Source: Parcubacteria group bacterium (lineage in GTDB: Bacteria; Patescibacteriota; Minisyncoccia; Moranbacterales; UBA2206). From it: DNA of 64,000 bases. Positions 1 to 64,000 of this stretch are shown here, piece by piece. Numbering within the stretch: position 1 is the stretch's first letter; each line of letters begins with the position of its first letter. The position numbers were made by a program, and so were the translations under genes. The DNA is taken from positions 33,206 to 97,205 of the forward strand of contig JBAZUU010000002.1 in assembly GCA_041661275.1 (NCBI GenBank). Reading direction: 5' to 3'. A model generated the notes under the pieces. The model was not told where the DNA came from. It did no database searches and saw only the letters and a program-made list of their open reading frames with translations.

Positions 1-615
1 ATCTTCACGGGAAAATTTTATAGCGCTTCGTTTTATTTCTTCCAGAGAAAATATGTCGAAAATTTCTCCGGTAGTGACAATTATTTTATCCCCATCTTCA
101 AGGCGTCCGCTCACCACTTCCTGAAAAGTTTTGAGAGGATTAGGATCCTCATTCTCTCCTCCTTCACTGATGTTGACCAGCGCTTTGGAGCGCAGAAGAA
201 GAGCGCAGGCTGATCCAGTCTGGGTCAGGTGGATGTTATTTTTTTCAGTTACGGCGCAAATGGCATTGATTTTTCCGATCCAGCTGATATGATCATGCTC
301 GGCCAGTTTCGAAAGCGCCAAATTAGCTTTGTGGAGAGCGGCTTCAAAACTTTCGATCGTTCCACGTTTAACATTGGAAAAAAATTCTTTTTTGATAACA
401 GAAATAAGGTAGTTTACCACATAAGAGGAATCGGGAGATTCGTCATTTATTTCCAAGACGCCAAAAAGCGTGCCCAGATTTTGCTGGAAAACATTTTCCG
501 GTTCATGCACAAAAACTTCCATATATGGCCTGGCATTTTTGGGTTTGCAAACCAAAATTTCCCTGAAACTTGGCTCAAGGAAAACTATGTTTTTATCCGG
601 TTTTTTTCTGGACAT
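1..615 (-). CDS. Hypothetical protein, 3'-partial in window (runs off the left edge). Possibly PP2C/SpoIIE-like, uncertain.
   Basis: Manual reverse translation from ATG (complement of 613-615) gives an open frame to position 1: MSRKKPDKNIVFLEPSFREILVCKP...QQNLGTLFGVLEINDESPDSSY... The listed + ORF 229..717 is its antisense shadow. Confidence 0.35.
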   Translation of the reverse strand, partial: MSRKKPDKNIVFLEPSFREILVCKPKNARPYMEVFVHEPENVFQQNLGTLFGVLEINDESPDSSYVVNYLISVIKKEFFSNVKRGTIESFEAALHKANLALSKLAEHDHISWIGKINAICAVTEKNNIHLTQTGSACALLLRSKALVNISEGGENEDPNPLKTFQEVVSGRLEDGDKIIVTTGEIFDIFSLEEIKRSAIKFSRED

Positions 616-737
616 AGTGTTTGTTCCATTATAGCAATAAATGCAAAGATAGGAAAGCGGGCGGAAAGTCTAACGGCCATATTTCCTTGGCAATTCAGGA
701 TAAACTTGGTAGAGTAAATAGTAGCAATATCCTTAGG

Positions 738-813
738 CCGCGTTCGTCTAGTCCGGTCCAGGACGCCAGGTTCTCATCCTGGAAATCATGGGTTCAAATC
801 CCATACGCGGTAC
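738..813 (+). tRNA. tRNA-Glu, anticodon CUC
   Basis: Cloverleaf read by eye: acceptor GCCGCGT/ACGCGGT, D-arm GTCT-AGTCCGGTCCA-GGAC (Glu-like TCTAG..GGAC), anticodon stem CCAGG/CCTGG with loop TTCTCAT, T-arm ATGGG-TTCAAAT-CCCAT. CCA is not encoded. Confidence 0.75.
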
Positions 814-868
814 AGAAAATTATATCAAGAAAATTGTATTAAATGATGCGATATGCTAAAATAATCCT

Positions 869-1168
869 ATGAATATCGAAGAAATCAAGCAAAAAATTAC
901 CCCCGTTCTCGACCGCTATGGTGTCAAGCGAGCGGATGTTTTTGGTAGTGTGGCGCGCGGGGAAGAACGGTCTAATAGTGACATTGATATTTTGGTAGAA
1001 TTTAAGAAGGCTCCCAGTCTTGTTCGTTTCATCAAGATGGAAAATGAGTTGCAGGAGGTTTTGAATAAAAAAGTGGACATTGTTGTTAAGGGATCGGAAA
1101 AACCTCTAATTCGACCCTTTATTTATAAAGATCTAGTCAACTTATATGAACAGAGACTTGCAATATAG
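869..1168 (+). CDS. mntA: Minimal nucleotidyltransferase (MntA-type antitoxin)
   Basis: GSVARGEERSNSDIDILVEF matches the GSxxRGxxxxxSDIDxxV nucleotidyltransferase motif. ~100 aa. Overlaps the downstream HepT gene. Confidence 0.75.
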   Translation: MNIEEIKQKITPVLDRYGVKRADVFGSVARGEERSNSDIDILVEFKKAPSLVRFIKMENELQEVLNKKVDIVVKGSEKPLIRPFIYKDLVNLYEQRLAI

Positions 1169-1472
1169 GCAGGATATTCTGGAAGCCATAGAAAAAATTT
1201 GGCATACCGTGGAAAATATGAGTTACGATGATTTTTTGCGAAACGTGGACGCATACGATGCGTGCGTTCGTCGCTTGGAGATTATCGGTGAAGCCGTGAA
1301 AAGACTCTCCCCAGAGTTGAAAACTACGAAATCGCATATTCCCTGGAAGGAAATTGCCGGTTTTCGCGATAAAGCCATACACGACTATGCCAGCTTAAAC
1401 ACATCAATTGTCTGGGAAACTATAAAAAATGATCTACTATCTTTGTATCAGGTGCTAAAGCAGGATAAATAA
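1146..1472 (+). CDS. hepT: HepT (HEPN/DUF86) toxin of a HepT/MntA type VII toxin-antitoxin pair
   Basis: C-terminal RDKAIHDY fits the HEPN Rx4-6H motif. ~108 aa. 23-nt overlap with mntA. Confidence 0.75.
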   Translation: MNRDLQYRQDILEAIEKIWHTVENMSYDDFLRNVDAYDACVRRLEIIGEAVKRLSPELKTTKSHIPWKEIAGFRDKAIHDYASLNTSIVWETIKNDLLSLYQVLKQDK

Positions 1473-1676
1473 TTTGATTATGGTCACCGAAGTCAGCGCT
1501 TGAATCGCTGTTTTTTGTTTGCTCCGGACGCAAAATCGCGCGACTTCGGCGGAGCGGAAGATTTGATAAAAAAGACATATTTTGATACTATTTCGAATAT
1601 GGAAATCAGGATAGTGAGCTTGCTAAAGTTTAATAGTATCGATTTATAACGATAGATAATTTACGAAATAACTTTT

Positions 1677-2750
1677 ATGGAAGCTATTGAACTTCTCGAA
1701 AAATATAAAAAACGGGTGGATGCGCGGCTAAAAGAGTATTTTGCCAAAAAAGTCAAAGAAGCGCGCCAGAATAATTACCTGACAAAGGAGGCGATAAAGA
1801 TGATCGCTGATTTTACCATGAAGGGTGGAAAAAGGATCCGACCGGCAATTGTTTATTATGCCTATCTCGCCAGTGGCGGAAAAGATGAGGAAAAAATCGT
1901 CGATGTTTCTATGAGTATAGAGCTGACCCACACTTTTCTTCTTATTCACGATGACATAATCGACAAAGACGAGAGGCGGCACGGCGGATCAACTATTCAT
2001 GAACAGTATAAGAAAATAGGAAAACGGCTGAATCGCAAAAAAGACGAAGTCCATTTTGGAAACTCCATGGCCATGCTGGCTGGCGATATGGCGGCGGCTA
2101 TGGCTAATGAAATAATTTTCGGGAGCACATTCGCGCCGGAAATAATCATCAAAGCCCTTGATCAGCTACGGAAAATTGTCTACACCATCGTTCCGGGAGA
2201 AATGCTGGATGTGGTTTTGGAAACTCGCGGCAATGCCACAGAAAAAGAGATCCTGGATATGTATCAGGGAAAAACTTCCAGCTATAGTTTTGAAGGTCCC
2301 TTGCATCTTGGAACCGTTTTTGCCGGAGCGGAAGGAAAGAAGATTTTTGCCAATTATTCCCGGTACGCTTCACCTCTCGGCAAAGCATTTCAAATCAGAG
2401 ACGATATTTTGGGAGTTTATGGTGACGAGAAAAAAATAGGGAAACCGGTAGGATCGGATATCATTGAGGGAAAACAAACTTTAATTATCATAAAAGCGCT
2501 TGAACTAGGAGATAGAGAACAAAAAGAAGTTATCAACAAATACCTGGGCAAAAAAGATCTGACAAAAAAAGAATTAGAAAAAATTAGGGAGATCATTGAA
2601 AAAACAGGATCCTTGGAATATTCTCAAAAATTATGTCAGAAATTAATAGGTGAATCTTTAGAGGCGCTCAAAAAAATAGATATCAAAAACCAGGAAGCGC
2701 GCATTTTTTTGGAAGGGATTGCTCAATATATGGTAAAGAGGGAAAAATGA
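1677..2750 (+). CDS. Polyprenyl diphosphate synthase (IspA/GGPPS family)
   Basis: First Asp-rich motif LIHDDIIDKDERRHG and second motif FQIRDDILGVYGD...GKPVGSD. Confidence 0.85.
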   Translation: MEAIELLEKYKKRVDARLKEYFAKKVKEARQNNYLTKEAIKMIADFTMKGGKRIRPAIVYYAYLASGGKDEEKIVDVSMSIELTHTFLLIHDDIIDKDERRHGGSTIHEQYKKIGKRLNRKKDEVHFGNSMAMLAGDMAAAMANEIIFGSTFAPEIIIKALDQLRKIVYTIVPGEMLDVVLETRGNATEKEILDMYQGKTSSYSFEGPLHLGTVFAGAEGKKIFANYSRYASPLGKAFQIRDDILGVYGDEKKIGKPVGSDIIEGKQTLIIIKALELGDREQKEVINKYLGKKDLTKKELEKIREIIEKTGSLEYSQKLCQKLIGESLEALKKIDIKNQEARIFLEGIAQYMVKREK

Positions 2751-2832
2751 GCCCCGTTAGAAACAAACACATATTTTCTTATCTAAAAATTTAATTAATA
2801 GCATATAACAATATTGTTTAAAATAATGTTTT

Positions 2833-3252
2833 GTGTTTATTTCTAACGGGGTGAAACAAGTCATTGTTTTTGGAACTTTTGATATCTTTCACAAAGGACA
2901 TATGAGTTTTTTGCGCCAGGCTAAAAAATATGGCGACTTTTTATTGGTGGTCATTGCGAGAGATAGGATTGTCAAAAAAGTAAAAAGGAAATTACCCAGG
3001 AATAATGAAAAAAATCGGCTAAAAACAGTGGAGAATTCAGGATTAGCGGATGAGGTGGTTCTTGGACATCTGCGCGATATGTACGCTTTTATTAAAAAAT
3101 ATAAGCCTGATGTGATAGCCTTAGGCTACGACCAGACGGCCTTTGTGGATAAATTGGAAGAAAAACTTTTGTCCATGGATATGAAAAGTGTTAGAATTAT
3201 AAGGCTGAAAAGCTATCGGCCGAACATATATAAATCCTCTAAATTGATTTGA
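2833..3252 (+). CDS. Cytidylyltransferase-like nucleotidyltransferase (RibL/TagD-like, HxGH family)
   Basis: VFGTFDIFHKGHMSFL contains GxFDxxHxGH. True start probably internal to the listed ORF. Confidence 0.6.
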   Translation: MFISNGVKQVIVFGTFDIFHKGHMSFLRQAKKYGDFLLVVIARDRIVKKVKRKLPRNNEKNRLKTVENSGLADEVVLGHLRDMYAFIKKYKPDVIALGYDQTAFVDKLEEKLLSMDMKSVRIIRLKSYRPNIYKSSKLI

Positions 3253-3355
3253 TTATTTTTATAAATTAAGTTAACATTCATTTGATTGCCGGAATATCCG
3301 GTTTGTTGATGTTTTATTTTTGGGATATTATTTCTTTTTTTAATATTTTCATACT

Positions 3356-4069
3356 ATGGAAAAAGAACTGGAAAATGTGCCAGCTCACGTAGCGATCATT
3401 CCCGATGGCAACCGCCGCTGGGCGAGAGGCAAGGGAATGAAGCCGTGGGAAGGGCACGAAGTGGGAGCGAAAAATTTTGAAGTTCTGATAAAGCATTCGC
3501 TTAAAAAAGGCATAAAGTGTCTGACTATTTGGGGTTCGTCCATAGACAATCTGACTAAACGTCCATTTGATGAAAAGCGGGCCCTTCTTGATATATATAG
3601 TCGGTATTTTAAAAGGCTGTTGGATGGCAACGAGATCCATGAAAATGAAGTGCAAGTGAATGTCATTGGTCGGTGGGAAGAACAGTTTCCGGAGTCGCTC
3701 AAAAAAATAATCTATGAAGCCATGGAAAAAACCAGGCACTACAAGAAAAGGATGCTTAATTTTCTTTTGGCTTACAGTGGAACTGATGAAATGATTTTGG
3801 CAATCGAGTGTATTAGCAGCAAGTATGAAAAAGGCGTGAAAATTACGCCGGAGCTGATAAAGGAAAACCTTATGACCAGGGGTTTACCACCGGTCGACTA
3901 TTTGGTGCGTACCGGTGGAGAACCGCATAACAGCACAGGATTTATGATGTGGGATATCGCTGACGCTCAATACTATTTCTCGCCCGAACTTTTTCCGGAC
4001 TTTGATGACAAAAAATATGAAGAAGCGTTGGAAGAATACGCGAGACGTCAGAGGAGATTTGGAGGCTGA
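3356..4069 (+). CDS. uppS: Undecaprenyl diphosphate synthase (cis-prenyltransferase)
   Basis: HVAIIPDGNRRWA signature and overall UppS-like sequence. Confidence 0.9.
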   Translation: MEKELENVPAHVAIIPDGNRRWARGKGMKPWEGHEVGAKNFEVLIKHSLKKGIKCLTIWGSSIDNLTKRPFDEKRALLDIYSRYFKRLLDGNEIHENEVQVNVIGRWEEQFPESLKKIIYEAMEKTRHYKKRMLNFLLAYSGTDEMILAIECISSKYEKGVKITPELIKENLMTRGLPPVDYLVRTGGEPHNSTGFMMWDIADAQYYFSPELFPDFDDKKYEEALEEYARRQRRFGG

Positions 4070-4185
4070 ATAAAATTTTCAATTTGAAATTTTAAATTTA
4101 AAATCAAATCTTAATTTAAAATTTTAAATTAAATCATTAAAAATTTATTTCAAATTTCAAATTAAAAATTTAAAATTTTAATCAC

Positions 4186-4500
4186 ATGGCTCAAGAATTT
4201 ACAGACAATAACTTCGAACAAGAGGTATTAAAATCAGAAAAACCCGTTCTTGTCGACTTCTGGGCGCCTTGGTGTGGCCCATGTCAGGTCATGGGGCCGA
4301 TAATAGAAGAACTAGCCAGAGAAGTCGAAGGAAAAATAAAAATCGGAAAAATGAATGTTGATGAAAACCCCCGCATTGCTGAAGAATACGCGATTATGTC
4401 CATACCATCTCTCAAAGTTTTCAAAGGTGGAAAAGTGGTAAGGGAATTTGTCGGGTTGCAAGCCAAGGAAACGCTCAAAGAAGAATTAAATAAGATATGA
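4186..4500 (+). CDS. trxA: Thioredoxin
   Basis: WAPWCGPCQ active site. 104 aa. Confidence 0.9.
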   Translation: MAQEFTDNNFEQEVLKSEKPVLVDFWAPWCGPCQVMGPIIEELAREVEGKIKIGKMNVDENPRIAEEYAIMSIPSLKVFKGGKVVREFVGLQAKETLKEELNKI

Positions 4501-5417
4501 ACGAAATTTACGATCTAATAATCATTGGCGCGGGACCGGCCGGTTTTGCTGCGTCTATTTATGCTGCGCGCTACAAACTAAACCATTTGATTTTTGGCAC
4601 TACAGCGGGTGGTCAGATTTCAGAAATTCATAACCTGGAAAATTATCCCGGCATTTTGAAAATTTCCGGCGCCGAGCTTATTGCCAAACTCAATGAACAG
4701 ATAGAAAATCTGGGTGTGCGGCTGACCAAAGAATCTGTTTCTGCCATCACAAAGAACGGCGATGTTTTTACCGTTGAAACAACCGGAAAAAAATACCAGT
4801 CTCGTGCGATAATCCTGGCTATGGGGACGGAATACAAGAAAATCAATATTCCCGGAGAAAAAGAATTTACGGGGAGAGGAGTTTCGTATTGTCCAACTTG
4901 CGACGCGTTTTTCTTTCGCAATAAAACCGTTTGCGTCTTGGGCGGAGCCAATAGCGCGGCTTCTGCGGCATTGGAGCTGGCCGAAGTGGCGGAAAAAGTA
5001 TATATGATTTTTCGCCGCGACAAAATGACTGCTGAACCTATGTGGGTGGAAAAAATTATGAATCATTCCAAAATTGAGCTCGTGAGTGGAACGAATGTCA
5101 TTGAAATAAAGGGGGATAAAAAAGTAGAAAAGGTGATTTTAGATAAGGCCAAAGGTGACCAGAATCATCTTGATGTGGACGGAGTTTTTGTAGAAGTCGG
5201 ATCCGATCCAGGAGCTGCTCTGGCTACTAAATTGGGTGTCAAAACAGATGAAGATAACTACATCATCGTCAATCCTGATATGAGTACCAATATCCCTGGC
5301 ATATACGCTGCTGGCGACATCACTACCGGTTCCAACAAATTCCGCCAGATCGTCACCGCCACCGCCGAAGGCGCGATCGCTGCTGCGAGTGTGTATAAGC
5401 TTTTGAAGTTAAAGTAA
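4497..5417 (+). CDS. trxB: Thioredoxin reductase
   Basis: IIGAGPAGFAASIYAAR FAD motif, redox-active CPTCD, AGDIT. Confidence 0.9.
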   Translation: MNEIYDLIIIGAGPAGFAASIYAARYKLNHLIFGTTAGGQISEIHNLENYPGILKISGAELIAKLNEQIENLGVRLTKESVSAITKNGDVFTVETTGKKYQSRAIILAMGTEYKKINIPGEKEFTGRGVSYCPTCDAFFFRNKTVCVLGGANSAASAALELAEVAEKVYMIFRRDKMTAEPMWVEKIMNHSKIELVSGTNVIEIKGDKKVEKVILDKAKGDQNHLDVDGVFVEVGSDPGAALATKLGVKTDEDNYIIVNPDMSTNIPGIYAAGDITTGSNKFRQIVTATAEGAIAAASVYKLLKLK

Positions 5418-5423
5418 AAACGT

Positions 5424-5497
5424 CTTCCTCCTCTCCCTTCGGGAGAGGATGTCAGCCAAATTTTTTCTTAAAAATTTTGGCTGACAGGAGAGGGGAC
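5424..5497. repeat. GC-hairpin palindromic repeat unit (family 1): CCTCTCCC-loop-GGGAGAGG, then a TGTCA...TGACA hairpin, then GGAGAGGG
   Basis: cctctcccttcgggagagg hairpin followed by tgtcagccaaa...tttggctgaca hairpin and ggagagggg. Near-identical units are at 9663-9726 and (in inverted orientation) 26625-26673. Confidence 0.7.
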
Positions 5498-6667
5498 TCG
5501 CCAATACATATAAAACCTATGAAAAGTCAAGTAAAAAAGACAGAGCATCCATCCATCCTGCTCTCAAAAAAACTCGGAGGGAAAGTGGAAATTAGAAGCA
5601 AAGTTAAACTAACAAAAGATAATTTAAAGGTTTTGTATACTCCGGGTGTGGCGGAGGTTTCCAAAGCTATCGCCAAGGATAAGAAACTTTCGAAAATTTA
5701 TACCATTCGCAAAAATACCATTGCTGTCATTTCTGATGGCAGCGCGGTGCTTGGTCTTGGTAACATCGGACCGGAAGCAGCTATGCCAGTTATGGAAGGA
5801 AAGTCACTGTTATTTAAAGAATTAGGCAATGTTGATGCTTTTCCCATTGTTCTTAATACTCAGGATACGGAAGAAATAATAAAAATAGTAAAAGCCTTGG
5901 AACCGAGTTTTGGCGGGATAAATTTGGAAGATATTTCCGCGCCAAGATGTTTTGAGATCGAAGAACGTCTCAAAAAAGAAATGAATATTCCTGTCATGCA
6001 TGACGACCAGCATGCCACAGCGGTAGTGATTTTGGCCGGGCTTATCAATGCTTTGAAAGTGGTGAAAAAGGATATTAAAAATATAAAAATAGTTATTTCC
6101 GGAGTCGGAGCGGCTGGAATCGCTACGGCCAAACTTCTTTTGAAATATGGAGCGAAAAATATAATAATGGTCGATTCTTCCGGAACTATATATAAAGGCC
6201 GGGACAATATGAATCCGGTAAAAGTTAAATTAGCAGTGATAACAAATAAAGGCATGATTAAGGGTGGCGTACGCGACGCACTGAAAAATTCCGATGTTTT
6301 TATCGGTCTTTCCGCGCCTAACATTTTGACTGAAGAAGACATCAGATGTATGAATAAGGACGCGATCGTTTTTGCCATGGCCAATCCTGTTCCGGAGATT
6401 ATGCCGGAGAGAGCCAAGGCTGGCGGAGCCAGAATTATTGCTACTGGCCGTTCTGACTATCCCAATCAGATCAATAATGTCCTGGTCTTCCCGGGAATTT
6501 TTAGAGGAGCGCTCGACAATAATATCAAAAAAATTACTGATAATCATAAACTTGCGGCCGCTCGCGCTATTGCCGGATTGATAAAAAAACCAAAGAGTAG
6601 TAAAATAATACCAGAAGCATTGGATCCACGAGTAATGAAAGCTGTGGCACGCGTGTTTAAAAGATAA
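5477..6667 (+). CDS. NAD(P)-dependent malic enzyme (small type)
   Basis: YTPGVAEV, ISDGSAVLGLGNIGPEAAMPVMEGK, ISGVGAAGIA Rossmann motif. Listed start is TTG inside the repeat; the real start is probably ATG at 5519 (MKSQVKK). Confidence 0.85.
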   Translation: MADRRGDSPIHIKPMKSQVKKTEHPSILLSKKLGGKVEIRSKVKLTKDNLKVLYTPGVAEVSKAIAKDKKLSKIYTIRKNTIAVISDGSAVLGLGNIGPEAAMPVMEGKSLLFKELGNVDAFPIVLNTQDTEEIIKIVKALEPSFGGINLEDISAPRCFEIEERLKKEMNIPVMHDDQHATAVVILAGLINALKVVKKDIKNIKIVISGVGAAGIATAKLLLKYGAKNIIMVDSSGTIYKGRDNMNPVKVKLAVITNKGMIKGGVRDALKNSDVFIGLSAPNILTEEDIRCMNKDAIVFAMANPVPEIMPERAKAGGARIIATGRSDYPNQINNVLVFPGIFRGALDNNIKKITDNHKLAAARAIAGLIKKPKSSKIIPEALDPRVMKAVARVFKR

Positions 6668-6671
6668 AAAA

Positions 6672-7112
6672 ATGAAAATACATAGAAAAAAAATAGAAAT
6701 AAAAAGTACGGCGCAGATAGAATTTTTGGATATCACCGAAAAAGTCAATGAAGTAGTTGCTGATTCCGGCATCCGCGAAGGGCAAGTGACTATCTATTCT
6801 CCCCACACAACGGCGAGTGTTATGATCAACCACAACGAAACGATGCTCCTTCAGGATTTTATGCGGACGCTATATAAATTAGTGCCAATTTCTGACCGCT
6901 ATTCGCACGACCTTTTTGAACTTAACCGCGAAAAAGCTTCGGACGGCAGGAGTAACGGCCATTCCCATTGCAAGGCGATACTTCTTTCTGCCAGCGAAAA
7001 TATTCCGATCGAAAAAGGACATATGATACTTTCTCCAACGCAAAGCGTATTCGTGGTAGAGATGGATGGAGCGAGAACCCGCGACATTGTCGTTCAGGTT
7101 ATGGGGTTATAA
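6672..7112 (+). CDS. YjbQ/UPF0047 family protein
   Basis: SPHTTASVMINHNE...LFELNREKASDGRSNGHSHCKA resembles the YjbQ family. Confidence 0.7.
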   Translation: MKIHRKKIEIKSTAQIEFLDITEKVNEVVADSGIREGQVTIYSPHTTASVMINHNETMLLQDFMRTLYKLVPISDRYSHDLFELNREKASDGRSNGHSHCKAILLSASENIPIEKGHMILSPTQSVFVVEMDGARTRDIVVQVMGL

Positions 7113-7746
7113 CAAATTTATGAGTAAGCTGGTTAATGAGTTGATAAAACAGGGATATCTTAAGTCCGACCTGATTATTGACGCCTTTTCTGAGATCAGC
7201 CGGGTTGAATTTGTTCCGCATGAATTGGAAAAGGAAGCAGAAGCGAACATCGCCCTCCCTATCGGTTATGGGCAAACCATTTCTCAGCCATTGACAGTGG
7301 CGTTTATGCTGGAACTTCTTGATCCAAAAAGAAGCCAAAATGTCCTGGACATTGGTTCCGGTTCTGGCTGGACAACCGCCCTTCTTTGCTATATAGTTGG
7401 GCGACATGGAAAAGTTACGGCTATTGAGCGAAAAGAGGAGCTTAAAAAAATGGGAGAAAAAAATACCGATAAATATGGATATCTCCGAAACGGAAAAGAT
7501 GGCATCGCTGAATTTTTTGTAGGCGATGGGACAAAAGGATTCAAAAAAAACGCGCCGTATGATAGGATTCTTGTATCTGCTTCGACTGAATGCGTCCCCA
7601 ACGATCTCAAAGAACAATTAAAAGTTGGAGGAAAGATGGTTGTCCCGCTTCGTCATAGTATTTGGTATATGGAGAAGAAAGGGGATAATGATTTTTACAA
7701 AGAAGAATATCCTGGGTTTGAGTTTGTACCGCTCATCGAAGACTAA
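7066..7746 (+). CDS. pcm: Protein-L-isoaspartate O-methyltransferase
   Basis: GYGQTISQP, VLDIGSGSGW and PYDRI motifs. Probable true start at 7120 (MSKLVNEL). Confidence 0.8.
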   Translation: MEREPATLSFRLWGYNKFMSKLVNELIKQGYLKSDLIIDAFSEISRVEFVPHELEKEAEANIALPIGYGQTISQPLTVAFMLELLDPKRSQNVLDIGSGSGWTTALLCYIVGRHGKVTAIERKEELKKMGEKNTDKYGYLRNGKDGIAEFFVGDGTKGFKKNAPYDRILVSASTECVPNDLKEQLKVGGKMVVPLRHSIWYMEKKGDNDFYKEEYPGFEFVPLIED

Positions 7747-7854
7747 AATTTGTAATTAGAAATTTTTAATTTTTAATGAATTTCTAATTACTAAATTTTA
7801 AAATTTTAAATTCAATAAAAATTTCAAATTAAAAATTAAAAATTACGAGTAAGG

Positions 7855-8865
7855 ATGGCTAGGACACAAAAAATAATAATAGTATCAGTTTTGCTTCTAA
7901 TAGCTGTAGGAGCTTTTTTGTTTTTCCGCTACGAGGTCTATTATTCTCACGGCTCAAACAAGAAAACAGTGATTTTCAAGATAGAAAAAGGGGAGGGCAA
8001 TGGCCAGGTGGCCAAAAATCTCGAGCATGAAAAAATTGTTTCCGGGCAATGGTATTTCTACTATTATCTTCGCTCGCACGGAATGCTCAACAAGATCCTG
8101 CCTGGAGAATACGAGCTTTCCGGCAGCCTCACCATTCCGGAAATTGCCCAAACCATAACAACCAAGAAAGAAAAATTCGTCAAAGTCACTTTTCCAGAAG
8201 GCTGGGATTCGAAAAAGATGGCAGCGAGGCTTACGGAAAATAATCTTCCTGGCGATGAGTTTTTGAAATTAGTAAACGACCCAGGAGATCTCAAAAAAAG
8301 ATATGATTATCTTAATAACAACAATGTGACAACCCTGGAAGGTTTTCTTTTCCCTGATACTTATTTTTTCAAACCGGAAACTGAAGCCAAAAATATCGTC
8401 GGGCGGATGCTGGATACTTTTGACGAAAAAATAAATTCTGCAGGACTCCGAGGAAATTTGGCTGATAAAAATATAAAAATTAAAGACGCAGTTATTATGG
8501 CCAGTGTTTTGGAAGGGGAAGTGAAAAGCGAGGCGGATAGAAAAATAGTCAGCGGGATATTTTGGAAAAGGATCGATGCTGGAATGCCGCTACAAAGTTG
8601 CGCGACTCTGGCCTATATACTCGGAAAAAACAAAGATCAATATACGCTGGCCGACACCCAGGTGAAATCGCCGTATAACACATACACCAATAAAGGGCTT
8701 CCGCCCGGACCGATAAATAATCCGGGAATTATTACTCTTTCTGCCGCGGCCAATCCCCAAGATAGCCCGTATCTATTTTTTCTGACCGACCCGAAGACGG
8801 GGGAAACTATCTTTTCCAAAACTGCAGAAGAGCACAGTCAGAACAAGGCAAGAGTAGGGCTGTAA
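7855..8865 (+). CDS. mltG: Endolytic murein transglycosylase MltG (YceG-like)
   Basis: N-terminal transmembrane segment. FPEGW motif. YceG-like length and composition. Confidence 0.8.
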   Translation: MARTQKIIIVSVLLLIAVGAFLFFRYEVYYSHGSNKKTVIFKIEKGEGNGQVAKNLEHEKIVSGQWYFYYYLRSHGMLNKILPGEYELSGSLTIPEIAQTITTKKEKFVKVTFPEGWDSKKMAARLTENNLPGDEFLKLVNDPGDLKKRYDYLNNNNVTTLEGFLFPDTYFFKPETEAKNIVGRMLDTFDEKINSAGLRGNLADKNIKIKDAVIMASVLEGEVKSEADRKIVSGIFWKRIDAGMPLQSCATLAYILGKNKDQYTLADTQVKSPYNTYTNKGLPPGPINNPGIITLSAAANPQDSPYLFFLTDPKTGETIFSKTAEEHSQNKARVGL

Positions 8866-8904
8866 TTCCCTTTCCTAAAACCGGGTTTTAGGATTCTATA
8901 TAAT

Positions 8905-8936
8905 GCCGGTTGTCGTGCTTGACAACCGGCTTTTTA
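8905..8936 (+). terminator. Rho-independent terminator after mltG
   Basis: gccggttgtcgtgcttgacaaccggc stem followed by ttttta. Confidence 0.75.
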
Positions 8937-8995
8937 TTTGCTATAATGGACTATCGTAGTTTGAAAATTGGCAGGTGAATTGTGGCTTGTTTAAG

Positions 8996-9075
8996 CCCGG
9001 TGGCACAACTTTGTAATAACAGCTTAAGTCAAATATAGGGGCTTGCTAAATAAATTCTTAAGTTGTGCCACCGGG
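8996..9075. repeat. Perfect 16-bp inverted repeat (cccggtggcacaactt / aagttgtgccaccggg) enclosing 48 nt. MITE-like or structured leader.
   Basis: Exact reverse complement arms read directly in the sequence, between mltG and a small ORF. Confidence 0.6.
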
Positions 9076-9259
9076 TAAGCCATCTGGTCGACATATGCTT
9101 TTTACGGTTCTGTCCGTGAGTTCTGCTCAAAACTCCCTCCTTAGTTTTGCGCGGGTAAAAATGTATTTTTTTGTGATATTTCATGGAAAGATGCTACTCT
9201 TGCGGATGGAATTGTGAAAGGCATTTTTTAATCGACAACATTCATGAACATGAAGGAGT

Positions 9260-9505
9260 ATGATTATGGATCTGGTATCTGTCGTTTTGTTTTCAATTGT
9301 TATATTGTCGGTAGTTTTTGGGATCGGCCAAAATTTTGGCGAACGATTGCTCAAAAAGAAATTAACCAAGGAGATATCCCGGCCTTACCGGGATGATGAT
9401 CCGATGCGCAACGAACATCGGATAGAAGTAAGAGTAGTCAGGCGCGGGAACAAAATTCGATACATCGGTCTCGTGCCCGGATCAACAAGGCAAATTTACG
9501 ATTAA
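9260..9505 (+). CDS. Small hypothetical membrane protein (81 aa)
   Basis: Strong ribosome-binding site (aaggagtatgattATG). N-terminal hydrophobic segment. No recognisable domain. Confidence 0.4.
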   Translation: MIMDLVSVVLFSIVILSVVFGIGQNFGERLLKKKLTKEISRPYRDDDPMRNEHRIEVRVVRRGNKIRYIGLVPGSTRQIYD

Positions 9506-9564
9506 AATAGCTGCGGCTGGGAGCGTCATTCCTGGCCGCGGTTTTTGTTTTGGCTTTTAGTATT

Positions 9565-9726
9565 CCCTCTCTCCCCTTGGGAGAGATGTCACGATTCTTA
9601 TCGTGACAGAGAGGGTGCTATGTAAAACGGAAAAATTAAAGTTTTGTGAATTTAATTTAGAACCCTCTCCTGTCAGCCAAAATTTTAAGAAAAATTTAGG
9701 CTGACATCCTCTCCCGAAGGGAGAGG
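9565..9726. repeat. Composite family-1 element: two hairpin-pair units in inverted orientation flanking ~47 bp
   Basis: Left unit ccctctctccccttgggagagatgtcacgattcttatcgtgacagagaggg. Right unit ccctctcctgtcagcc...ggctgacatcctctcccgaagggagagg is near-identical to the reverse complement of the 5424-5497 unit. Confidence 0.7.
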
Positions 9727-9739
9727 AGGAAGAATGAGG

Positions 9740-10306
9740 CTAAATTAATTTTTCAATTTCTTTTAGAACACCACTATACATTTCTTCTATTTTCTCTAAT
9801 TCTTCTCCTGAAAAGTTTTGCAAAACGAAATCGGCGGGTTCGATTTGAGAACGCAAATTTTCCGTGGCGATGCCGATGCGGATACGTTGGAATTCTTTAG
9901 TCCCCAGCTTAGTTATAATATCCTCGACACCATTATGCCCGGCAGAGCCGGACTGAGTCGCGATTTTGTATTCGCCCAGAGGCAAGTCGATGTCGTCGTG
10001 AATGACAATAATATCCTCCGGCGATAATTTATAAAAATCCAAAATAGTCCGGACGGAATCTCCAGAGTTGTTCATGAATGTTTGGGGCTTTAATAATAGG
10101 AATTTTGAATTTTGAATTTTGAATTTTGAATCCAGCAATCTTTCAGAAATTTCACTGTTAAACTTTTTATTTAATGTAAAATCGGGAAAATCGTATTTTT
10201 CCTTGATTCTATCCACCATCATAAACCCGACGTTGTGGCGGGTGTTTTCGTACTGTTTGCCAGGATTGCCCAGGCCGATTATTAATTTCATAAATGTCTG
10301 AACCAC
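9740..10306 (-). CDS. pth: Peptidyl-tRNA hydrolase
   Basis: MKLIIGLGNPGKQYENTRHNVGFMMVD N-terminal signature. Probable start at 10288. Confidence 0.85.
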   Translation of the reverse strand: MVQTFMKLIIGLGNPGKQYENTRHNVGFMMVDRIKEKYDFPDFTLNKKFNSEISERLLDSKFKIQNSKFLLLKPQTFMNNSGDSVRTILDFYKLSPEDIIVIHDDIDLPLGEYKIATQSGSAGHNGVEDIITKLGTKEFQRIRIGIATENLRSQIEPADFVLQNFSGEELEKIEEMYSGVLKEIEKLI

Positions 10307-10372
10307 AGATTATCACTGAATGCACTGATTCCACTGAGTTAATAATTCATGTGTAATCAGGATAATCATGTG

Positions 10373-11836
10373 CTAATCAGTGGTTCTGAATTCCGTATAG
10401 TTATTCGCGTCCTCGCTTTTATTATACTCCTCAAACGAATCTTCTTCCATGCTATATTTTTCAACTATATCAGAACCCAGAATGAGTACCAAGTCTGCGG
10501 AAATATTTTCAGTGTTTTTTTTGTATATTTCCGGCATATTTTCTTTGGCGGCGGCGGGAATTTTTTTGACGATTTCATCCATCGTGAAAGGGATATTTTT
10601 TTTACCCAGATCGTAGCCAATTGTTACTGGCTCGACATATTTATCAAAATTTTTGATAACCGTCACGTTTTTATAATCAAAATTATCGTTCAATAGCTTT
10701 TTAATTTTCCCTTCGAGCGCGGAATCTCCACTTTTATTGATGATAACGATCGATGCGTCTTCCTTGGCGATTTCCTCTTTTCTCCGCTTGATTTTTTCCA
10801 GATCAAAGGCATTTTGCGCCAGTTCTTGCGTTTCACTCCAATTGCCCACGCGAGGAACCAGAATAAAAGCCCGCCCATTCGAAGTTTCAAGGTGGGAAAC
10901 TTTCAGGAGACTATCTTTGTTCCAGGCATCAATAACGACAGTATTCATATTATTGACATCCGTTTTTTTAGCCAGTTCGTAAAAACTTTCAAACTCCGCA
11001 GGAGTCACATCGGTCTTAATATTGTCACCCAGGGCGTTGAAAATTTCATTAACGGCAAAAAGATTTATCATCGTACCGGCCGAGAAAACCTTATTCTTGG
11101 TAGCTTGCATAATCTGTTGTTGACGTTTGGCCCGGCCGAAATCACCATCAGGATCATTGTGTCTTTCGCGAGCATATTTCAAAGCAATCACACCATCTAG
11201 TTGATGAAATCCCTTTTTTAGTTCAAAAGTTTCGTAGGAATAATTAGAGCCGGGATATCGAGCGTCATAGATATCACGTTCGTTCATAATGTTTATCCCG
11301 TCGACCGTGTCAATAATTTTGATAAATCCGTCAAAATTCAAAATTACATAATAGTTTATATCAAGCCCAGTAATATCAGAAACGATGGCCTTTACTGTTT
11401 CAGCGCTTTTTTTCTCATCGCCATTGGAATTATTAATGCCATATTGATAAGCGGAATTTATTTTCATTCCAATTCCAGATTCGGGAATCTTAACAAAAAG
11501 ATCACGTGGCAAAGATATGAATGCCGCCTGGTTGGTTTTAGGGTCAACGCTGGCTACCATGATAGTGTCAGTCAGATTTTGTCCGGGCTTGCCTTTGCCG
11601 GCAATTCCCAGAAGAAGAATATTTATCCGACCACCTTCGACACCTTTCAAATTCGGTTGATTACCAGAGGAAAGATTTTTTATAGTGTCCAAGAGGCTAT
11701 TTTTTTTGTCAAAAGTTATCTTATTGCCAACATAGTTAGTTTTATAGATAAAAAAAGACAGATAGCCAATACCAAAAAGTAAGAGAAGGGTGAAAAGAAT
11801 CAGAGAAAATTTAACTAAATAACTCTTTAATGGCAT
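10373..11836 (-). CDS. LytR-CpsA-Psr (LCP) family cell-envelope protein
   Basis: N-terminal transmembrane segment. LLLGIAGKG...NLTDTIMVASVDP and RDLFVKIP LCP core motifs. C-terminal LytR_C-like region. Confidence 0.8.
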   Translation of the reverse strand: MPLKSYLVKFSLILFTLLLLFGIGYLSFFIYKTNYVGNKITFDKKNSLLDTIKNLSSGNQPNLKGVEGGRINILLLGIAGKGKPGQNLTDTIMVASVDPKTNQAAFISLPRDLFVKIPESGIGMKINSAYQYGINNSNGDEKKSAETVKAIVSDITGLDINYYVILNFDGFIKIIDTVDGINIMNERDIYDARYPGSNYSYETFELKKGFHQLDGVIALKYARERHNDPDGDFGRAKRQQQIMQATKNKVFSAGTMINLFAVNEIFNALGDNIKTDVTPAEFESFYELAKKTDVNNMNTVVIDAWNKDSLLKVSHLETSNGRAFILVPRVGNWSETQELAQNAFDLEKIKRRKEEIAKEDASIVIINKSGDSALEGKIKKLLNDNFDYKNVTVIKNFDKYVEPVTIGYDLGKKNIPFTMDEIVKKIPAAAKENMPEIYKKNTENISADLVLILGSDIVEKYSMEEDSFEEYNKSEDANNYTEFRTTD

Positions 11837-11837
11837 A

Positions 11838-11949
11838 CCCGGTAGTGAAACTTCGACTTTTATGTAAATGTATAAATAAGTGAAGCTTTATATTATGTCT
11901 AATTGTACTTTATGCTCCGGTTTTATTGAGTCGAAGTTCTACTACCGGG
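11838..11949. repeat. Near-perfect 20-bp inverted repeat (cccggtagtgaaacttcgac / gtcgaagttctactaccggg) flanking ~72 bp, directly upstream of the LCP start codon
   Basis: Arms read directly, 18/20 complementary. Shares the CCCGGTRG...ACCGGG termini with the 8996-9075 inverted repeat. Confidence 0.55.
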
Positions 11950-12088
11950 CATAATATTAAAAACTGCTGGTATTACTAAAGCAGGTTGTATGTATAGTAA
12001 CTCTTTTCGTTACTCAAGTCAAATTTTGGCTTAAATAAGGGCAAATACCCTCTTGCCAAAACAATAATTTTCTGATAGCATTAAGGTC

Positions 12089-12727
12089 ATGACAGAGGAA
12101 AAAATAGAAGAAAAAAAGGAGAATGAACTAGTTGGTGAGCGTTATGCCGGAGTAGGCAGTTTTGTTCTGGAAATCATAAAAATTGTCATCCTGGCTTTCG
12201 TTATAATCGTCCCAATAAGGGTGTTTTTGTTTCAACCGTTTTTTGTCCAGGGAGCATCAATGGAACCCAATTTTGAGAATGGAGAATATTTGATCATTAA
12301 TGAGCTGGGATATAAAAGAACAAGTCTTGACATTAGCAATGCCAATCTTTTTACCGTAAAGCCGTGGAAAGAAGTAGCTCGTCAGGAGCCGGTCGTCTTT
12401 CGATATCCGCTTGATCCAAGCAAATTTTTCATCAAACGCGTAATTGGTCTTCCTGGAGAAAAAATTGAGATAAAAAACAGCCAAATAACGATATATAACG
12501 ACAGTCATCCTGATGGTTTTGTCCTTGATGAAAGCGCTTATCTTGCCAGTTCGGTAAAAACCAGTTCGGAAACAACGATATCACTAAAAAGCGACGAATA
12601 TTTCGTGATGGGAGATAATCGGCCATATAGTTCTGATTCTCGATCATGGGGACCGGTTCCTGAGAGAGATATTATTGGTAAGGTGGCAGTGAGAGCCTGG
12701 CCGCTAAACCGAATGTCATCGTTTTAA
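12089..12727 (+). CDS. lepB: Signal peptidase I
   Basis: GASMEPNF (SMEP box) and GDNRPYSSDSRSWG. Confidence 0.85.
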   Translation: MTEEKIEEKKENELVGERYAGVGSFVLEIIKIVILAFVIIVPIRVFLFQPFFVQGASMEPNFENGEYLIINELGYKRTSLDISNANLFTVKPWKEVARQEPVVFRYPLDPSKFFIKRVIGLPGEKIEIKNSQITIYNDSHPDGFVLDESAYLASSVKTSSETTISLKSDEYFVMGDNRPYSSDSRSWGPVPERDIIGKVAVRAWPLNRMSSF

Positions 12728-12846
12728 ATGAAAAATGTAAATCTCAAAATGAAAAATGACAATGCAAAATAAAAAATTTATAAATTCCCATTTTTAATTT
12801 TAATATGTCATTTTGATTTTTACTTTTTTATTTTTGATTTATTTTT
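12728..12846. repeat. AT-rich inverted-repeat element (family aaatctcaaaatga..aaaatgacaa / ttgtcatttt)
   Basis: Left arm aaatgtaaatctcaaaatgaaaaatgacaatgcaaaat, right arm atgtcattttgatttttac. A related copy is at 22126-22228. Confidence 0.5.
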
Positions 12847-12847
12847 T

Positions 12848-14215
12848 ATGGTTAAACCTAAAAAAACTAAGAAGCTGACAAAAAAGAAGCTGCCTATAAA
12901 AGCGGAAGAGCCTGTTGAGCCGCTTATTCTCCAGACTATCCGTGGGATGAAGGATATTTTGCCGGAAAACCAGCCATATTGGGAGCAGATAAGACGTGTG
13001 TCAGAAAGACTGGCGCGAGATTATGGTTTTTCCCGGATTGATACTCCCATTGTTGAATATACTAATCTTTTTGTCAGGAATATTGGAAAAGGGACGGACA
13101 TTGTGGAAAAAGAAATGTATAGTTTTGTGACCCGAGGCGGGGACAAAGTAACATTGCGCCCGGAACTGACGGCGGGGATTTGCCGCGCTTTTATCCAGCA
13201 TGGGATGCATCTTATGCCTAAGCCCTTGAAACTTTTTTCGACAGGTCCTGTCTATCGCTACGATCGTCCGCAGGAAGGAAGATATCGGGAACATTTTCAG
13301 ATAAATTATGATGCTTTCGGCGAGGAAGATTCAATTCTCGACGCGCAGGTGATCCAGATCGCCCACCGGATAATTCAAAATTTGGGAATCAAGTCTATCC
13401 AGATCCAGGTAAATTCTATCGGCTGTCCGACCTGTCGCCGCGACTACATTGAACTTCTGACCAATTATCTGGAATCAAAGAAAAATAAACTGTGTCAGGA
13501 CTGCAAAAGAAGGATGGAAGTCAATCCGCTGCGCGTTCTTGATTGCAAGGAAGATAAATGTATGCAAGTGGCTGCTTCCGCTCCGCAATCAGTTGATCAT
13601 CTCTGTGAAGAATGTCGCGTGCATTTTAAATCTCTTTTGGAATATCTGGACGAGCTTGATCTGCCCTATATCATCAATCCTCGTCTGGTGCGAGGCCTTG
13701 ATTATTATACTAAAACAGTTTTTGAGATCTGGTCTGGACTGGAAAATGGCAAAAAGAACGCCTTGGGCGGTGGAGGACGTTATGACCGACTTATCAAGAT
13801 GATGGGTGGAGAAGATACTCCGGCTATCGGTTTTGCTTTCGGGATAGAGAGATTGATTTTGGAGATGAAAAAAGTGCAAGCCAAACCCTATCGTCCGGCG
13901 CGACCAAAAGTATTTTTGGCGCAATTGGGAAACTTAGCTAAAAGAAAAAGCTTGAAACTATTTTCTGAACTGGAAAAAAATGGAATACTTCTGGCTGAAA
14001 GTTTTGGCCGAGGAAGCCTGAAATCCCAGCTTAAAGTGGCAAATAAACTGGGAGTGGAACTGACGCTTATTCTCGGACAAAAAGAAACCCTTGACGGCAC
14101 AGTGATTGTCAAAAATATGACCACTGGTGTCCAGGAAACAGTGGCGGCTGACAAGTTGGTGGACACGATAAAAAAGAAACTAAAAGCGGATAATGTGGTT
14201 ACTTATCATAACTAG
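12848..14215 (+). CDS. hisS: Histidyl-tRNA synthetase
   Basis: RGMKDILP, LRPELTAGI, GGGRYD class II motifs. C-terminal anticodon-binding region. Confidence 0.9.
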   Translation: MVKPKKTKKLTKKKLPIKAEEPVEPLILQTIRGMKDILPENQPYWEQIRRVSERLARDYGFSRIDTPIVEYTNLFVRNIGKGTDIVEKEMYSFVTRGGDKVTLRPELTAGICRAFIQHGMHLMPKPLKLFSTGPVYRYDRPQEGRYREHFQINYDAFGEEDSILDAQVIQIAHRIIQNLGIKSIQIQVNSIGCPTCRRDYIELLTNYLESKKNKLCQDCKRRMEVNPLRVLDCKEDKCMQVAASAPQSVDHLCEECRVHFKSLLEYLDELDLPYIINPRLVRGLDYYTKTVFEIWSGLENGKKNALGGGGRYDRLIKMMGGEDTPAIGFAFGIERLILEMKKVQAKPYRPARPKVFLAQLGNLAKRKSLKLFSELEKNGILLAESFGRGSLKSQLKVANKLGVELTLILGQKETLDGTVIVKNMTTGVQETVAADKLVDTIKKKLKADNVVTYHN

Positions 14216-14279
14216 TTAAACTGGTTAAACTAGTTTTCTAGTTGGCAAAATAAAGACTAAGAATTATTTAACAACTAGG

Positions 14280-14675
14280 TTGCTTGGATCAACTAGAAAA
14301 CCAGACAACCAGTTCAACCAGTCTATGTGTATTTTTTGCAAAATAATCAAAAAAGAGGTACCGGCAGTAGTTGTTTATGAAGATAGCGATATTTTAGCCT
14401 TTAAGGACGTGCGGCCCTTGGCGCCGGTGCATATTTTGATTATTCCCAAAAAACACATTGAGTCAGTTAATGATTTCGAAGATACGGATGCGGAACTTGT
14501 AGGCCGGATGGTGATTGCGGCTAAAAAGATTGCGACGGACTTTGACATTTCGCCAAAAGGGTATAAACTATTATTTCGGGTAGGAGAGTGGGGCGGACAA
14601 GAAGTGCCGCATGTTCACCTTCATCTTATAGGTGGCGCCAAGCTTCATGAGAATATCCACCCGGATATGAAATAA
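14280..14675 (+). CDS. HIT family protein (histidine triad nucleotide-binding)
   Basis: HVHLHLIGG histidine triad. Probable real start at 14326 (MCIFCKI). Confidence 0.8.
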   Translation: MLGSTRKPDNQFNQSMCIFCKIIKKEVPAVVVYEDSDILAFKDVRPLAPVHILIIPKKHIESVNDFEDTDAELVGRMVIAAKKIATDFDISPKGYKLLFRVGEWGGQEVPHVHLHLIGGAKLHENIHPDMK

Positions 14676-14690
14676 GAGAGGAGGTTTTCT

Positions 14691-14948
14691 ATGATAGAAG
14701 TTAAAAAAAAGGATCGAGAGTCATCAGAAAGTTTAATCAGGAGATTCGGCCGCCGGGTTCAGCAAAGCGGTGTTTTAGTGCAGGCCAGACGTGGAAGATT
14801 TCTCGTTGACGAAAAGACCAGAAGAGAAAAAAGAGAAGGGGCGATGTATAAGGAAAAAGTGAAAAAAGTCGTCAACCGCCTCAAAAAAATGGGCAAATTT
14901 GACGAAGAAAACTTCAGAAACACCAAGAAGAAACTAATTAAAAAATAA
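14691..14948 (+). CDS. rpsU: 30S ribosomal protein S21
   Basis: MIEVKKKDRESSESLIRRFGRRVQQSGVLVQARRGRF matches the bS21 pattern. Basic C-terminus. Confidence 0.8.
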   Translation: MIEVKKKDRESSESLIRRFGRRVQQSGVLVQARRGRFLVDEKTRREKREGAMYKEKVKKVVNRLKKMGKFDEENFRNTKKKLIKK

Positions 14949-14953
14949 GTCTT

Positions 14954-15406
14954 ATGTCGATCAAACAAAAAATATCAGATGATTTGAAATCAGCCATGAA
15001 GGCAGGGGAAACTGAAAAGCGTGATGTTCTGCGGATGCTTGATTCCATGGTCAAGAACACGGAAATTGAAAAAAAGAAACGAGAAGAAGGGCTAACAGAC
15101 GAAGAGGTTATTGAAGTTGTCACACGTGCCGTAAAACAAAGAAAAGATAGTATCGCCCAATATGAATCCGGTGGACGGCCAGAGCTGGCTGAAAAAGAGC
15201 AAAAGGAAATAGATATCCTCATGGCCTATATGCCCGAGCAGATGGGAGAGGAAGAGGTACGAAAAATCGTGAAAGAGGTAATTTCCGAAACAGGAGCCCA
15301 GGGTGCCGCCAGTATCGGCAAAGTAATGGGTCCGGCCATGGCACGCCTCAAAGGCAAAGCTGACGGGACTCTCGTGAAAAAGATCGTTGAGGAAGAATTG
15401 AAATAA
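14954..15406 (+). CDS. GatB/YqeY domain protein
   Basis: Typical YqeY layout and sequence (LKSAMKAG...IAQYESGGRPELAEKEQKEI). Confidence 0.75.
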   Translation: MSIKQKISDDLKSAMKAGETEKRDVLRMLDSMVKNTEIEKKKREEGLTDEEVIEVVTRAVKQRKDSIAQYESGGRPELAEKEQKEIDILMAYMPEQMGEEEVRKIVKEVISETGAQGAASIGKVMGPAMARLKGKADGTLVKKIVEEELK

Positions 15407-15486
15407 ATCAAAACCTTTTAAGACAGCCCCGACGTTATGTCGGGACTGTTTTTATAACCGGGAACATTGTTATATAATGGAACCAT

Positions 15487-15924
15487 ATGAAACTAACTGT
15501 CGAAATAAATAATAAATCCGGCGAAAGGGTAAAAAATGATTTTTTCGCCGATATTATAAAAAAGACACTAAAACTGTCTGGTTTTAAATTTTTAGAAAAA
15601 AAGAATGTTTCTGTCAGTATTGCACTGGTAGACGAAAAAGAAATCAAGAAGCTAAACAGGATCTATCGGAAAAAGGATACTGTTACGGACATTTTATCTT
15701 TTGCGGAATATAAAAATATCGAAGCGATAAGGAAAAATAAGGAAGCAACTATATTTCTTGGCGAGTTGGTAGTATGCTATAATGATATTAGAAAATTTGC
15801 CGAGAAAAATAAAATAGATCCAAAAAAGGAGTTGGCAGAAGTGATTTCTCACGGCGCGCTTCATCTTTTAGGGATGAAACATGACCGGATAATGTTCGCC
15901 ATTCAAAATAAAATCAATGAATAG
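15487..15924 (+). CDS. ybeY: rRNA maturation endoribonuclease YbeY
   Basis: HGALHLLGMKHD metal-binding motif. Confidence 0.85.
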   Translation: MKLTVEINNKSGERVKNDFFADIIKKTLKLSGFKFLEKKNVSVSIALVDEKEIKKLNRIYRKKDTVTDILSFAEYKNIEAIRKNKEATIFLGELVVCYNDIRKFAEKNKIDPKKELAEVISHGALHLLGMKHDRIMFAIQNKINE

Positions 15925-16285
15925 ACTTGTTCAATTTAGAAAAAGCTTTTCCTATGCCATTCGGGGGCTACGCTATGTCGTCAATCATGAAAAAAACTTT
16001 CAAAACCAGCTCCTGGCTGCTTTTTTGATTGTAATAATTATGATATATTTGCAAGTTACGAGAGCAGAGGCGGTTGTTCTCATTTTGGTAATTGCGGGAG
16101 TTCTGATTATGGAGCTTTTTAATACTGTCATGGAGAGAGTAGTGGATATTCTGAAGCCCAGAATCCATCCTTACGCGCGACTTATTAAAGACCTGATGGC
16201 CGCTAGCGTGCTTCTGGCATCGCTTCTGGCTATCTTCATTGGAATCTTGATTTTTTATCCATATATTTCAAAGCTACTAGGTTGA
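15917..16285 (+). CDS. dgkA: Diacylglycerol kinase (DgkA family)
   Basis: Three transmembrane helices with IRGLRYVVNHEKNFQ...ELFNTVMERVVD, DgkA-like. Confidence 0.7.
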   Translation: MNRLVQFRKSFSYAIRGLRYVVNHEKNFQNQLLAAFLIVIIMIYLQVTRAEAVVLILVIAGVLIMELFNTVMERVVDILKPRIHPYARLIKDLMAASVLLASLLAIFIGILIFYPYISKLLG

Positions 16286-16340
16286 GGAATAGTTAAGTTT
16301 ATTGTATAATTCAAAGGACAACTAATTATTTATATCCGTC

Positions 16341-17597
16341 ATGTCGAAAAAAGACATTGTTGTTGGTGTTGACGTCGGATCGTCTGCCATAAAAACTGTT
16401 ATTACCCAGCTTATCTCTACCGAGGAAAAACCGAGGATTATCGGAGTGGGAGTCGCGCCATCATCAGGCGTCAGGCGTGGAGTGATAGTTGATCTGGAAG
16501 AAGCGACAAAAGCCATCAGTGCTTCCATTGCGGAAGCAGAAAGGATGGCTGGTTTCGATGTTGATCGGGCGATAATAAGTATCGGCGGAAATCATATATG
16601 TTCTCAATATTCAAAGGGAGTGATTGCGGTCGGTCGGGCGGACGGAGAAGTGACGAGCGACGACATCGAAAGGGTGATCGGCGCCGCGCAAGCTATTTCT
16701 GTCCCGGCCAACAAGGAAATTATTCATATAATACCAAAAGATTATTCACTTGATGATCAGAAAAAAATAAAAGATCCTATTGGAATGAATGGAGTGCGGC
16801 TGGAAGTGGACGCGATGATCATAGAGGGATCCACCCCTTTTATTAGAAATCTCACCAAATGTGTGGAGCAAGCAGGAATTGGCATTGAAAGTTATGTCCT
16901 TTCTCCACTGGCGGCGGCTCAATCCACGCTTTCCAAGAGACAAAAAGAACTCGGAGTTATTCTTGTTGATATAGGTGGTGGATCAACATCTATTGCTGTC
17001 TTTGAAGAAAATGACCTTTTGCATACTTCAGTTATTCCTGTTGGTGGCGGTCACATAACAAATGACATCGCCATCGGTCTTCGGACTTCAGTGGACGTGG
17101 CCGAACAGGTGAAATTGGAATTTGGAAATGCTATGCCGAGTGAAATTGGAAAAAAAGAAGACATTGATCTGTCGCAAATAGATCCACAGGAAGAAGGAAT
17201 GGTTTCCCGGTTTCATGTGGCACAAATTGTGGAAGCGCGACTGGAAGAAATTTTTTCCATGGTCAACAAAGAGTTAAAGGTTATAGGAAAGGACAAGCTT
17301 CTCCCAGCTGGAGTAATTCTGACCGGTGGAACGGCTAAACTTCCAGGGTGTGTCGATCTGGCTAAAAATACGCTTGGGTTACCAGCGCAAACCGGTTTTC
17401 CTATGCCTTTGGGAGGGCTCGTTGATAAAGTTGATGAACCGACCTACGCTACTGTTATTGGCCTTGTCCTATGGGGTCTGGAGAGCGCCTATTCTAAGAG
17501 CGTAATGGCTAAAAGTGGTATAATACAGACTATTCCGGGCAATGTGGGTGAAACAGTGACCAGCATCAAAAAGTGGTTGGGGAAGTTTTTGCCGTAA
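16341..17597 (+). CDS. ftsA: Cell division protein FtsA
   Basis: VVGVDVGSSAIKTV actin-like phosphate-1 motif, ILVDIGGGSTSIAVF, GGGHITNDIA. Confidence 0.9.
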   Translation: MSKKDIVVGVDVGSSAIKTVITQLISTEEKPRIIGVGVAPSSGVRRGVIVDLEEATKAISASIAEAERMAGFDVDRAIISIGGNHICSQYSKGVIAVGRADGEVTSDDIERVIGAAQAISVPANKEIIHIIPKDYSLDDQKKIKDPIGMNGVRLEVDAMIIEGSTPFIRNLTKCVEQAGIGIESYVLSPLAAAQSTLSKRQKELGVILVDIGGGSTSIAVFEENDLLHTSVIPVGGGHITNDIAIGLRTSVDVAEQVKLEFGNAMPSEIGKKEDIDLSQIDPQEEGMVSRFHVAQIVEARLEEIFSMVNKELKVIGKDKLLPAGVILTGGTAKLPGCVDLAKNTLGLPAQTGFPMPLGGLVDKVDEPTYATVIGLVLWGLESAYSKSVMAKSGIIQTIPGNVGETVTSIKKWLGKFLP

Positions 17598-17903
17598 AGC
17601 CAAAACTGCTAATAGATCCTTCGCATATCGGCTAATGCCGATATTGCTCAGGATGGCGGATTTTCCGCCAATTTGACACGAGTGCAACTTGTATGATAGA
17701 TTTATATATCAGATAGGGAAAATGGGCTAAAAATCATATTCTGACAAGTTGTCGGCCGAACCGAAAAAATCTAAACTGATTTTCAAAAAACAAAAAACTC
17801 AAAAATAAAAATATACAAAGATAACGCATATCTCTTTTCTTTGTAGTTTGATTTTTGAGTTTATTTTTTTAACAGATCTAAAATCTTATTTATATAAAAT
17901 TAT

Positions 17904-19103
17904 ATGGCTGAAATAAAACCACCGGTTGAAACATTCGCGCGGATAAAAGTTGTGGGAGTTGGAGGATCAGGAGGAAACGCGATTTCCAGGATGATCGAAG
18001 CAAAATTAAAAGGAGTGGAATTTGTGGCGATCAATACTGACGCGCAAGCTCTTCATCATAATAAAGCTGCAGAGAAAGTACACATTGGAAAAAACCTGAC
18101 CAAAGGTCTTGGAGCCGGAATGAATCCTGATGTTGGCCGACAAGCGGCTGAAGAAAATCGCGATGAAATCCAGGAAGTGCTCAAGGGTTCTGATATGGTT
18201 TTTGTCACTTGCGGTCTTGGTGGTGGAACAGGAACTGGTGCGGTTCCGATCGTAGCAGAAACGGCCAAAGAATTAGGAGCGCTCACTGTGGCTGTAGTGA
18301 CTAAGCCTTTCACCTTTGAAGGCGCTCAGAGAAGATCGATCGCTGATGAGGGGCTGGAAAATCTTCGAGAGAGGGTAGATACTCTCATTACCATTCCTAA
18401 TGATAAATTACTGCAAATTATCGATAAAAAAACCACTCTTATTAACTCTTTCAAGATTGTAGATGATGTTCTCAGGCAAGGTGTTCAGGGAATTTCCGAT
18501 CTCATAACAAAGCCTGGCGTGGTGAACGTCGACTTTGCCGATGTAAAAGCCATTATGTCCAATAGCGGTTCAGCTCTTATGGGAATCGGCCTTGGATCCG
18601 GAGAAAACCGAGCGGCAGAAGCGGCGAGAGCGGCTATCAACAGTCCACTTCTCGAGTTGTCTATTGACGGTGCCAAAGGCGTGCTATTTAATGTTTGTGG
18701 CTCTACTGACCTGACTATGCTTGAGATTAATGAAGCGGCGAATGTTATTACTGAATCTATTGATCCTAATGCCAAAGTGATTTTCGGAGCGGTAGTTGAT
18801 GAAACTTTGAAAAAAGGAGAGGTGCAAATTACAGTGGTAGCCACTGGATTCAATGAAGAAAAAGTTATGGAAAACCCGATCGAAAAATTGTCGAGAATTT
18901 CCATCAACGAATCGAGAAAAAAAGAATCATCTCCCGAGATGAAAATAACTTATCCGGAAAAATTCGAACCGAAGATGATTATTGACGAGCGAATTCCTCC
19001 GAAACCGGCAAAGATCAATCCTACTCCAAAGGAAAAAGAATTGAGCGATGATGATGACGAACTGGAAATCCCAGCTTTCATTAGGAGAAAGATGGGAAAG
19101 TAG
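17904..19103 (+). CDS. ftsZ: Cell division protein FtsZ
   Basis: [10 protein letters not shown] and [14 protein letters not shown] tubulin signature. Confidence 0.95.
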
Positions 19104-19108
19104 AAAAG

Positions 19109-19173
19109 TTATCCACCCCGTAAAGTCGCCGAAGCGGCGACAACGGGGCAAGCACCCTAAAAAGTTATCCACA
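19109..19173 (+). promoter_or_regulatory. Two DnaA-box motifs (TTATCCACC at 19109-19117, perfect TTATCCACA at 19165-19173), each preceded by AAAAG, upstream of nrdR
   Basis: Exact 9-mers read in the sequence. The repeated 13-mer aaaagttatccac occurs twice, 56 bp apart. Confidence 0.5.
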
Positions 19174-19192
19174 GGTATATAAAAAATCCCGT

Positions 19193-19218
19193 AAAACCCG
19201 CCACTTGGCGGGTTTTTT
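19193..19218 (+). terminator. Rho-independent terminator after ftsZ
   Basis: aaaacccgccacttggcgggtttttt. Confidence 0.8.
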
Positions 19219-19224
19219 GACTTG

Positions 19225-19233
19225 TGGTATAAT
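19225..19233 (+). promoter_or_regulatory. Extended -10 promoter element (TGGTATAAT) for nrdR
   Basis: TGnTATAAT read at 19225-19233. The upstream TTGACT is only 5 nt away, so it is probably not a functional -35. Confidence 0.5.
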
Positions 19234-19244
19234 GACATATACAT

Positions 19245-19260
19245 ACACAATATGTTGTAT
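19245..19260 (+). promoter_or_regulatory. Putative NrdR box (ACACAATATGTTGTAT) overlapping the nrdR 5'UTR
   Basis: 14/16 match to the published NrdR-box palindrome acaCwAtATaTwGtgt. Located between the -10 and the nrdR start. Confidence 0.45.
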
Positions 19261-19268
19261 ATAATTCT

Positions 19269-19718
19269 ATGAATTGTCCATTTTGTAACAATCAAGAAAC
19301 AAAAGTAGTAGATTCACGGGATACTAGTGATGGAAAAATAACCCGCAGACGTCGTGAATGCTTCAAATGCACTGCCCGGTTTTCCACTTATGAAGAAATA
19401 GAGCTTTTACGACTGGCCATCGTCAAAAAAGACGGTTCAAAAGTTGATTATGATAAGTGTAAAATCGAAGCGGGGATAAAAAAAGCATTGGAGAAGCGGC
19501 CAATCACTCAAGAAAGATTTGCCAAACTCATGGGAGACATCGAATATGATATGCGGTCGATGGAAAAGCCGGAAATAACCACCAGAGAAATCGGAAAAAT
19601 GGTGCTCAAAAAACTGAAAGAACTCGACGAAGTCGCTTATGTGCGATTTGCGAGCGTCTATAAATCATTCGGATCGATAGAGAGTTTCAAGAAAGAATTA
19701 GATACGTTTGACAAATAG
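19269..19718 (+). CDS. nrdR: Transcriptional repressor NrdR
   Basis: MNCPFCNNQETKVVDSRDTSDGKITRRRRECFKC zinc ribbon plus ATP-cone. Confidence 0.9.
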   Translation: MNCPFCNNQETKVVDSRDTSDGKITRRRRECFKCTARFSTYEEIELLRLAIVKKDGSKVDYDKCKIEAGIKKALEKRPITQERFAKLMGDIEYDMRSMEKPEITTREIGKMVLKKLKELDEVAYVRFASVYKSFGSIESFKKELDTFDK

Positions 19719-19722
19719 AAGA

Positions 19723-19837
19723 TAGTTGATTGGAAAATAGAAAATAGTTCAGGAAAAAAGAAATAGGAGAATGGAAAATCAAATTTCTAATTTCCACTTT
19801 CTTAAGCCATTTTCCTTTTTCTATTCAACTAATTTCT
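19723..19837. repeat. Imperfect palindromic intergenic element, family 'agttgattggaaaatag...gttcaggaaa...ccattttc...tattcaactaatttc' (copy 1)
   Basis: Related copies at 28201-28330 (opposite orientation) and 46171-46286. Arms are partially self-complementary. Confidence 0.65.
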
Positions 19838-19871
19838 TTATAATATTTTTTAATAATCTAATTTAATTGTT

Positions 19872-22067
19872 ATGATGGCAAAACAAAAACACAAATTGGG
19901 GGCGGCAATGGGGGGCGACCGGAAAAAGAAAAAGAAAATTACTAACAAGATCACAAAAATTGTGAAGCGCGACGGAACGGTGGCGGACTTCAGTCAGAAA
20001 AAGATTGTGGAAGCGGTTTACAAAGCTTTTTGCGAAACGGACGAAGCGGGTTTGAAGGAAGCGCGGATGGTGAGTGAAAAAGTCGTGTCTATGATGAACA
20101 GAAAAGCTATCCCTGATATTATTCCTAGCATCGAACAGATCCAGGACTTGGTGGAAAAAGTGCTGATGATCATGGATTTTGACGAAACGGCCAAGGCCTA
20201 TATTCTCTATCGTGATAAGCGGGCCAAGATCCGCGATACCGAAGCTTCACTCACTGAAGCAGTCGACTTAATTGAAAAATATATCCAAGAAATTGACTGG
20301 CAGGTGAAAGAAAATGCCAATATGGCTTACTCCTTACAAGGTCTTAACAACTACATTTCTTCTATTGTCAGCTCCAAATATTGGATGGATAGGGTTTATC
20401 CTAAATCTATTAAACGGGCTCACGAAGAAGGGGATTTCCATATTCATGACCTGGACAAGATCGCCGCCTATTGCTGCGGGTGGGACTTGCAGGATCTTCT
20501 GACGCGCGGTTTTACCGGAGTTTCCGGAAAACTTTCCTGCAAACCGCCAAAACACTTGCGAAGCGCTCTTGGACAGGTGGTGAACTTTTTCTACACTACT
20601 CAAGGCGAAACAGCTGGCGCGCAGGCCTTTTCCAATTTTGACACGCTTCTTGCTCCATTTGTGAGGTATGACAAGCTAAATTATGAATCAGTGAAGCAGG
20701 CGATGCAGGAATTTATTTTTAACCTTAATGTTCCAACCAGGGTCGGATTCCAGACACCATTTACTAATCTGACCATGGATCTCAATTGTCCTTCGACATA
20801 CAAAGATCAGAACGTTATTATTGGTGGGGTGCCGCAAAAAGAAAAATATTCTGATTTTCAAGAGGAGATGGATGTTATCAACCGCGCTTTTGCCGAAGTG
20901 ATGAGCGCTGGAGACGCTTCTGGCAGGGTGTTCACTTTTCCCATCCCAACTTATAACATTACTAAAGATTTTAAGTGGGACAATCCCAACCTTGATAAAG
21001 TTTGGGAAATGACTGCCAAATTTGGTATTCCATATTTTGCCAACTTCATCAATTCCGATATGAACGCGGATGACGCGCGCTCAATGTGTTGCCGATTGCG
21101 CCTCGATAACCGCGAACTGCATAAGCGGATGGGCGGGCTTTTTGGTGCGGCGCCTCTCACCGGATCGGTGGGGGTGGTGACACTTAATATGCCACGCCTT
21201 GGGTATCTGGCCAAAGACAAAAAAGATTACTTCAAGCGTCTTGACGATCTTATGGATTTGGCGAAAGAGAGTCTCGAGATGAAAAGAAAGATAATTGAAA
21301 ATTATACGGTCGGAGGCCTATATCCATACTCCAAATATTATCTGGACAACATTTTCAAGCGTCGCGGATCGTATTGGGGCAATCATTTTTCCACTATCGG
21401 ACTTCTCGGGCTCAATGAATCGCTGGTTAATTTCATGGGAGAAAGCATCACCTCGAAAAAGGGCCAGAAATTTGCCGAAGAGGTGCTAGAACATATGAGA
21501 GACAGGATGATAAAGTATCAGGGAGAAACGGGAAATCTATATAATCTGGAAGCGACACCGGCCGAAGGAACGAGTTACCGTCTGGCGCTCAAAGACAAAA
21601 AACGATTTCCTAAGATGATATTTGCCAATAATGGCGCGGTAGAAAAAGGCGCAGAGCCATACTATACTAATTCTTCACAGCTTCCAGTGAGTTATACCGA
21701 TGATATTTTTGAAGCGCTAGATCTTCAGGATAAGTTGCAAACTAAATACACTGGCGGAACGGTACTTCATGGATTTTTAGGAGAGCGGATCTATGATATA
21801 GAAACGACCAAAAAACTAGTGAAAAAGATCGCTTCCAACTATTCTTTGCCATATTTCACTCTTTCACCGACATTTTCCATCTGTCCTAATCACGGTTACA
21901 TCGAGGGTGAACATGCCACCTGTCCTAAATGCGTGGTAGAACAAAAATGTGAAGTTTATTCCAGGATAGTCGGTTATATCCGACCGATCGAACAATGGAA
22001 CGCCGGCAAAGCGCAAGAATTCATCGATAGGAAAGAATATAGGGTGAAGGCAAAGGTGGCAAAATAA
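19872..22067 (+). CDS. nrdD: Anaerobic ribonucleoside-triphosphate reductase (class III)
   Basis: N-terminal ATP-cone, C-terminal Zn ribbon CPNHGY...CPKC and glycine-radical motif SRIVGYIRP. Confidence 0.9.
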   Translation: MMAKQKHKLGAAMGGDRKKKKKITNKITKIVKRDGTVADFSQKKIVEAVYKAFCETDEAGLKEARMVSEKVVSMMNRKAIPDIIPSIEQIQDLVEKVLMIMDFDETAKAYILYRDKRAKIRDTEASLTEAVDLIEKYIQEIDWQVKENANMAYSLQGLNNYISSIVSSKYWMDRVYPKSIKRAHEEGDFHIHDLDKIAAYCCGWDLQDLLTRGFTGVSGKLSCKPPKHLRSALGQVVNFFYTTQGETAGAQAFSNFDTLLAPFVRYDKLNYESVKQAMQEFIFNLNVPTRVGFQTPFTNLTMDLNCPSTYKDQNVIIGGVPQKEKYSDFQEEMDVINRAFAEVMSAGDASGRVFTFPIPTYNITKDFKWDNPNLDKVWEMTAKFGIPYFANFINSDMNADDARSMCCRLRLDNRELHKRMGGLFGAAPLTGSVGVVTLNMPRLGYLAKDKKDYFKRLDDLMDLAKESLEMKRKIIENYTVGGLYPYSKYYLDNIFKRRGSYWGNHFSTIGLLGLNESLVNFMGESITSKKGQKFAEEVLEHMRDRMIKYQGETGNLYNLEATPAEGTSYRLALKDKKRFPKMIFANNGAVEKGAEPYYTNSSQLPVSYTDDIFEALDLQDKLQTKYTGGTVLHGFLGERIYDIETTKKLVKKIASNYSLPYFTLSPTFSICPNHGYIEGEHATCPKCVVEQKCEVYSRIVGYIRPIEQWNAGKAQEFIDRKEYRVKAKVAK

Positions 22068-22125
22068 TATACAATCGAGATTTGATAGGGGTGACTTCTT
22101 TTTTAGAGGTCGCTCCTTTAGTTAA

Positions 22126-22228
22126 TGTAAAAATCAAAAATCAAATCTCAAAATGACAAATCAAAATTAAAAAATGATTAAAATTTTGCATTTTACATTG
22201 TCATTTTTATTTTTGAGATTTTCATTTT
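22126..22228. repeat. AT-rich inverted-repeat element (same family as 12728-12846)
   Basis: aatgtaaaaatcaaaaatcaaatctcaaaatgacaaatc / ttgtcatttttatttttgagattttc arms. Confidence 0.5.
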
Positions 22229-22239
22229 AATTTTTTATT

Positions 22240-22941
22240 ATGAACATTGCTGGTTTCCAAAAACTAACCCTTATAGATTATCCGGGAAAACTGGCCACTA
22301 CTGTTTTCACGGTTGGTTGTTCTTTTCGTTGTCCATTTTGCCATAATCCGGAACTGGTTGATCGTGGATCATGGAATGTAGAACAAGACAGCAAAGAAAA
22401 AGAATTTTTTAAATTCCTGAAAATGAGACGGGGAACACTGGATGGAGTTTGCATCACGGGAGGGGAACCGACTATCCAGCCGGATATTATTGATTTTATA
22501 AAAAAGATAAAAAAAATGGGATTTGCCGTAAAGCTAGATACTAATGGTACTCGTCCAGACGTTCTGCGAAAGATAATCCGGGAAAAATTGGTGGATTTTA
22601 TCGCGATGGATATCAAAAATCATCCGGGGAAATATGACAAAACGACGGCCACCAAGGGAGATATTGACCGCATTAAATTAAGTGTGGAGTTGATTCGAAA
22701 CAGCGGCATTGATTATGAATTCCGAACAACAGTAGTTCCCGGTCTTCATGTTAAAGAAGACTTCAAAAAGATTGCTAAATGGCTCAAGGGTGCGAAATCA
22801 TATTGGCTGCAACGCTACCGCCAGTCCAAAATCCTTGACCCGACTTTGCCTAGCCGAGTCATAAAAGATAAGACTTTGGATTTGGAAAAAATATTAGAAA
22901 ATTTAACCCCGCATTTTGAGAATGTGGGGATAAGAGAATAG
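22240..22941 (+). CDS. nrdG: Anaerobic ribonucleotide reductase activating protein (radical SAM)
   Basis: CSFRCPFCHN CxxxCxxC radical-SAM cluster motif. Directly downstream of nrdD. Confidence 0.85.
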   Translation: MNIAGFQKLTLIDYPGKLATTVFTVGCSFRCPFCHNPELVDRGSWNVEQDSKEKEFFKFLKMRRGTLDGVCITGGEPTIQPDIIDFIKKIKKMGFAVKLDTNGTRPDVLRKIIREKLVDFIAMDIKNHPGKYDKTTATKGDIDRIKLSVELIRNSGIDYEFRTTVVPGLHVKEDFKKIAKWLKGAKSYWLQRYRQSKILDPTLPSRVIKDKTLDLEKILENLTPHFENVGIRE

Positions 22942-22949
22942 TCTTCATA

Positions 22950-22982
22950 TAAGCCTTTAAAACCGGATTATTGCCGGTTTTT
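22950..22982 (+). terminator. Rho-independent terminator after nrdG
   Basis: aaaccggattattgccggttttt stem-loop plus T-run. Confidence 0.7.
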
Positions 22983-23397
22983 GTTTACCAAAATATGGAT
23001 AACTGCTATAATAATACGGCTAATAATTAAAATTAAATTATTGGGCAATATTAGAAAACACTTGGTTAGTATCATAGTTTTTGGCATCAATCTGATCCTT
23101 ATGGGAGTCGGATTTTTGTTTATCAAGAATAGCGATGAGGCGAAAAAGAAAAATTTAGCGGATGAAAATATAACTGAAGGAACACTTACTGAAAGTGAAG
23201 TGACTGCGAGAAATAACGTTGAAATCCCGGTTTCTAAAGAATCGGCAAGCGTTACTCGGAAAAATGTTGCACCAGACACTAAAAATATCTCGTCTTCTAC
23301 CGCGCCAGCTATAAGCACTGCAACTTCTGGTAGCGCTAACGCAAACACAAATAATACTTCCACTAAAAAAAGCTCGGCGACAACAAAGACCTCGTAA
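22981..23397 (+). CDS. Hypothetical membrane-anchored Ser/Thr-rich protein (start uncertain)
   Basis: Hydrophobic N-terminus, low-complexity S/T/N-rich C-terminus, no domain recognised. The listed start lies inside the upstream terminator, so the true start is probably further downstream. Confidence 0.3.
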   Translation: MFTKIWITAIIIRLIIKIKLLGNIRKHLVSIIVFGINLILMGVGFLFIKNSDEAKKKNLADENITEGTLTESEVTARNNVEIPVSKESASVTRKNVAPDTKNISSSTAPAISTATSGSANANTNNTSTKKSSATTKTS

Positions 23398-23402
23398 TTT
23401 TT

Positions 23403-24317
23403 ATGAAAATAAACTTCAAAGCTCTTGGCACGGATATTTCTATCCAGATCATTTCTGATAATATTTCCAATGGTTTAGAAGAAGAGATAAAGAATTTCTA
23501 TTGCGAAAAAGAAAAAACATTCAGCCGGTTTGATAAAAATAGCAAATTAAGCACTCTTAATAATAATCTTGGCAAGTACAATACTGCTTCATCTGATATA
23601 ATAGAAGTGGCCGGGAAATGTTTGGAATATAATAAAGATACGGATGGTTATTTTGATCCAAGAATTATTGAAGTTTTAGAGAGTATCGGATATGACAAAG
23701 ATTTTCGTAAAATCAATTCCGAGGAAATAAAAAAAGAATCCTTAGACATCAAATGTCTAAGTGATGATTTGGGTAGCGATTTGAAAATTGACGGCGATAA
23801 AATTTATTTCAGATGCCGGATGGATTTTTCCGGCATTGCCAAGGGATATATAACAGATAAGTTAGCTAATTATTTACAAGAAAGGGGATATACCAATTTT
23901 TTGATAGATTCCGGCGGGGATATCCGTATTTCAGGAAAAGATGAAAACGGGGAAAATTGGAAAATTTCCCTGGAAGGTGTGGCGGAGGAAAAAATACTTC
24001 TGGAATTAAACAATAATTTTCCGGCCATTGCCACTTCCGGCATAACACGAAGAAAGTGGGAAAATGAATCTGGGAAATTCCATCATCTAATTAATCCTAA
24101 AAGTCCCGGAGAGTTTAATTTCAATCTCAAATCAGCAACGGTTGTAGCCAGGACTTGCGAAGAAGCTGATATCTGGGAAAAAGTTTTGTATCTTATGGGG
24201 AAAGAAAACGGAATACAATTTTCGGAAGAAAAAAATATAAAAAGTTTATTTTTGGATTATAAAGGGAATATTCAAGTTTCTGGAGTTATGAAAAATAATA
24301 TAAATATCAATGGGTGA
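23403..24317 (+). CDS. apbE: FAD:protein FMN transferase (ApbE family)
   Basis: ApbE-like length and motifs (FSGIAKGY, IDSGGDI). Confidence 0.75.
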   Translation: MKINFKALGTDISIQIISDNISNGLEEEIKNFYCEKEKTFSRFDKNSKLSTLNNNLGKYNTASSDIIEVAGKCLEYNKDTDGYFDPRIIEVLESIGYDKDFRKINSEEIKKESLDIKCLSDDLGSDLKIDGDKIYFRCRMDFSGIAKGYITDKLANYLQERGYTNFLIDSGGDIRISGKDENGENWKISLEGVAEEKILLELNNNFPAIATSGITRRKWENESGKFHHLINPKSPGEFNFNLKSATVVARTCEEADIWEKVLYLMGKENGIQFSEEKNIKSLFLDYKGNIQVSGVMKNNINING

Positions 24318-24906
24318 AAATTTCTTTTGGTATCTGACCAGATCAAGCGCCCTAGTAGGTTATTTTTTGCTTTGGATTTCTATCTTTTTGGGTCTTTCCA
24401 TCAGAACGCCGCTTTTAAACAGGATTATAAAACCAATTTATTCCTATAAAGTTCACTGTTGGATTTCGCTTCAAGCGCTTATTTTTGTGCTTATTCATGG
24501 GTTGAGTCTTTTAGGGGATAAGTATGTTGGTTTTACCCTAGGAAACATATTCATTCCTTTTTTCCCGCAAACAGCGCTAGGTGTTGATATGTCGTTTTTG
24601 GCTCTTGGAATAATCAGTTTTTATATAATGCTCATTTTGGTAGTGACGTCATATTTTAGAAATAACTTGTCTCACTCGCTTTGGCGAGGTGTGCATTTTC
24701 TAAATATTGGGCTTTTTGTCATCGTTTTTATTCATGCGCTTTACCTCGGAACGGATATGAAAAGCGGTCTGATCCGGTTTGCGTTTATTTATGCCAATGT
24801 TTTTTTGGCTATTCTTTTTATAATTAATTTAATAGCGAGAACGATAAAAACTTTTCAAAAAAATGAGAATTTACATCAAAGTGACTCCGAGGTCATCGAA
24901 GAATGA
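24310..24906 (+). CDS. Ferric-reductase-like transmembrane heme protein (YedZ/MsrQ-like)
   Basis: Six-transmembrane-like hydrophobicity with conserved His pairs (LIHGLSL, HALYLG). Adjacent to apbE. Confidence 0.5.
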   Translation: MGENFFWYLTRSSALVGYFLLWISIFLGLSIRTPLLNRIIKPIYSYKVHCWISLQALIFVLIHGLSLLGDKYVGFTLGNIFIPFFPQTALGVDMSFLALGIISFYIMLILVVTSYFRNNLSHSLWRGVHFLNIGLFVIVFIHALYLGTDMKSGLIRFAFIYANVFLAILFIINLIARTIKTFQKNENLHQSDSEVIEE

Positions 24907-25084
24907 AGTGACCAAAATGTCAGAAGGGGAATATAAAGTGCGAATCACAGCGCCGCCGGTTGATGGCAAAGCCAATGAAATGCTGATTGGGGTTTTATCT
25001 GACCACTTTAAGGTGGCCAAGTCCAACATTTCAATTGTTGGTGGCAAAAGCGCAAGGACGAAAATAGTAGACATTTTATTTTAA
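24863..25084 (+). CDS. DUF167 / YggU family protein
   Basis: ITAPPVDGKAN motif typical of DUF167. Confidence 0.7.
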   Translation: MRIYIKVTPRSSKNEVTKMSEGEYKVRITAPPVDGKANEMLIGVLSDHFKVAKSNISIVGGKSARTKIVDILF

Positions 25085-25088
25085 GGAG

Positions 25089-26684
25089 GTGACCAAATCA
25101 AAAGTATTTTTTATTTTATCATTGGGTTTTATCGGGGGTGTTTTTAGTGCCTCTTTTTATTATCCCAGTCTGATTGATAATTATTATTTATTAATTTTAG
25201 TTTTGCTAGCTGTTATAATTCTAGCTATTTTTTACAAAAAACCGGCGATGATGGCCGGATTTTTTATATTATTTTTTATTTTTGGTATACACTTGACGGA
25301 AAAAAGACTGGAAGTGGTGAAAAATATAAAAGAAGATGATTTTTCGGGGGAGGTTGTGGTAATAGGCGAGCCAACAATATCAGGCAGGCAACAAAGAATG
25401 GTTGCTTTTCCCAAGATCCAACCTTTGGAGCAGCTCCCAAGGTTGAACCTTGGAACTGATTCAAGATTTTTAATAACCGCTGGAATTTTTCCTGAATATA
25501 AATATGGAGATGTTTTGAGAGTTGATTGTAAATTGGAAATTCCAAAGAATTTTGGACGAGGTCCTTCGACTGCGTCCGACTTGCGGTCGGACTCCGCTCA
25601 GGACGAATCCTCCGGATTCGATTACAAAATGTATCTAGCCAAAGACGGGATTTATTATCTTTGCAATAATCCTAAAATAGAAGATCTTAATAGAAACGAA
25701 GGAAATAAATTTTACGCGGCGATATTGAATATTAAAAATAAATTTAATGACAATATAATGAAGCTGATGCCGTCGCCGCAGTCGGGGTTGCTTTCGGGAT
25801 TATTAATCGGAGGATCGGGGCTACTTTCTAAAGACTATCAAAATTATTTTTCTCTCACCGGCACAACGCACATCGTAGCAGTGTCCGGATACAATGTAAC
25901 AATTGTCGCGGAATATCTGATGCTTCTGGGACTTTTTATCGGTCTCTGGCGGCAGCAAGCCTTTTGGTTTGCGGCTATTGGAATAATTTTTTTTGTAATT
26001 TTAACCGGCATGCCGTCTTCGGCCGTTCGGGCGGGAGTGATGGGGATTCTTCTCATTTGGGCGATGAAGAACGGGCGATTGGCTAACGCGCAAAATGCTA
26101 TCATATTTGCGGCGGGAGTTATGCTATTGGCAAATCCATTGTCATTGCGTTGGGATGTCGGATTTCAACTGTCATTTTTGGCGACACTGGGGATCGTTTA
26201 TGTTTATCCGATATTTAATGAATATCTTATGAAATTAGACGCGATGAATCGCGTCTCTACGATTGCGGAAATATTATTTCTTACACTATCGGCGCAGGTT
26301 TTTGTTTTGCCGATATTGATGATTAATTTTGGAAAATTGTCTCTCATTTCACCTCTGGCTAACGTCCTGATTTTGCCCATTATTCCGCTCACGATGCTCA
26401 CCGGATTTATAGCTATCCTTTTTAGTTTTATCATTCCGCCCATCGGTCAAGTCTTCGCCTGGTTGGCCTTTTTGCCGTTGAAATATGAAACGATGGTAAT
26501 AAAATTTTTGGCCAGTCTAAAATATTCCTCGGTGGAAATTTCCAATTTTTCGTGGATTGGAGTGGTTTTGTGGTATATAATTTTAGGAGGAGGGGTAGTT
26601 TTGATTAAAAAGAAAATAACAAATCCTCCTCTCCCCTTGGGAGAGGATGCCGAGTCTTCGAGGCAGGAGAGGGCTCCTAATTAA
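25089..26684 (+). CDS. comEC: ComEC/Rec2 competence channel protein (DUF4131 + competence domains)
   Basis: Multi-pass membrane protein. GYNVTIVAEYLM and competence-domain similarity. Last 19 codons and the stop are contributed by repeat element C. Confidence 0.8.
   Translation: MTKSKVFFILSLGFIGGVFSASFYYPSLIDNYYLLILVLLAVIILAIFYKKPAMMAGFFILFFIFGIHLTEKRLEVVKNIKEDDFSGEVVVIGEPTISGRQQRMVAFPKIQPLEQLPRLNLGTDSRFLITAGIFPEYKYGDVLRVDCKLEIPKNFGRGPSTASDLRSDSAQDESSGFDYKMYLAKDGIYYLCNNPKIEDLNRNEGNKFYAAILNIKNKFNDNIMKLMPSPQSGLLSGLLIGGSGLLSKDYQNYFSLTGTTHIVAVSGYNVTIVAEYLMLLGLFIGLWRQQAFWFAAIGIIFFVILTGMPSSAVRAGVMGILLIWAMKNGRLANAQNAIIFAAGVMLLANPLSLRWDVGFQLSFLATLGIVYVYPIFNEYLMKLDAMNRVSTIAEILFLTLSAQVFVLPILMINFGKLSLISPLANVLILPIIPLTMLTGFIAILFSFIIPPIGQVFAWLAFLPLKYETMVIKFLASLKYSSVEISNFSWIGVVLWYIILGGGVVLIKKKITNPPLPLGEDAESSRQERAPN
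25437..25453. repeat. REP-like palindrome CCAAGGTTGAACCTTGG inside the comEC reading frame
   Basis: Identical palindrome flanks the RAYT gene at 49526-49550 and 50232-50258. Here it encodes ...LPRLNLGT... in frame. Confidence 0.7.
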
Positions 26685-26773
26685 ATTCGCAAAACTATAA
26701 GCTTGTTACTGTTTCACCAAGAGCCCTCTTTGTCACGATAAGAATTGTGACATCTCTCCCAGGGGGAGAGAGG
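26625..26773. repeat. Composite family-1 GC-hairpin element (two inverted units) spanning the comEC stop
   Basis: cctcctctccccttgggagagg...gagaggg and ccctctttgtcacgataagaattgtgacatctctcccagggggagagagg. The right unit is nearly the reverse complement of the 9565-9615 unit. Confidence 0.7.
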
Positions 26774-26980
26774 AAAGAAAAAAGACAATAAAAAAATCCC
26801 CGATTCTTAACCGCGGCGGCGGCGAAAGTCGGGGGCTAATCCCACCATGGATCGTTCCAGATCAGATGGGCGATGATATGAAAAATAATGTCACTTAGAT
26901 TGTATATCATATCATGATTTCACTAAAAAATCAAGCGCTCTCATACGATAAGCTAAAATTCTCCTTAACCAAGCCAAAAT

Positions 26981-27811
26981 ATGCCTAATCGAAAAGCCCT
27001 ATATTTAATCCTCCTGACTCTTGCTATCATTGCCGCTATTTTGGCGGGGATTATTTGGTATCAGCAAAAACAAGAAATGAAAGTGGTTTTTTTTGATGTG
27101 GGACAAGGGGATTCCATTCTGATTGAGCAGGGAAGTAATCAGATTTTGATTGATGGTGGACCGGACGGAAAAAAAGTAATGGAAAAATTGGGCGAATATG
27201 TACCGTTTTGGGATAGGAATATAGAAGTGGTGATAGCGACTCATCCGGACGAAGACCATATTGACGGGCTCATTGATGTCATGGAAAATTACAATATTGG
27301 TGAAATAATCGATAATGGAGCTGATGTAGACAGTCAGGTTTATAAAAAATATCAGGACGTAATCTCGCAAAAAAATATCAATCGTATCGAGGGAAAATCG
27401 GGAATGGAAATAAAACTGGCGGATAATACAAAACTTTCTATTTTATCTCCTGATGGAACGCAAGACAAAAATAACCCGAAAGATACAAATCTTTCGAGCA
27501 TCGTTTCTAAACTAACTTTCGGTGAAAATAGTTTTTTATTTACTGGCGATTTTCCGACAGAAGGCGAGCAAGATTTATTTAGTAAAAATATCGATTTACG
27601 CGCGCGAGTGCTGAAAGTAGCTCATCATGGGTCAAAATATGCAACAAGTGACGAATTTCTAGATAAAGTTAACCCACAAGAGGCAGTAATATCCGTTGGG
27701 AAAAACAATAGATATGGACACCCGGCAGAGGATGTGATAAGCAGATTGGAAGCGCATAAAATTAATATAAAAAGAACCGATGTATCCGGAGATATCGAGT
27801 ATCAATTTTAA
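26981..27811 (+). CDS. Metallo-beta-lactamase fold protein, ComEC C-terminal-like (ComEC/Rec2-related)
   Basis: N-terminal transmembrane helix. FFDVGQGDSILIE, HPDEDHIDGL, LKVAHHGS MBL motifs. Confidence 0.75.
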   Translation: MPNRKALYLILLTLAIIAAILAGIIWYQQKQEMKVVFFDVGQGDSILIEQGSNQILIDGGPDGKKVMEKLGEYVPFWDRNIEVVIATHPDEDHIDGLIDVMENYNIGEIIDNGADVDSQVYKKYQDVISQKNINRIEGKSGMEIKLADNTKLSILSPDGTQDKNNPKDTNLSSIVSKLTFGENSFLFTGDFPTEGEQDLFSKNIDLRARVLKVAHHGSKYATSDEFLDKVNPQEAVISVGKNNRYGHPAEDVISRLEAHKINIKRTDVSGDIEYQF

Positions 27812-27912
27812 ATTTGAAATTTTAAATTTGAAATGAATTTTAAATGACTAAATTTGAAATTAAAGCATTAAAAATTGATTAAAAATTTTAAATTAAAAAT
27901 TAAAAATTACAG
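27812..27912. repeat. AT-rich 'aaatttgaaat(g)a' repeat element (family shared with 4076-4185, 7747-7851, 58365-58500)
   Basis: aatttgaaatgaattttaaatgac and terminal aaattaaaaattaaaaattac(g)ag shared with the copy at 7747-7851. Confidence 0.5.
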
Positions 27913-27990
27913 AACCAAATATTCTTGCCAAATTGATAATATGGTGATAAGCTGTACTTTGTTGTATAATAAATATAAGAATTCAAATTT

Positions 27991-28194
27991 ATGCCAGTAG
28001 CCAGACAAAGACATACCAAAGCCAGACGCGACAGAGCGAGAGTGTTTTACAAGCTAAAACCGAAAAGTCTTGTGGAATGTTCCAATTGTAGCGCTATGAT
28101 CATTGCCCATACCACTTGCCCAAAATGCGGATTTTATAAGAAAAAAGAAGTGGTGGACACGATGAAGAAAGCGACAAAAAAAGCGAAAAAGTAG
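27991..28194 (+). CDS. rpmF: 50S ribosomal protein L32
   Basis: MPVARQRHTKARRDRAR...ECSNCS...CPKCGFYKKKEV matches the bL32 pattern with a zinc-ribbon Cys pair. Confidence 0.7.
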   Translation: MPVARQRHTKARRDRARVFYKLKPKSLVECSNCSAMIIAHTTCPKCGFYKKKEVVDTMKKATKKAKK

Positions 28195-28200
28195 TTTTTA

Positions 28201-28330
28201 GAAATTAGTTGAATAGAAAAAAGAAAATGGTTTAAGAAATAGGAAATAGGAAATAAGAAATTAGATCATATCTTTTTTCCAACTTCTTCTTTCCTGAACT
28301 ACTTTCCATTTTCCAATCAACTATTTTCCA
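28201..28330. repeat. Imperfect palindromic intergenic element, family 'agttgattggaaaatag' (copy 2, inverted relative to copy 1)
   Basis: gaaattagttgaatagaaaaaagaaaatggtttaagaaatagg ... cctgaactactttccattttccaatcaactattttcc. Confidence 0.65.
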
Positions 28331-28337
28331 ATTTTCT

Positions 28338-28835
28338 ATGGCCAACCGACATCTTTCACGCTCAATCGCCATGCAATCACTCTATGAGTGGGATTTTAAC
28401 GGACGCAAAAAGGAAAGTGTTGATGAGATAGTTGAAAAGAATATCAAAGAATTCGGACCAGGAATGGACGACACTAGTTTCGTAGAAAACCTTGTTAAAA
28501 GTACCATCAAAAATCAGGACAAAATTGATCCACTTATTGAAAAATGCGCTCCGGAATGGCCACTAGACCAAGTGACGATCGTTGACCGGAATATTTTGCG
28601 TTTAGGGATAAATGAACTGCTTTTTGGCAACTATGAAGAAGTGCCTCCTAAGGTGGCGATAAACGAAGCAATCGAGCTGGCCAAATCCTTTGGTGGGGAG
28701 AGTTCCGGAAGATTTGTCAATGGAGTTCTGGGAACGATATACAGGGAGTTGGGCGAGCCGATGAAGGATGATGACTCGAAAAAGCGCAAGGAAATAAGAG
28801 AGAAGGAAAAGGAGAATAAAAAAGAAGAAAAATAA
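28338..28835 (+). CDS. nusB: Transcription antitermination factor NusB
   Basis: [13 protein letters not shown]..., [28 protein letters not shown]-rich C-terminal tail. Confidence 0.85.
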
Positions 28836-28945
28836 TTAATTTTAAAATCACAAATTCAAAATTACAAATCCCAAATAAATTAAAAAATTACAATATTAAA
28901 ATTCAAAACAGTTTATAATTTTGGATTTTAGCCATTGTAATTTAT

Positions 28946-29665
28946 TTGGAATTTGAGATTTTGTATTTGGTGCTTATGGCATTTATGACATCCGATCTAT
29001 CAAAAAAACTGGGAGTAAAATTCAATAATCCCGAACTTTTGCAACAAGCCGTAACTCATCGTTCATACCTTAATGAGCATCGGAGTTATAAACTTGATCA
29101 TAATGAGCGTCTTGAATTCCTGGGAGACGCGGTTTTGGAGTTGGCAGTGACGGAATATCTATATAACAATTATGAAAATCCGGAAGGCGAACTGACCAAC
29201 TGGCGAGCAGCTCTTGTTAATGGAGAAATGCTGGCCAAAATTTCCAAAAAATTGGGCGTGGAAGAATTTCTTATGATGAGTCGTGGAGAAACCAAAGATA
29301 CCGGGCGCGCGCGCCAATACCTTTTGGCCAATGCTTTTGAAGCCATCACCGGTGCTATTTATCTTGACTCCGGTTATGACACGGCCAAGGATTTTATTAT
29401 GAAAAACGTAGTAATCTATCTTGACGAAATAATCGAGAAAAAACTATTCCTAGATCCCAAAAGTCGTTTTCAGGAGGAAGCGCAGGACAAAGTCGGTACT
29501 ACACCGTCCTATCGCGTTTTGGAAGAAGCGGGACCTGATCACGACAAGAAATTTGTCGTTGGAGTATTTTTAGACTCGGAAATGATCGCCAAGGGCGAGG
29601 GGCCGTCCAAGCAGGAAGCTCAAAGGCAGGCGGCAGAGAAGGGATTGGAAGTGAAGAGTTGGTAA
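28946..29665 (+). CDS. rnc: Ribonuclease III
   Basis: ERLEFLGDAVLELAV RNase III signature plus a C-terminal dsRBD. Confidence 0.85.
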   Translation: MEFEILYLVLMAFMTSDLSKKLGVKFNNPELLQQAVTHRSYLNEHRSYKLDHNERLEFLGDAVLELAVTEYLYNNYENPEGELTNWRAALVNGEMLAKISKKLGVEEFLMMSRGETKDTGRARQYLLANAFEAITGAIYLDSGYDTAKDFIMKNVVIYLDEIIEKKLFLDPKSRFQEEAQDKVGTTPSYRVLEEAGPDHDKKFVVGVFLDSEMIAKGEGPSKQEAQRQAAEKGLEVKSW

Positions 29666-29678
29666 ACAAAAACAAAAA

Positions 29679-32048
29679 ATGTTTCTCAAACGCCTAGAAA
29701 TTAACGGCTTCAAATCATTTGCCTCCAAAACCACTTTGGATTTTTTGATTGACTCTGAAAACCACAAGACTCATGGGATAACAGTAGTGGTCGGACCAAA
29801 TGGAAGTGGCAAATCCAACATTGCCGATTCTTTGCGTTGGGTGATGGGGGAGCAATCAATGAAACATCTGCGCGGAAAAAAATCAGAGGACATTATTTTT
29901 GCCGGAAGTGGAAAAAAAGCGCGTTTAGGGAGTGCCAAAGTAACTTTATATCTAGACAATTGTGACCAAAAAATTCCCATTGATTTTTCCGAAGTTACCA
30001 TTGCCAGAAAAATTAACCGTTCTGGCGAGGGAGAATATTTTATCAATGGTTCGCGTGTCCGTCTTCAGGATATTACCGATCTTTTGGCCAAAGCTGGCGT
30101 AGGAAAAGAAAGTTATGCCATTATCAACCAGGGAATGGCCGATGCTATTCTTGCCGCCTCGCCACTGGAACGCCGGACGATCATTGAAGATGCAGCCGGA
30201 GTGAAACAATATCAGATCAAAAAAGAAAGGTCTATCCGAAAACTGGATTCAACTCGGGAAAATTTGGAGCGAGTGAAAAGTTTAGTAGAAGAAATAAAGC
30301 CGCATCTTCGAATGCTCAAAAGACAATCGGACAAAGCGGCTAAGAGTGAGGAAATATTTACGAGTCTTAAAGAAAAGCAGATAAAACTTTTCAGTCATCT
30401 TTGGCATAATTTTCGAGACGAGAAACAAATTTTTGATGAAAAAAAAGACGAATTGGGACGAGAGATGATGAATATGCAACGCGAAGTAGATAAACTTTTA
30501 GACGCAATAAACGCGGAAGAAAAGAACAATAAGGAAAATGAGACTCTCGCCGGATTGGAAAAAGATTCTAGGGAAGCTCGGGTGAAATATAATACTCTCG
30601 AGCGAGAGCTGATCATAACAGAGGGACGATTGGAAATTGAAAAAGAGAAGCAAGCTAGCCGGCAAGTCTTGGAGGAGATAAAAATAACCAGTATTCCTGT
30701 CGATTCTCTTTATGTCAAAAAAATAGTGGAAGAAATCCGGATCGACCAGGAAAGGTTGATAGAAAAATTACAAAAAGTGGAAAAGATTGAAGAACTCCAA
30801 GATATCAAAGAATTTGCCCGAGCGATCCAACAAAGACTATTTGAGCTCAAAGCAGATATTGAAAAAGGGAAAAAGGAGCAGAATTCCGAGAGCGAGGCTC
30901 TCGGAGCCGCTCCAAGAGCCTCGCTCTCGGATGCTTCTGAAATTAAGAAAGACAACTCGGTAATTTTAGAATTGCAAAATAAATTAGTCCAGTTGAGAAA
31001 GGATATAAAGGATCTGGAAAACAAAATTAGAGAAATCGATGAATCGAGAGAAAAAGAAATAACGGAAGACAGAAATCGACGCCAGAAATTTTTTGAGATT
31101 GAAAGAAAAATGAGGACAAAGCAGGATGAACTGGGAAAACTGAAAGATCAATTCAATGATGCCAAAATTTCTTTGGCGCGCGTGGAAGTGCGAGAGGAAG
31201 ATTTGAGGACGGATGTAAAATCAGCGCTCAAAATAGAACCCGAGGAACTTTCAAAAAATAATGAAGAAATCAATCGGGAAGAGTTGGAGCGAGAAGTGGC
31301 GCGTCTGAAAATCCAACTGGAACAGATCGGCGGAATAGATCCGATGGTGATAGATGAATATAGGGAAACTCAAAAACGTTTTGATTTTCTCTCCACTGAA
31401 TCAGAAGATCTGGAAAAAGCTATTGGTAGTCTTCGGGAGATAATAAAAGAAATGGAGCAAAAAATTTCTAAGGAATTTGAGCTGGCTTTCACCGAGATCA
31501 ACAAAGAATTCACCAAATACTTCAAAATAATTTTTGGTGGCGGCGCAGCGCATCTGACAAAAGTTAAGGTAAAAAATCGGAAGTTTAAGATTAAAAAAAC
31601 CGAAGAAGAATCAGATTTAGAAACTGAAAATATAGAGCAAAACGGTGATGACAATGTAGAAGATGTGGAAAATGAAAAGGATGAGATCGGAATCGATATC
31701 TTTGCTTGTCCGCCAGGAAAAAGAATAACCAGCCATGCTATGCTTTCGGGAGGTGAACGGTCACTTACTTCTCTGGCTCTTCTCTTTGCTGTCATTGCCC
31801 ACAACCCACCACCATTCTCTATTTTGGATGAAGTAGAGGCGGCACTTGATGAAGCTAATTCCAGACGTTTTGGCCGGATACTTTCAGAGCTTTCCAAAAA
31901 CACTCAATTTGTCATTATCACTCATAACCGTGAAACCATGCGCCAGGCGTCGATGCTCTATGGGGTGACGATGGGGGAAGACGGAATTTCCAAACTTCTT
32001 TCGGTGAGATTAGACCAAGTAGGACAAGGAGGGAAAATTATAAAATAA
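29679..32048 (+). CDS. smc: SMC-like chromosome segregation ATPase (short form, 789 aa)
   Basis: N-terminal Walker A GPNGSGKSN, long coiled coil, C-terminal LSGGERSLTSLALLFA signature and Walker B ILDEVEAALD. Confidence 0.8.
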   Translation: MFLKRLEINGFKSFASKTTLDFLIDSENHKTHGITVVVGPNGSGKSNIADSLRWVMGEQSMKHLRGKKSEDIIFAGSGKKARLGSAKVTLYLDNCDQKIPIDFSEVTIARKINRSGEGEYFINGSRVRLQDITDLLAKAGVGKESYAIINQGMADAILAASPLERRTIIEDAAGVKQYQIKKERSIRKLDSTRENLERVKSLVEEIKPHLRMLKRQSDKAAKSEEIFTSLKEKQIKLFSHLWHNFRDEKQIFDEKKDELGREMMNMQREVDKLLDAINAEEKNNKENETLAGLEKDSREARVKYNTLERELIITEGRLEIEKEKQASRQVLEEIKITSIPVDSLYVKKIVEEIRIDQERLIEKLQKVEKIEELQDIKEFARAIQQRLFELKADIEKGKKEQNSESEALGAAPRASLSDASEIKKDNSVILELQNKLVQLRKDIKDLENKIREIDESREKEITEDRNRRQKFFEIERKMRTKQDELGKLKDQFNDAKISLARVEVREEDLRTDVKSALKIEPEELSKNNEEINREELEREVARLKIQLEQIGGIDPMVIDEYRETQKRFDFLSTESEDLEKAIGSLREIIKEMEQKISKEFELAFTEINKEFTKYFKIIFGGGAAHLTKVKVKNRKFKIKKTEEESDLETENIEQNGDDNVEDVENEKDEIGIDIFACPPGKRITSHAMLSGGERSLTSLALLFAVIAHNPPPFSILDEVEAALDEANSRRFGRILSELSKNTQFVIITHNRETMRQASMLYGVTMGEDGISKLLSVRLDQVGQGGKIIK
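30887..30930. repeat. Palindromic element (family 2: GAGCGAGGCTCTCGGAGCCGCTCCNAGAGCCTCGCTC) in frame inside smc
   Basis: cgagagcgaggctctcggagccgctccaagagcctcgctctcgg encodes SEALGAAPRASLS. A second copy is intergenic at 33731-33773. Confidence 0.7.
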
Positions 32049-33713
32049 ATGTTCTCTCGTAATAAAAACTTTCTATTTAAAGCACTTATAATCCTGATAA
32101 TTGCAGGCGGTGTTTTTATTCGTTTCTGGCATCTCGATTCCATTCCGCCCGGCATTCATTATGATGAAGCGTATAATGGAGTGAATGCGCTTACTGCCAA
32201 TGAAACGCACAACTGGAAAATATTTTATGAAGACAACACGGGTCGCGAGGGATTGCATATCAACGTCATTGCTTTTTTTATTTCCATTTTTGGTAATAAT
32301 AATTTTGGCCTAAGATTTGCCAATGCTCTTTGGGGGTCGCTCACTCTCATCGGTTTTTATTTTTTGCTAAAAGAACTGAAATTTTCTCATCTTTCCCGGG
32401 CTATCGGAACCTTTATGATTGCCACTTCGTTTTGGCATCTGGTTTTTTCGCGCACCGCCTATCGCGCTATCATGGTTCCGCTCATCTTAGTCTGGCTTTT
32501 CTATTTTTTCTGGAAAGCGGTGGACACACCTAAGTACCGAACCCGATACTTCATCATTTCCGGACTTCTTTTGGGAATAGGGTTTCACACTTACATTTCT
32601 TTCCGCATTGCCCCTGTCATAATTCTGGCGGTTGCCCTTTCTTTTGTTCTCACAAGACCTGGTTTTCTGGCGCGCCATTGGAAATCCGGTCTTATTTTTG
32701 CCATCGCCGCGCTTCTGGCTGCTCTTCCTATTTTTATTTTCTTTTCTGACCATTTCAAAGATTTCGTTTCCAGAAGTGAAGCCGTTTCTGTTTTTAACGC
32801 GCCCAATATGACTTTTTGGCAAGCATTTGGAAAGAGTCTCGGCAGGCATCTCTGGGCATTTTTTGTTATCGGTGATCATAACTATAGGCATAATTTTAAC
32901 AACCAGCCGCTTCTTCCGGCGGCCTGGTCAGTGCTTTTTGCCATCGGATTTATTATTTCCATAAGAGAAATTGGCAAAACGGCGATAAATTTAATAAAAA
33001 ATAGCCGGGAAAATCCAGGAGAAAAATCGATCCTGGCCACCAGATGGTTCAATGTTTCGGTACTGGCCCAGTCTATTTTTTGGATAATGATCTTGCCGGG
33101 AACTTTCAGTATCGAAGGGATTCCGCATTCACTGCGTATCATCGGCACTATTCCGGCCGTGTTTATTTTTTGCGTTTTGCCTTTTGAGTATATTACTAGT
33201 CTTTTTACCGCTACCAAGGAAATTTCTATATCCGCCACCACTCCATCAAGAGATAGTCGATCACTTACAGTCTTTATCGGCCTCATCGCTATGGTGGTTT
33301 TGGGCGGACTGTCGCAGGTATATATTTATTTCAATCTTTGGGCAACCGATCTGGCCACTATGGGCGCTTATGAACGGAAACTTTATGATTTCGGCCTTAT
33401 GACCAAAGATCTTCCGGTGCGCAACAATAACTATATAATGACTGCCTGGAATACTGCCATTTATTCCGACAGACATCAGTCCAGTCTCAAAACTTTGGAA
33501 TATTTGGCATATCCTAACATCAAAAAATATCTATTTTATAGGCCGACCGATGGAATCGGACAGATAAATTGCGATGATCCGCAAATAGTATTTTTGGAAT
33601 CAGATCAATGGCTTCGCGATCAATACAAAAATAATTGTCCGAGTTTACAACAAAAAAGATATCTTTATAATAATGGGAAATATACTTTTTGGGTGATGAG
33701 TAATAATCCCTAG
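32049..33713 (+). CDS. GT-C fold glycosyltransferase (ArnT/PMT family 39-like)
   Basis: Multi-pass membrane N-terminal half with DEAYN-like loop (HYDEAYNGV). Dolichyl-phosphate-mannose/ArnT-like architecture. Confidence 0.65.
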   Translation: MFSRNKNFLFKALIILIIAGGVFIRFWHLDSIPPGIHYDEAYNGVNALTANETHNWKIFYEDNTGREGLHINVIAFFISIFGNNNFGLRFANALWGSLTLIGFYFLLKELKFSHLSRAIGTFMIATSFWHLVFSRTAYRAIMVPLILVWLFYFFWKAVDTPKYRTRYFIISGLLLGIGFHTYISFRIAPVIILAVALSFVLTRPGFLARHWKSGLIFAIAALLAALPIFIFFSDHFKDFVSRSEAVSVFNAPNMTFWQAFGKSLGRHLWAFFVIGDHNYRHNFNNQPLLPAAWSVLFAIGFIISIREIGKTAINLIKNSRENPGEKSILATRWFNVSVLAQSIFWIMILPGTFSIEGIPHSLRIIGTIPAVFIFCVLPFEYITSLFTATKEISISATTPSRDSRSLTVFIGLIAMVVLGGLSQVYIYFNLWATDLATMGAYERKLYDFGLMTKDLPVRNNNYIMTAWNTAIYSDRHQSSLKTLEYLAYPNIKKYLFYRPTDGIGQINCDDPQIVFLESDQWLRDQYKNNCPSLQQKRYLYNNGKYTFWVMSNNP

Positions 33714-33730
33714 CAGAAATATTTGTTCTC

Positions 33731-33773
33731 CTGGAGCGAGGCTCTCGGAGCCGCTCCCAGAGCCTCGCTCCAG
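33731..33773. repeat. Family-2 palindromic element, intergenic copy
   Basis: ctggagcgaggctctcggagccgctcccagagcctcgctccag. Confidence 0.7.
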
Positions 33774-33783
33774 GACGGGGTTC

Positions 33784-33812
33784 TTGACATAGAAAAGATG
33801 CGTGTGTATACT
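33784..33812 (+). promoter_or_regulatory. Sigma70-type promoter (TTGACA, 17-nt spacer, TATACT) upstream of rpsP
   Basis: ttgaca at 33784-33789 and tatact at 33807-33812, spacer exactly 17 nt. Confidence 0.55.
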
Positions 33813-33848
33813 GTATTAGTAATATTTAAGACGATTTAGGCACGCTGA

Positions 33849-34307
33849 GTGTCCAAGTTTAGTACTACAAAAATGCTGACAATGAGAATGGCCCGCGTAG
33901 GGAAAAGAAATAAGGCTCAATTTAAAATAATGTTGCAGGAATCTACCGTTGCTCCGGGAGGGAAGCACGTGGAAGTTTTGGGTTCCTACGATCCGCATCA
34001 AAAGGCGGCTGTATTAAAAGAAGAAAGAATAAAATACTGGCTGGCGCAAGGTGCCCAAGCTTCTGATACAGTTTATAACTTACTAGTTTCAAAAGGTTTG
34101 ATTTCTGACAAAAAAAGAGCAGTGAAATTACCGAAAAAAGCGGAACCTGCCTCACCGGCAGGCGAGGAGCCAAAAGCTGAAGAGACTAAAACTGAAAAAA
34201 AGACCGAAGATATAAAAGAAGAAGTTAAAGTTGAGGAAAAAATTGAAGAAGTAAAAAAAGAGGAAAAACCAGAAGAGCTAAAGCAAGAAGATGTAAAAAC
34301 TGAATAA
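33849..34307 (+). CDS. rpsP: 30S ribosomal protein S16 with K/E-rich C-terminal extension
   Basis: MRMARVGKRNKAQFKIML...GSYDP matches the bS16 N-terminus. Real start probably ATG at ~33876-33885. Confidence 0.8.
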   Translation: MSKFSTTKMLTMRMARVGKRNKAQFKIMLQESTVAPGGKHVEVLGSYDPHQKAAVLKEERIKYWLAQGAQASDTVYNLLVSKGLISDKKRAVKLPKKAEPASPAGEEPKAEETKTEKKTEDIKEEVKVEEKIEEVKKEEKPEELKQEDVKTE

Positions 34308-34415
34308 TTTAATATATTTTTCCGCAGACAATGGGCACTAAAATAAGACCCATCGAGGAAATGAAAGTCTGGAACTTTTATTTTATGTCTGCTGGAATGC
34401 AGATTTTTTAATTTT

Positions 34416-34931
34416 ATGCAAACACGTAACCAAAAAAAAGAAATAGTCAAGAATTTGACCAAGGAGATAAAAGACTCAAAAGCTGTTGTGTTTTCTGACT
34501 ATAAAGGACTAACTGTCAAAGATATGACTGCTATGAGGAAAGAACTTCACTCTCAAGGAGTTGATCTCCGAGTAGTTAAGAAAACTCTCATTAACATTGC
34601 CCTAAAAGATGCCGGAATAGAATTAGACGCCGAAAAAATGGAAGGTCAGATCGCTCTGGCAATTTCCAGGGAAGATGAAGTAGCAGCTGCTAAAATTATC
34701 GCCAAAGTAGCCAAAGCCAATGAAAATCTGAAAATTGTAAGTGGAATCCTGGGTAAGGATGTTCTTGGAAAAGACGAAGTTATGGCTCTTGCGAAACTTC
34801 CATCCAAGGAAGAACTGCTGGCCAAATTTGTCGGAACAATCAATGCTCCAATTTCAGGATTTGTGAATGTTCTGGCCGGAAACTTGAGGGGACTAGTCAA
34901 TGTTTTGAAGGCGATTGGTGATTCCAAATAA
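34416..34931 (+). CDS. rplJ: 50S ribosomal protein L10
   Basis: Typical uL10 N-terminus (KKEIVKNLTKEIKDSKAVVFSDYKGLTVKDMTAMRKEL). Upstream of rplL. Confidence 0.85.
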   Translation: MQTRNQKKEIVKNLTKEIKDSKAVVFSDYKGLTVKDMTAMRKELHSQGVDLRVVKKTLINIALKDAGIELDAEKMEGQIALAISREDEVAAAKIIAKVAKANENLKIVSGILGKDVLGKDEVMALAKLPSKEELLAKFVGTINAPISGFVNVLAGNLRGLVNVLKAIGDSK

Positions 34932-34971
34932 GATAATTAAATAATTTTATAAATAATTAATCATAAATTAT

Positions 34972-35382
34972 ATGACCGAAGAAAAAAAGGAAACTGTAGA
35001 AGTTCCGGAAAAATTTCAGAAGCTCGTTAGCGAAATTGAAAAAATGAGTGTCTTGGAACTTTCTGAACTGGTGAAGGTGCTCGAAGAAAAATTTGGAGTA
35101 TCAGCTGCCGCTCCAATGATGATGGGGGCGATCCCTGCTGGTGGCGGAGAAGTAGCAGCCGCCGAAGAGAAATCCGAATTTGATGTGGAAGTGACCGCGA
35201 GTGGCGCTTCTAAGATTAATGTTATCAAGGCTGTTCGTGAAGCCACAGGTCTTGGTCTTAAAGACGCCAAGGATCTGGTTGACGCCGCTCCAAAAGTGAT
35301 CAAGGAAAAAGTGACCAAAGCTGAAGCGGAAGAAATGAAGAAAAAACTGGAAGAAGCCGGAGCGACCGTAACTCTGAAATAA
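34972..35382 (+). CDS. rplL: 50S ribosomal protein L7/L12
   Basis: Ala/Gly-rich hinge and C-terminal [24 protein letters not shown]...GATVTLK. Confidence 0.9.
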
Positions 35383-35399
35383 TACCGGAAATTTCATAA

Positions 35400-35435
35400 T
35401 AAAAACCCTGGAATAAAATTCAGGGTTTTTATTTT
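35400..35435 (+). terminator. Rho-independent terminator after rplL
   Basis: aaaaaccctggaataaaattcagggtttttatttt. Confidence 0.8.
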
Positions 35436-35446
35436 GCTAAATCTTT

Positions 35447-35644
35447 TTATAATCCATAAGCCGTGGTCATAGTTTTTAGCATCCAGGGAATAGCAATGAG
35501 AAGTCCGATGAGCGGCAGGACGATAGTGACCACGGTGATAATAAGAGTCCAGAGAAAATATTTTCTCGTCTTTTCCACGGACTTATAAATGTCGTCAATC
35601 TTTTTCTCTTGCTCTTCTAATTTTTTCAAAAGTTCTTGATCCAT
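35447..35644 (-). CDS. Small hypothetical membrane protein (65 aa)
   Basis: Coiled-coil-like N-terminus and a single transmembrane helix. No similarity recognised. Confidence 0.3.
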   Translation of the reverse strand: MDQELLKKLEEQEKKIDDIYKSVEKTRKYFLWTLIITVVTIVLPLIGLLIAIPWMLKTMTTAYGL

Positions 35645-35656
35645 AGAATTTATTTA

Positions 35657-36214
35657 TTATTTTTTATAATTCCCACCAATAATGGGCATATTTTTTTCAG
35701 GCCAATTGGTCAGGGCGATAGTAATTTCACTCTCAAGCGGAATTGATAGATCTGGCAAAGCCAAAGCGCAGGCGCGATGCATGCCCTCAATAAGAATGAT
35801 TTTATCCTGCCATATAAGTCCGGTAAGCATAGTTTTGGCAGGGAAATTTTTTTTAATATCAATAATCTTTTGATTGGCTTTTATTATTGGCAGATTGAGA
35901 ATATCTTTTAGTTGCATAGTGATTTTTCCATCGTATGCTTTTTCTATCCAGGAATGTGACGGAACGCCATAAATTTCCGGAAATTCTTTCAGTGGTTCAT
36001 TAATTTTATACAAAAACCATCCTAATTTTTCCGGGTTCAATGGAGCGGCATAAGCTTTCCGCCACTCGTCCCAGGAATCAAAGTCACGTTCTTCCCAGTG
36101 TTTTTTCCATGATTCCTGATGAGCCTCACCTTGTCGCCAGGTATCGAAAATTTTGTCCCAAGTTATAGAATCAATTAATTCTAAGGATGTGTATTGATCA
36201 GGTATTGTTAACAT
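35657..36214 (-). CDS. Hypothetical protein with possible ParB/sulfiredoxin-like GxHR motif
   Basis: Trp-rich N-terminal half. IILIEGMHRACALAL resembles the ParB-like DGHHR core. Weak. Confidence 0.35.
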   Translation of the reverse strand: MLTIPDQYTSLELIDSITWDKIFDTWRQGEAHQESWKKHWEERDFDSWDEWRKAYAAPLNPEKLGWFLYKINEPLKEFPEIYGVPSHSWIEKAYDGKITMQLKDILNLPIIKANQKIIDIKKNFPAKTMLTGLIWQDKIILIEGMHRACALALPDLSIPLESEITIALTNWPEKNMPIIGGNYKK

Positions 36215-36466
36215 TAGTTAAATTATAGCATTAAAATTGATACAAGAAAAAATCCATTCTGTATGTTACTTCAATCTATGGGGACAAAAGGAAGCATTCC
36301 AATCGGTCAGACTACAATGACCACACGACAGATTTTCTTCTCAAAGTAACTGTCGAAACCCCCGGGAAATGACAAAATAATAGCCCCGCGACTCCAAAAG
36401 AGCGGCGGGGCGTTTTTATTTCTAGATTCTTGTGTTTATGTCGGGATTTTTAGTGCAGTTGTCCTG

Positions 36467-36910
36467 TTAATCGACATGGAACTCCTCGCGGCACTCTATT
36501 ACGAAAACAAGATGATTGTCCCCGATGGCGTCTAAAACTTCTTTGGTCTGCTTTTTCCAGCGAGGATCGCAGTGCCGGTATTTCCTTGCCCGTAGACATT
36601 TCCGGGCCTTATTCTCGTCAAGGAAAAGGGCTACCACGGGTGTAGTATGACCACCATGTCTGTTATCATTCACTTCATAGTAAGTTGGACGTTTTTCGCC
36701 TTCGGTCCAGTGAGCGCTATAGAGGCCAATTCCCCCTGGTGTCACGGCTACCAAATTGCCATTGCGCAACATCATTCCGACAGCCATTTCGCTAGTCGTT
36801 CCTTCGCGTAAAGCAATTTTTTTGACAGTCGGAAAATGCTCTTTATTTTTCTCTTCGGACACCAGATACAGAGACGTTAGGGTTACAACAAAGAACTGAT
36901 GTAAATGCAT
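36467..36910 (-). CDS. Hypothetical protein (147 aa)
   Basis: Open frame with reasonable composition. No domain recognised. Confidence 0.35.
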   Translation of the reverse strand: MHLHQFFVVTLTSLYLVSEEKNKEHFPTVKKIALREGTTSEMAVGMMLRNGNLVAVTPGGIGLYSAHWTEGEKRPTYYEVNDNRHGGHTTPVVALFLDENKARKCLRARKYRHCDPRWKKQTKEVLDAIGDNHLVFVIECREEFHVD

Positions 36911-37085
36911 ATCCTCCTCCTCAAGAGATAATCTATGGTTATCAATAAATCCGTCTTTTCTTTATTGCACCTTAACATCGGCTAAGATTTTGGTCAACAG
37001 GGGGTAGGGATGAAAGATCCAGGTGCTTTCTTTCACAATTTGTGTTACGTAACAATGTAAGTAATTAAATACTTACACGGAATTG

Positions 37086-37157
37086 TTGGGCCGGCAGGAT
37101 TCGAACCTGCGCATGGTGGAGCCAAAACCCACTGCCTTACCGCTTGGCTACGGCCCA
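37086..37157 (-). tRNA. tRNA-Gln, anticodon UUG
   Basis: Reverse complement folds as TGGGCCG acceptor (U1-A72, typical of bacterial tRNA-Gln), D-arm GCC-AAGCGGTAA-GGC, anticodon stem GTGGG/TCCAC with loop TTTTGGC, T-arm GCAGG-TTCGAAT-CCTGC. Confidence 0.75.
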
Positions 37158-37167
37158 AAATATTATT

Positions 37168-38754
37168 CTATTCTACTATCTTCCCACCCATAATCTCCAT
37201 CGCGGAGCTTAAAAGGGGATCTTGCGTCGATTCTTTTTTTTCTTCAACTTCCTTTTTAGCTAGATTCTTATCGGCAACAATCATTATCCGCACCGGACAT
37301 TCCAAAATCTTACCAAAAACTTCTTCTACAGTCAACCGATTGCCGTTTTCGTTCAGTCGCTCTTTATAAAAATCATACGGAGTGGCGATGGTGATTTCAT
37401 TGCCCGTGACTTTTGTCACCTGGCAATTCAGAAGCAATGCTTTCAGGGAATGGTTGTATGGTTGAATGTCAATTAATAATTTATCCCATTTGGATTGGAC
37501 GGTGAAAATGTCTAGTGGCGTGTTTTTATCTATTTTTTTTAACCTGTCCTCATCTTCCGCGGGAGCAACCTTTGTTGGTTCAGGTTTTTGGCTGGAAATG
37601 ACAGATGGACTGGCTGGCGTTATGCTTGGCGCGCTATAGCTTATATTTTCTGCTTTTATAGATGGAAACGTCTGTGTCGCTTTGATAATGGCGATTTCCA
37701 ATGGCAATTGCGGCAATATATATGAAGCGATTTTGCCTTGAGCTTCAAGTAACAAATTTATCGTGATAATAATTTTTACTAGCTCTGCTTTTTCTGCCAG
37801 AGCCTTCAGCTCGACCATTTGTTCTCTGGTCATTTCATAGGAAAAATACTTGTCCAGCTTATCGTTTATTTTTACCAGCATCACCTGGCGGAAATAGTTG
37901 ATGAGCGCCTTGTTAAACACTTGCAAATCATAGCCATCATTCAACAGATCGTTCACTTTGGAAATGGCTTTGGTGCTATCTTGCTCAATAATCAATCGGG
38001 CTATTTCGCTATATATTTTCCGATCGGTCGTTCCTAAAATTTCTTCAACCTCCTTGGCAGTGATATTTTTGTCTTCCAATGATATGATTTGACCCAAAAG
38101 CGATTCAGCGTCACGCATTCCGCCTTCTGCTGAAATAGCGATCATTTCCAACGCTTCTTTTTCAATTTTCACTTTTTCGGCCTTGGCGATGATAGATAAT
38201 TTTTCAATGATATTAGCCACAGGAAGCCTGGAAAAATCAAAACGTTGGACACGCGACAAGATCGTATCTGGGACTTTGTGAATTTCCGTGGTAGCGAGAA
38301 TAAAAATGACGTGAGTTGGCGGTTCTTCTAGGGTTTTGAGAAGCGCGTTGAAAGCGCCACTCGAAAGCATATGCACTTCATCAATAATATATACCTTGTA
38401 TTTTAGAGAAGTTGGTGGGAGAGCGACAGTTTCTCGCAATTCGCGAATATTGTCCACGCCAGTGTTGGACGCGGCGTCAATTTCAATGATGTCCAAAGAT
38501 CTCGCGGAATTAATAATCTGGCAAGCCGAACATTTTTCGCAGGGCGTAGAATCTTTTAATTTCTCGCAATTAATCGTTTTGGCCATTATCCGAGCCAAAG
38601 ATGTTTTTCCTGTTCCGCGAGGACCGGTGAAAAGATAGGCGTGGCCAATGCGTTCGTGTTTTATAGCATTAGAAAGAGTGCGGACAATATGTTGTTGTCC
38701 GATAACTTCATCGAAATTTTTCGGCCGGTATTTTCTGTATAAACTCTCGCTCAT
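37168..38754 (-). CDS. dnaX: DNA polymerase III subunit gamma/tau
   Basis: YRPKNFDEVIGQQHIVRTLSNAI, Walker A GPRGTGKTS, Zn module CEKCSAC, sensor motifs. Confidence 0.9.
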   Translation of the reverse strand: MSESLYRKYRPKNFDEVIGQQHIVRTLSNAIKHERIGHAYLFTGPRGTGKTSLARIMAKTINCEKLKDSTPCEKCSACQIINSARSLDIIEIDAASNTGVDNIRELRETVALPPTSLKYKVYIIDEVHMLSSGAFNALLKTLEEPPTHVIFILATTEIHKVPDTILSRVQRFDFSRLPVANIIEKLSIIAKAEKVKIEKEALEMIAISAEGGMRDAESLLGQIISLEDKNITAKEVEEILGTTDRKIYSEIARLIIEQDSTKAISKVNDLLNDGYDLQVFNKALINYFRQVMLVKINDKLDKYFSYEMTREQMVELKALAEKAELVKIIITINLLLEAQGKIASYILPQLPLEIAIIKATQTFPSIKAENISYSAPSITPASPSVISSQKPEPTKVAPAEDEDRLKKIDKNTPLDIFTVQSKWDKLLIDIQPYNHSLKALLLNCQVTKVTGNEITIATPYDFYKERLNENGNRLTVEEVFGKILECPVRIMIVADKNLAKKEVEEKKESTQDPLLSSAMEIMGGKIVE

Positions 38755-38860
38755 AAATACTAATTAATTAGAGTACCAAATTTGGTACCCCTTGTGTCTT
38801 TATTATATATCTGAAAAAGGACAGACACAAGGTCTGCCCCTACGTAAGATTTTTGATAAA

Positions 38861-39499
38861 TTATTTCTTAAAAACAATAAATTTATATCCGATAAAGTTC
38901 CAGGCCAAACCAGCAATTGATCCGGCAGCCGCTCCGATTAGCCCAGCTTGATCGGCGGAAAAACCGGAAATAGCTCTGAAAACCAGGGAAGCGACGATAA
39001 CATTGACCAGAAAACCAATCATACTAACTATAAAAAACTGGATGAATTCTGTGCTTTTTCCACCTTCGACGTTAAATGTCCAGTGTTTATTCCAAAAATA
39101 ACTGTTAATATTGGCAATGATAAACGAAAGGGATTTATAAAGGGAATAATAAGTCAAAAAAGAAAACAAGATCGTTTTTGAATCGATACCAAGATATGTC
39201 CGAAAAGCAAAGGTGATGAGCGACAAAAATCCGAGATCGACAAGGACGTTGAGCACGCCAGTTACTCCGAATTTTCCCAGTTGCCAGATGACAGCTATTT
39301 TTCGACTAATCATATGAGCAATGACGAGGCCAAACGGCACGGCTAGGAAGAAAAAGGGAATAATAAACAAATTAATTTTACTATAAATATCCGGTTTGGC
39401 GGCAGAAAGGACTGGTAAAAATAAAAGACCGATAAGAAGTCCGGCAAGAAATGCAAGATAGTAGTCTTTTTTGTTCATGGGTTGTGTAGTATTTTCCAT
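38861..39499 (-). CDS. GtrA-family polysaccharide-synthesis membrane protein (tandem GtrA-like halves)
   Basis: WNFIGYKFIVFKK C-terminal GtrA signature. Four to six transmembrane segments. Confidence 0.65.
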   Translation of the reverse strand: MENTTQPMNKKDYYLAFLAGLLIGLLFLPVLSAAKPDIYSKINLFIIPFFFLAVPFGLVIAHMISRKIAVIWQLGKFGVTGVLNVLVDLGFLSLITFAFRTYLGIDSKTILFSFLTYYSLYKSLSFIIANINSYFWNKHWTFNVEGGKSTEFIQFFIVSMIGFLVNVIVASLVFRAISGFSADQAGLIGAAAGSIAGLAWNFIGYKFIVFKK

Positions 39500-39624
39500 T
39501 TTGTTTTGATGTTGGTCTTTACTAATTACTAATCAAATACCAATATACTAATCCGTAGCGTTTTAGAGGTTAAGCCTCGGACAAGTCATTGGTATATTAG
39601 TAGAAAATTCGTAATTCGTAAAGA

Positions 39625-40341
39625 CTACCTATCTTCTTCTAATTCCTTCTTTAATTTTTCCATATCCGGCGCCCATTCGTCCAGAATGGAATCGCTGTTG
39701 TCCTTTTTTTCTGTCATTGTCTTTTCTGGTTCTGGCGCTGGTTTTTTCTTATCAGCAATAAGTTCATCAATATCCATTGGAGGGGATGATATATAATTTT
39801 TGTTATCCCGCGATTTTTGCAGAACGTTTTCAATGGCTGCCCAATCCGAATCGATGTCGCGAGAGGCGACCATCGTTACTTCATCGCCCGGCTCCACTTT
39901 GAAATAGGTGATAGAGGCGAGAAGAACTTTATAGGCTTTTCCTTCGGCGGCGACAAAATAGTTACCGTCAGCGTCTTGCGAAACTGATCCGATGAGTCTT
40001 TTCCGCTCGACCGGTCCAATTTGTTTATAAATAAAAGACCCGTCTGGCGTAATGGTCAGTTTGAGCATGTCGCCTTCGACTAATTTTGATTTAGAAGCAT
40101 AATTGGCCGGCACCGGATATTGCTTTCCGTCCGTGCCGATCATAATTTGTCCGTCAAAAGTGCCTTCAATAACTTTGCCGTCTTCTTCATTGCCGTCACT
40201 CTTTCTTTTTCGTCCAACTTTTTTCTTTCCTTCGAGTTGCAAAAGCATAGCCTTTGCCCCCTGCAAAGTTTTTTCAGCGTTATAGATCATCTCACGCAAC
40301 GCCTGAACCTTTTCGTTAGTTTTATCGTTCTTTTCCTCCAT
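39625..40341 (-). CDS. Hypothetical protein with internal duplication and acidic/basic termini
   Basis: Two related ~60-aa segments (GTFDGQIMIGTDGKQYPVP... / NYFVAAEGKAYKVLLASITYFKVEPGDEV...). No family recognised. Confidence 0.4.
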   Translation of the reverse strand: MEEKNDKTNEKVQALREMIYNAEKTLQGAKAMLLQLEGKKKVGRKRKSDGNEEDGKVIEGTFDGQIMIGTDGKQYPVPANYASKSKLVEGDMLKLTITPDGSFIYKQIGPVERKRLIGSVSQDADGNYFVAAEGKAYKVLLASITYFKVEPGDEVTMVASRDIDSDWAAIENVLQKSRDNKNYISSPPMDIDELIADKKKPAPEPEKTMTEKKDNSDSILDEWAPDMEKLKKELEEDR

Positions 40342-40571
40342 TTTTATTTATTTTTTTATTTGTGTTGTAACCTTATCTAAATTATACAATCACAAATATT
40401 AATTAGCAAGTGGGTATAACCATACCAATGTTTATTACACTTAAAAACACTTTTTATTTACAAATGAAATATAGACGTACGCCATTTGTATCTATAATAA
40501 GCAATAAATTAAAAAACAAATCAGACCCCTTGTATATTTTACGATTAAAAATTACTTAGGGACGCAAAAAC

Positions 40572-41135
40572 ATGTACACAAAAAAAGACTATTCGCGCCT
40601 CCTCGGAACACCAGGCTTTTCGGAAAAAGCCCTGGAAACGCATTTTGCCCTTTATGAAGGATATGTGACTAATACTAATAGAATTTTGGAAGAACTAGGG
40701 GAATATAAAGGCGATTCTATCCAATACGCAGAAATGAAAAGAAGATTGGGCTGGGAATTTGATGGTATGCGGCTCCATGAATATTATTTCGATTCAATGG
40801 GTGGAAACAAGGAGCTCGATAAAAACAGCAAATTATATCAAACGCTGGAAAAAGAGTTTGGCAGTTTCGAAGAATGGCAGAACGATTTTATCTCTACCGG
40901 AAAAATGCGCGGCATCGGCTGGGTCATTCTCTATCAGGATCCGACCAATAACAAATTGATGAATTTCTGGATCAATGAACATAACGACGGCCATCCAACA
41001 GGACTTAATCTGATTCTAAATATGGATGTTTTCGAACACGCTTTTATGATTGACTACGGAAAAGATAAGGCGAGTTATATTGATGCCTATATGAAAACGA
41101 TCAATTGGGAAGAGGTGGAAGAAAGGCTGAAGTAG
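40572..41135 (+). CDS. Fe/Mn superoxide dismutase family protein (divergent)
   Basis: C-terminal GWVILYQD...DVFEHAFMIDYG (SOD DVWEHAYY-like, with D and H ligands) and N-terminal ...LHEYYF. The N-terminal His pair is degenerate. Confidence 0.55.
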   Translation: MYTKKDYSRLLGTPGFSEKALETHFALYEGYVTNTNRILEELGEYKGDSIQYAEMKRRLGWEFDGMRLHEYYFDSMGGNKELDKNSKLYQTLEKEFGSFEEWQNDFISTGKMRGIGWVILYQDPTNNKLMNFWINEHNDGHPTGLNLILNMDVFEHAFMIDYGKDKASYIDAYMKTINWEEVEERLK

Positions 41136-41204
41136 GTTACGGGATTGCTATTTATAGCCGATGGGTTACAATTAAATAAGCTTATGTCCTGGGGGTAAAA
41201 AACC

Positions 41205-41642
41205 ATGGACGCGCGTCGGATCATCGCTCATATCTGGATGTTTATCCTAATAATGTTAGGGGTGGTGTCGGCTTTTTTGTTTGTTCCATCGATTGTTCTT
41301 CTCTCCCGACAAAACAGTTATTATCTAAGCTTAATATTCGTTCCTTTTGTTGCCTTTGTTCTCTATAATTTTGTCAGCGCTTTTTATTATCGTTTGAAAT
41401 CGCACATCAATTCCGATAATTTAGAAAAGTTGTCTGGAGAGAAGGCTTTCGGTCGGATGGTTCATCCCACTTGCACTACTTTAGCGATTCTCTCTTGGGG
41501 CGCTTTCATTTATTTTCCAAACTTAAAAATATTTATGGCTAATGTTTGGATATCTGTGGTGGTTTTTTCCTGGATAAAAATGGAAAAAAACGCGTATTCT
41601 GAAAGACCTAGTCGATCGATAAATGACACTTCGGGGCCATAG
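41205..41642 (+). CDS. Hypothetical integral membrane protein
   Basis: Four hydrophobic segments. No motif recognised. Confidence 0.4.
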   Translation: MDARRIIAHIWMFILIMLGVVSAFLFVPSIVLLSRQNSYYLSLIFVPFVAFVLYNFVSAFYYRLKSHINSDNLEKLSGEKAFGRMVHPTCTTLAILSWGAFIYFPNLKIFMANVWISVVVFSWIKMEKNAYSERPSRSINDTSGP

Positions 41643-41724
41643 AGTTGCTTTTTATTAATTTTTATGCTAGGCTTAACTTTAGTTTTGCTAACATTTCTGC
41701 TGAACTTCAGCAGTTTTTATATTT

Positions 41725-43509
41725 ATGCAGATACGTAACATTGCTATTATTGCTCACGTCGACCATGGGAAAACCACTCTGACTGATGCCATTATGAAGG
41801 AGACCGGCATCTCAAAGGAAGGGGCGACTATGGATTCCAACGCTCTAGAACAAGAGCGTGGTATTACGATTTACGCTAAAAATACTTCTATCTTCTACAA
41901 AGATACAAAGATTAATATCGTGGACACTCCCGGGCACGCTGATTTTGGTTCGGAAGTAGAGCGGGTTTTGCGATCGATTGATTCGGTAGTTCTGGTTGTG
42001 GACGCCCAGGAAGGCCCGATGCCACAAACACGATTTGTTCTCAAAAAATCCTTGGAGTTGGGATTGAAACCGATTGTTGTTATAAACAAAATCGATAAAC
42101 CAGCGGCTGATCCCGACTGGGTCCAGGAAAAAGTTTTTGAGCTGTTCTTGGATCTGGGCGGAAACGATGAGCAACTAGACTTCACTACTGTCTATGCTAT
42201 TGCCAAGCAGGGGATAGCCAAGATGCACCTGGATGATGAATCAACTGATCTCACGCCGCTTCTAGATACAATTCTCGCGCATGTTGCGCCAGCGCCGGAC
42301 AACAGTGAAATGCAGCTGCGCGCGCAGCCGTTCAATCTTGGATATGATAATTTTTTGGGACGCCTCGCAGTATCTCGAATTTATGAAGGAAAAATAAAAG
42401 TCGGAGATAATTTGACGATAAAAAATCCGGACGGAAACACCAGGATCGGACGAGTGACAAAATTATATATTTTTCACGGTATTGAAAAAAAGGAAGTGGA
42501 AGAGGCGCTGGCTGGAGACATCGTGATGATTGCCGGATTTCCGGATATCGAGATCGGCGAAACTTTTTGCGCGGACGCATCACAGGAGGCATTGCCGGCC
42601 ATTTCTATTGATGAGCCGACGATAACTTTGCGATTTTTGGTGAATGATTCTCCTTTTGCCGGGCGAGAAGGAAAATTTGTGACCGGACAACAGATTCGTG
42701 AAAGATTGCAAAAAGAATTGGAAATAAATGTAGGGCTGAAAGTAGATTTTTCATCGAATGATCATTTGACAGTTTCAGGACGAGGAGAATTACACATCGC
42801 GATACTTCTGGAGAATATGCGACGCGAGGGATATGAAGTTCAGGTGTCACAGCCAAAAGTTATTATCAAAGAAATTGATGGAAAAAAACACGAGCCATTC
42901 GAAGAAGTGACTATCGATGTGCCAAGTTCAGTCAGTGGCACGGTCATTGAAGCTCTTGGAACAAGAAAGGGCATTATGACTAATATGGAAACCAAAGGCA
43001 GTCAGACGAGAATCCTGTTCGAAGCGCCGACGCGCGGACTTCTTGGATATCGCGGACAATTCATGGTGGAAACAAAAGGCGAAGGAATTTTGTGTTCACG
43101 CATGAACGGTTTTCGGCCATATGTGGGCGAAATTAAGAGAAAAGATGTCGGTTCGATGGTTTCTATGGCGACAGGAAAAGCTTTGGGATTTTCTCTGGCT
43201 AACCTTCAAGAAAGAGGCGTTCTATACATCAACGCCGCCGAAGAAGTTTATGAAGGAATGGTTATTGGAAACGTCACCAAAGGAAATGAAATGGCCGTCA
43301 ATCCTATCAAAGGAAAACAAATGAGCAATATGCGTTCTTCCGGCGCAGATGCCGCTATCCATCTCACTCCGCCGATGACAATTTCCATTGAACGGGGATT
43401 GGAAGTGATGAATGAAGATGAATATCTAGAAGTTACTCCCGGATCAGTCCGCCTTCGAAAACAGTATCTTACCGAGAACGACAGAGTAAAAGCGGCGAGG
43501 AAAAAATAA
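41725..43509 (+). CDS. typA: Translational GTPase TypA/BipA
   Basis: [18 protein letters not shown]1, DTPGHADF G3, NKID G4. ~600 aa. Confidence 0.9.
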
Positions 43510-43637
43510 TCACTTAGACATTCGATGTCTAAGTAGAGATGTCTAAGCAAAAAATAAATCTTTTAGAAAAAATTAAAATCCCAGAGAGGAATAGATCCTT
43601 CCGGGATTTTTTATTTGTGTTTGAAATACTACACCAA

Positions 43638-43937
43638 CTATATGACCTCGTAGACGTGCCTCTCAGGGGTTGAATAATCCAACTCCCTGAGTTTTTGATT
43701 GAGATTTAAATCTTTGGCCACCCGTTCGGGTTGCCATTGATTACCATCTTCAGTTTGAAACAGGGGAACACCGGAAAATTTTTCCGCCCTTAGTTTCAGG
43801 GAAATCATCTGTTTGCTGTTGCCCTGCGGACGGAATATCCGGGCGCGGGGGATTATTTGCAGTTCATTCTTGTAGATGCAAACAATGTCCCCTTGTGCCA
43901 GTGACGAAAGTTGGTCATCAGGCAGATATATGAGCAT
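43638..43937 (-). CDS. Hypothetical protein (99 aa), divergent from mraZ
   Basis: ORF only. No motif recognised. Confidence 0.3.
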   Translation of the reverse strand: MLIYLPDDQLSSLAQGDIVCIYKNELQIIPRARIFRPQGNSKQMISLKLRAEKFSGVPLFQTEDGNQWQPERVAKDLNLNQKLRELDYSTPERHVYEVI

Positions 43938-44217
43938 AGATCTTCTCCTTTTGGCCTCTTTAGGCTCGTATGTGGTTAACGTTTTTTCAGGTACGAAGCA
44001 TAATCTTATATCAATTTTTACAAAAAGTCAAGCCGTTGTGGATACAGTGTGTATAACTTTTCCGTTGGTGGCTTATCTAAGCCATTTTTTGTTTTTTTAA
44101 AATTAAAGCAAAAGTGTTGACGGCTGTATCTTGGTGGGATAGAATAGAGAGGTAGTAAATAAAAGTGGGGGGAAGTGGTAAATTAAAAATACAAGCACCT
44201 CCGCCTTTTGCGTCCTT

Positions 44218-44652
44218 ATGTTTATAGGCGAATACCAGCATTCTATCGATCCGAAAAAAAGATTGGCTTTGCCATCACGTTTTCGGGGTGAGCTGAAAAA
44301 TAAAGTTGTTGTCACTCGTGGATTGGATAAGTGTCTGTTCGTATATCCTTTAAAAGTGTGGGAAGAGATTGCTGGAAAACTGGGAACACTGCCGGTCGGA
44401 GAATCAGCGACAAGAAGCTTTATCCGCCTGCAACTCTCCGGAGCGATCGATTGTGAAATTGACAAGCAGGGGAGGATTCTCATTCCAGATTTTCTCAAAA
44501 ATTATGCCGGACTCGATAGGGAAATTATAGTTGCCGGAGTATATAATCGTTTGGAAATTTGGGATGAGAAGAAATGGGCTGAGTATAAAAATAATGCAGA
44601 GAAAAATTCTGACGAAATAGCGGAACAACTCGGGAAATTGGGAGTTTATTAA
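44218..44652 (+). CDS. mraZ: Transcriptional regulator MraZ
   Basis: Duplicated DxxxR-type halves (SIDPKKRLALP / EIDKQGRILIP). First gene of the dcw cluster. Confidence 0.85.
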   Translation: MFIGEYQHSIDPKKRLALPSRFRGELKNKVVVTRGLDKCLFVYPLKVWEEIAGKLGTLPVGESATRSFIRLQLSGAIDCEIDKQGRILIPDFLKNYAGLDREIIVAGVYNRLEIWDEKKWAEYKNNAEKNSDEIAEQLGKLGVY

Positions 44653-44659
44653 AAATATT

Positions 44660-45676
44660 ATGACGAAACACACGCCAGTATTGCTTGGGGAGGCAATAAG
44701 GCAACTCAACTTAAAAGGGGGCGATGTGGTTATTGATGCAACACTAGGCGGCGGCGGACACAGCTACGAAGTCCTTAATAAAATAGGTAGAGAGGGAACT
44801 CTGATTGCATTTGATCTGGATATTGAAGCGATAAAGAGGTTCGCGGAAATCCCAAGTACCAAATCCCAAACACCAAACCTTGCCTACCGGCAGGCAGGTA
44901 AATCACAATCCGTCAGCTGGCGGACAAATCCCAAAATCCAAAAAGTAGGAAATGCATATTTGGTAAATGAGAATTTTGCGGAGCTGAAGAATGTCTTAGC
45001 TGAAATCGGAATTGAAAAAATTGATGCGATTTTGGCGGATTTAGGATGGAGCTCTGATCAGATAGAAAATCCTGAATTTGGAATGAGTTTTATGCGGGAG
45101 GGAGTACTGGATATGCGATATGACAGAAATCAGGAACTGACGGCGAAGAAAATAGTCAATGAGTATTCGCAAAAAGATTTGGAAAAAATAATCGAAAGAT
45201 ACGGGGAAGAAAGGTTTGCCAAAAATATTGCTAAAAGAATAATTGAATACAGAAAAAACCATACTATTGAGACAACTACCCAGCTGGCAGATATTGTGAA
45301 AAACGCCGTTCCTCCGAAAAATAGGTACGGAAAAATTGATCCAGCGACCAGAACTTTTCAAGCGTTGCGGATAGAAACGAACAAAGAATTAGAAAATTTA
45401 GAAAAATTCATACCGGTGGCAATCGACATACTAAATCCGGAAGGACGACTGGCCATTATCACATTTCATTCATTAGAGGACAGAATAGTTAAAAGTATAT
45501 TTCGGGAAAACGCAGGGGGATGTGTTTGCCCGAGTGATTTTCCGCAATGTGTGTGCGGAAAAAAGCCGAAAGTTAAGCTAATAACAAAAAAGCCAATAGC
45601 GCCGGAAAGCGAAGAGGTGTTTTCCAACCCTCGCGCCCGGAGCGCTAGATTGAGAGTGGTAGAAAAAGAAAAATAA
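44660..45676 (+). CDS. rsmH: 16S rRNA (cytosine1402-N4)-methyltransferase RsmH
   Basis: HTPVLLGEA...DATLGGGGHS SAM motif and DLGWSSDQ. Contains a ~30-aa low-complexity insertion. Confidence 0.85.
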   Translation: MTKHTPVLLGEAIRQLNLKGGDVVIDATLGGGGHSYEVLNKIGREGTLIAFDLDIEAIKRFAEIPSTKSQTPNLAYRQAGKSQSVSWRTNPKIQKVGNAYLVNENFAELKNVLAEIGIEKIDAILADLGWSSDQIENPEFGMSFMREGVLDMRYDRNQELTAKKIVNEYSQKDLEKIIERYGEERFAKNIAKRIIEYRKNHTIETTTQLADIVKNAVPPKNRYGKIDPATRTFQALRIETNKELENLEKFIPVAIDILNPEGRLAIITFHSLEDRIVKSIFRENAGGCVCPSDFPQCVCGKKPKVKLITKKPIAPESEEVFSNPRARSARLRVVEKEK

Positions 45677-45724
45677 ACAAAAAATCTAAATTAGTAAATT
45701 AATTTTCAGGGGGACTGGGAATTA

Positions 45725-46159
45725 ATGTCCAGAATTATTACAGCCAATAGCTTTAGTTTTAACGTTGCGGGCAGTTCTGACCTCAAAATGAGAAAGAGGG
45801 TAAGATCAAGCGGCCGCGTTTTGACCATGAACGGCAAAAAAACAACCAGGACGATGGGAACAAATTTGGGCGACGCAGGACGAAGCCTTATTAGTGTTTG
45901 TTTTATTCTGACGGTCGGGGTTGTGATGCTCGGAGCATACTATCTCTATCAAGTGAATGATCTGGCTACCAAAAGTTATGAGATGAAAGATATGGAAGTA
46001 AGAATTCAGCAGTTGCAAAAAGAGGGCAAAAAGATGCAGATTAGAGAAGTGGAACTGCGCTCGATGTATAATCTGGAAAAAGCAACCGAAAATCTCGATC
46101 TGGTCAACGCCCAGAATGTTATATATTTAGAAATGAAAAGTCCGGTGGCTATGAAATAG
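45725..46159 (+). CDS. ftsL: Cell division protein FtsL-like (start probably internal)
   Basis: Single transmembrane segment followed by a coiled coil. Position between rsmH and ftsI. Confidence 0.5.
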   Translation: MSRIITANSFSFNVAGSSDLKMRKRVRSSGRVLTMNGKKTTRTMGTNLGDAGRSLISVCFILTVGVVMLGAYYLYQVNDLATKSYEMKDMEVRIQQLQKEGKKMQIREVELRSMYNLEKATENLDLVNAQNVIYLEMKSPVAMK

Positions 46160-46170
46160 ATTAAATTAGA

Positions 46171-46286
46171 AAATAGTTGATTAGAAACTGGAAAATAGTT
46201 CAGGAAAATGGAGATTAGAAAATAGATATCCTGTTTCCAATTTCTTTTTTCTTAAACCAATTTCTATTTTCCATTCAACTAATTTC
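46171..46286. repeat. Imperfect palindromic intergenic element, family 'agttgattggaaaatag' (copy 3)
   Basis: tagttgattagaaactggaaaatagttcaggaaaatggagattag ... cttaaaccaatttctattttccattcaactaatttc. Confidence 0.65.
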
Positions 46287-46299
46287 TAAAACGAAAGAG

Positions 46300-48195
46300 A
46301 TGCCTAGAGCGATTAAAAACGGCAAAAATAATCGCGGCCGAGAATCCAAGGATACGGATTGCCAAAATTCCAGCCCGAGAATCAGTATTCTGGCTTTTTT
46401 TATTTTCGCGGTAACCGTTACTATTCTGGGCAAACTATATTTCCTGCAGGTAGTGTCATATTCTTCCTATCGGGCGCTGGCGGACGAACAACATTCTCTG
46501 TTCAAAAAACTAGTTCCAAAACGTGGAGAGATATATCTCCGTGATAAAAATAGCCTTTACCCGGTAGCGCTTAATCGAGATATCAAGATGGCCTATGCCG
46601 TTCCCAAAGAAATTGAAAATTCTGGCGAAGCGACGGATAAAATTTCTCGGATCCTCGGGCTTGACTACGGTGAAACATATCAGAAACTTAACCAGCCGGA
46701 GGATATGTATGAGGTTCTAAAACATAAACTGTCTGATGAAGAAGCAGAAAATATAAAAAATACTAAAATTAAAGGAATATATCTGACGGACGAAACTTTC
46801 CGTTATTATCCGGCCGGAGAATTGGCTTCACACGTCTTGGGTTTTGTCGGCTGGAAAGACAATGAATTTGGTGGACGATATGGTTTGGAAAAATATCTGG
46901 ATTCGGAACTGCGAGGACGTGAAGGAAATATTTTTACCACGAAAGATAATTCCGGACGCCATATAACACTAGGAGAAAAGGAAATCGATTATGCCAAAGA
47001 CGGAGATTCTCTGGTTTTGACCATAGATCATATCGTTCAATATGAAACGGAAAAGATCCTAAAAAGTGCCGTTTCTAAATTCGAAGCCCAAAGAGGAACG
47101 ATGATAGTGATGGAGGCAGGTACGGGAAAAATTTTGGCTCTGGCCAGTTACCCGAGCTTTAATCCTAATGATTTTGGAACAGTGGACAATATGGAAGCTT
47201 TCAGGAATCTGGCAGTTTCTGACGCCTATGAACCCGGATCCGTTTTCAAGACTTTTACTCTGGCTTCGGCTATTGACGCGGGAAAGATAAATCCCGACAC
47301 TACTTATGTCGATACTGGTACCGTCACCGAAGCTGGTTATTCTATAAAAAACTCCGATCTGAAAGCCAATGGTACACAGACAATGACTAATGTTTTGGAA
47401 AAATCATTAAATACCGGGGTGATTTTTGCTGAAAAAGCTTTGGGCAATAAAAATTTTGCTGACTATATGGAACGTTTTGGTTTTGGAACTCCAACTGGAG
47501 TGGATATGTTTGGAGAAGCGACAGGAAATATCAATAATTTAAAAAACCTGAAAAGCAATATTCAGTTTTTTACCGCCGCGTTTGGACAGGGGATAACAGT
47601 GACGCCGATCCAGTTAATTGCCGCCTATAATTCCATTGCCAGTGGTGGAGTATTGTATAAACCACAAATTATAGATAAAATAATCCATCCGGATGGATCC
47701 GAAGAAGATGTCCAACCGCAGGAGGTACGAAGGGCGATCTCGACCGAAACTGCCTATACGGTCGGAAAGATGTTGGAAAGCGTTGTGGTTAATGGCCACG
47801 GAAAAAGAGCGGGCGTTCCCGGATACAGGGTGGGAGGAAAAACCGGAACGGCGCAAGTGGCCAGCAGTTCATCAAAGGGTTACGAAGACGGAAAAAGCAT
47901 CGGGTCATTTGCCGGATATGCTCCTGTAGATAATCCGAAATATACTATTCTCATTAGAATGGATGATCCCAAAACTGTCGAATGGGCGGAATCAAGCGCC
48001 GCGCCGGCCTTTGGGGAACTAATGAAATTTTTGCTGGATTATGGCGGAATAGAACCAACTGAAAACTATACCCAGAAAGATATTGATGTTTGGAACGCGA
48101 CACATACCCTGAAAGCTGATTTTGCCAAAAAAGAAGAAGCAAGAAAGGAAGAAGAGAAGAAGAACGAAGAAAAAAATAAGGATAAAAATAATTAG
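46300..48195 (+). CDS. ftsI: Penicillin-binding protein (FtsI/PBP2 transpeptidase)
   Basis: N-terminal transmembrane segment, SVFK (SxxK), SxN and KTGTAQ transpeptidase motifs. Confidence 0.85.
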   Translation: MPRAIKNGKNNRGRESKDTDCQNSSPRISILAFFIFAVTVTILGKLYFLQVVSYSSYRALADEQHSLFKKLVPKRGEIYLRDKNSLYPVALNRDIKMAYAVPKEIENSGEATDKISRILGLDYGETYQKLNQPEDMYEVLKHKLSDEEAENIKNTKIKGIYLTDETFRYYPAGELASHVLGFVGWKDNEFGGRYGLEKYLDSELRGREGNIFTTKDNSGRHITLGEKEIDYAKDGDSLVLTIDHIVQYETEKILKSAVSKFEAQRGTMIVMEAGTGKILALASYPSFNPNDFGTVDNMEAFRNLAVSDAYEPGSVFKTFTLASAIDAGKINPDTTYVDTGTVTEAGYSIKNSDLKANGTQTMTNVLEKSLNTGVIFAEKALGNKNFADYMERFGFGTPTGVDMFGEATGNINNLKNLKSNIQFFTAAFGQGITVTPIQLIAAYNSIASGGVLYKPQIIDKIIHPDGSEEDVQPQEVRRAISTETAYTVGKMLESVVVNGHGKRAGVPGYRVGGKTGTAQVASSSSKGYEDGKSIGSFAGYAPVDNPKYTILIRMDDPKTVEWAESSAAPAFGELMKFLLDYGGIEPTENYTQKDIDVWNATHTLKADFAKKEEARKEEEKKNEEKNKDKNN

Positions 48196-48198
48196 CCT

Positions 48199-49521
48199 AT
48201 GAATGATAAACCAAAAAAATTAGTATATCTGGAAAAAATCCTTCGTCTGATGGCTGTTTTGGTGTTGAAAAAATACCACCCTCGCATCATTGGTATCACC
48301 GGATCAGTGGGAAAAACTTCAGCCAAAGAAGCTATTTTCACAGTTTTAGCGAGTCATGGAAGTGTCAGAAAGAATGAAAAAAACTACAACAATGAAATAG
48401 GCCTGCCACTGACTATTATCGGGACAGAAACAGGCGGAGATTCTCTGGCTGGTTGGATGAGAGTATTTTTGAAATGGACCGGTCTTGTTGCATACCCTGC
48501 AAAATATCCGGAATTTCTGATTTTGGAAATTGCCGCTGACCGGCCAGGCGATGTTAAGTATCTGGTTGATTTTGTGAAACCTGAACTTGGTGTTATCACC
48601 GACATATCCGGAAGCCATTTGGAATTTTTTAAAACTTTGGAAGGAATAACAAAAGAAAAAGGATATCTGGCCAAAAATGTAAAAGAAAATGGCGCGGCTA
48701 TTCTTAATATCGACAATCCTCAACTGAAAAAATTGAAAAACGAAACAAAATCGAGAGTGCTAACATTTGGATTTGGAGAGGAAGCGGATATTCGAGCCAC
48801 TGATGTTCTGTATAACTATGCGTCCAATGAGCAAAACGGAAATAGAGAATTGAAAGGATTGAGCTTTAAGTTAAATTACAAAGGAACATCAATGCCGATG
48901 CGGCTCAATAATATTTTGGCGGAACACAGCATCTATTCGGCTCTGGCCGGAGTGGCCGTGGGGATTGAGATGGGTTTGAATCTTGTGGAAATAGGGAAGG
49001 CTCTCGAAAATTTTTCTTTGCCGTCGGGTCGCATGAATCTTATCCGCGGAATAAAAAACACTATTCTTATCGACGATACCTATAATGCATCTCCGGTTTC
49101 CACTGCGGCGGCTCTTAAAGTTTTCAAAAGCATTGAAGCTAAAAGAAAAATCGCAGTTCTCGGCGATATGCTGGAACTGGGAATAAACACTGAACCAGGG
49201 CACAGGGAAGTGGCCAGGGAATTCTTGGCGTCTGGCGGAAATATTTTTATGGCAGTAGGCCGTCGAATGGAGCAGGCAATAGACGAACTCAAAAAACATA
49301 ACATCGATGAAAACAGAATTTTCCATTTCAGATCGCCAATGGAAGCCGGACTTAAACTTCAAGAAATCATGCATGAGGGTGATTTAATCCTGATTAAAGG
49401 GTCGCAGGGAATGAGAATGGAAAAGATCGTGGAAGAGGTGATGGCCGAACCTCTACGCGCTCCGCAACTTCTTTGTCGTCAGGATGAGAAATGGAGGAAG
49501 AAGGAGTGGAAGGAAGTCTAA
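48199..49521 (+). CDS. murF: UDP-N-acetylmuramoyl-tripeptide--D-alanyl-D-alanine ligase
   Basis: GITGSVGKTS P-loop, DDTYNASP (MurF-type) motif. 3' end abuts the REP/RAYT insertion. Confidence 0.8.
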   Translation: MNDKPKKLVYLEKILRLMAVLVLKKYHPRIIGITGSVGKTSAKEAIFTVLASHGSVRKNEKNYNNEIGLPLTIIGTETGGDSLAGWMRVFLKWTGLVAYPAKYPEFLILEIAADRPGDVKYLVDFVKPELGVITDISGSHLEFFKTLEGITKEKGYLAKNVKENGAAILNIDNPQLKKLKNETKSRVLTFGFGEEADIRATDVLYNYASNEQNGNRELKGLSFKLNYKGTSMPMRLNNILAEHSIYSALAGVAVGIEMGLNLVEIGKALENFSLPSGRMNLIRGIKNTILIDDTYNASPVSTAAALKVFKSIEAKRKIAVLGDMLELGINTEPGHREVAREFLASGGNIFMAVGRRMEQAIDELKKHNIDENRIFHFRSPMEAGLKLQEIMHEGDLILIKGSQGMRMEKIVEEVMAEPLRAPQLLCRQDEKWRKKEWKEV

Positions 49522-49525
49522 AGCT

Positions 49526-49550
49526 ACTTCCAAGGTTGAACCTTGGAAGT
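49526..49550. repeat. REP-like palindrome ACTTCCAAGGTTGAACCTTGGAAGT (left flank of RAYT)
   Basis: Perfect 25-nt palindrome directly after the murF stop. Confidence 0.8.
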
Positions 49551-49564
49551 GAGAATTTTATTAT

Positions 49565-50233
49565 ATGCAAAGAAAAATACCATTTATCAATGGGGAGTTT
49601 CATCATATTTATAATCGCGGAGTAGATAAACGCGAAATTTTTCTAGATAGAGATGATTATGAAAGGTTTTTTATTTCTATGTATTTTTTAAATACCAAGG
49701 AAAATGATCTGATAAGCAAGTGGTTAGATTTTAAGAAATTTAATCCCAAGGTTCAACCTTGGGAGTTTAAAAAAATAAAGTCGGAAGATAAACTCGTTGA
49801 GCTTAATTGTTATTGTCTAAATGATAATCATTACCACTTTATTATAAAACAACTTCGAGATAGAGGTATTGAAATATTTATGCAGAAACTGGGAACGAGT
49901 TACACTATGTATTTTAATAAGAAGTATGACAGAAGCGGATCATTGCTTCAGGGAAGGTTTAAGTCGGCTTATATTGACTCCGATGATAAATTGCTCTATT
50001 TGTCAGCGTATGTGAATAAAAATCATTCTATCCATGGGTATAAAGAGGGTGATAATTGGCAATATTCAAGTTTGAATGAATACCTGAATAAAAGCAAAAC
50101 TTTTTGTCTTTGCAATAAAAGTCCGATCATTGATCAATTCAGGGACATAAAGGAGTATCAAAACTATATAAATGTGAATGCGCTACAGATGAGAGAAAGT
50201 AAAGAAATGGAAAAAATGGCATTGGAATTTTAA
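49565..50233 (+). mobile_element. IS200/IS605-like HUH-Y1 transposase of REP-associated type (RAYT)
   Basis: YHIYNRG first-strand motif, HuH motif NDNHYHFII, Tyr motif LYLSAYVNKNH (compare E. coli TnpA-REP DYIYINPVKHG). Flanked on both sides by the same palindrome. Confidence 0.75.
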
Positions 50234-50258
50234 CTTCCAAGGTTGAACCTTGGAAGTT
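50232..50258. repeat. REP-like palindrome AACTTCCAAGGTTGAACCTTGGAAGTT (right flank of RAYT)
   Basis: Perfect palindrome. Immediately followed by a diverged copy of the murF 3' end (50259-50313). Confidence 0.8.
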
Positions 50259-50399
50259 ACTTCTCTGTCGGCAAGACGCAAAATGGAAAAGAAAGCCGTG
50301 GAAGGAAGTTTAGTGTAAGATTATTTTTAGAAATAGTAAAACCCCTGGCGGAATACCGGCCAGGGGTTTGTTGTTTATACCTCCTTGTAGCTATAGCAG

Positions 50400-51578
50400 C
50401 TACAGTTTTTTTACCTCGTTTTTGTGGTAAATACGGACAAAAAACATGCAGCCGTCTTTATAGATCCAGTCAACCCGGATCTTCGGAATCAGCCAGTCGT
50501 GGATGTATCCGTCAACTTCCAGTTTCCTGGATTTTTGCGAGTTTCTGTTTGGATCGAAACTTGCGAGCTTTTTTCTGATCACTTTCTGATGCTTATCCGG
50601 AAATTTAAAGAATCTGTTCATGAACTTTTCCGAATAAAGCATGGCCATATTAGTGGCTTGGCAGAAAGTGGGCAACTCGTCTGTCGCTGTTGCCACAACC
50701 AGATCCAGCTCGCTTGGCTCTGTCTCTAGAGCCAATCCGGATCCTGCATTGTCATTCTCCTGCGACAATGACAATACTTCCGCAGAAAGAAAATTCTTGA
50801 ATTTCTCCAAAATCTTTTCTTCGCCGGATCTTTCCAGGGCGCTGATCCGATTCTGAAGTCGAGTTGTTTCAATGCTGTGCTCACGGAGCAGATTGCCGAT
50901 CTTTTGATCTCTGGCGTTCAATTGCTCCGTCAGATCCTTGTTGTTCTGATAGAGCTTGCGGTACTCTGCCGCTTGAGTGTTCAAGCCTCTTTCCAGCTCC
51001 ATTATCTTGGAAATCGATTCTCCCAGCCGCTTATCACGGTCGTTAGTCTCTTTTTTCAGAGCCGAATTGCTATCCGTAATAATACGGTTCCGCTCTTCCA
51101 ACACTCTATTAGCATTTGAAAAAAAATCAACTTCTTCCAGCAGTTCCAACTCTCTTTTTCTAGACGATTCAAGGGCTGGAAGAGATATATTGGTCAATTC
51201 CTGAACCAAGTTAGGGAAGATGTGACAGAACGTTGTGGACATTTCCTGAATAGCGTCGTTTGCATTTTTAATCTTGACGTAAATTTCAAGACCGGGAATG
51301 TCCATGCTTGTTGCTGGCGGGATTATCGTTTCTTTTGGAATCTCTTCCATTTTCTCTGAAACTTCTTCCGGAATCGCTTCTGACACTTCCAGCGTTTCGT
51401 TTTTTGTCTGTTTTGACCGCAGTTCCTCTAGCTTCTCTCGAGTAGTGATGCCATCGGCCTTCAGGCATTTGATGCCCAGGAAAAATATGGAGGAATTCTT
51501 AAGAGAATTGATATAGTCTTCGATTTCCTTCCGACCCTTCTCTTTTGAATTCAGCCATTGCCAGGAAAGCTGGAGCAT
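50400..51578 (-). CDS. Coiled-coil protein with C-terminal RelE/ParE-like toxin-fold domain
   Basis: Last ~80 aa MAMLYSEKFMNRFFKFPDKHQKVIRKKLASF...IRVDWIYKDGCMFFVRIYHKNEV fits the RelE/ParE pattern (...YRIIYRI..vyvLRIGHRKEVY). The N-terminal ~300 aa is heptad-rich and acidic. Confidence 0.5.
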   Translation of the reverse strand: MLQLSWQWLNSKEKGRKEIEDYINSLKNSSIFFLGIKCLKADGITTREKLEELRSKQTKNETLEVSEAIPEEVSEKMEEIPKETIIPPATSMDIPGLEIYVKIKNANDAIQEMSTTFCHIFPNLVQELTNISLPALESSRKRELELLEEVDFFSNANRVLEERNRIITDSNSALKKETNDRDKRLGESISKIMELERGLNTQAAEYRKLYQNNKDLTEQLNARDQKIGNLLREHSIETTRLQNRISALERSGEEKILEKFKNFLSAEVLSLSQENDNAGSGLALETEPSELDLVVATATDELPTFCQATNMAMLYSEKFMNRFFKFPDKHQKVIRKKLASFDPNRNSQKSRKLEVDGYIHDWLIPKIRVDWIYKDGCMFFVRIYHKNEVKKL

Positions 51579-51818
51579 CTTAATTGTCGTCCTTACAACA
51601 CCCTTGCCTACACTTACCCCATGTTCTTCGAGAAGTGTTTCCGATACCCATTCCTGAAAATCTGATTCTGTCGCATCTTTGTCTGGATAGATGAAGTCAT
51701 CGTGTAGTTGACTTGCTATTCATGTGATGTTTTCTGTTTTGATTTTTCTTCCCTTATAACCTGTTTGGGAAGTAATCTCGACAAAGTTTGGTGAATGTAA
51801 GAGAAAATTTTCGGCCAT
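51579..51818 (-). pseudogene. In-frame upstream fragment (ATG 51816-51818, TGA 51720-51722) of the coiled-coil/RelE-like gene: possible disrupted N-terminus or separate small ORF
   Basis: Manual translation: MAENFLLHSPNFVEITSQTGYKGRKIKTENIT-TGA-IASQLHDDFIYPDKDATESDFQEWVSETLLEEHGVSVGKGVVRTTIK-M(50400..51578 ORF), all in one frame. Confidence 0.4.
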
Positions 51819-51980
51819 AGCCCCTTCCTTTCGGTTTTCGGGTTTAAAACAAGTTTTTAATGACCTTTCCAGTGCAACTAAACCTAGCATAAAACAGCTA
51901 AAAAGTCAATAGTAGCTTTACTTTTTACCCCCACAATATTATACTAGAAGCAGTAAATAACGGGGGTAAATAATAAAAAT

Positions 51981-52580
51981 ATGTCAGAGTTACTGGAAAA
52001 TCTTTTTGGTTCAAAGGAGAGAGCGAGACTTTTGCGGTTTTTTCTGCAAAATCCCGACCAGTTGTATGAATTTTCTGACGTGGTCAGAAAAAACATGCTC
52101 AAAAACACGAATACAAGAAGAGAGCTTCAAAATCTTGTCAGGATAAAGTTTGCTATAAAAAGAACAAAGCAGGGAAAAAATTTCTACCAACTCAACCAGG
52201 ACTTCAATTTTTATCCGGAACTAAAGAACCTTATCGCCAAATCTAATGTCTATCCGCAGTGTATGAGTCTCGGAAAGATTTCCAAGATCGGCAACATAAA
52301 ACTGGCAGCCATTTCCGGTGTTTTCATCAACTACCAAAAAAGTAAGGCCGATATGATCCTGGTGGGGGACGCCATTTCCAAAGCTAAACTGAAAAATCTT
52401 ATGAATAATTTGGAGGCGGAAATTGGCCGGGAAATAAATTTTGTGCTTATGACTATGGACGAATTTAAATACCGATTGAACATGCTTGATAAATTCGTTT
52501 TGGAATTTCTGGAAGGTCCGCATGAAGAGGTGATAAACAAGATCCAGGGACTTAAGCAGCTTATAGCAAATCGGAAATAA
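51981..52580 (+). CDS. Hypothetical protein, possible N-terminal winged-helix
   Basis: ERARLLRFFLQNPDQLYEFSDVV resembles a wHTH recognition region. The rest is unassigned. Confidence 0.4.
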   Translation: MSELLENLFGSKERARLLRFFLQNPDQLYEFSDVVRKNMLKNTNTRRELQNLVRIKFAIKRTKQGKNFYQLNQDFNFYPELKNLIAKSNVYPQCMSLGKISKIGNIKLAAISGVFINYQKSKADMILVGDAISKAKLKNLMNNLEAEIGREINFVLMTMDEFKYRLNMLDKFVLEFLEGPHEEVINKIQGLKQLIANRK

Positions 52581-52584
52581 AGGT

Positions 52585-52680
52585 TACGAAATACGAAATT
52601 AATACGAAATACGAAAATACGAAAAAGGGAGACAAGACGTTTCGTATTTCGCTCGTTTTGTATTTCGTAAAACATAACCA
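52585..52680. repeat. Nested inverted repeats of ACGAAATACGAAA (hairpin/terminator region)
   Basis: ttacgaaatacgaaattaatacgaaatacgaaaatacgaaa ... tttcgtatttcgctcgttttgtatttcgtaa. Confidence 0.6.
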
Positions 52681-53765
52681 TGCTTTATTTATTAATAGGA
52701 ATAATAATAATACTCGCGGCCATCATTTGGCTTTTTTTGGATATGAAAAATAAATTAGGAAACGGGCAGGACGGCGAAAAGATGGTGGCGGTTTTGGAAC
52801 GGCTCAATATGCTTTCCCAGCAAAATGAGCATATGCGTCAGACTATGGATTCCAAGCTTTCTGAAACGCACCGGACAACGCAAGAGCAAATGAATCAAAC
52901 TATAAGGACTGTTCAAGGTATTTCCGGCCAATCGGCTAAGCAGATCGCTGATGTGGTGGCGGGGCTGACTAAGCTCGAAGAGACTAACAAGCAAGTGGTC
53001 AATTTTTCGGCGCAACTGCAGAATTTGCAGGATATTTTGAAAAATCCAAAGCAAAGAGGGGTGCTTGGCGAATATTTTTTGGAAGAAACCCTAAAAAATG
53101 TGTTGCCACCCAATTCCTATCAGATGCAATACAAATTCAAAGACGGTATCATTGTTGACGCGGTGGTGTTTGTGGCCAAAAAAATTGTTCCTATTGATTC
53201 AAAATTTTCCCTGGAGAATTACGAAAGAATCTTGAATGCTAAGGATAGCGAGGAAAGAGAAACGTGGGAAAAATCATTCAAGCAGGATCTCAAAAATCGG
53301 ATCGATGAAACTTCCAAATATATTAGACCGGAAGAAGACACCCTCGATTTTGCCTTTATGTTCATTCCGTCGGAAGCGATATATTATGACTTGCTCATTA
53401 ATAAAGTTGGCGCGGTGCAAGTGAATACTCGCGATCTCATAGAATACGCTTTTTGCGAGAAAAAGGTGATTATTGTTTCACCAACATCTTTCTTGGCCTA
53501 TCTTCAGACAGTTTTGCAGGGATTGCGCGCTCTGCAGATAGAAGAAAGCGCCAAAGAGATCCGTTCCAACGTGGAAAAACTAGGAAGGCATATAGTTTCC
53601 TTCGAGGAATTTATGAAAAAAGCAGGTGGAAGCCTGGGGACGACAGTCAGTCATTTCAACAGCGCTTACAAGGAATTTGGAAAAATTGACAAAGACGTGG
53701 CTAAAATTACCGAAGGGGAAAAGCAGATTGAGGTATTGGCTCTCGAAAAACCGACACTGGAATAA
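52680..53765 (+). CDS. rmuC: DNA recombination protein RmuC
   Basis: N-terminal transmembrane segment, long coiled coil and C-terminal RmuC nuclease-like region (FAFMFIPSEAIYYDL...VIIVSPTSFLAYLQ). Confidence 0.8.
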   Translation: MLYLLIGIIIILAAIIWLFLDMKNKLGNGQDGEKMVAVLERLNMLSQQNEHMRQTMDSKLSETHRTTQEQMNQTIRTVQGISGQSAKQIADVVAGLTKLEETNKQVVNFSAQLQNLQDILKNPKQRGVLGEYFLEETLKNVLPPNSYQMQYKFKDGIIVDAVVFVAKKIVPIDSKFSLENYERILNAKDSEERETWEKSFKQDLKNRIDETSKYIRPEEDTLDFAFMFIPSEAIYYDLLINKVGAVQVNTRDLIEYAFCEKKVIIVSPTSFLAYLQTVLQGLRALQIEESAKEIRSNVEKLGRHIVSFEEFMKKAGGSLGTTVSHFNSAYKEFGKIDKDVAKITEGEKQIEVLALEKPTLE

Positions 53766-53777
53766 ATCCTAAAAGAT

Positions 53778-54191
53778 ATGGAGATAAAGAGGGGAGATAA
53801 TCAGAAAGAGCGGAAAAGCTTGACGGGAAAGTTCAAGCTTTTTTTCAAAGGGCCGTTTCTTGGCGATAAAATTAATCTTTGGTTATTAATCATAACTTTA
53901 GTAGTGAATATTATTAACTGGCTCATTCTTCTAATTTTTCTAAAGCCGGCTACGGAAAATATAATTTTGCATTATAATGTTTATTTTGGAGTGGATATGA
54001 CAGGGAAAAGAATTTTGGCATTTATACTCCCGGCCATCGGACTGCTTCTCATCATAATCAATTCATATCTTGCCAAATATTTTCATCGCAACAACGAAAC
54101 CATTGCCGGGTACATTCTTCTTATCGCGGCTCTCATGGCGCAACTGTCCTTGATTATCGCGTCATTCAGTGTTATAATCATAAACTACTAA
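53778..54191 (+). CDS. Hypothetical membrane protein
   Basis: Four hydrophobic helices. No motif. Confidence 0.4.
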   Translation: MEIKRGDNQKERKSLTGKFKLFFKGPFLGDKINLWLLIITLVVNIINWLILLIFLKPATENIILHYNVYFGVDMTGKRILAFILPAIGLLLIIINSYLAKYFHRNNETIAGYILLIAALMAQLSLIIASFSVIIINY

Positions 54192-54194
54192 ATT

Positions 54195-55886
54195 ATGTAT
54201 AGTTTTCCCGATCCCAAAACTAAAGATCCTAAAGAACGCCGAATGCAAAGAATGTTGGAAATTATTCCCGGCTCGCTGACCTGGCTGACGCTCATCGGTA
54301 TGTTTTTGCTGTCGTTTTTGGTTCCTATCTGGGTGGCCTATTTCATTATTGCCTTTGACATCTATTGGATTTTGCGTACTATTTTCATCGCTTATTATTC
54401 CGTCCAGGGATTCAGGAAACTAAAAGAAGGAAAGAAGATCAATTGGTGGGAAAGATGCCAGAATATTCGTGAGCCTAAAAAATATGCCGATTCTTTGCAT
54501 TTAAGATACAAAGAATTCAAGGAAGCTATAGCCGCGGGGGAGATAACCGACCGAAAAGAAATTAAACTGCTCAAAGAAGAAGCCAGGCGTCAGAAGAAAT
54601 ATATAAAAGAAGTTAATAAATTGGAAGATATAAAAGACCAAATAATGGACTGGCGGGAAATTATTCATGTGGTGATGTTGCCCACAGCCAATGAACCGGC
54701 CGATGTTATCGAGCCGTCTATCCAGGCAATAGCTGACGCCAATTTTCCCAACCAACAATTTATAATTCTTTTGGCAACAGAAGAACGGGAGCCGGAGGAG
54801 CAGAGGCTCCAGAAGGTAAATTATCTCAAAAATAAATTCGACGGAGTTTTTCGGGATTTCATCGTTACCGCTCACAGGGTAACGGACGTTGAAATGAAAG
54901 CTAAGGGGTCAAACGCCACTTATGCTGCCAAAGAACTGGTCGCATATCTGTCCGAACGAAAAATAGATTTCAAAAAAGTTATATTTTCCAACTTTGATTG
55001 TGATTCCGTGGCTCATCCTCAATATTTTGCCGCTCTGACTTATGAGTACATCACTGATCCCAAAAGGCTGCAGAGATCCTATCAGCCGCTGCCGATGTAT
55101 CACAACAATCTTTGGGATACCAACGCCTTTGTCCGGGTGATCGTTACTGGATCCAGTTTCTGGCATATTTTTCAGAGCACCAGAGGAGAGGGGATGGTCA
55201 CTTTTTCTTCGCATTCTGAACCGTTTGATACGCTTTGCAAAGTTGATTTTTGGCCAGTCAATATGATCAGCGAAGACTCGGTGATTTTCTGGAAATGTTA
55301 CGCTTATTTTAATGGTGATTATAGAGTGAAACCGGTTTATCTTCCAATATCTCTCGATGCCGTTTTGGCGGAAACTTATTGGAAAACCATCAAAAACCAA
55401 TACAAGCAAAAAAGACGTTGGGCTTATGGCATAGAAAATTTTCCGGTGATCACAAGAGCCATCATTCCGAACAAAAAAATGAAATTCACCAAGAAATTCA
55501 AGGCTATTTTCGAAATGCTCGAAGGTCATCATTCATGGGCCACTTCCTCCATAATTCTGGCCATTCTGGGATGGTTGCCGCTCATTATCGGTGGAGAAGT
55601 GTTCAATCAAAGTGTCCTGGCGCACAATTTGCCCTTTATTACCCGCTATCTTATGACAATTGCCATGTTTGGACTCATCGTTTCCATGTCATTGAGTTTT
55701 CTTCTTATGCCGCCGCGTCCGGCTAAATATTCCAAATGGCGCAATTTATACATGCTTCTTCAATGGGTGCTGGTTCCCATCATCGCGCCGTTTCTTGGAT
55801 CTATGCCTGCCATAGAATCCCAAACACGAATAATGCTGGGAAAATATTTTGGAGAATTTTGGGTGACGGAAAAAATGAGAAAATAA
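54195..55886 (+). CDS. Processive family-2 glycosyltransferase (cellulose/chitin-synthase-like, QxxRW)
   Basis: QKRRWAYG (QxxRW) motif, DxD-like FDCDSV, ED motif ISEDSV. N- and C-terminal transmembrane segments. Confidence 0.7.
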   Translation: MYSFPDPKTKDPKERRMQRMLEIIPGSLTWLTLIGMFLLSFLVPIWVAYFIIAFDIYWILRTIFIAYYSVQGFRKLKEGKKINWWERCQNIREPKKYADSLHLRYKEFKEAIAAGEITDRKEIKLLKEEARRQKKYIKEVNKLEDIKDQIMDWREIIHVVMLPTANEPADVIEPSIQAIADANFPNQQFIILLATEEREPEEQRLQKVNYLKNKFDGVFRDFIVTAHRVTDVEMKAKGSNATYAAKELVAYLSERKIDFKKVIFSNFDCDSVAHPQYFAALTYEYITDPKRLQRSYQPLPMYHNNLWDTNAFVRVIVTGSSFWHIFQSTRGEGMVTFSSHSEPFDTLCKVDFWPVNMISEDSVIFWKCYAYFNGDYRVKPVYLPISLDAVLAETYWKTIKNQYKQKRRWAYGIENFPVITRAIIPNKKMKFTKKFKAIFEMLEGHHSWATSSIILAILGWLPLIIGGEVFNQSVLAHNLPFITRYLMTIAMFGLIVSMSLSFLLMPPRPAKYSKWRNLYMLLQWVLVPIIAPFLGSMPAIESQTRIMLGKYFGEFWVTEKMRK

Positions 55887-55893
55887 TTATCTT

Positions 55894-56916
55894 ATGATAA
55901 AATTTCTTATCCCATTCATAACTTCTTTTCTATCGACTGTCATTTTGATAGCACTCCTGATATTGATAGCGAAAAGAATCAAATGGAGAAAAAGAATTTC
56001 GGATAGACATATTCATAAAGATGGGGTTTATAGGATAGGGGGCATAGCCATGGCGCTAGCTTTTAATATTGCTATCATAACAAATCGCGACCTCACAATA
56101 ACCCCAGAACTTTGTGGACTTTCAATAGGAACGCTGGCTATAATGATCTTTGGATTTTGGGATGATCTCAAAGAGCTCTATTGGAAGATACAATTAGCTT
56201 GCCAGATCGGAGTAGCTATTTTCATTTTTATTTTAGGTGTGAGAATTTATTACATCACTAATCCGATAACGGGTGGAATAATTTCTTTGGATTATGGCTT
56301 AGGAGTGATCATCGCCACGCTTATGGTTCTATTTTGGATAGTTCTTGTTATGAACGCGATCAACTGGTTGGACGGCGTAGACGGCCTTTCTGGAGGCGTA
56401 ACTGCCATAACGACTGTGACTATTTTTTTCTTGAGTCTTCATCCGGATGTTAATCAACCGCCGATAGCTATTATTTGTGCCGCCCTTTTCGGAACGGTTT
56501 TGGGCTTTATAATATTTAATTTTTATCCTTCACGTATCCTAGCCGGTACATCCGGCTCAATGTTTATGGGATTGGCACTGGCGGTCCTTGCGGTTTTTGC
56601 CGGAACAAAAATTGCTACCGCTCTTTTGGTGCTTTCCATTCCCATTATTGATCTAGCCTGGGTAATCGGGGAAAGGATCAAGTCAGGAAAGTCAATTTTT
56701 AAGCCAGATAAAAAACACCTTCATTACAGACTTTTGGATCTGGGCTGGTCGCAAAAAAAAGTAGCTTGGTTTTATTATATCTTTACTGCAATAATTGCTA
56801 TTATCGCACTTAACACCAGAGTAATCGGGAAAAGCATTACTATTGTCCTGGTTCTGGTTTTTATGGTGATCATATACTTCACAATAAGAAAAAAATGTCG
56901 AAAGAAAAACAAATAA
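55894..56916 (+). CDS. MraY/WecA-family (GT4) polyprenyl-phosphate N-acetylhexosamine-1-phosphate transferase, WecA/TagO-like
   Basis: NAINWLDGVDGL, FWDDLKEL (DD), SMFMG, KKHLHYRLLDLGW. YRIGG resembles the WecA/TagO PRLGG motif rather than MraY GTPTMGG. Confidence 0.7.
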   Translation: MIKFLIPFITSFLSTVILIALLILIAKRIKWRKRISDRHIHKDGVYRIGGIAMALAFNIAIITNRDLTITPELCGLSIGTLAIMIFGFWDDLKELYWKIQLACQIGVAIFIFILGVRIYYITNPITGGIISLDYGLGVIIATLMVLFWIVLVMNAINWLDGVDGLSGGVTAITTVTIFFLSLHPDVNQPPIAIICAALFGTVLGFIIFNFYPSRILAGTSGSMFMGLALAVLAVFAGTKIATALLVLSIPIIDLAWVIGERIKSGKSIFKPDKKHLHYRLLDLGWSQKKVAWFYYIFTAIIAIIALNTRVIGKSITIVLVLVFMVIIYFTIRKKCRKKNK

Positions 56917-56917
56917 A

Positions 56918-57349
56918 ATGAAAAAACAAATTATCATAATTACAATTATCTTTGTGGTTTTAATTCTTTCTGGTTTATATTATTTTTTCCAAAAAAATCA
57001 AAAATCAGCTGAAATTAACGGTCATAAGTTTAAATTGGAGCTGGCTATAAGCAGAGAGGAAAAAGAAAGAGGGCTTTCTGGAAGAGATGGTTTATGTCAG
57101 GAATGCGGTATGCTTTTTATTTTTCCCCAAAAGGGAATCGATAATTTTTGGATGAAAGATATGCAATTTGATCTGGATATTATTTGGATAAGTGACGGGA
57201 GGATTGTGTATTTAGCGAAAAATATAGCTTATGATAATAAAATAACGATAAAGCCTGGAAAGCCAGCCGATCAAGTCTTGGAAATAAATGCCGGATTATC
57301 TGACAGATATGGCTTGAAAGAAGGGGATAAGGTAACAATGTCATATTAA
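56918..57349 (+). CDS. DUF192 family protein
   Basis: N-terminal transmembrane segment. CGMLFIFP...FWMKDMQFDLDIIWISDGRIVYL resembles DUF192/COG1430. Confidence 0.6.
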   Translation: MKKQIIIITIIFVVLILSGLYYFFQKNQKSAEINGHKFKLELAISREEKERGLSGRDGLCQECGMLFIFPQKGIDNFWMKDMQFDLDIIWISDGRIVYLAKNIAYDNKITIKPGKPADQVLEINAGLSDRYGLKEGDKVTMSY

Positions 57350-57356
57350 CCGCCAA

Positions 57357-57392
57357 CAAAAACTCCCCGCCAATATGGGCGGGGAGTTTTTT
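57357..57392. terminator. Bidirectional rho-independent terminator between convergent genes
   Basis: aaaaactccccgccaatatgggcggggagtttttt, with an A-run and a T-run on either side. Confidence 0.8.
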
Positions 57393-57471
57393 ATAAAAAA
57401 TCTTGAGATTTTCTAAATAAAGAACAGTAGAATTTTATTTTGTTTCTGCATCTGCACAATAGCTCTTACTC

Positions 57472-58125
57472 TCATGAAAACGAAGCTACTCTTACTGAAT
57501 ACTTGTGAAGATTCTGGAGTTGTTTGTCATTAAGATTCTTGGATTTGCTTATGGCTTCCTGGATCAGGCCTTTTTCGAATTCTACTGAAGTTCCGATACG
57601 AACAGTGCCTTTTTTAGCTACTCTTTTCCGCAAATAGTCTTCAATATAGATCTTGTGTTCAGCAGTCAACGCTGAATCAGGGTTTTTTTCCAAATAATTA
57701 GCCAAAGCGCGTCTGGCTAATTTTGTGGTTCCGTCGCCTCTTGAGGCAGTTTCTACAAAAGACTTATCAGTTTCCTGGCTGGTAGCGGATGAGGTTACCT
57801 GGTCGGCTGGTTTGCTTTGAACAGCTTGCTGGTTGCTGGTAGTTCCATTGCTTTCTTCAGCGGCTTTACCCGATTCTTCATTGGTGGCACCTTCTTCCTT
57901 GTTGTCACTAGTTCCGGCGATCTGTTCTAAGACATTGCCTTGGTCGTTATTTCCTGCGAGTTCCGGAGTAGCTGATCTCTTAGAATAAGAATAAATTCCA
58001 CCAGCGATAACAACGACGATCAGTACGCTGATAATTATTCTCAAGTTGTCCCTTAGCCATTGTTTTGCACCTCCTTCTTCGAAATCTTCATTGAAATCTT
58101 CATTCTTTGGTTCTTGGTTTTCCAT
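57472..58125 (-). CDS. Hypothetical membrane-anchored protein with low-complexity linker
   Basis: Acidic N-terminus, one transmembrane segment, S/T/E-rich linker, structured C-terminal ~90 aa. No family recognised. Confidence 0.4.
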   Translation of the reverse strand: MENQEPKNEDFNEDFEEGGAKQWLRDNLRIIISVLIVVVIAGGIYSYSKRSATPELAGNNDQGNVLEQIAGTSDNKEEGATNEESGKAAEESNGTTSNQQAVQSKPADQVTSSATSQETDKSFVETASRGDGTTKLARRALANYLEKNPDSALTAEHKIYIEDYLRKRVAKKGTVRIGTSVEFEKGLIQEAISKSKNLNDKQLQNLHKYSVRVASFS

Positions 58126-58551
58126 TTGTTCACCTTCCTTTCTAGAGGATCCGCCTAATTTTTTTCAAGCAAAGCTCGAAAAAATTTTGGCGGAAAAATA
58201 AATTATTAAGGTGCTTACGTTGAAGCTTGCGGCTCTTGCGAGCGTCTCATATTAAATTCTAACAAAATCTGAACTGACGTCAACTAGACAAGCGGGTTAA
58301 AATAGGGCTTAATATGGGACATAGCACAGAATATTGGCGCCTAGGAAAGTTCCAGCTTCTTCGGAGTAATAATTTAAAATTTGAAATTTATAATTTGAAA
58401 TGAATTTGAAATGATTTAATTTTAAATTTAAAATTAAGATTTGATTTAAAATTATAAATTCTAAATTTAAAATTATTTTGAAATATTTTTTTCTGGTTGT
58501 GGTATTATCTTATGTTTTAGTTCTTTTTGAAAAAATATTTTTGAAAAAAAG

Positions 58552-58560
58552 TTATCCACA
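58552..58560 (+). promoter_or_regulatory. Perfect DnaA box TTATCCACA (with the same AAAAG prefix as the nrdR-upstream boxes) inside an ~800-bp AT-rich non-coding region
   Basis: aaaaagttatccaca read directly. The surrounding 58126-58922 has no convincing CDS. Confidence 0.5.
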
Positions 58561-58922
58561 GCAAAAAAAATAAATTTTTCTATTGCGTAAATATCATATT
58601 GGTATATAATTAAGTATAGAAAAATATTTTTCAAAATATTTTTTAAAACAAATGGTCGAAAACAAAAAAAGGATAAACGTATCCTATTAAAATAATTTAA
58701 ATTCCGCTTAAAATTTTTCGCGGAAAAATTAGAAAGGAAGGTGGAACCAAAATGGCTAAGAAAAAAAAGGCAGCAAAGAAGAAAAAAGCTACCAAGAAAA
58801 AGAAGAAACGATAGTCTTTTTTCTTGATATATTCTCGTTTGGCGCACAATTTTGCACCAGGGAGATACAAAAAACCCGTTCCGCTAAGCGTGATCGGGTT
58901 TTTTGCTTTTTATAAGCCAAAA

Positions 58923-59873
58923 TTATAGCTCAATTTTTGCTACGCGCCATCTTCCGGAAAGATCTTTGATAAAATTTATCTTGCATTTTGGAAGATATTT
59001 TTTTGCCATTTTTTCTATTTTATTTTTTTGTTCCGGACTGATTTCTAAAATAGTATATGGTATTTTGTATCTAGTATCTCGTATGATATTTTCGATCTGG
59101 ATAAATAATCTTTCATAGTGATCTAGCCCGTCCCTACCGGAAAGAAGGGCAGCTCCTGGTTCGAAATTTTTTACATCAGGTAGAGTGGAATTATAAATTT
59201 TTTTAGAGAGATAGGGAAGGTTGGCAACGATGATACAGCGACCAGTAATCAAGGAGCAATGATCAATAAAATATTTGATTAGATCTGTTTTAATAAATTT
59301 TATTTTATTTTGTAAATTATATTTTTTTGCATTCTTTCTGGCTATCACCAAAGCGTCTAAAGAAATATCCGTAGCATAATAATTTATTTTATCGTTCTTT
59401 GTTCTTTGTTTTTTGTTTGCTGCGAGCGAGATGATGATATTTCCACTTCCGGTTCCAATATCGATTACGTTTATGTTCTTAGGATTAAGCTTAATAATTT
59501 CTTCAACTAAGAGCTCTGTTTCCGGTCTGGGGATAAGTGTGTTTTTGTCCACTTTGAAATCCAAACCGTAGAATTCCTTGTGGCCGAGGATATACGCCAG
59601 GGGCTCATGGCTTTTTCGGCGACTTATGAAACTATCAAATTTAGCCTTTTGTGCTTTATTCAAAGATATTTCCGCCCCATCACCAAAAAATTTTTTAATA
59701 TTTTTCCTTCCATTGACATATTTTTTCGTTTTTTTGTTAGTTATTTTGGTGACGGGGTAAAGATGCGTCAAAACATACTCTCTTGACTTTTGGAGAATAT
59801 GGGCTAAGATTAGTTCTTGTTCGAAAGGGGGGAGTCTGAAATCGGACTTTCGGGGGGAGTTCTTTTTTTTCAT
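58923..59873 (-). CDS. prmC: Release-factor glutamine N5-methyltransferase (PrmC/HemK)
   Basis: VIDIGTGSGNIIISLA SAM motif and IVANLPY (NPPY-like) catalytic motif. Downstream of prfA on the same strand. Confidence 0.8.
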   Translation of the reverse strand: MKKKNSPRKSDFRLPPFEQELILAHILQKSREYVLTHLYPVTKITNKKTKKYVNGRKNIKKFFGDGAEISLNKAQKAKFDSFISRRKSHEPLAYILGHKEFYGLDFKVDKNTLIPRPETELLVEEIIKLNPKNINVIDIGTGSGNIIISLAANKKQRTKNDKINYYATDISLDALVIARKNAKKYNLQNKIKFIKTDLIKYFIDHCSLITGRCIIVANLPYLSKKIYNSTLPDVKNFEPGAALLSGRDGLDHYERLFIQIENIIRDTRYKIPYTILEISPEQKNKIEKMAKKYLPKCKINFIKDLSGRWRVAKIEL

Positions 59874-60236
59874 AGAAAGGATGAGAAAATGCCTAGAAAG
59901 GATCTAAGTAAGAAATTGGTAGCAAGCCTCCTTTCCAATTCAGAGGGAATAATGGGGAGGTTTTTTGAAAGGGTGGAGCGTATCGGTGGCTCATATAAAT
60001 CGGGTCACATCAAGTACAAGATTTTTCCAAAGGAGAGTGTGATATTTTCCTCTGACGCTCTTTACAGAGGGTTTGCCGATTTCTTCAGAGATTTAAATTA
60101 CATAGTTGATTACGAGGAATTTCAGGGAGATATCGAAGGAATGTTTATTGCTTGTGGTGGCAATACTATTTTCTTTCATATTGAACTGGATAGTAACCAA
60201 CTTGAGCTGGAATTGAACGCCTGGCTAAGAGACTAG
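59817..60236 (+). CDS. Hypothetical protein (start probably at 59889 MPRKDL...)
   Basis: Fills the 420-bp gap between prmC and prfA on the opposite strand. Followed by a bidirectional terminator. No motif. Confidence 0.35.
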   Translation: MFERGESEIGLSGGVLFFHRKDEKMPRKDLSKKLVASLLSNSEGIMGRFFERVERIGGSYKSGHIKYKIFPKESVIFSSDALYRGFADFFRDLNYIVDYEEFQGDIEGMFIACGGNTIFFHIELDSNQLELELNAWLRD

Positions 60237-60252
60237 GCGTGCGGCTTACACT

Positions 60253-60294
60253 AAAAAACTCCGGCAAAAATTCTTGCAATTCCGGAGTTTTTTC
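60253..60294. terminator. Bidirectional rho-independent terminator (serves prfA on the minus strand and the small + ORF)
   Basis: aaaaaactccggcaaaaattcttgcaattccggagtttttt. Confidence 0.75.
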
Positions 60295-61357
60295 ATTTCC
60301 CAATTCTTCTTTTCGTATCCTCTTCTTTCAAAAGTTCAATAATTTCATCCAAATTGCCGTTCAAAATATTCCCAATATTACTCCAACTTTGTTTGATGCG
60401 ATGATCGGTGATTCTATCTTGTGGAAAATTATATGTTCTGATTTTTTCACTTCTGTCTCCGGTTCCGATTTGACTCCTTCTGGCATCTCCTAATTCTTTG
60501 GCTTGTTCCTCTTCTTTTAACTGCAAAAGCCTTGAACGAAGCACTTTCATAGCCTTTTCCTTGTTTTTCAGCTGGGATTTTTCGTCCTGACAAGATACGA
60601 TAAGGCCAGTTGGGATGTGAGTGATGCGTACGGCTGATTTCGTAGTATTGACTGACTGTCCACCAGGACCAGACGAACAAAATGTGTCTATTCTAATGTC
60701 TTTTTCTTCAATTTTCAATTCCACCTCTTCTGCTTCCGGGAGGACTGCCACTGTGGCAGTGGAGGTGTGAATGCGACCATTTTTTTCTGTTTCTGGCACT
60801 CTTTGCACGCGGTGCACTCCTGATTCATATTTCATCTTGCCATAAACTCCACGACCGTTTATTTCAAAAACAACTTCCTTAAATCCGCCGATGCCAATGG
60901 TACTGGAGTTCAGCAGATGCGTTTGCCAGCCGTTTTTTTCGGCATAATGGGAATACATTCGGAAAAGTTCAGCGGCAAAAAGCGCCGATTCGTCTCCGCC
61001 GGCGCCAGCGCGAATTTCCATGATAATATTTTTCAAATCATTCGGGTCTTTTGGGATAATTGCCGCTTCCAATTCTTTTTCCAATTTTTCCTTATCTATC
61101 GATAACTTCATATTTTCATCCATAGCCATCTGTTTTAGTTCGGCGTCTTCATCCTTTCCGTTGATGATTTTGGCGTTTCCGGCCATAACATCTTCTATTT
61201 TTTCAAGATTAGTGATTTTTCCCATAACTTCGGACAATTCTGCCTGTCTCTTGCCTAGTTCGGCCATTTTTTTAGGATCGGAAAAAACGCCCGGATCGTT
61301 CAATTGGGCGGAAATCTCCTCGTATTCCTTTTTAATACTGTCAATTTGTTCGCGCAT
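60293..61357 (-). CDS. prfA: Peptide chain release factor 1
   Basis: GGQ motif ([12 protein letters not shown]). RF1-type sequence. Followed on the same strand by prmC. Confidence 0.9.
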
Positions 61358-61413
61358 AATTGTATTAATTTAGCTATTCTATTGTATAATTAACTCGTAT
61401 TTTAATCAAATTT

Positions 61414-61689
61414 ATGAAAAAATCGTTTAGTGATAAAGTAATACAACTGGTTTCCAAAATTCCTCGTGGGAAAATTTTGACCTATCTTGAAGTGGCCAAA
61501 GGTGCCGGAAATCCAAAAGCCGCCAGAGCAGTTGGCAATATTTTGAATTTGTATTATAAAGAATGCGTGCAAAACAAAAAACCAACCATTCCGTGCCACA
61601 GGGTCGTTAGAAATGATGGGAAAGTCGGTGGCTATGCCCTGGGTAGCAAAAAGAAAAAAGAACTGCTAGAATTAGAAGGTAAAAAATAA
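61414..61689 (+). CDS. MGMT-family DNA-binding domain protein (methylated-DNA--protein-cysteine methyltransferase-like)
   Basis: IPCHRVV active-site-type motif. ~90 aa. Confidence 0.75.
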   Translation: MKKSFSDKVIQLVSKIPRGKILTYLEVAKGAGNPKAARAVGNILNLYYKECVQNKKPTIPCHRVVRNDGKVGGYALGSKKKKELLELEGKK

Positions 61690-61699
61690 TCTTTTTAAT

Positions 61700-62629
61700 A
61701 TGAAGAAAATACTTATTTTAGGCGCCAAGGGGATGCTTGGTCAGGAACTGGTCAAGACATTTAGAAAAGATAGTGATTATAAGGTAATAGGTTGGGATAG
61801 GGAAGATATTGATATCGCTAGCGAAAAAGAAGTGTCAAAGAAAATTGGCATTATTAAGCCATCAATTATCATCAACGCGGCGGCGTATAATGCGGTGGAT
61901 AAGTGTGAGGAAGACAAGAAAGAGTTCGAGCTAGCTAAAAAAATAAACGGTCTGGCGCCGGGATATTTGGCGAAAGTCGCCAAAAAACTGAAAGCGACTC
62001 TGGTTCATTATTCAACAGATTATGTTTTCAATGGCCAGCCGGAAATTAATGAGCCGCAAGGATGCACGCATGTTTGCGCTACCTGTTCGCTTCATGGAGG
62101 CGAGCCGGAAGTTGGATTTTGTGAGGATGATAAGCCGGATCCAATAAATAAGTATGCTGAAACTAAATTGTTAGGCGAAAAAGAAGTACAAAAAAATTTA
62201 AAGAATTATTATATTATTCGTCTATCTTGGCTTTTCGGAAAACCGGCAATTTCTAAAAATGCTAAAAGGAGTTTTTTTGATATCATGCTAGAATTGGGCG
62301 GAAAAAATAAAGAAGTCCGAGCAGTAGATGATGAAACAGGACAATTTACATATGCACCTGATTTAGTTATAAAAACCAAGGAAATTATCGATTCTAAAAA
62401 ACCTTTTGGTATATATCACGTCACAAATTCCGACCCTTGCAGCTGGTACGAAGCCGCGATAGAATTATATAAGCAGGCGGGTTTGAAGACTAAAGTCATT
62501 CCCGTGACTGGCGATGCTTTTCCACGTCCTGCCAAAAGACCTTTTTATTCGGTTTTGGTGAACACCAAGCTCAATCCAATGAGAAGTTATAAGGAAGCTT
62601 TGAAGGAATATTTAAAGGGAATTAAATAA
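61700..62629 (+). CDS. rfbD: dTDP-4-dehydrorhamnose reductase
   Basis: ILILGAKGMLG Rossmann, IINAAAYNAVDKCE, YxxxK (NKYAETK). Contains a Cys-rich ~25-aa insertion. Confidence 0.8.
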   Translation: MKKILILGAKGMLGQELVKTFRKDSDYKVIGWDREDIDIASEKEVSKKIGIIKPSIIINAAAYNAVDKCEEDKKEFELAKKINGLAPGYLAKVAKKLKATLVHYSTDYVFNGQPEINEPQGCTHVCATCSLHGGEPEVGFCEDDKPDPINKYAETKLLGEKEVQKNLKNYYIIRLSWLFGKPAISKNAKRSFFDIMLELGGKNKEVRAVDDETGQFTYAPDLVIKTKEIIDSKKPFGIYHVTNSDPCSWYEAAIELYKQAGLKTKVIPVTGDAFPRPAKRPFYSVLVNTKLNPMRSYKEALKEYLKGIK

Positions 62630-62648
62630 TTAAAATAAACCAAATAAT

Positions 62649-63917
62649 ATGGATGTACAAAAAAATCTGGAAATGCTAAAACAAAATGATCCAGATGTCT
62701 ACAATGCTATAAAAGGAGAAGAGGAAAGAGAGTGTAAGGGAGTGGAATTAATTCCATCGGAAAATTATACTTATCCGGAAGTTTTTGCGGCTAATGGATC
62801 AATTTTGACTAATAAATATGCAGAAGGGTATCCCGGCAAGCGATATTATGGAGGGCAGGAGTTTACAGATAAGGTTGAAGAATTGGCGCGGGAACGAGCA
62901 AAAAAACTGTTTCGCTGTGAGCATGCCAATGTACAACCGCTCTCTGGATCACCAATGAATCAAGCGGCATATCTGGCTTTTCTTAAGCCAGGAGATACTG
63001 TTTTAGGGATGGATCTTTCACATGGAGGACACTTGACTCATGGCGCACCCGTTTCTCATATGGGAAAGATTTTTAATTTTGTGCGGTATAAGACCCACTC
63101 AGATGAAAATGGCAGAATCGATTTTGAAGAACTAATGAAAGTAGCCAAAGAAACAAAACCGAAGATAGTATTATGCGGCTATACTTCTTATCCGAGAGAT
63201 TATGATTATGCCGACTTTAAAAAGGTGGCTGATGAAGTCGGCGCTATAACCATGGCTGATATCGCCCATATTGGAGGGTTGGTCGCAGCCAATGTAATGA
63301 GAAATCCTTTTGATTATGGATTTGACATTGTTACTACTACCACTCATAAGACTTTGCGTGGGCCAAGGGCAGGGATGATCATGTGCAAAAAGGAATATGC
63401 GGAGGCAATAGATAAGTCAGTCTTTCCAGGTCTTCAAGGCGGGCCACATATGAATACTATTTCTGCTATTGCCGTAGCGCTCGGAAAGGCTATGCAACCG
63501 GAGTTTAAGGAATATGCCGAGCAGATATTAAAAAATTCCAAAGTTTTATCCAAAACTTTGATGGACAATGGTGTGAAACTAGTTACAAACGGAACAGATA
63601 ATCATATGATGGTGATGAATACCCAGGAGAGTTTTGGAATTAATGGAAAAGTAGCCGAGGAAACATTGGACAAAGTTTCTATTACAGTAAATAAACAGAT
63701 CGTTCCCGATGATCCATTTAATCCTCTAAAACCAAGCGGAATAAGATTGGGAACACCTTGCGCGACTACCAGAGGAATGAGAGAAGGGGATATGGAAAAA
63801 TTAGGGAAATGGATAATTGAAGCGTTGAAAAATAATGCTGATGAAAAAAAGCTGGAAGAAATTAAAAAAGAGGTGGAATCATTCTGTTCGAAATTCCCAG
63901 TTCCAGGGATAAATTAA
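62649..63917 (+). CDS. glyA: Serine hydroxymethyltransferase
   Basis: TTTTHKTLRGPR PLP-lysine region. Full-length SHMT-like. Confidence 0.9.
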   Translation: MDVQKNLEMLKQNDPDVYNAIKGEEERECKGVELIPSENYTYPEVFAANGSILTNKYAEGYPGKRYYGGQEFTDKVEELARERAKKLFRCEHANVQPLSGSPMNQAAYLAFLKPGDTVLGMDLSHGGHLTHGAPVSHMGKIFNFVRYKTHSDENGRIDFEELMKVAKETKPKIVLCGYTSYPRDYDYADFKKVADEVGAITMADIAHIGGLVAANVMRNPFDYGFDIVTTTTHKTLRGPRAGMIMCKKEYAEAIDKSVFPGLQGGPHMNTISAIAVALGKAMQPEFKEYAEQILKNSKVLSKTLMDNGVKLVTNGTDNHMMVMNTQESFGINGKVAEETLDKVSITVNKQIVPDDPFNPLKPSGIRLGTPCATTRGMREGDMEKLGKWIIEALKNNADEKKLEEIKKEVESFCSKFPVPGIN

Positions 63918-63934
63918 AAATTTATAAATAATTT

Positions 63935-64000
63935 ATGAAAGGCATTATTCTTTCCGGCGGGACGGCCACACGTCTTTTCCCGCTGACAGCCACCACGTCA
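63935..64000 (+). CDS. rfbA: Glucose-1-phosphate thymidylyltransferase, 5' partial in window
   Basis: MKGIILSGGTATRLFPLT matches the RmlA N-terminal GGxGTRL motif. Runs off the right edge. Confidence 0.7.
   Translation, partial: MKGIILSGGTATRLFPLTATTS

Follow-up and report, generated by a model that had tools for sequence, protein, structure and literature searches.

A hairpin repeat encodes the end of the channel gene of a split ComEC in a Moranbacteria genome

In the 64,000-nucleotide stretch analysed here ("the window"; positions 33,206 to 97,205 of contig JBAZUU010000002.1, from a Parcubacteria group bacterium of the order Moranbacterales), the competence protein ComEC is encoded by two genes. 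The N-terminal two-thirds is the product of comEC (25089-26684, plus strand; 531 aa), which carries an OB fold (PF13567, DUF4131; 33.4 bits, cut-off 31.6) with two additional hairpin-derived inserts, and the Competence channel domain PF03772 (E = 1.4e-51, profile positions 1-269 of 270). Its C-terminus reads ...KKKITN-PPLPLGEDAESSRQERAPN and stop. The nuclease domain is not on the channel polypeptide; a separate metallo-beta-lactamase (MBL) gene on the same strand (26981-27811; 276 aa; PF00753, Lactamase_B) starts 296 nt 3' of the comEC ORF. As the preliminary description had noted, this gene lies some 300 bp downstream and has a membrane anchor of its own, a hydrophobic N-terminal transmembrane helix at about residues 7-28. 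The MBL protein contains the motifs HPDEDH, TGD, HHGS and YGHP, the first of which has the form of the ComEC-type metal-binding motif HxDxDH (PMC12455585), and in both NCBI and JGI the gene, where it stands alone, carries the name "ComEC/Rec2 family competence protein". The profile TIGR00361 (ComEC/Rec2) is divided between the upstream ORF (positions 70-394; 97 bits) and the downstream ORF (positions 430-663; 142 bits), neither of which reaches the cut-off of 190 bits alone. In the channel protein the last helix is followed by a closing KKK, and in the MBL protein the helix is preceded by an initial MPNRK; by the positive-inside rule the break between the two parts is predicted to fall in a cytoplasmic loop.

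The end of comEC is made of repeat sequence, as had been proposed from the sequence of the window. Its last 19 codons (PPLPLGEDAESSRQERAPN) and TAA stop (26625-26684) lie inside a multi-hairpin repeat with inverted ends, copy C of the family-1 element (26624-26774, plus strand; 151 nt). This tail opens at 26625, on the initial base of CCTCCTCTCCCnnnGGGAGAGGATG, a repeat motif with exact copies in the window at 5427, 9729 (minus strand) and 26625, and in none of 100 shuffles. The left module of copy C consists of hairpin 1 (26626-26646), a degenerate hairpin 2 and then CAGGAGAGGG; the AT-rich middle holds the TAA of comEC; and the right module comprises CCCTCTTT, hairpin 3 (26732-26751) and hairpin 4 (26753-26773), with 26732-26773 matching copy B at 9566-9607 (minus strand). 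The fold of copy C has an energy of -75.5 kcal/mol (z = -8.4). Just 5' of the element the comEC sequence ends ...AAAATAACAAA, and a AAAAAGACAAT block lies 3' of it. The repeat-encoded tail includes the peptide PPLPLGEDAESSR and is absent from all homologues in an alignment of ComEC proteins, while PPLPxGEDVR is a repeat-encoded peptide in DnaE and DnaX. Short, acidic and proline-containing, the ComEC tail is most probably a tolerated passenger.

The element had also been described as separating comEC from the MBL gene. This holds for about 150 nt of the spacer's 296; a terminator block and about 135 nt unique to the window genome make up what remains. The terminator block (26778-26835, minus strand) consists of a two-tier GC hairpin at 26798-26835 followed by a U-run, seen on the plus strand as the A-run 26790-26796; there is no plus-strand U-tract. 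It is 88% identical to sequences in the relatives L001 (2169-2224) and L110 (377-425), where it directly follows the stop of a minus-strand ORF of 90-114 aa. The preliminary description had recorded an additional GC hairpin within 26800-26980 and called its role unknown; judged from its sequence and conservation, this hairpin is an intrinsic terminator of minus-strand transcription. The genome-specific spacer (26836-26980) is without a homologue in relatives, blastn and tblastn having found no similarity to any fetched locus. By tblastn the window holds no remnant of the relatives' 114-aa antisense ORF, for which a Pfam search found no family (best E-value 0.15). Promoter-like sites were found in the spacer by consensus scan (minus strand, 26934-26906; plus strand, 26888-26915), a 24-codon minus-strand ORF occupies 26910-26836, and a minus-strand small RNA at 26790-26935 is a possibility. 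The 26790-26935 region has a fold z of only -2.4, and nothing in it is conserved beyond the terminator. An Rfam E-value scan of 26550-27050 returned nothing better than E = 0.3, and a scan of the whole window at the gathering threshold returned two tRNAs only. The spacer outside copy C probably predates the insertion or is independent of it. Its minus-strand terminator was probably inherited from an ancestor with an antisense ORF between the comEC and MBL genes, an ORF retained in the closest relatives and replaced in the window by about 135 nt of unique sequence.

Comparison with relatives indicates that the division of ComEC is older than the repeat. The best 120 ComEC homologues all lack an MBL domain and consist of DUF4131 and Competence only (423-548 aa), and the best 120 MBL homologues are likewise all stand-alone proteins (255-312 aa), with the N-terminal helix and start of the window protein conserved across them. 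Among the best 150 representatives of 50% clusters, 118 are stand-alone MBL proteins and 21 are fused (623-831 aa). The gene order comEC-MBL-rpmF-nusB-rnc-smc is conserved or nearly so in relatives (rpmF was not called in L006). Where the junction is free of repeats, the two genes overlap by 8 nt (L004) or 19 nt (L006) or are 3-4 nt apart (L008, L113, L114), and in the alignment ComEC stops 3-10 residues past its last helix, counted from LIKKKI. A metagenome scan with the MBL protein yielded two loci (74% identity) with abutting comEC and MBL genes, and no empty-site allele of the window's exact lineage. The overlap or abutment, apparently ancestral, suggests that the two genes may have been translationally coupled.

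Two readings of the junction had been offered in the preliminary description. According to one, a ComEC of three domains was cut short by insertion of the repeat, its nuclease domain being expressed anew from a gene of its own. The repeat does lie exactly between the two ComEC parts in the window, and fused ComEC proteins exist, at about 40% identity to the window MBL protein. However, the repeat-free relatives, to which the description had looked for a decision, share the split together with the overlapping or abutting genes and the short native C-terminus, and the stand-alone homologues keep the helix and start of the MBL protein; truncation by the repeat is thereby refuted. An error of assembly, by chimeric join or repeat collapse in a metagenome-assembled genome, is very improbable. 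Repeats do interrupt assemblies at this place: the Logan contig L117 begins within the element, and the contigs of L003 and L111 have a common repeat at their ends. Against this, two long contigs from different sources, the NCBI contig of 262 kb and an independent ENA contig of 98 kb, are 100% identical across the junction (25781-29011), which rules out an artefact of assembly. The 477-aa ComEC annotated in the ENA assembly was considered as a polymorphism lacking the inserts and rejected; its start was called at M55 and the DNA is identical. The other reading, that a split ComEC is normal in the lineage and only its tail was recoded by the element, is the one supported by the architecture in relatives. 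Because close relatives without the repeat have the same two-gene arrangement, we conclude from the sequence comparisons that the split is ancestral to this Moranbacteria lineage and that the repeat is not its cause. It is very probable that the whole junction is to be read in this way: an ancestrally split ComEC, a repeat of about 150 nt that recoded only the comEC tail, and a remaining spacer that is older or of independent origin.

The junction between comEC and the MBL gene is a recurrent landing site of hairpin elements. Family-1 elements are found there in four other Moranbacteria genomes (L101, L082, L046 and L062). In L101 the ComEC tail reads ...KKII-PPLP and stop, and in the other three it reads SSSPxGRGCPEDR and stop, from another frame of the element. 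The closest relatives have unrelated elements that recode the ComEC tail: in L001, and also in L110, an element with inverted ends that carries a GIY-YIG domain, and in L003 and L111 a ACCACTGATTAA element.

The window holds two further family-1 copies, a full one (copy B, 9564-9731, minus strand; fold z = -10.3) that begins 10 nt beyond the stop codon of a gene read in the same direction on the minus strand, and a left module only (copy A, 5424-5495, plus strand) just past the stop of a co-oriented gene. At least 100 more are present in Moranbacteria genomes, and the family occurs in at least 23 Patescibacteria genomes. The full copies (n = 43; 109-241 nt) have no ORF, and in them the left module is repeated, inverted and imperfectly, by the right. 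Placement is strongly oriented: the upstream gene is co-oriented for 33 full copies, and for 5 the right end faces a gene's 3' end. As a rule a copy begins 0-18 nt past the upstream stop, and many copies end 8-40 nt short of the next start. Only five full copies have the upstream stop inside the element, all of them at comEC. When the flanks of the 43 were inspected for a target-site duplication, ATAT before and TAT after the element were often seen, though at neither copy B nor copy C; no empty site was available for comparison. In-gene copies are mostly half-modules of 45-50 nt, and many lie within coding sequence, in either orientation. Of the 86 left-only copies, at least about 35 are inside ORFs of at least 100 aa, and half-modules lie in-frame within dnaE, dnaX, priA, ligA and argS, the five confirmed housekeeping genes. 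Hairpin 2 occurs in 32 variants, nearly all with an intact stem of at least 5 bp, and composite copies with two left modules are present in L017, L046, L082, L086, L097 and L099. No transposase or autonomous copy was found between family-1 ends in the fetched loci, where the longest left-to-right pair spans 780 nt, or in the larger repeat context of genome ELA282.

These features suggest how the window arrangement probably arose. A non-autonomous, MITE- or REP-like repeat of about 150 nt would have entered comEC a few codons short of its native stop. Full copies normally lie directly 3' of a co-oriented stop; at comEC-MBL there is no intergenic space to receive them, and because of this the insertions lie inside the last comEC codons. 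All six frames of the left module are free of stops, and translation would therefore continue for 19 codons into copy C, to the TAA in the AT-rich centre of the element. The comEC and MBL genes are no longer contiguous, and the MBL gene would for that reason be expressed by read-through or from weak signals of its own.

It is possible, if rather unlikely, that family-1 is instead a selected intercistronic RNA element of the REP/BIME or BOX kind, which tunes mRNA or translation and, at comEC-MBL, how much channel is made relative to nuclease. As a 3'-terminal part of the upstream cistron's transcript, it might modulate mRNA stability or processing; alternatively, it might pass translation to the next cistron by way of its purine-rich right end. 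The orientation bias relative to the upstream gene favours such a role, and the minus-strand copy B follows a minus-strand gene, so orientation tracks transcription. So do the short distances from stop to element and from element to next start, the hairpin 2 stem maintained through at least 32 variants, and the G-T pairs in imperfect stems on the top strand of the element. In L101 the MBL ATG follows 8 nt after the right end, GGGAGAAGGGGA. RNA-level precedents are ERIC elements located at the 3' ends of genes and Correia elements, which RNase III processes (PMC10969869). Orientation bias, compensatory changes in hairpin 2 and recurrence at one junction could all point to selection, not mere tolerance. 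In the window, however, 200 nt separate the right end from the start of the MBL gene, which leaves no coupling role there, and hairpin 2 is degenerate in copy C. The many half-modules in coding regions on either strand look like selfish spread, and compensatory-looking changes in palindromes can come from arm-to-arm template switching without selection.

Pneumococcal BOX elements are modular, with inverted-repeat end modules and a variable middle, and family-1 is similarly built. Family-1 is nonetheless unrelated to BOX, which is also mentioned in PMC10969869, in both sequence and host. Like the Rickettsia palindromic elements (RPE), family-1 repeats are palindromic and free of stops and lie in-frame in conserved genes, to which they add peptides (PMC10969869); this likeness is one of functional class only, and sequence homology to RPE families 1-10 is not expected. 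The family-1 host is a CPR bacterium rather than an alphaproteobacterium, and whereas RPEs of about 150 bp lie whole within genes, in-gene family-1 copies are mostly half-modules, full copies being mainly intergenic and strongly oriented. Family-1 shares with MITEs (Correia/NEMIS, ERIC and Coxiella QMITE1) small size, multiple copies, inverted ends in a long stem, lack of an ORF, and a mostly intergenic location with occasional fusion to gene ends (PMC10969869), but each of its ends is itself a double hairpin, and no parent IS or transposase is present in the fetched loci. REP/BIME and REPIN-RAYT units are hairpins that occur as singlets or as inverted doublets forming a larger hairpin, and they lie in 3' UTRs and intercistronic spacers in defined orientation, all of which recalls family-1 (see PMC3116915). 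Unlike REP and REPIN, which are extragenic, many family-1 copies are intragenic, and the units are longer (two hairpins, about 48 nt). Integron attC sites were considered and rejected, since the ends do not conform to GTTRRRY and housekeeping genes lie next to the elements, as were CRISPR and retron RNAs, there being no array and no reverse transcriptase. Our literature search found no work on repeats of the MITE, REP or RPE kind in Moranbacteria or in Patescibacteria generally.

The split itself has a partial counterpart in the "DC" variants of ComEC/Rec2 without Lactamase_B, for which DUF4131 plus Competence only is a recognised profile (PMC6299819; PMC12455585). The MBL domain of the window is by contrast not lost: the neighbouring gene supplies it, on a protein that has a transmembrane helix of its own. 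Split ComEC genes are not discussed in either paper. For ComEC biology the lineage is a natural experiment in which the nuclease, if functional, acts as a separate membrane-anchored polypeptide. The junction tolerates repeated invasion by mobile hairpins, and both the split and the invasions bear on recent work on the interplay of ComEC domains (PMC12455585). As to genome biology, CPR genomes of very small size hold several families of hairpin repeats, which fill intergenic spacers, rewrite gene ends and lie in-frame within essential genes. In annotation, the third domain of ComEC should be seen in the stand-alone MBL gene, and PPLPxGED..., SSSPxGRGCPEDR and PLLSGVxDILSQxERRN should be treated as repeat-encoded tails or inserts, not as lineage-specific protein features.

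The family-1 core extends beyond this group of genomes. The 45-nt core, hairpin 1-ATG-hairpin 2-CAGGTGAGGG, is also found in Planctomycetota (Phycisphaeraceae), and reduced or diverged cores occur in Verrucomicrobiota and Alphaproteobacteria, with hairpin 1-ATG and GTGAGGG, and with hairpin 2 missing or the spacing altered. We think it unlikely, and put forward only tentatively, that family-1 is an orientation-specific intercistronic element of Moranbacteria that is placed after stop codons, is RPE-like in essential replication and translation genes of streamlined CPR genomes, and has a core recognised by a widespread enzyme. If so, the element could sit between coupled genes, donating a stop from its left module and a purine-rich ribosome-binding stretch from its right. 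A candidate match to the core was also seen in Archangium (Myxococcota).

The comEC ORF (25089-26684, + strand) encodes 531 aa with DUF4131 (OB fold) and Competence domains and matches positions 70-394 of the 663-position ComEC/Rec2 profile TIGR00361. The metallo-beta-lactamase (MBL) ORF (26981-27811, + strand; 276 aa, Lactamase_B domain) covers positions 430-663 of that profile. As a preliminary description had proposed, it is a separate gene downstream of comEC, 296 nt on, and its product begins with MPNRK and a 22-residue hydrophobic stretch. The ORF also carries HPDEDH, the ComEC-type HxDxDH motif (PMC12455585). The accompanying claim, that a repeat supplies the last 19 codons and the stop of comEC, proved exact to the base: the tail (26625-26684, + strand, ending in TAA) starts at the opening base of CCTCCTCTCCCnnnGGGAGAGGATG, a motif with three exact copies in the window versus none in 100 shuffles. 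The tail, PPLPLGED..., was found only in the window ComEC when homologues were aligned, and the junction region (25781-29011) is identical in an independent ENA assembly. Because the tail comes after the KKK that follows the last helix, we infer that it is cytoplasmic; it is probably tolerated rather than functional.

Two histories had been offered for the split gene: the repeat truncated a three-domain ComEC, or a split ComEC is normal for the lineage and the element merely recoded its tail. The 120 best ComEC homologues, from Moranbacteria and Parcubacteria MAGs (51-77% identity), all carry DUF4131 and/or Competence alone, without Lactamase_B (423-548 aa), and in the alignment they end 3-10 residues past the last helix and its KKK motif. 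Likewise, every one of the 120 best MBL homologues is a stand-alone protein (255-312 aa). Among the 150 best matches to MBL in a search of 1.84 billion cluster representatives, 118 were stand-alone and aligned from their N-terminus, and 21 were fused ComEC proteins of 623-831 aa. The two genes overlap by 8 nt in locus L004 (ComEC identity 67%) and by 19 nt in L006 (62%), and lie 3-4 nt apart in L008, L113 and L114 (70-73%). The order rpmF-nusB-rnc-smc follows downstream in the window and in L004, L006, L008 and L114, with rpmF uncalled in L006; L113 is too short to reveal it. These five contexts show the ancestral form of the comEC-MBL junction. Since relatives without the repeat have the same split and an unrelated C-terminus, truncation by the repeat is refuted; the split ComEC belongs to the lineage, and the element recoded the tail only.

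The repeat responsible, family-1 copy C (26624-26774, + strand), consists of a left module (hairpin 1, ATG, a degenerate hairpin 2 and CAGGAGAGGG), an AT-rich middle that holds the comEC TAA, and a right module (CCCTCTTT, hairpin 3, hairpin 4) that is an imperfect inversion of the left. The predicted single-stranded fold joins the left and right ends in an outer stem around a three-way junction, at -75.5 kcal/mol (z-score -8.4) for copy C and -80.8 kcal/mol (z-score -10.3) for copy B, a full element at 9564-9731 on the - strand. Copy A (5424-5495) is a left module alone. An Rfam scan matched no family to the repeat. Because minus-strand copy B comes after a minus-strand gene, orientation follows transcription, at least in the window.

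A scan for the left-hairpin motif, with one genome per species, returned at least 101 stretches, nearly all from 23 or more Moranbacteria/Patescibacteria MAGs, which have several copies each. Among the matches listed, 111 copies divide into 43 full elements (109-241 nt) and 68 left modules alone; hairpin 2 varies in sequence, with 32 variants across 101 copies, and nearly all of these keep stems of at least 5 bp in the form TGTC-xxx-loop-x'x'x'-GACA, the variable pairs being GCG/CGC, CGG/CCG, ACG/CGT, TCG/CGA and ATG/CAT. Full copies among those listed have a co-oriented gene upstream in 33 cases and turn the right end toward a gene's 3' end in only 5. The gap from the upstream stop to the element is usually 0-18 nt, and that from the element to the next start is often 8-40 nt. 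Composite elements of 220-241 nt (L017, L046, L082, L086, L097, L099) have two tandem left modules followed by middle and right modules, some with a nested extra CCTGCCTGCCGGTAGGCAGG hairpin, which indicates modular build-up or insertion of elements into one another.

None of the six reading frames of the left module contains a stop. In other Moranbacteria, left-only modules of about 48 nt are found in-frame within essential genes, on either strand and at orthologous positions in several species: DnaE (L085, L089, L095), DnaX (L015, L035), PriA (L009), LigA (L056, L093) and ArgRS (L031), all five hosts being confirmed by Pfam. Among the peptides they encode are PPLPxGEDVRRTGEG and PLLSGVxDILSQxERRN. 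Such in-frame, stop-free modules behave as described for Rickettsia palindromic elements (PMC10969869).

The core of hairpin 1, ATG, hairpin 2 and CAGGTGAGGG also occurs in two Phycisphaeraceae loci (L075, L081), without hairpin 2 in Verrucomicrobiae (L037, L105), and with longer, diverged spacing ahead of GTGAGGG in Bauldia (L019) and an alphaproteobacterium (L108). The Bauldia core makes up the inverted ends of a repeat about 200 nt long, and an Archangium match (L067) is known from the motif alone. An exact 22-base pattern is estimated to match by chance about 0.07 times in 596 Gb of uniform composition, so these matches outside Patescibacteria are unlikely to be random.

In the sample, a family-1 element lies at the comEC-MBL junction in four other genomes. 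In L101 (57% ComEC identity) the tail reads ...KKII-PPLP-stop, with the stop within the hairpin 1 loop, and the right end of the element lies 8 nt upstream of the MBL ATG. In L082, L046 and L062 (49-50%) the tail is SSSPxGRGCPEDR-stop, read in a different frame with TGA from CAGGTGAGG. Three or more independent insertions are likelier than a single ancient one, because the insertions differ in reading frame, insertion point and subfamily, and lineages in between have intact overlapping comEC and MBL genes. Only five full copies among the matches listed hold the stop of the upstream ORF, all of them at comEC; this fits an element that normally lands right after stops, an overlapping gene pair offering no intergenic space. 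In the window, the element is inserted into the last comEC codons; the reading frame runs on into the stop-free left module, a new TAA comes from the element's centre, and the two genes lie 296 nt apart. In the window's clade the nuclease gene has probably lost its translational coupling to the channel gene. The fetched loci showed no transposase between family-1 ends and no empty site, and flanks of full copies, which often read ATAT and TAT though not at copies B and C, gave no clear target duplication.

The tight junction was lost in the closest relatives too, via other insertions. In L001 (ComEC identity 77%), comEC reads into a GIY-YIG element (1615-2150), giving the tail SVIPSDPERAKRVEGESRDLP and a stop. 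The element has inverted ends CCGTCATCCCGAGCG...TCGAGGGATCTGCC and an 85-aa GIY-YIG ORF, and is also present at 1-355 of L110 (MBL identity 89%), a partial contig that excludes the comEC end. In both loci it is followed by an A-run and GC hairpin, at which a minus-strand ORF of 90-114 aa ends. A third element, about 290 nt long and containing nested hairpin modules (ACCACTGATTAA...TAATCAGTGGT; ACCACTGATTAACAC...GGTGATAATCAGTGGT), provides the comEC stop in L003 and L111 (76-78%), where it lies at 5476-5597 and 2683-2972; the terminator there is truncated. Two contigs from a single sample carry this element, one as the stop of comEC and the other as the stop of a Dus gene, which reflects either a repeat present at the two loci or contigs joined through it during assembly.

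The window's block at 26778-26835 (- strand) is 88% identical to the A-run and hairpin of L001 and L110. Its hairpin is followed by AUUUUUUUAUUGUCUUUUUU on the minus strand, and the plus strand has no U-tract. The additional GC hairpin previously noted within 26800-26980, to which no role had been given, is therefore a minus-strand intrinsic terminator. The relatives' antisense ORF was not found in the window by tblastn; in its place stand about 135 nt that resemble none of the fetched loci, with promoter-like sites on both strands, a 24-codon ORF and a weak fold signal. On the minus strand of 26836-26940, the conserved terminator is preceded at about 100 nt by a promoter-like site (TTGATT, 17-nt spacer, TG-TATGAT), and the hydrophobic 24-codon ORF (MIYNLSDIIFHIIAHLIWNDPWWD) terminates exactly at the hairpin. 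Conceivably, the relatives' 114-aa ORF has given way here to a gene for a small antisense RNA or a peptide.

Repeats that recode gene ends or lie in-frame are a known phenomenon (MITEs, RPEs), and we found no report of them in the literature for Patescibacteria. The interest lies mostly in family-1 as a whole, not in the single comEC tail. The stand-alone MBL gene is already labelled ComEC/Rec2 family by public annotation pipelines, and ComEC variants with two domains have been described (PMC6299819, PMC12455585); an adjacent separate nuclease gene is not discussed in the ComEC literature examined, these two papers included.

The window carries other repeats as well. Two further hairpin-repeat-derived segments lie in-frame in the comEC OB-fold domain (25411-25453, 25553-25620): one is a palindrome (CCAAGATCCAACCTTTGGAGC/GCTCCCAAGGTTGAACCTTGG) encoding ...QLPRLNLG..., with family copies at 49522, 49738 and 50229, and the other a GC-rich triple hairpin encoding GRGPSTASDLRSDSAQDESSG. 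Both inserts are absent in most homologues; at the second site, the ComEC homologue P0016 carries a similar one. An AT-rich repeat (about 10% GC, about 110 nt) directly follows the MBL gene at 27797-27905 and recurs at 4066-4182, 7740-7848 and 58364-58479, the four sites including both orientations. A palindromic repeat with AG-rich and CT-rich arms occupies the entire rpmF-nusB spacer (28186-28336; also 19710-19851 and 46163-46291); in RA.bin150 (L042) a family-1 element lies instead in the spacer directly upstream of nusB. A pair of 47-nt GC-rich palindromes (TCCGAGAGCGAGGCTCTCGGAGCCGCTCC...; 30885-30931 and 33729-33775), 85% complementary, lies 2.8 kb apart.

Follow-up and report, generated by a model that had tools for sequence, protein, structure and literature searches.

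A GC-rich palindromic hairpin doublet, probably of the REP-dimer or Rickettsia-palindromic-element kind, in frame in the hingeless SMC gene of a Parcubacteria group bacterium

The smc gene of a Parcubacteria group bacterium, an ultra-small member of the CPR, carries, in frame, a 47-nt palindromic element of which a near-identical copy stands 2.8 kb away in the same operon. The stretch of DNA analysed, hereafter the window, is 64,000 nt long, and together with its 10.8 kb flanks ~75 kb of the source genome was accessible. The data indicate that smc contains, in frame, a discrete DNA repeat and not a sequence driven by the protein. We favour, with moderate confidence, the reading that it is a selfish palindrome, akin to REP dimers or RPEs, which a loop of the protein tolerates; most likely it is a selfish repeat of a known general kind that has not yet been described in CPR/Patescibacteria. 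The features concerned are collected in Table 1.

Table 1. Window coordinates of the element and of the features around it
Feature	Position	Strand	Remarks
47-nt doublet in frame in ComEC	25409..25455	.	built on the REP that flanks the RAYT-type gene
rnc (RNase III)	28946..29665	+	13 nt upstream of smc
smc, hingeless form	29679..32048	+	789 aa; above the TIGR02168 cut-off, hinge part of the profile unmatched
SMC apex loop coding region	30870..30953	+	residues 398-425, between helices 370-398 and 423-517
Copy 1, palindromic doublet	30885..30931	.	47 nt; in frame in smc, residues 403-417
PMT/PMT_2-family glycosyltransferase	32049..33713	+	Pfam assignment; start abuts the smc stop
Copy 2	33729..33775	.	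47 nt, intergenic; 3' flank of the PMT-like gene
Promoter-like TTGACA-17-TATACT for rpsP	33784..33812	+	conserved in relatives L054 and L064
Y1 (IS200-like, RAYT-type) transposase gene	49565..50233	+	candidate mobilising enzyme (putative role)

The palindrome had been described in the first-pass annotation as perfect and 44 nt long. It is real and repeated, but it spans 47 nt and is near-perfect. The two arms of copy 1 (30885-30907 and 30909-30931) are 23 nt each and complementary at 22 of the 23 positions, with one unpaired base at the centre, and the arms of copy 2 agree in length, pairing and centre base; copy 1 has C18·A30 as its mismatched pair, copy 2 has C·C. A 21-nt mini-hairpin, TCCGAGAG-CGAGG-CTCTCGGA, with a stem of 8 bp and a loop of 5 nt, occurs twice in each 47-mer as an inverted doublet, and the mirror units are separated by the spacer GCCGC, so that copy 1 reads (TCCGAGAG-CGAGG-CTCTCGGA) GCCGC (TCCAAGAG-CCTCG-CTCTCGGA). 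The whole doublet folds into a single 22-bp hairpin, with a predicted folding energy of -43 to -50 kcal/mol (z = -6 to -7.6) in both copies, and the G+C content of both is 68-70% against 40% for the genome. A 37-mer, GAGCGAGGCTCTCGGAGCCGCTCCAAGAGCCTCGCTC, found exactly at 30890-30926, recurs with one mismatch at 33734-33770, the chance expectation being 0.00 matches (100 shuffles). Of the 47 positions, 5 are not alike in the twins; four of these form two compensatory pairs (4/44 and 5/43) and the fifth is a loop position. The compensatory changes suggest that the palindromic symmetry is actively kept, with the limit that 60 of 500 shuffles reach the covariation observed over three sequences, which is not significant alone. 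The element sequence recurs in independent ENA and Logan assemblies and a diverged copy is found in a JGI sample; the element is not an assembly artefact.

Copy 1 encodes SESEALGAAPRASLS within the SMC open reading frame, which agrees with the first-pass annotation; the same peptide is read from both strands, a trivial result of the palindromy. The SMC scores 646 bits against TIGR02168 (SMC_prok_B; cut-off 567), and residues 2-469, one of two matched stretches, align to positions 1-463 of the 1181 in the profile. The head of B. subtilis SMC (5xg3) is matched at E = 2e-111. In the Pfam search of this protein SMC_hinge gave no match, and the PDB alignments skip approximately residues 450-840 of full-length SMCs. 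In an AlphaFold model of low overall confidence (pLDDT 65, pTM 0.34), used for secondary structure and the disordered apex only, there are no strands between residues 128 and 622. The protein had been annotated as unusually short; the length of 789 aa is correct, but the short SMC is the hingeless form found throughout the clade, where such a length is normal and not peculiar to this gene. The hinge is generally held necessary for SMC dimerisation, and an SMC without it in the source clade is a side result worth attention in its own right.

The apex loop is predicted to be disordered (pLDDT < 50) and is hypervariable in length and sequence among 120 orthologues, most of which do not have the palindrome. 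In line with the insertion that the first-pass annotation had expected from such a comparison, SMC orthologues at 81-87% identity lack the segment. Other Moranbacteria carry other palindromes in the same loop, verified at the DNA level for L056, L057 and L058. The element itself is present in the smc of the closest relative, L053 (43/47 nt identical), and absent from that of L054, L055 and L064. Between the window and L053, 12 of the 15 third codon positions within the palindrome are identical, against an identity of 81% for smc as a whole (58% at its third positions) and of 72-80% for the flanks of the palindrome; one of the four nucleotide changes in the palindrome replaces L by P. The SMC copy is old, being common to a relative at 81% nucleotide identity, and there is accordingly no sign of recent mobility. 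The apex of L055 (DSSAASLEKP) was considered as a decayed remnant of the element and rejected, because its Ser codons are from different codon classes.

Copy 2 lies between the glycosyltransferase gene and the rpsP promoter, as had been annotated; it starts 15 nt past the PMT/PMT_2 stop codon and ends 8 nt before the -35 box. A role as Rho-independent terminator is ruled out, since CGGGGTTCTTGACA follows without a U-tract and the terminator scan calls nothing. An Rfam search of the element returned no family, the single match being sub-threshold, miRNA-like noise. L064 has no insert at the intergenic site (TAG-CCGAGAG-TTGACA) and L054 has an unrelated 36-nt palindrome there, with conserved flanks in both. 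Upstream, rnc and smc probably belong to one transcription unit.

A second REP-like family had been proposed on the basis of the two copies. That the element is repeated stands, but two copies in ~75 kb, both in one operon, do not in themselves make a family. No third copy occurs in the ~75 kb of the source genome, and the palindrome may thus be unique to these two sites, the outcome named in the first-pass annotation as speaking against its reading. The exact 24-mer had 0 matches in the GTDB species genomes, a collection that lacks the source species, and a degenerate arm pattern run over genomes, metagenomes and viral contigs found no copy with the centre of the window element; among the matches to this pattern, those in high-GC genomes (Streptomyces and others) were judged to be chance terminator-like hairpins and left out, and those in low-GC CPR were kept. 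When the peptides from all frames of the palindrome were compared with 5.8 billion protein clusters, 13 shared 5-residue words and none reached E <= 10, which is weak negative evidence because HMMER statistics call for a longer query. A single coding insertion of the exact 47-nt element was seen. Related doublets with the CGAGG loop are found in at least 7 gene families of other CPR and are almost all intragenic. They lie in frame in ThrRS, SecA, AspRS, LigA, GT1, ComEC and O-antigen ligase, and their hosts are WWE3, Paceibacterota, Saccharibacteria and other low-GC contigs.

Within the window, a Y1 transposase gene of the RAYT type was found by tblastn with the Y1 proteins of relatives; a scan of the first 20 small ORFs for a RAYT had been negative. 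On either side of the gene stands not the 47-nt element but TTCCAAGGTTGAACCTTGGAA (49528-49548 and 50235-50255), and the ORF of the gene itself contains a diverged TTCCAAGGTTGAACCTTGGAA copy (49744-49764). The only other covariance-model match in the window (29.7 bits) is the doublet in ComEC, which has the centre motif GGAGCNGCTCC in common with the 47-nt element, as well as the unit length (21), the ends (TCC...GGA), the GCNGC spacer and the total length. The first-pass annotation had held the element to be distinct from the family flanking the RAYT gene. This is right for the sequence, as TTCCAAGGTTGAACCTTGGAA differs, but the ComEC doublet, built on that very REP, has the matching architecture; judged from sequence, the 47-nt element is distinct from the RAYT-flanking palindrome, yet is not fully independent of that family.

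For the selfish-repeat reading, the following course of events would account for the observations. A GC-rich palindromic repeat, small, non-autonomous and of the REP-dimer or Rickettsia-palindromic-element kind, would have inserted in frame in the apex loop of SMC before L053 and the lineage of the window separated. This loop of the hingeless SMC presumably has no fixed structure, so that its length and sequence can vary freely, and the 15 extra residues would be translated and tolerated, to judge from the in-frame position, the conserved ORF and the variable, disordered loop. The second copy would have settled at the 3' end of the operon, the usual place of REP-type elements, where it probably is just an RNA 3' hairpin or a transcription buffer ahead of the rpsP promoter. 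The most likely route of copying would be a hairpin of single-stranded DNA on which a Y1/HUH transposase acts, the RAYT-type one of the window being a candidate. The mobility of the element, and its movement by this nearby enzyme, are inferences. We count in favour of the reading the near-identity of the twins in unrelated contexts (chance expectation 0.00), the strong hairpins together with the high G+C content, the presence/absence variation among relatives at both sites, the compensatory pairs of the twins, the identity to L053 that is higher in the palindrome than in the rest of the gene, the CGAGG-loop doublets in other CPR genes together with the ComEC doublet of the RAYT REP, the disordered apex loop that also hosts other palindromes, and the precedent of REPs and RPEs in frame in genes. 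Counted against it are the two copies only in ~75 kb and none in the public collections scanned, the lack of a scoring protein match to the encoded peptides, the age of the SMC copy, the different palindrome that flanks the RAYT gene together with the lack of target-site duplication and tag, and the different palindrome at the intergenic site of L054, which means that a hairpin could be functionally needed there.

How does the element compare with known systems? GC-rich palindromic mobile clusters are known from the AT-rich mitochondrial genome of yeast, some of them in frame in VAR1; these GC clusters belong to a eukaryotic organelle and are unrelated in sequence. REP/REPIN-RAYT systems (REPtrons) resemble the present case in the inverted hairpin doublet, in the RAYT-type Y1 gene flanked by single palindromic units and in that the RAYT gene's own REP forms the 47-nt ComEC doublet of identical design. 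They differ in that the RAYT gene of the window is flanked by another unit and a GTAG guide motif is missing, and an action of the transposase on the element is putative. For both REPs and RPEs, in-frame copies within genes are on record from other bacteria (PMC3733652; PMC10969869). GTAG/CGTC-tagged REPs (Di Nocera et al. 2013) are mostly inverted dimers that can be folded as one long hairpin and lie mainly just downstream of ORFs, with a minority in frame in genes, often of DNA replication or repair, in flexible linkers or loops (PMC3733652). The CGTC-tagged REPs, which include RPE-4 and RPE-6, are defined by a stem of 8-9 bp and a loop of 4-5 nt, and are mainly inverted dimers, some of them in frame (PMC3733652). 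With its 8-bp stem and 5-nt loop the window unit has this geometry, and it likewise forms an inverted dimer and stands in frame in smc. On the other hand, CPR/Patescibacteria lie outside the phyla surveyed there (PMC3733652), the accessible 75 kb hold 2 copies, and the related CPR elements are almost all intragenic, not extragenic. GTAG-tagged, RAYT-associated REPs are characterised by tens to thousands of copies scattered over a genome, and 2 copies are seen in the ~75 kb covered here. Neither GTAG nor CTAC lies beside any of the three copies (copy 1, copy 2 and that of L053), and a terminal CGTC is absent as well, GACG straddling the right end of copy 2 only, not that of copy 1 or of the L053 copy. 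There is also no target-site duplication of the MITE type: no direct repeat flanks either copy, and the flanks of the two are dissimilar. RPEs (Ogata et al. 2000, 2002) are palindromic repeats in frame in conserved housekeeping proteins, translated as extra loop peptides with which the fold and the function of the protein are compatible, with members of the same family in non-coding DNA too (summarised in PMC10969869). The window element is likewise in frame in a conserved protein of a reduced-genome bacterium and also present in non-coding DNA; however, classical RPEs are ~100-150 bp long, with family-specific peptides and many unrelated genes as hosts, and the 47-nt element is from another phylum.

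A wider reading, which we put forward tentatively and think could perhaps be right, places the element in a family of protein-coding hairpin doublets that would extend across the CPR and is as yet undescribed, in which the CGAGG/CCTCG loop closed by GAG/CTC is conserved and the outer stems co-vary. The members would sit mainly inside essential genes (ThrRS, SecA, AspRS, LigA, ComEC, SMC), would be the Patescibacteria counterpart of the Rickettsia RPEs and would possibly be moved by RAYT-type Y1 enzymes, with the SMC apex and one ComEC loop among a few protein loops in which palindromes of several unrelated families would land repeatedly.

Alternatively, one copy could have been templated from the other, 2.8 kb off, by gene conversion or template switching at a hairpin-prone site during replication or repair, with neither a family nor a transposase involved; the likeness to other CPR hairpins would then be convergence of GAG/CTC-rich stems. 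Such a local one-off duplication would fit exactly two copies in ~75 kb, so close together in one operon, the exact-pattern scans of genome, metagenome and viral collections that gave no other copy with this centre, and the lack of target-site duplication and tag. However, the twins are separated by two compensatory pairs and one loop change and so do not look like a fresh copy, the SMC copy is older than the divergence from L053, the same doublet of loop plus closing pairs recurs in several CPR phyla and many genes, and the ComEC doublet is likewise built as 21+5+21. We regard the duplication as unlikely.

Somewhat less likely still is that the twins are functional RNA hairpins of the rnc-smc-PMT operon, serving as sites where RNase III cuts or where the 3' end is stabilised, one tuning the smc mRNA and the other setting the 3' end of the operon and insulating the rpsP promoter. 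A stem length of ~22 bp is linked to the length of RNase III substrates, and here the stems are ~22 bp, roughly two helical turns, with rnc immediately 5' of smc and the PMT gene adjoining smc on the other side; L054 has a hairpin of unrelated sequence at the same intergenic position, and the palindrome is conserved better than its coding flanks. Yet the intergenic site of L064 has no hairpin, smc lacks one in L054, L055 and L064, as it does in most of the 120 orthologues, and no U-tract, terminator call or Rfam family was found. The adjacency of rnc and smc is general in these genomes, palindrome or not, and sister elements sit in many unrelated genes. A function of the inserted peptide as such, for instance in an apex contact that takes the place of the missing hinge, with the DNA palindrome incidental, is highly improbable: the insert lies exactly at the hinge position and is conserved in two lineages, but the same DNA occurs in non-coding sequence, the loop is hypervariable and predicted disordered, and one of the 4 changes relative to L053 gives L to P.

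Rickettsia and a few other bacteria have long been known for the curiosity of palindromic repeats in frame in their genes. If the selfish-repeat reading is true, selfish hairpin DNA colonises protein loops even in the very small, gene-dense genomes of CPR. Several palindrome families here strike the same SMC and ComEC loops in different lineages. Such inserts would inflate the apparent divergence of proteins and give spurious GC-rich 'motifs' in CPR proteins, and they would mark structurally unconstrained loops.

The palindrome in smc, first described as a perfect 44-bp palindrome, is 47 nt long and near-perfect. Both it and a near-identical intergenic copy in front of the rpsP promoter, already reported by the first-pass annotation, have 23-nt arms with 22 of 23 positions complementary and one unpaired centre base. 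The 37-mer named by that annotation (30890–30926) recurs at 33734–33770 with one mismatch, the number of matches expected in shuffled sequence being 0.00. The G+C content of the element is 68–70% versus ~40% for the genome, a Moranbacteria/Parcubacteria (CPR) MAG, and both copies fold as RNA on either strand with −43 to −50 kcal/mol (z = −6 to −7.6). As had been proposed, copy 1 lies in frame, where it encodes residues 403–417 of the 789-aa ORF as SESEALGAAPRASLS; the opposite strand encodes the identical peptide, which is a property of any palindrome. The identical element sequence is found in independent ENA and Logan assemblies, and an assembly artefact is therefore ruled out.

Coordinates of the palindromic elements and associated features in the window
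Feature	Position	Size or score	Remarks
Copy 1	30885-30931	47 nt	in frame in smc ORF 29679-32048
Copy 2	33729-33775	47 nt	intergenic, between PMT/PMT_2 stop and rpsP promoter-like site
PMT/PMT_2-family glycosyltransferase gene	32049-33713		Pfam; stop precedes copy 2
TTGACA-17-TATACT site	33784-33812		in front of rpsP
ComEC doublet	25409-25455	29.7 bits	in frame; sole other covariance-model match in the window
RAYT-type Y1 transposase gene	49565-50233	25.5 bits	Pfam Y1_Tnp
TTCCAAGGTTGAACCTTGGAA	49528 and 50235		both sides of RAYT-type gene (locus 49528-50255)
Diverged copy of TTCCAAGGTTGAACCTTGGAA palindrome	49744-49764		within RAYT-type ORF
AT-rich inverted repeats	7745-7844, 12746-12839, 22128-22229, 28834-28946, 58368-58477		intergenic
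L10_leader (RF00557)	34304-34418	44 bits	Rfam; exactly the gathering score; upstream of rplJ

The 47-mer forms an inverted doublet whose unit is a 21-nt mini-hairpin, arranged as (TCCGAGAG-CGAGG-CTCTCGGA) GCCGC (TCCaAGAG-CCTCG-CTCTCGGA). An 8-bp stem and a 5-nt loop make up each unit, and the loop of the second (CCTCG) is complementary to that of the first (CGAGG). Of the 47 positions, 5 distinguish the two copies. Four of them pair up as two compensatory changes in the outer stem, which reads GA/TC in one copy and TG/CA in the other, and the fifth is position 30, which is always unpaired. Judged from this comparison, the symmetry of the element appears to be maintained through compensatory changes, and the pattern indicates that copy 2 preserves the long hairpin rather than the unit hairpin. 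Covariation statistics, which had three sequences only, are not significant.

The host SMC had been considered unusually short. Its length of 789 aa is real, but short SMCs are normal for the clade: 119 of the best 120 matches are 750–816 aa long, and of the top 150 representatives at 50% identity, 72 have 700–820 aa, 68 have 821–930 aa and none exceeds 1100 aa. The protein matches TIGR02168 (SMC_prok_B) with 646 bits (cut-off 567), residues 2–469 covering positions 1–463 of 1181 as one of two matched stretches. Pfam finds no SMC_hinge in it, and alignments with full-length SMC structures skip approximately residues 450–840 of the latter. In a low-confidence AlphaFold model (pLDDT 65), the protein is helical from 176 to 619 apart from short breaks, and residues 398–425 are disordered between helices 370–398 and 423–517, which places the insert at the predicted apex of a hingeless coiled coil. 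No description of a hingeless SMC was found in the full-text literature searched.

The window protein was aligned with 22 orthologues, and 120 apex segments were examined. The insert directly follows the conserved motif DIEKGKKE, in a segment hypervariable in sequence and length; the host loop is variable as well as predicted to be disordered. The element varies in presence among relatives: the closest one with the region, locus L053 (SMC P0009, 88% identity), carries it too, in the same position and with 43/47 nt matching, and it is absent from the orthologues in L055 (87%), L054 (82%) and L064 (81%). The window and L053 palindromes share 91% of their nucleotides (12/15 at third codon positions), compared with 81% identity for smc as a whole (58% at third positions) and 72–80% for the 150-nt flanks. 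The smc copy is therefore old, and its nucleotide sequence has been better conserved than its surroundings. Relatives conserve the rpsP promoter and the flanks at the site of copy 2, which stands empty in L064 (TAG-CCGAGAG-TTGACA) and is occupied in L054 by an unrelated 36-nt palindrome; palindromic units are gained or lost here as discrete pieces. The 7-mer CCGAGAG in the empty L064 spacer (~4050–4065) equals positions 2–8 of the SMC copy and may be the footprint of a deletion or a coincidence.

Different palindromes occupy the same apex in other Moranbacteria. GTAG-tagged elements of the GTAGAGACG...CGTCTC(TAC) or GTAGAGACG...CGTCTCTAC type encode VETPHRDVS, VETSRCLVST or VDTRQCLVST in about 15 of the 120 orthologues, and were verified in the DNA of L056 (~11210–11300), L057 and L058 (3177–3205). 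Four further orthologues have a GC-rich apex insert encoding PARIATQSVAGGE. Outside the apex, a GTAG-type palindrome is in frame within a RAYT-like gene (L056, 7850–7877, peptide RRDALQCVST), and a perfect 40-nt palindrome, CTTAGGCTCTAAGAGCCCAATTGGGCTCTTAGAGCCTAAG, adds a net 11 aa to a metallo-beta-lactamase-fold gene (L054, 3329–3368) whose window orthologue (26981–27811) is without it. A 16-nt palindrome, TCCGCC(A/G)GCTGGCGGA, is intergenic in the smc-PMT spacer of L054 (~7895–7915); in L059 (~11090–11110, P0057) it lies in frame in a second variable loop of SMC, where it encodes PPAGG. The long AT-rich inverted repeats of the window, one of them in the nusB-rnc spacer, have A/T-run motifs such as AAATTTTAAATT and form a separate repeat class.

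Related in-frame doublets occur across CPR. They were retrieved by scans for 11-nt arms with low-GC matches taken, so that the set reflects the search pattern, which fixed the arms, and not the breadth of the family. Named matches belong to candidate division WWE3, Paceibacterota and Saccharibacteria; composition and shared elements are all that mark the JGI metagenome contigs as CPR-like. The common design is (stem)-CGAGG-(stem), a short spacer and (stem)-CCTCG-(stem), with loop and GAG/CTC closing pairs conserved and outer stems that co-vary (CTTGGGAG/CTCCCAAG, AGGAG/CTCCT, AGAG/CTCT). Sixteen of 17 distinct sites lie within stop-to-stop ORFs of at least 150 codons, and seven hosts were Pfam-verified: ThrRS, SecA, AspRS, NAD-dependent DNA ligase (LigA), GT1 glycosyltransferase, O-antigen ligase and ComEC, the first six with in-frame doublets in L007, L014, L025, L021, L013 and L051. 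Encoded peptides include ERGSDGKEPRS and SEALTEKEPRS, and of the three frames in which the arm could be read, only two are seen.

The ComEC doublet of the window is also 47 nt long ([21]-GCAGC-[21], unit ends TCC...GGA), and its units are the palindrome TTCCAAGGTTGAACCTTGGAA that flanks the RAYT-type gene. GGAGCNGCTCC occurs in only three places in the window, namely the two element copies and this doublet. The proposal of a second family distinct from the RAYT-flanking one therefore holds for the unit sequences, which differ, but not for the architecture, which is common to both; nothing else connects the element with the transposase, and the connection is weak. The ComEC loop behaves like the SMC apex in that each of three lineages has a different palindrome in frame there: the RAYT-flanking REP doublet in the window, a perfect 37-nt palindrome in L054 (453–489) and a CGAGG-loop doublet in L017 (1165–1205).

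The element is thus repeated DNA, lying in frame and varying in presence among relatives, and it is best read as a selfish palindrome of the REP-dimer or RPE-like kind. On this reading, copies entered a protein loop free of constraint and a site 3′ of an ORF, the usual one, and were tolerated at both; the element may move via a hairpin intermediate, possibly acted on by the RAYT-type enzyme, and copy 2 may serve as a 3′ RNA hairpin. REPs within genes, in flexible loops of proteins for replication and repair (PMC3733652), and RPEs in Rickettsia (PMC10969869) are already documented, and the present element likewise lies in a variable loop, that of SMC. A one-off local duplication is to be weighed against this reading on copy number and distribution: no further copy was found in the window or in 10.8 kb of additional contig, a three-copy covariance model over 317 kb of fetched loci added only related elements, GTDB genomes, JGI metagenomes and viral contigs scanned by pattern gave matches that do not include the source genome and none with this centre, and a peptide search gave just 13 word-sharing proteins, none scoring; on the other side stands the element shared with L053. 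Because these scans revealed no copies beyond the two, a multi-copy family in the source genome is not demonstrated over the window and the 10.8 kb covered. A functional RNase III or 3′-end hairpin would suit the stable fold and the place of copy 2; this copy has no U-tract, the terminator scan makes no call and no Rfam family matches it. A functional peptide is the third rival. The original observation is real with its details corrected, and its interpretation was right in part. No description of such elements in CPR was found in the full-text literature searched; the general pattern of protein-coding hairpin doublets in CPR and the hingeless SMC each merit attention of their own.

Follow-up and report, generated by a model that had tools for sequence, protein, structure and literature searches.

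A RAYT-like gene flanked by identical palindromes, and a second murF terminus, in a Patescibacteria genome

Nunvar reportedly described RAYT (TnpA-REP) genes as flanked by REPs in 2010, and studies that characterise RAYT/REP systems have, to our knowledge, dealt almost exclusively with Proteobacteria, Cyanobacteria and Bacteroidetes. Units of this kind, a RAYT (TnpA-REP) gene with REPs on its two sides, are called REPtrons (Di Nocera 2013, PMC3733652; Bertels 2017, PMC5581495), and REPs are found less than 20 bp from the ends of upstream ORFs (Di Nocera 2013, PMC3733652). One subclass, TnpA-REP 2.4 (equivalent to RAYT group 4), carries in-frame REPs inside the tnpA-REP gene, between the HUH and Tyr motifs; its REPs are symmetric, of the 'double-foot' type, and it is found chiefly in Cyanobacteria and Bacteroidetes (Quentin et al. 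2018, PMC6006769). In the two RAYT/REP surveys that we searched, terms for candidate phyla are absent or do not refer to taxa. Here, we describe a locus in a 64-kb window (the whole stretch of DNA that was analysed) of a Patescibacteria genome, in which murF is followed by a left palindrome, a RAYT-like gene, a right palindrome and a copy of the last 18 murF codons. The features referred to below are as follows.

25411..25453, no strand assigned: two in-frame palindrome copies in comEC, encoding PKIQPLEQLPRLNLG; the copy at 25411-25427 is diverged, that at 25437-25453 exact
48199..49521, plus strand: murF, UDP-MurNAc-tripeptide--D-Ala-D-Ala ligase, intact, 440 aa, with Pfam Mur_ligase_M and Mur_ligase_C
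49467..49521, plus strand: functional murF terminus (copy A), LLCRQDEKWRKKEWKEV-TAA; the reference for direct repeat D18
49526..49550, no strand assigned: left REP-like palindrome ACTTCCAAGGTTGAACCTTGGAAGT, 4 nt past the murF stop and 14 nt ahead of the ATG of the RAYT-like ORF
49565..50233, plus strand: RAYT-like Y1 HUH endonuclease/transposase gene, 222 aa
49744..49764, no strand assigned: internal palindrome copy TCCCAAGGTTCAACCTTGGGA, in frame, encoding NPKVQPWE, inverted relative to the flanking copies
50233..50257, no strand assigned: right REP-like palindrome, the identical 25-nt unit ACTTCCAAGGTTGAACCTTGGAAGT, overlapping the stop codon of the RAYT-like ORF
50259..50313, plus strand: murF terminus copy B, a relic, LLCRQDAKWKRKPWKEV-TAG; second copy of D18
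50339..50369, no strand assigned: G+C-rich hairpin between relic B and a convergent 392-aa gene (ssDNA fold -14.9 kcal/mol, z -5.4)

Every element that the initial annotation of this DNA had described is present, either exactly where it had been placed or within 1-2 nt, and its interpretation as a whole is partly supported. Its central assignment, a Y1 HUH protein of the RAYT/IS200 type encoded between cognate REP palindromes, is supported by a PF01797 (Y1_Tnp) match of 25.5 bits, over the cut-off of 23, by invariant residues and by fold. All 44 aligned homologues match PF01797 as well, and H89-Y-H91 (the HUH motif), the catalytic Tyr Y149 and N153 are invariant among them. The AlphaFold model of the 222-aa protein (pLDDT 87.6) includes a helical C-terminal extension. 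The best match of a Foldseek search against the PDB is 4ER8_A (TM 0.72 on target, E 3.4e-6), in which the E. coli RAYT is bound to a REP hairpin and which ranks above the IS608 and ISDra2 TnpA structures. Binding of the palindrome and cleavage of ssDNA by this protein are predicted by analogy, what was computed being the potential of the palindromes to form hairpins.

The left and right palindromes are identical at 25/25 positions, and both fold as ssDNA with a z of about -4.9. The left one forms an 11-bp stem (-10.9 kcal/mol, z -4.9) and is also terminator-like by score, and the right one forms part of an extended 13-bp stem (50231-50259). Their feet read ACTT at the start and AAGT at the end, with no 5' GTAG (or CGTC). 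A search of the 64-kb window with the 17-nt core, allowing up to three mismatches, returned 9 strand-matches at 5 sites, where shuffles expect 0.12; this search recovered the copies that had been reported in comEC and in the RAYT gene itself, the latter an exact inverted core at 49746-49762 within the 21-nt palindrome. The comEC doublet is the single further site in 64 kb away from the RAYT-like gene, and an alignment with 20 ComEC homologues places it in a loop of variable length. In-frame palindromes in the loops of housekeeping proteins are known from the Rickettsia palindromic elements and from intragenic REPs (PMC3733652), with ComEC and the RAYT itself as the recipients here; however, the present units, at 17-27 nt, fall well short of RPE-1 in length, and every type goes with a cognate Y1 gene.

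The unit had been called notable in a CPR-like genome. This view did not survive comparison with other genomes, since the protein family is very large (1,212 clusters at E<=1e-30) and essentially Patescibacteria-wide, and some members already carry the pipeline label RayT; the REP-gene-REP unit is ordinary for Patescibacteria and is an already-known kind of element. A G+C-containing palindrome adjoins the gene in 61 of 75 genome loci, with the same core on both sides in 32, and typically lies 10-18 nt ahead of the ATG and 0-10 nt past the stop. The sequence of the palindrome varies from locus to locus, with feet of (C)ACTT..., TTCC... or similar, and no conserved target motif outside the palindromes is evident across the family loci. 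Of 61 family loci, 45 contain an in-frame internal copy with at most one mismatch, whereas only 4 of 2,892 control pairs do; most of these 45 copies (36/45) are ahead of the HUH motif, at aa 54-81, and 7 are at or just past the Tyr, at aa 149-160. Within a genome, paralogues share 39-70% identity, with no near-identical pair, and every one has a palindrome of its own, although paralogue counts are subject to the caveat that MAG assemblies may collapse identical repeats and thereby hide IS-like copies. The assembly that contains the window has a second paralogue, P0019, with its own REP type and an internal copy; that REP type is absent from the 64-kb window. Family genes sit directly behind a co-directional gene at 57 of 71 loci, and at all 76 loci they are lower in GC than their flanks, by a mean of 7.6 points. 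Low GC as a mark of recent transfer was rejected on the ground that it is found at every one of the 76 loci.

How does the unit compare with described REPtrons? It shares with them a Y1 HUH protein whose best fold match is 4ER8, cognate palindromes on either side of the gene, a set of several divergent paralogues in a genome with a palindrome type for each, and apparently also solo palindromes elsewhere, chiefly a short way 3' of co-directional genes. It differs in the remoteness of its sequence, which scores 20.2 bits (E 4e-4) against the RAYT model NF047646 (REP_Tyr_transpos) and does not reach the cut-off of 80 bits, while a sequence-profile search of the PDB found nothing at E<=10, so that among the PDB searches the one by fold alone was informative. 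It also differs in having fully symmetric palindromes with feet ACTT...AAGT or similar rather than 5' GTAG, in the low copy number of these (one extra site in 64 kb), and in its Patescibacteria host. The description as a canonical REP-RAYT-REP unit is thus right about the flanked arrangement, but 'canonical' is too strong for a unit with so remote a sequence, no GTAG foot and few palindrome copies. In-frame REPs inside the gene are not new, having already been published for RAYT subclass 2.4 (PMC6006769), whose REPs are likewise symmetric. The inserts in the present family, however, are mostly ahead of the HUH motif instead of between HUH and Tyr, and the motifs read NHYHF, FQG and YVNxN here versus NH[IFV]H, WQ and YIxNNP there.

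murF itself scores 289 bits against TIGR01143 (cut-off 288.6), aligns over its full length with orthologues of 439-441 aa, and ends in ...QLLCRQDEKWRKKEWKEV-TAA. On the basis of sequence comparison, the 54 nt downstream of the right palindrome are supported as a genuine second murF terminus. Copy B (50259-50312) is 76% identical to copy A (49467-49520) over 54 nt, in frame, in line with the ~75% first reported, and it closes with a TAG stop of its own at 50311-50313. Copies A and B are collinear, free of indels and premature stops, and their stop codons align. Their peptide alignment scores 81, where the maximum in 600 cross-locus controls is 42, and murF is the sole case of a downstream echo among the 64 window ORFs of at least 150 aa. 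Six codons differ synonymously (the stop included), and the four replacements are all to residues common in orthologues. Copy B begins exactly at ACTT, abutting the right palindrome, and is 81% and 80% identical to the murF ends of relatives L087 and L005, respectively.

A layout of murF, a variable slot, a 199-aa gene and RmuC is common to relatives that lack the RAYT gene, and the cargo of the slot is different in every relative examined. The 392-aa gene has no homologue in the L004 or L005 slots. Just past the murF stop, a TAAAGCT(T)ACTT match can be seen between the window and L005. The RAYT gene is polymorphic in its presence among relatives and is missing from closer murF relatives. The murF 3' ends of the relatives are either empty, with no REP after murF in L004, L005, L169 and L170, or followed by one solo REP, that of L087, which keeps the same distance of 6 nt to the stop. 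In five relatives that lack the RAYT gene and differ in cargo there is no relic of a murF terminus, a hint that the duplication may go with the RAYT cassette and not with cargo turnover in general. The end of the dcw cluster, which had been tied to the insertion, is a separate matter, as the same break occurs in relatives without the gene.

Which of the two termini is native? The signals from relatives conflict. The terminus of the nearest relative, L088, matches A at 46/54 positions and B at 43/54, which favours A; that of L087 matches A at 36/54 and B at 43/54, which favours B. Copy B matches the orthologous termini of L087 and L088 at 43/54 positions each, the same closeness as is seen between entire murF genes. 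The earlier idea of a replacement terminus therefore holds insofar as the second terminus is genuine, and fails in assigning which copy is the replacement, because L088 and L087 oppose each other. Sliding-window identity of murF against L087, L004, L005 and L088 gave no clear recombination breakpoint. Duplication of a terminus is found at 2 of about 94 testable loci, the second being L045, where three stacked termini are separated by a RAYT cassette and an ORF6N gene and where the copies of the duplicated segment have different left boundaries. The terminus repeats of the two loci are 76-83% identical.

We consider it probable that the locus is a REPtron in the murF slot and that the second murF terminus is a scar of recombination between lineages. 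The REPtron unit sits in a hypervariable slot between murF and the conserved pair of the 199-aa gene and RmuC, and, like most members of its family, it directly follows a co-directional gene. By analogy with E. coli TnpA-REP and IS608 TnpA, the RAYT-like protein would bind the palindrome as an ssDNA hairpin and then cut and rejoin beside it, which would seed solo palindromes such as those in comEC and on the 3' side of the L087 murF. Copies A and B would have diverged as functional murF ends in different lineages, and integration of DNA from a related genome at the slot would then have brought them together, with the intact terminus retained on murF. The join would have been made at the AACTTC/ACTTC motif that is common to murF and the outer arm of the palindrome. 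What came in may have been terminus A together with the RAYT cassette, or terminus B together with the downstream cargo; the join could have been catalysed by the RAYT or made without it. Since the differences between A and B are mainly synonymous or ortholog-typical, they argue for divergence in separate lineages that were later joined by recombination, and the perfect identity of the flanking palindromes argues that this divergence is older than the juxtaposition. Moreover, one of the L045 duplications spans the ORF6N gene, which argues that the process is not restricted to RAYT cargo.

A different order of events is possible but rather unlikely in our judgement, namely that a cassette consisting of the last ~55 nt of murF, its stop, and REP, RAYT and REP was inserted into a resident murF at its 3' end, through Y1 cutting and joining at an ACTT(C) pseudo-site or through a circular intermediate and a single crossover. 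The gene would have been restored intact, and the displaced resident end would be copy B. The layout is exactly the predicted one, with B starting at ACTT against the right palindrome, and the proximity of the L087 terminus to B, the lack of a relic in relatives with other cargo, the stacked termini that repeat the pattern in L045, and the depressed GC of RAYT genes at all 76 loci, which fits mobility, are on its side. RAYT orthologues on three other contigs, P0001 (94% identical), P0002 (75%) and P0003 (69%), lie behind murF or a co-directional gene in the gene maps, while closer murF relatives lack the gene; P0003 is behind murF and P0001 and P0002 probably so, but vertical inheritance explains this equally well. 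Against such a cassette, the L088 terminus is nearer to A, and A is continuous with the divergence profile of murF. None of 160 other, more distant family loci adjoins murF, the 64%-identical homologue L086 is at another location without murF-like sequence, and a metagenome scan with the RAYT protein found only relatives of at most 52% identity, none at murF. It is also difficult to reconcile a cassette of this kind with duplications at so few loci, with an ORF6N gene and not a RAYT inside one L045 duplication, and with IS200/IS605-type transposition, for which we know of no flank duplications.

The two murF ends also resemble the boundaries of integrative islands at the 3' ends of tRNA and protein genes, which bring a replacement end with them, so that the gene upstream of the insert has an intact end and the partial, displaced one lies on the downstream side, and the stacked ends of L045 are as expected from tandem accretion. 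The likeness does not extend further. Between the two murF ends there is nothing but the Y1 gene and palindromes, and no integrase of the tyrosine or serine type; the repeats do not match each other as att sites would; the L045 duplications have left boundaries that vary; and murF adjoins none of the 160 more distant loci of the RAYT-like family. The murF locus is probably not a dedicated murF-targeting integrative element, and the proposal that its gene end is targeted as by tRNA islands is weakened by the missing integrase, the 76% repeats, the absence of murF from the other 160 loci and the small number of loci with a duplicated terminus. A more general proposal would be that Patescibacteria cassettes (RAYT-like Y1 HUH here, ORF6N in L045) integrate at gene 3' ends with a diverged copy of the end, leaving the gene intact and pushing the old end downstream without an integrase, through a circular intermediate made by the Y1 protein or through one-sided, homology-anchored recombination after DNA uptake. 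We regard this as unlikely; if true, murF and the three stacked L045 termini would both exemplify a recurrent 'terminus-replacing' route of insertion that needs no integrase.

It is improbable that the locus is simply an autonomous IS200-like element of ~733 bp (hairpin-tnpA-hairpin) that recently jumped into the murF terminator region, its palindromes being the element ends. The compact unit of ~0.7 kb, the Pfam family and fold, the subterminal hairpins, the GC below that of the host and the polymorphic presence among relatives all recall IS200/IS605 TnpA elements (IS200, IS608, ISDra2), and a single-strand 'peel and paste' chemistry is presumably common to both. However, no second copy of the gene exists within the 64-kb window, and the family genomes contain no near-identical copies, only the divergent paralogues noted above. 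At both ends there is one and the same perfect palindrome instead of a distinct, imperfect hairpin on each side, solo palindromes occur away from gene copies (comEC, L087), and a palindrome lies within the gene's own ORF. The protein is ~70 aa longer than IS200 TnpA, with its helical C-terminal extension, and its fold is nearer to RAYT than to the IS608 and ISDra2 TnpAs; copy B, moreover, would be left unexplained. The murF end might instead have been duplicated in situ, by slippage or by duplication of the target when the unit inserted, after which the downstream copy decayed neutrally. This fits the collinearity, frame and aligned stops of A and B but is very improbable, given that the copies have diverged by 24% and yet contain neither an indel nor a premature stop, that six codon differences are of the synonymous type and all replacements lead to ortholog-typical residues, and given a copy B no further from orthologues than functional termini are from one another, and flanking palindromes that are still identical.

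The locus and its ~160 relatives make up a sequence-remote RAYT branch that is pervasive in Patescibacteria, in which the gene co-varies with its flanking palindromes and its internal in-frame copy, and in which palindromes are written into housekeeping proteins such as ComEC. This branch offers a compact natural data set for the co-evolution of protein and hairpin and for the tolerance of repeats in minimal genomes. The duplicated murF end alone matters less, but together with L045 it marks sites where diverged alleles were joined, and such sites could serve as a usable footprint of inter-lineage recombination in organisms that are not yet genetically manipulable.

A few smaller observations concern the borders of the unit. 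A sigma-70-like site over the left palindrome was given no weight, as it scores no higher than shuffles predict and has its -10 box directly against the ATG. Pfam returned nothing credible at E<=5 for the two neighbouring proteins of 392 and 199 aa, and an apparent likeness of the C-terminus of the 392-aa protein to RelE/ParE toxins was dropped. The hairpin at 50339-50369 is probably a bidirectional terminator.

The murF gene in the window is followed by an element whose layout had been described in the initial annotation as a murF end, two palindromes around a 222-aa ORF, and a second terminus. This layout is confirmed in the sequence.

Features at and after the end of murF, with the related sites in comEC
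25411-25427: 17-nt palindrome core inside comEC, diverged
25437-25453: 17-nt palindrome core inside comEC, exact
48199-49521: murF, 440 aa, with Mur ligase domains; reaches the TIGR01143 cut-off; C-terminal end QLLCRQDEKWRKKEWKEV-TAA
49526-49550: left palindrome ACTTCCAAGGTTGAACCTTGGAAGT, 25 nt, perfect, four bases past the murF stop
49565-50233: RAYT-like ORF, 222 aa
49746-49762: 17-nt palindrome core inside the RAYT-like ORF, exact, inverted
50233-50257: right palindrome, the same 25-nt unit (ACTTCCAAGGTTGAACCTTGGAAGT), sharing bases with the stop codon of the RAYT-like ORF
50259 onward: copy B of the murF end, 54 nt, with murF-frame peptide LLCRQDAKWKRKPWKEV and its own stop (50311-50313)

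Copy B matches the final 54 nt of murF (copy A) at 76% identity and in the same frame (direct repeat D18). Five window sites carry the 17-nt palindrome core, against a shuffle expectation of 0.12 matches, and the copies claimed for comEC and for the RAYT-like gene itself are both among them. As single-stranded DNA, the flanking palindromes fold strongly (z about -4.9).

The ORF scores 25.5 bits against Pfam Y1_Tnp, above the gathering score of 23, which bears out the Y1 assignment; all 44 of the 44 aligned homologues match as well, and in their alignment H89 and H91 (HUH), Y149 and N153 are invariant. An AlphaFold model built from the alignment is confident (pLDDT 87.6, pTM 0.85), and in it the HUH motif falls within a strand and the Tyr within a helix. 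Its top PDB fold match is 4ER8 (E 3.4e-6), the E. coli REP-associated tyrosine transposase with bound REP hairpin, and the IS608 and ISDra2 TnpA structures rank next. The NCBI RAYT model gives only 20 bits, below its cut-off of 80, and a profile search of PDB sequences found no match even at E<=10. Judged by sequence comparison, this RAYT-like family is remote.

The family is large. A word-indexed search returned 1,365 homologues, the named ones nearly all from Moranbacteria, Parcubacteria or Patescibacteria and some carrying the JGI label 'RayT'; an exhaustive profile search gave 1,212 clusters (50% identity) at E<=1e-30 and 11,786 at E<=1e-10, and one-per-species genomes hold at least 589 family loci. 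At 61 of the 75 genome loci usable for architecture statistics, a G+C-containing palindrome adjoins the gene, as a rule 10-18 nt ahead of the ATG and 0-10 nt past the stop, with the same core on both sides in 32. The palindrome sequence varies between loci, and genomes hold several paralogues, only 39-70% identical, each with its own palindrome. One such paralogue lies on another contig of the window's assembly (protein P0019, locus L172, 446-1129; 56% identical); its palindrome, TCCTAAAGCTAAGCTTAAGGA, has an upstream copy that overlaps the preceding gene's end, a copy within the ORF (NPKAKLKDF) and an inverted downstream copy, and this type was not found in the window. The family thus shows the REPtron pattern of one Y1 gene with one cognate REP type. 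A co-directional gene lies immediately upstream in 57 of 71 loci. Family genes are below their flanks in G+C at all 76 loci compared (L006-L085; mean -7.6 points), as is the window gene (30.8% vs about 42%); since low G+C is a family-wide property, we rejected it as a mark of recent transfer at the window locus.

The palindrome noted earlier within the gene (49745-49763) generalises: the locus's own flanking core (<=1 mismatch in 17) recurs inside the ORF at 45 of 61 loci, as against 4 of 2,892 non-cognate pairs; 36 of these copies fall at aa 54-81 and 7 at aa 149-160. Such a copy is not new in kind, in-frame REPs between the HUH and Tyr motifs having been described within subclass 2.4 tnpA-REP genes (Quentin et al. 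2018, PMC6006769). Unlike that subclass, the Patescibacteria family prefers a site before HUH, and its motifs also differ. The element is a sequence-remote, Patescibacteria-wide addition to the known RAYT/REP kind, from which it departs in its symmetric non-GTAG palindromes, its low copy number and the position of the internal copy. In the text of the two RAYT surveys searched, candidate-phyla terms either did not occur or were used for something other than taxa, and a literature search combining RAYT and CPR terms found a single paper, which names RAYT in passing only.

What of the site behind murF? The closest RAYT homologues occupy the same position: in gene maps, a 69%-identical RAYT (P0003) lies directly behind murF, and the 94%- and 75%-identical proteins P0001 and P0002 each lie behind a co-directional gene; the 199-aa gene that bounds the slot in the window also follows P0001. 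A 64%-identical homologue (L086) is located elsewhere, away from murF, and murF adjacency among other family loci is 0/160.

Closest murF relatives with readable DNA (percentages, murF amino-acid identity)
L088, 90%: 13 nt past murF readable, no palindrome within them
L087, 85%: solo palindrome, slightly diverged and likewise offset by 6 nt from the stop; 199-aa gene next
L004, 84%: without palindrome; unrelated cargo
L169, 75%: without palindrome; unrelated cargo
L005, 74%: without palindrome; unrelated cargo
L170, 70%: without palindrome; unrelated cargo

Comparison of these ends, proposed earlier as a route to the ancestral junction, shows a solo palindrome in L087 and none in L004, L005, L169 and L170. 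Between murF and the 199-aa gene/RmuC, the window (49522-53765) carries the RAYT-like gene and a 392-aa gene; in L004, L005, L087, L169 and L170 the same interval holds a 423-aa gene, an MFS transporter, 74-aa and 433-aa genes, or the solo palindrome only. The interval is therefore a hypervariable slot clade-wide, and it resembles an integration hot spot shared by the whole clade. The dcw cluster stops where the insertion lies, but the same break is present in relatives without the RAYT. Just past its murF stop, L005 reads TAAAGCTTACTT (5144-5155), and the window reads TAAAGCTACTT (49519-49530) plus the rest of the palindrome; the L005 sequence may be a trace of an ancestral empty site ending in ACTT.

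The duplicated terminus is genuine and beyond chance: the copy B peptide alignment scores 81, the maximum across 600 cross-locus controls being 42, and murF alone among the 64 window ORFs of at least 150 aa has such a downstream echo. Copies A and B differ at 14 positions, stop codon counted, with no indels; six codons, the stop among them, differ synonymously only, and each of the four replacements, E>A, R>K, K>R and E>P, gives a residue common at that site in orthologues. The flanking palindromes are still 25/25 identical to each other. The L087 terminus matches copy A at 36/54 and copy B at 43/54, a preference opposite to that of L088. Copy B, also at 43/54 to L088, is as close to orthologous ends as whole murF genes in the clade are to each other (78-80%); the divergence therefore arose with both as functional ends in different lineages, before juxtaposition. 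Of the roughly 94 family loci that could be tested, just one more has a terminus duplication: in L045, a dockerin-like gene of 535 aa has its final 200-220 nt stacked in three copies (3716-3936, 4697-4896, 5669-5888), 81-83% identical, each with frame and stop intact and ending SWCE-stop. The spacers hold first a REP doublet and RAYT, then an ORF6N-domain gene, so the terminus-duplicating process recurs, and with cargo other than RAYT too.

On the reading that we consider probable, a RAYT-like REPtron occupies a recombination-prone slot behind murF, and copy B is a scar of inter-lineage recombination that kept murF intact. The protein's identity and fold, the palindrome architecture, the co-variation of palindrome and gene, the slot variability and the divergence of A from B before their juxtaposition are established in this analysis. 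The protein would bind and cleave the palindrome hairpin, and recombination would have joined the diverged ends A and B from different lineages, presumably at the ACTTC motif; the origin of the incoming DNA we infer as part of the scar reading. At the junction, murF (G/C)AACTTCT resembles the palindrome outer arm AACTTCC, a likeness that could plausibly represent microhomology or a pseudo-site. No recombination breakpoint is visible inside murF.

The main rival, that the cassette itself brings a replacement terminus and targets murF, would accommodate the locus layout, the murF-linked RAYT orthologues and the finding of no copy-B-like relic in five RAYT-less relatives with other cargos. It is nevertheless rather unlikely, given that the terminus of the nearest relative, L088, is closer to copy A (46/54) than to copy B (43/54), that the wider family has no murF association, and that L045 includes the ORF6N case. 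A plain IS200-like element fits poorly and is improbable. In-situ duplication of the murF end followed by decay fits poorly too and was set aside as very improbable, the A-B divergence dating from functional ends in separate lineages. The RAYT/REP unit and the murF duplication of the initial annotation both stand, and its interpretation is supported in part, the likening of the element to tRNA-targeting islands finding no support: the duplication, real and uncommon, is at present better taken for the scar of a recombination event than for a novel system of integration.

Intragenic REPs are known from housekeeping genes (Di Nocera et al. 2013, PMC3733652). In the window, ComEC (25089-26684; especially 25556-25610 and 26620-26681) has 531 aa, where homologues have about 485-495. 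In addition to the REP doublet, the protein carries a second in-frame insert, GRGPSTASDLRSDSAQDESS, with hairpin GTCCGACTTGCGGTCGGAC, present in only some homologues, and a C-terminal extension built on the CTCTCCCCTTGGGAGAG palindrome; the same loop in other homologues has different REP-like peptides, such as GHPVSK and GHSVSK.

Other repeats were also seen. A second palindromic family, with core CTCTCCC(C/T)T(C/T)GGGAGAG in elements of about 55-100 nt, lies at 5423-5477, 9537-9633, 9679-9733, 26624-26645 and 26706-26802, the comEC 3' end included; the window yielded no cognate gene for it. Another palindrome, composite, G+C-rich and 47 nt long (TCCGAGAGCGAGGCTCTCGGAGCCGCTCC...), has two copies (30885-30931, 33729-33775), 85% complementary to each other. 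Two further dispersed families, an AT-rich unit of about 109 nt and an inverted-repeat element of about 130 nt, together account for copies at 4066-4182, 7740-7848, 27797-27905 and 58364-58472, and at 19710-19851, 28186-28336 and 46163-46291. The inverted-repeat element is rich in AAATAG/TTTCT motifs, and one of its copies is found a short way upstream of the PBP gene of the dcw cluster.
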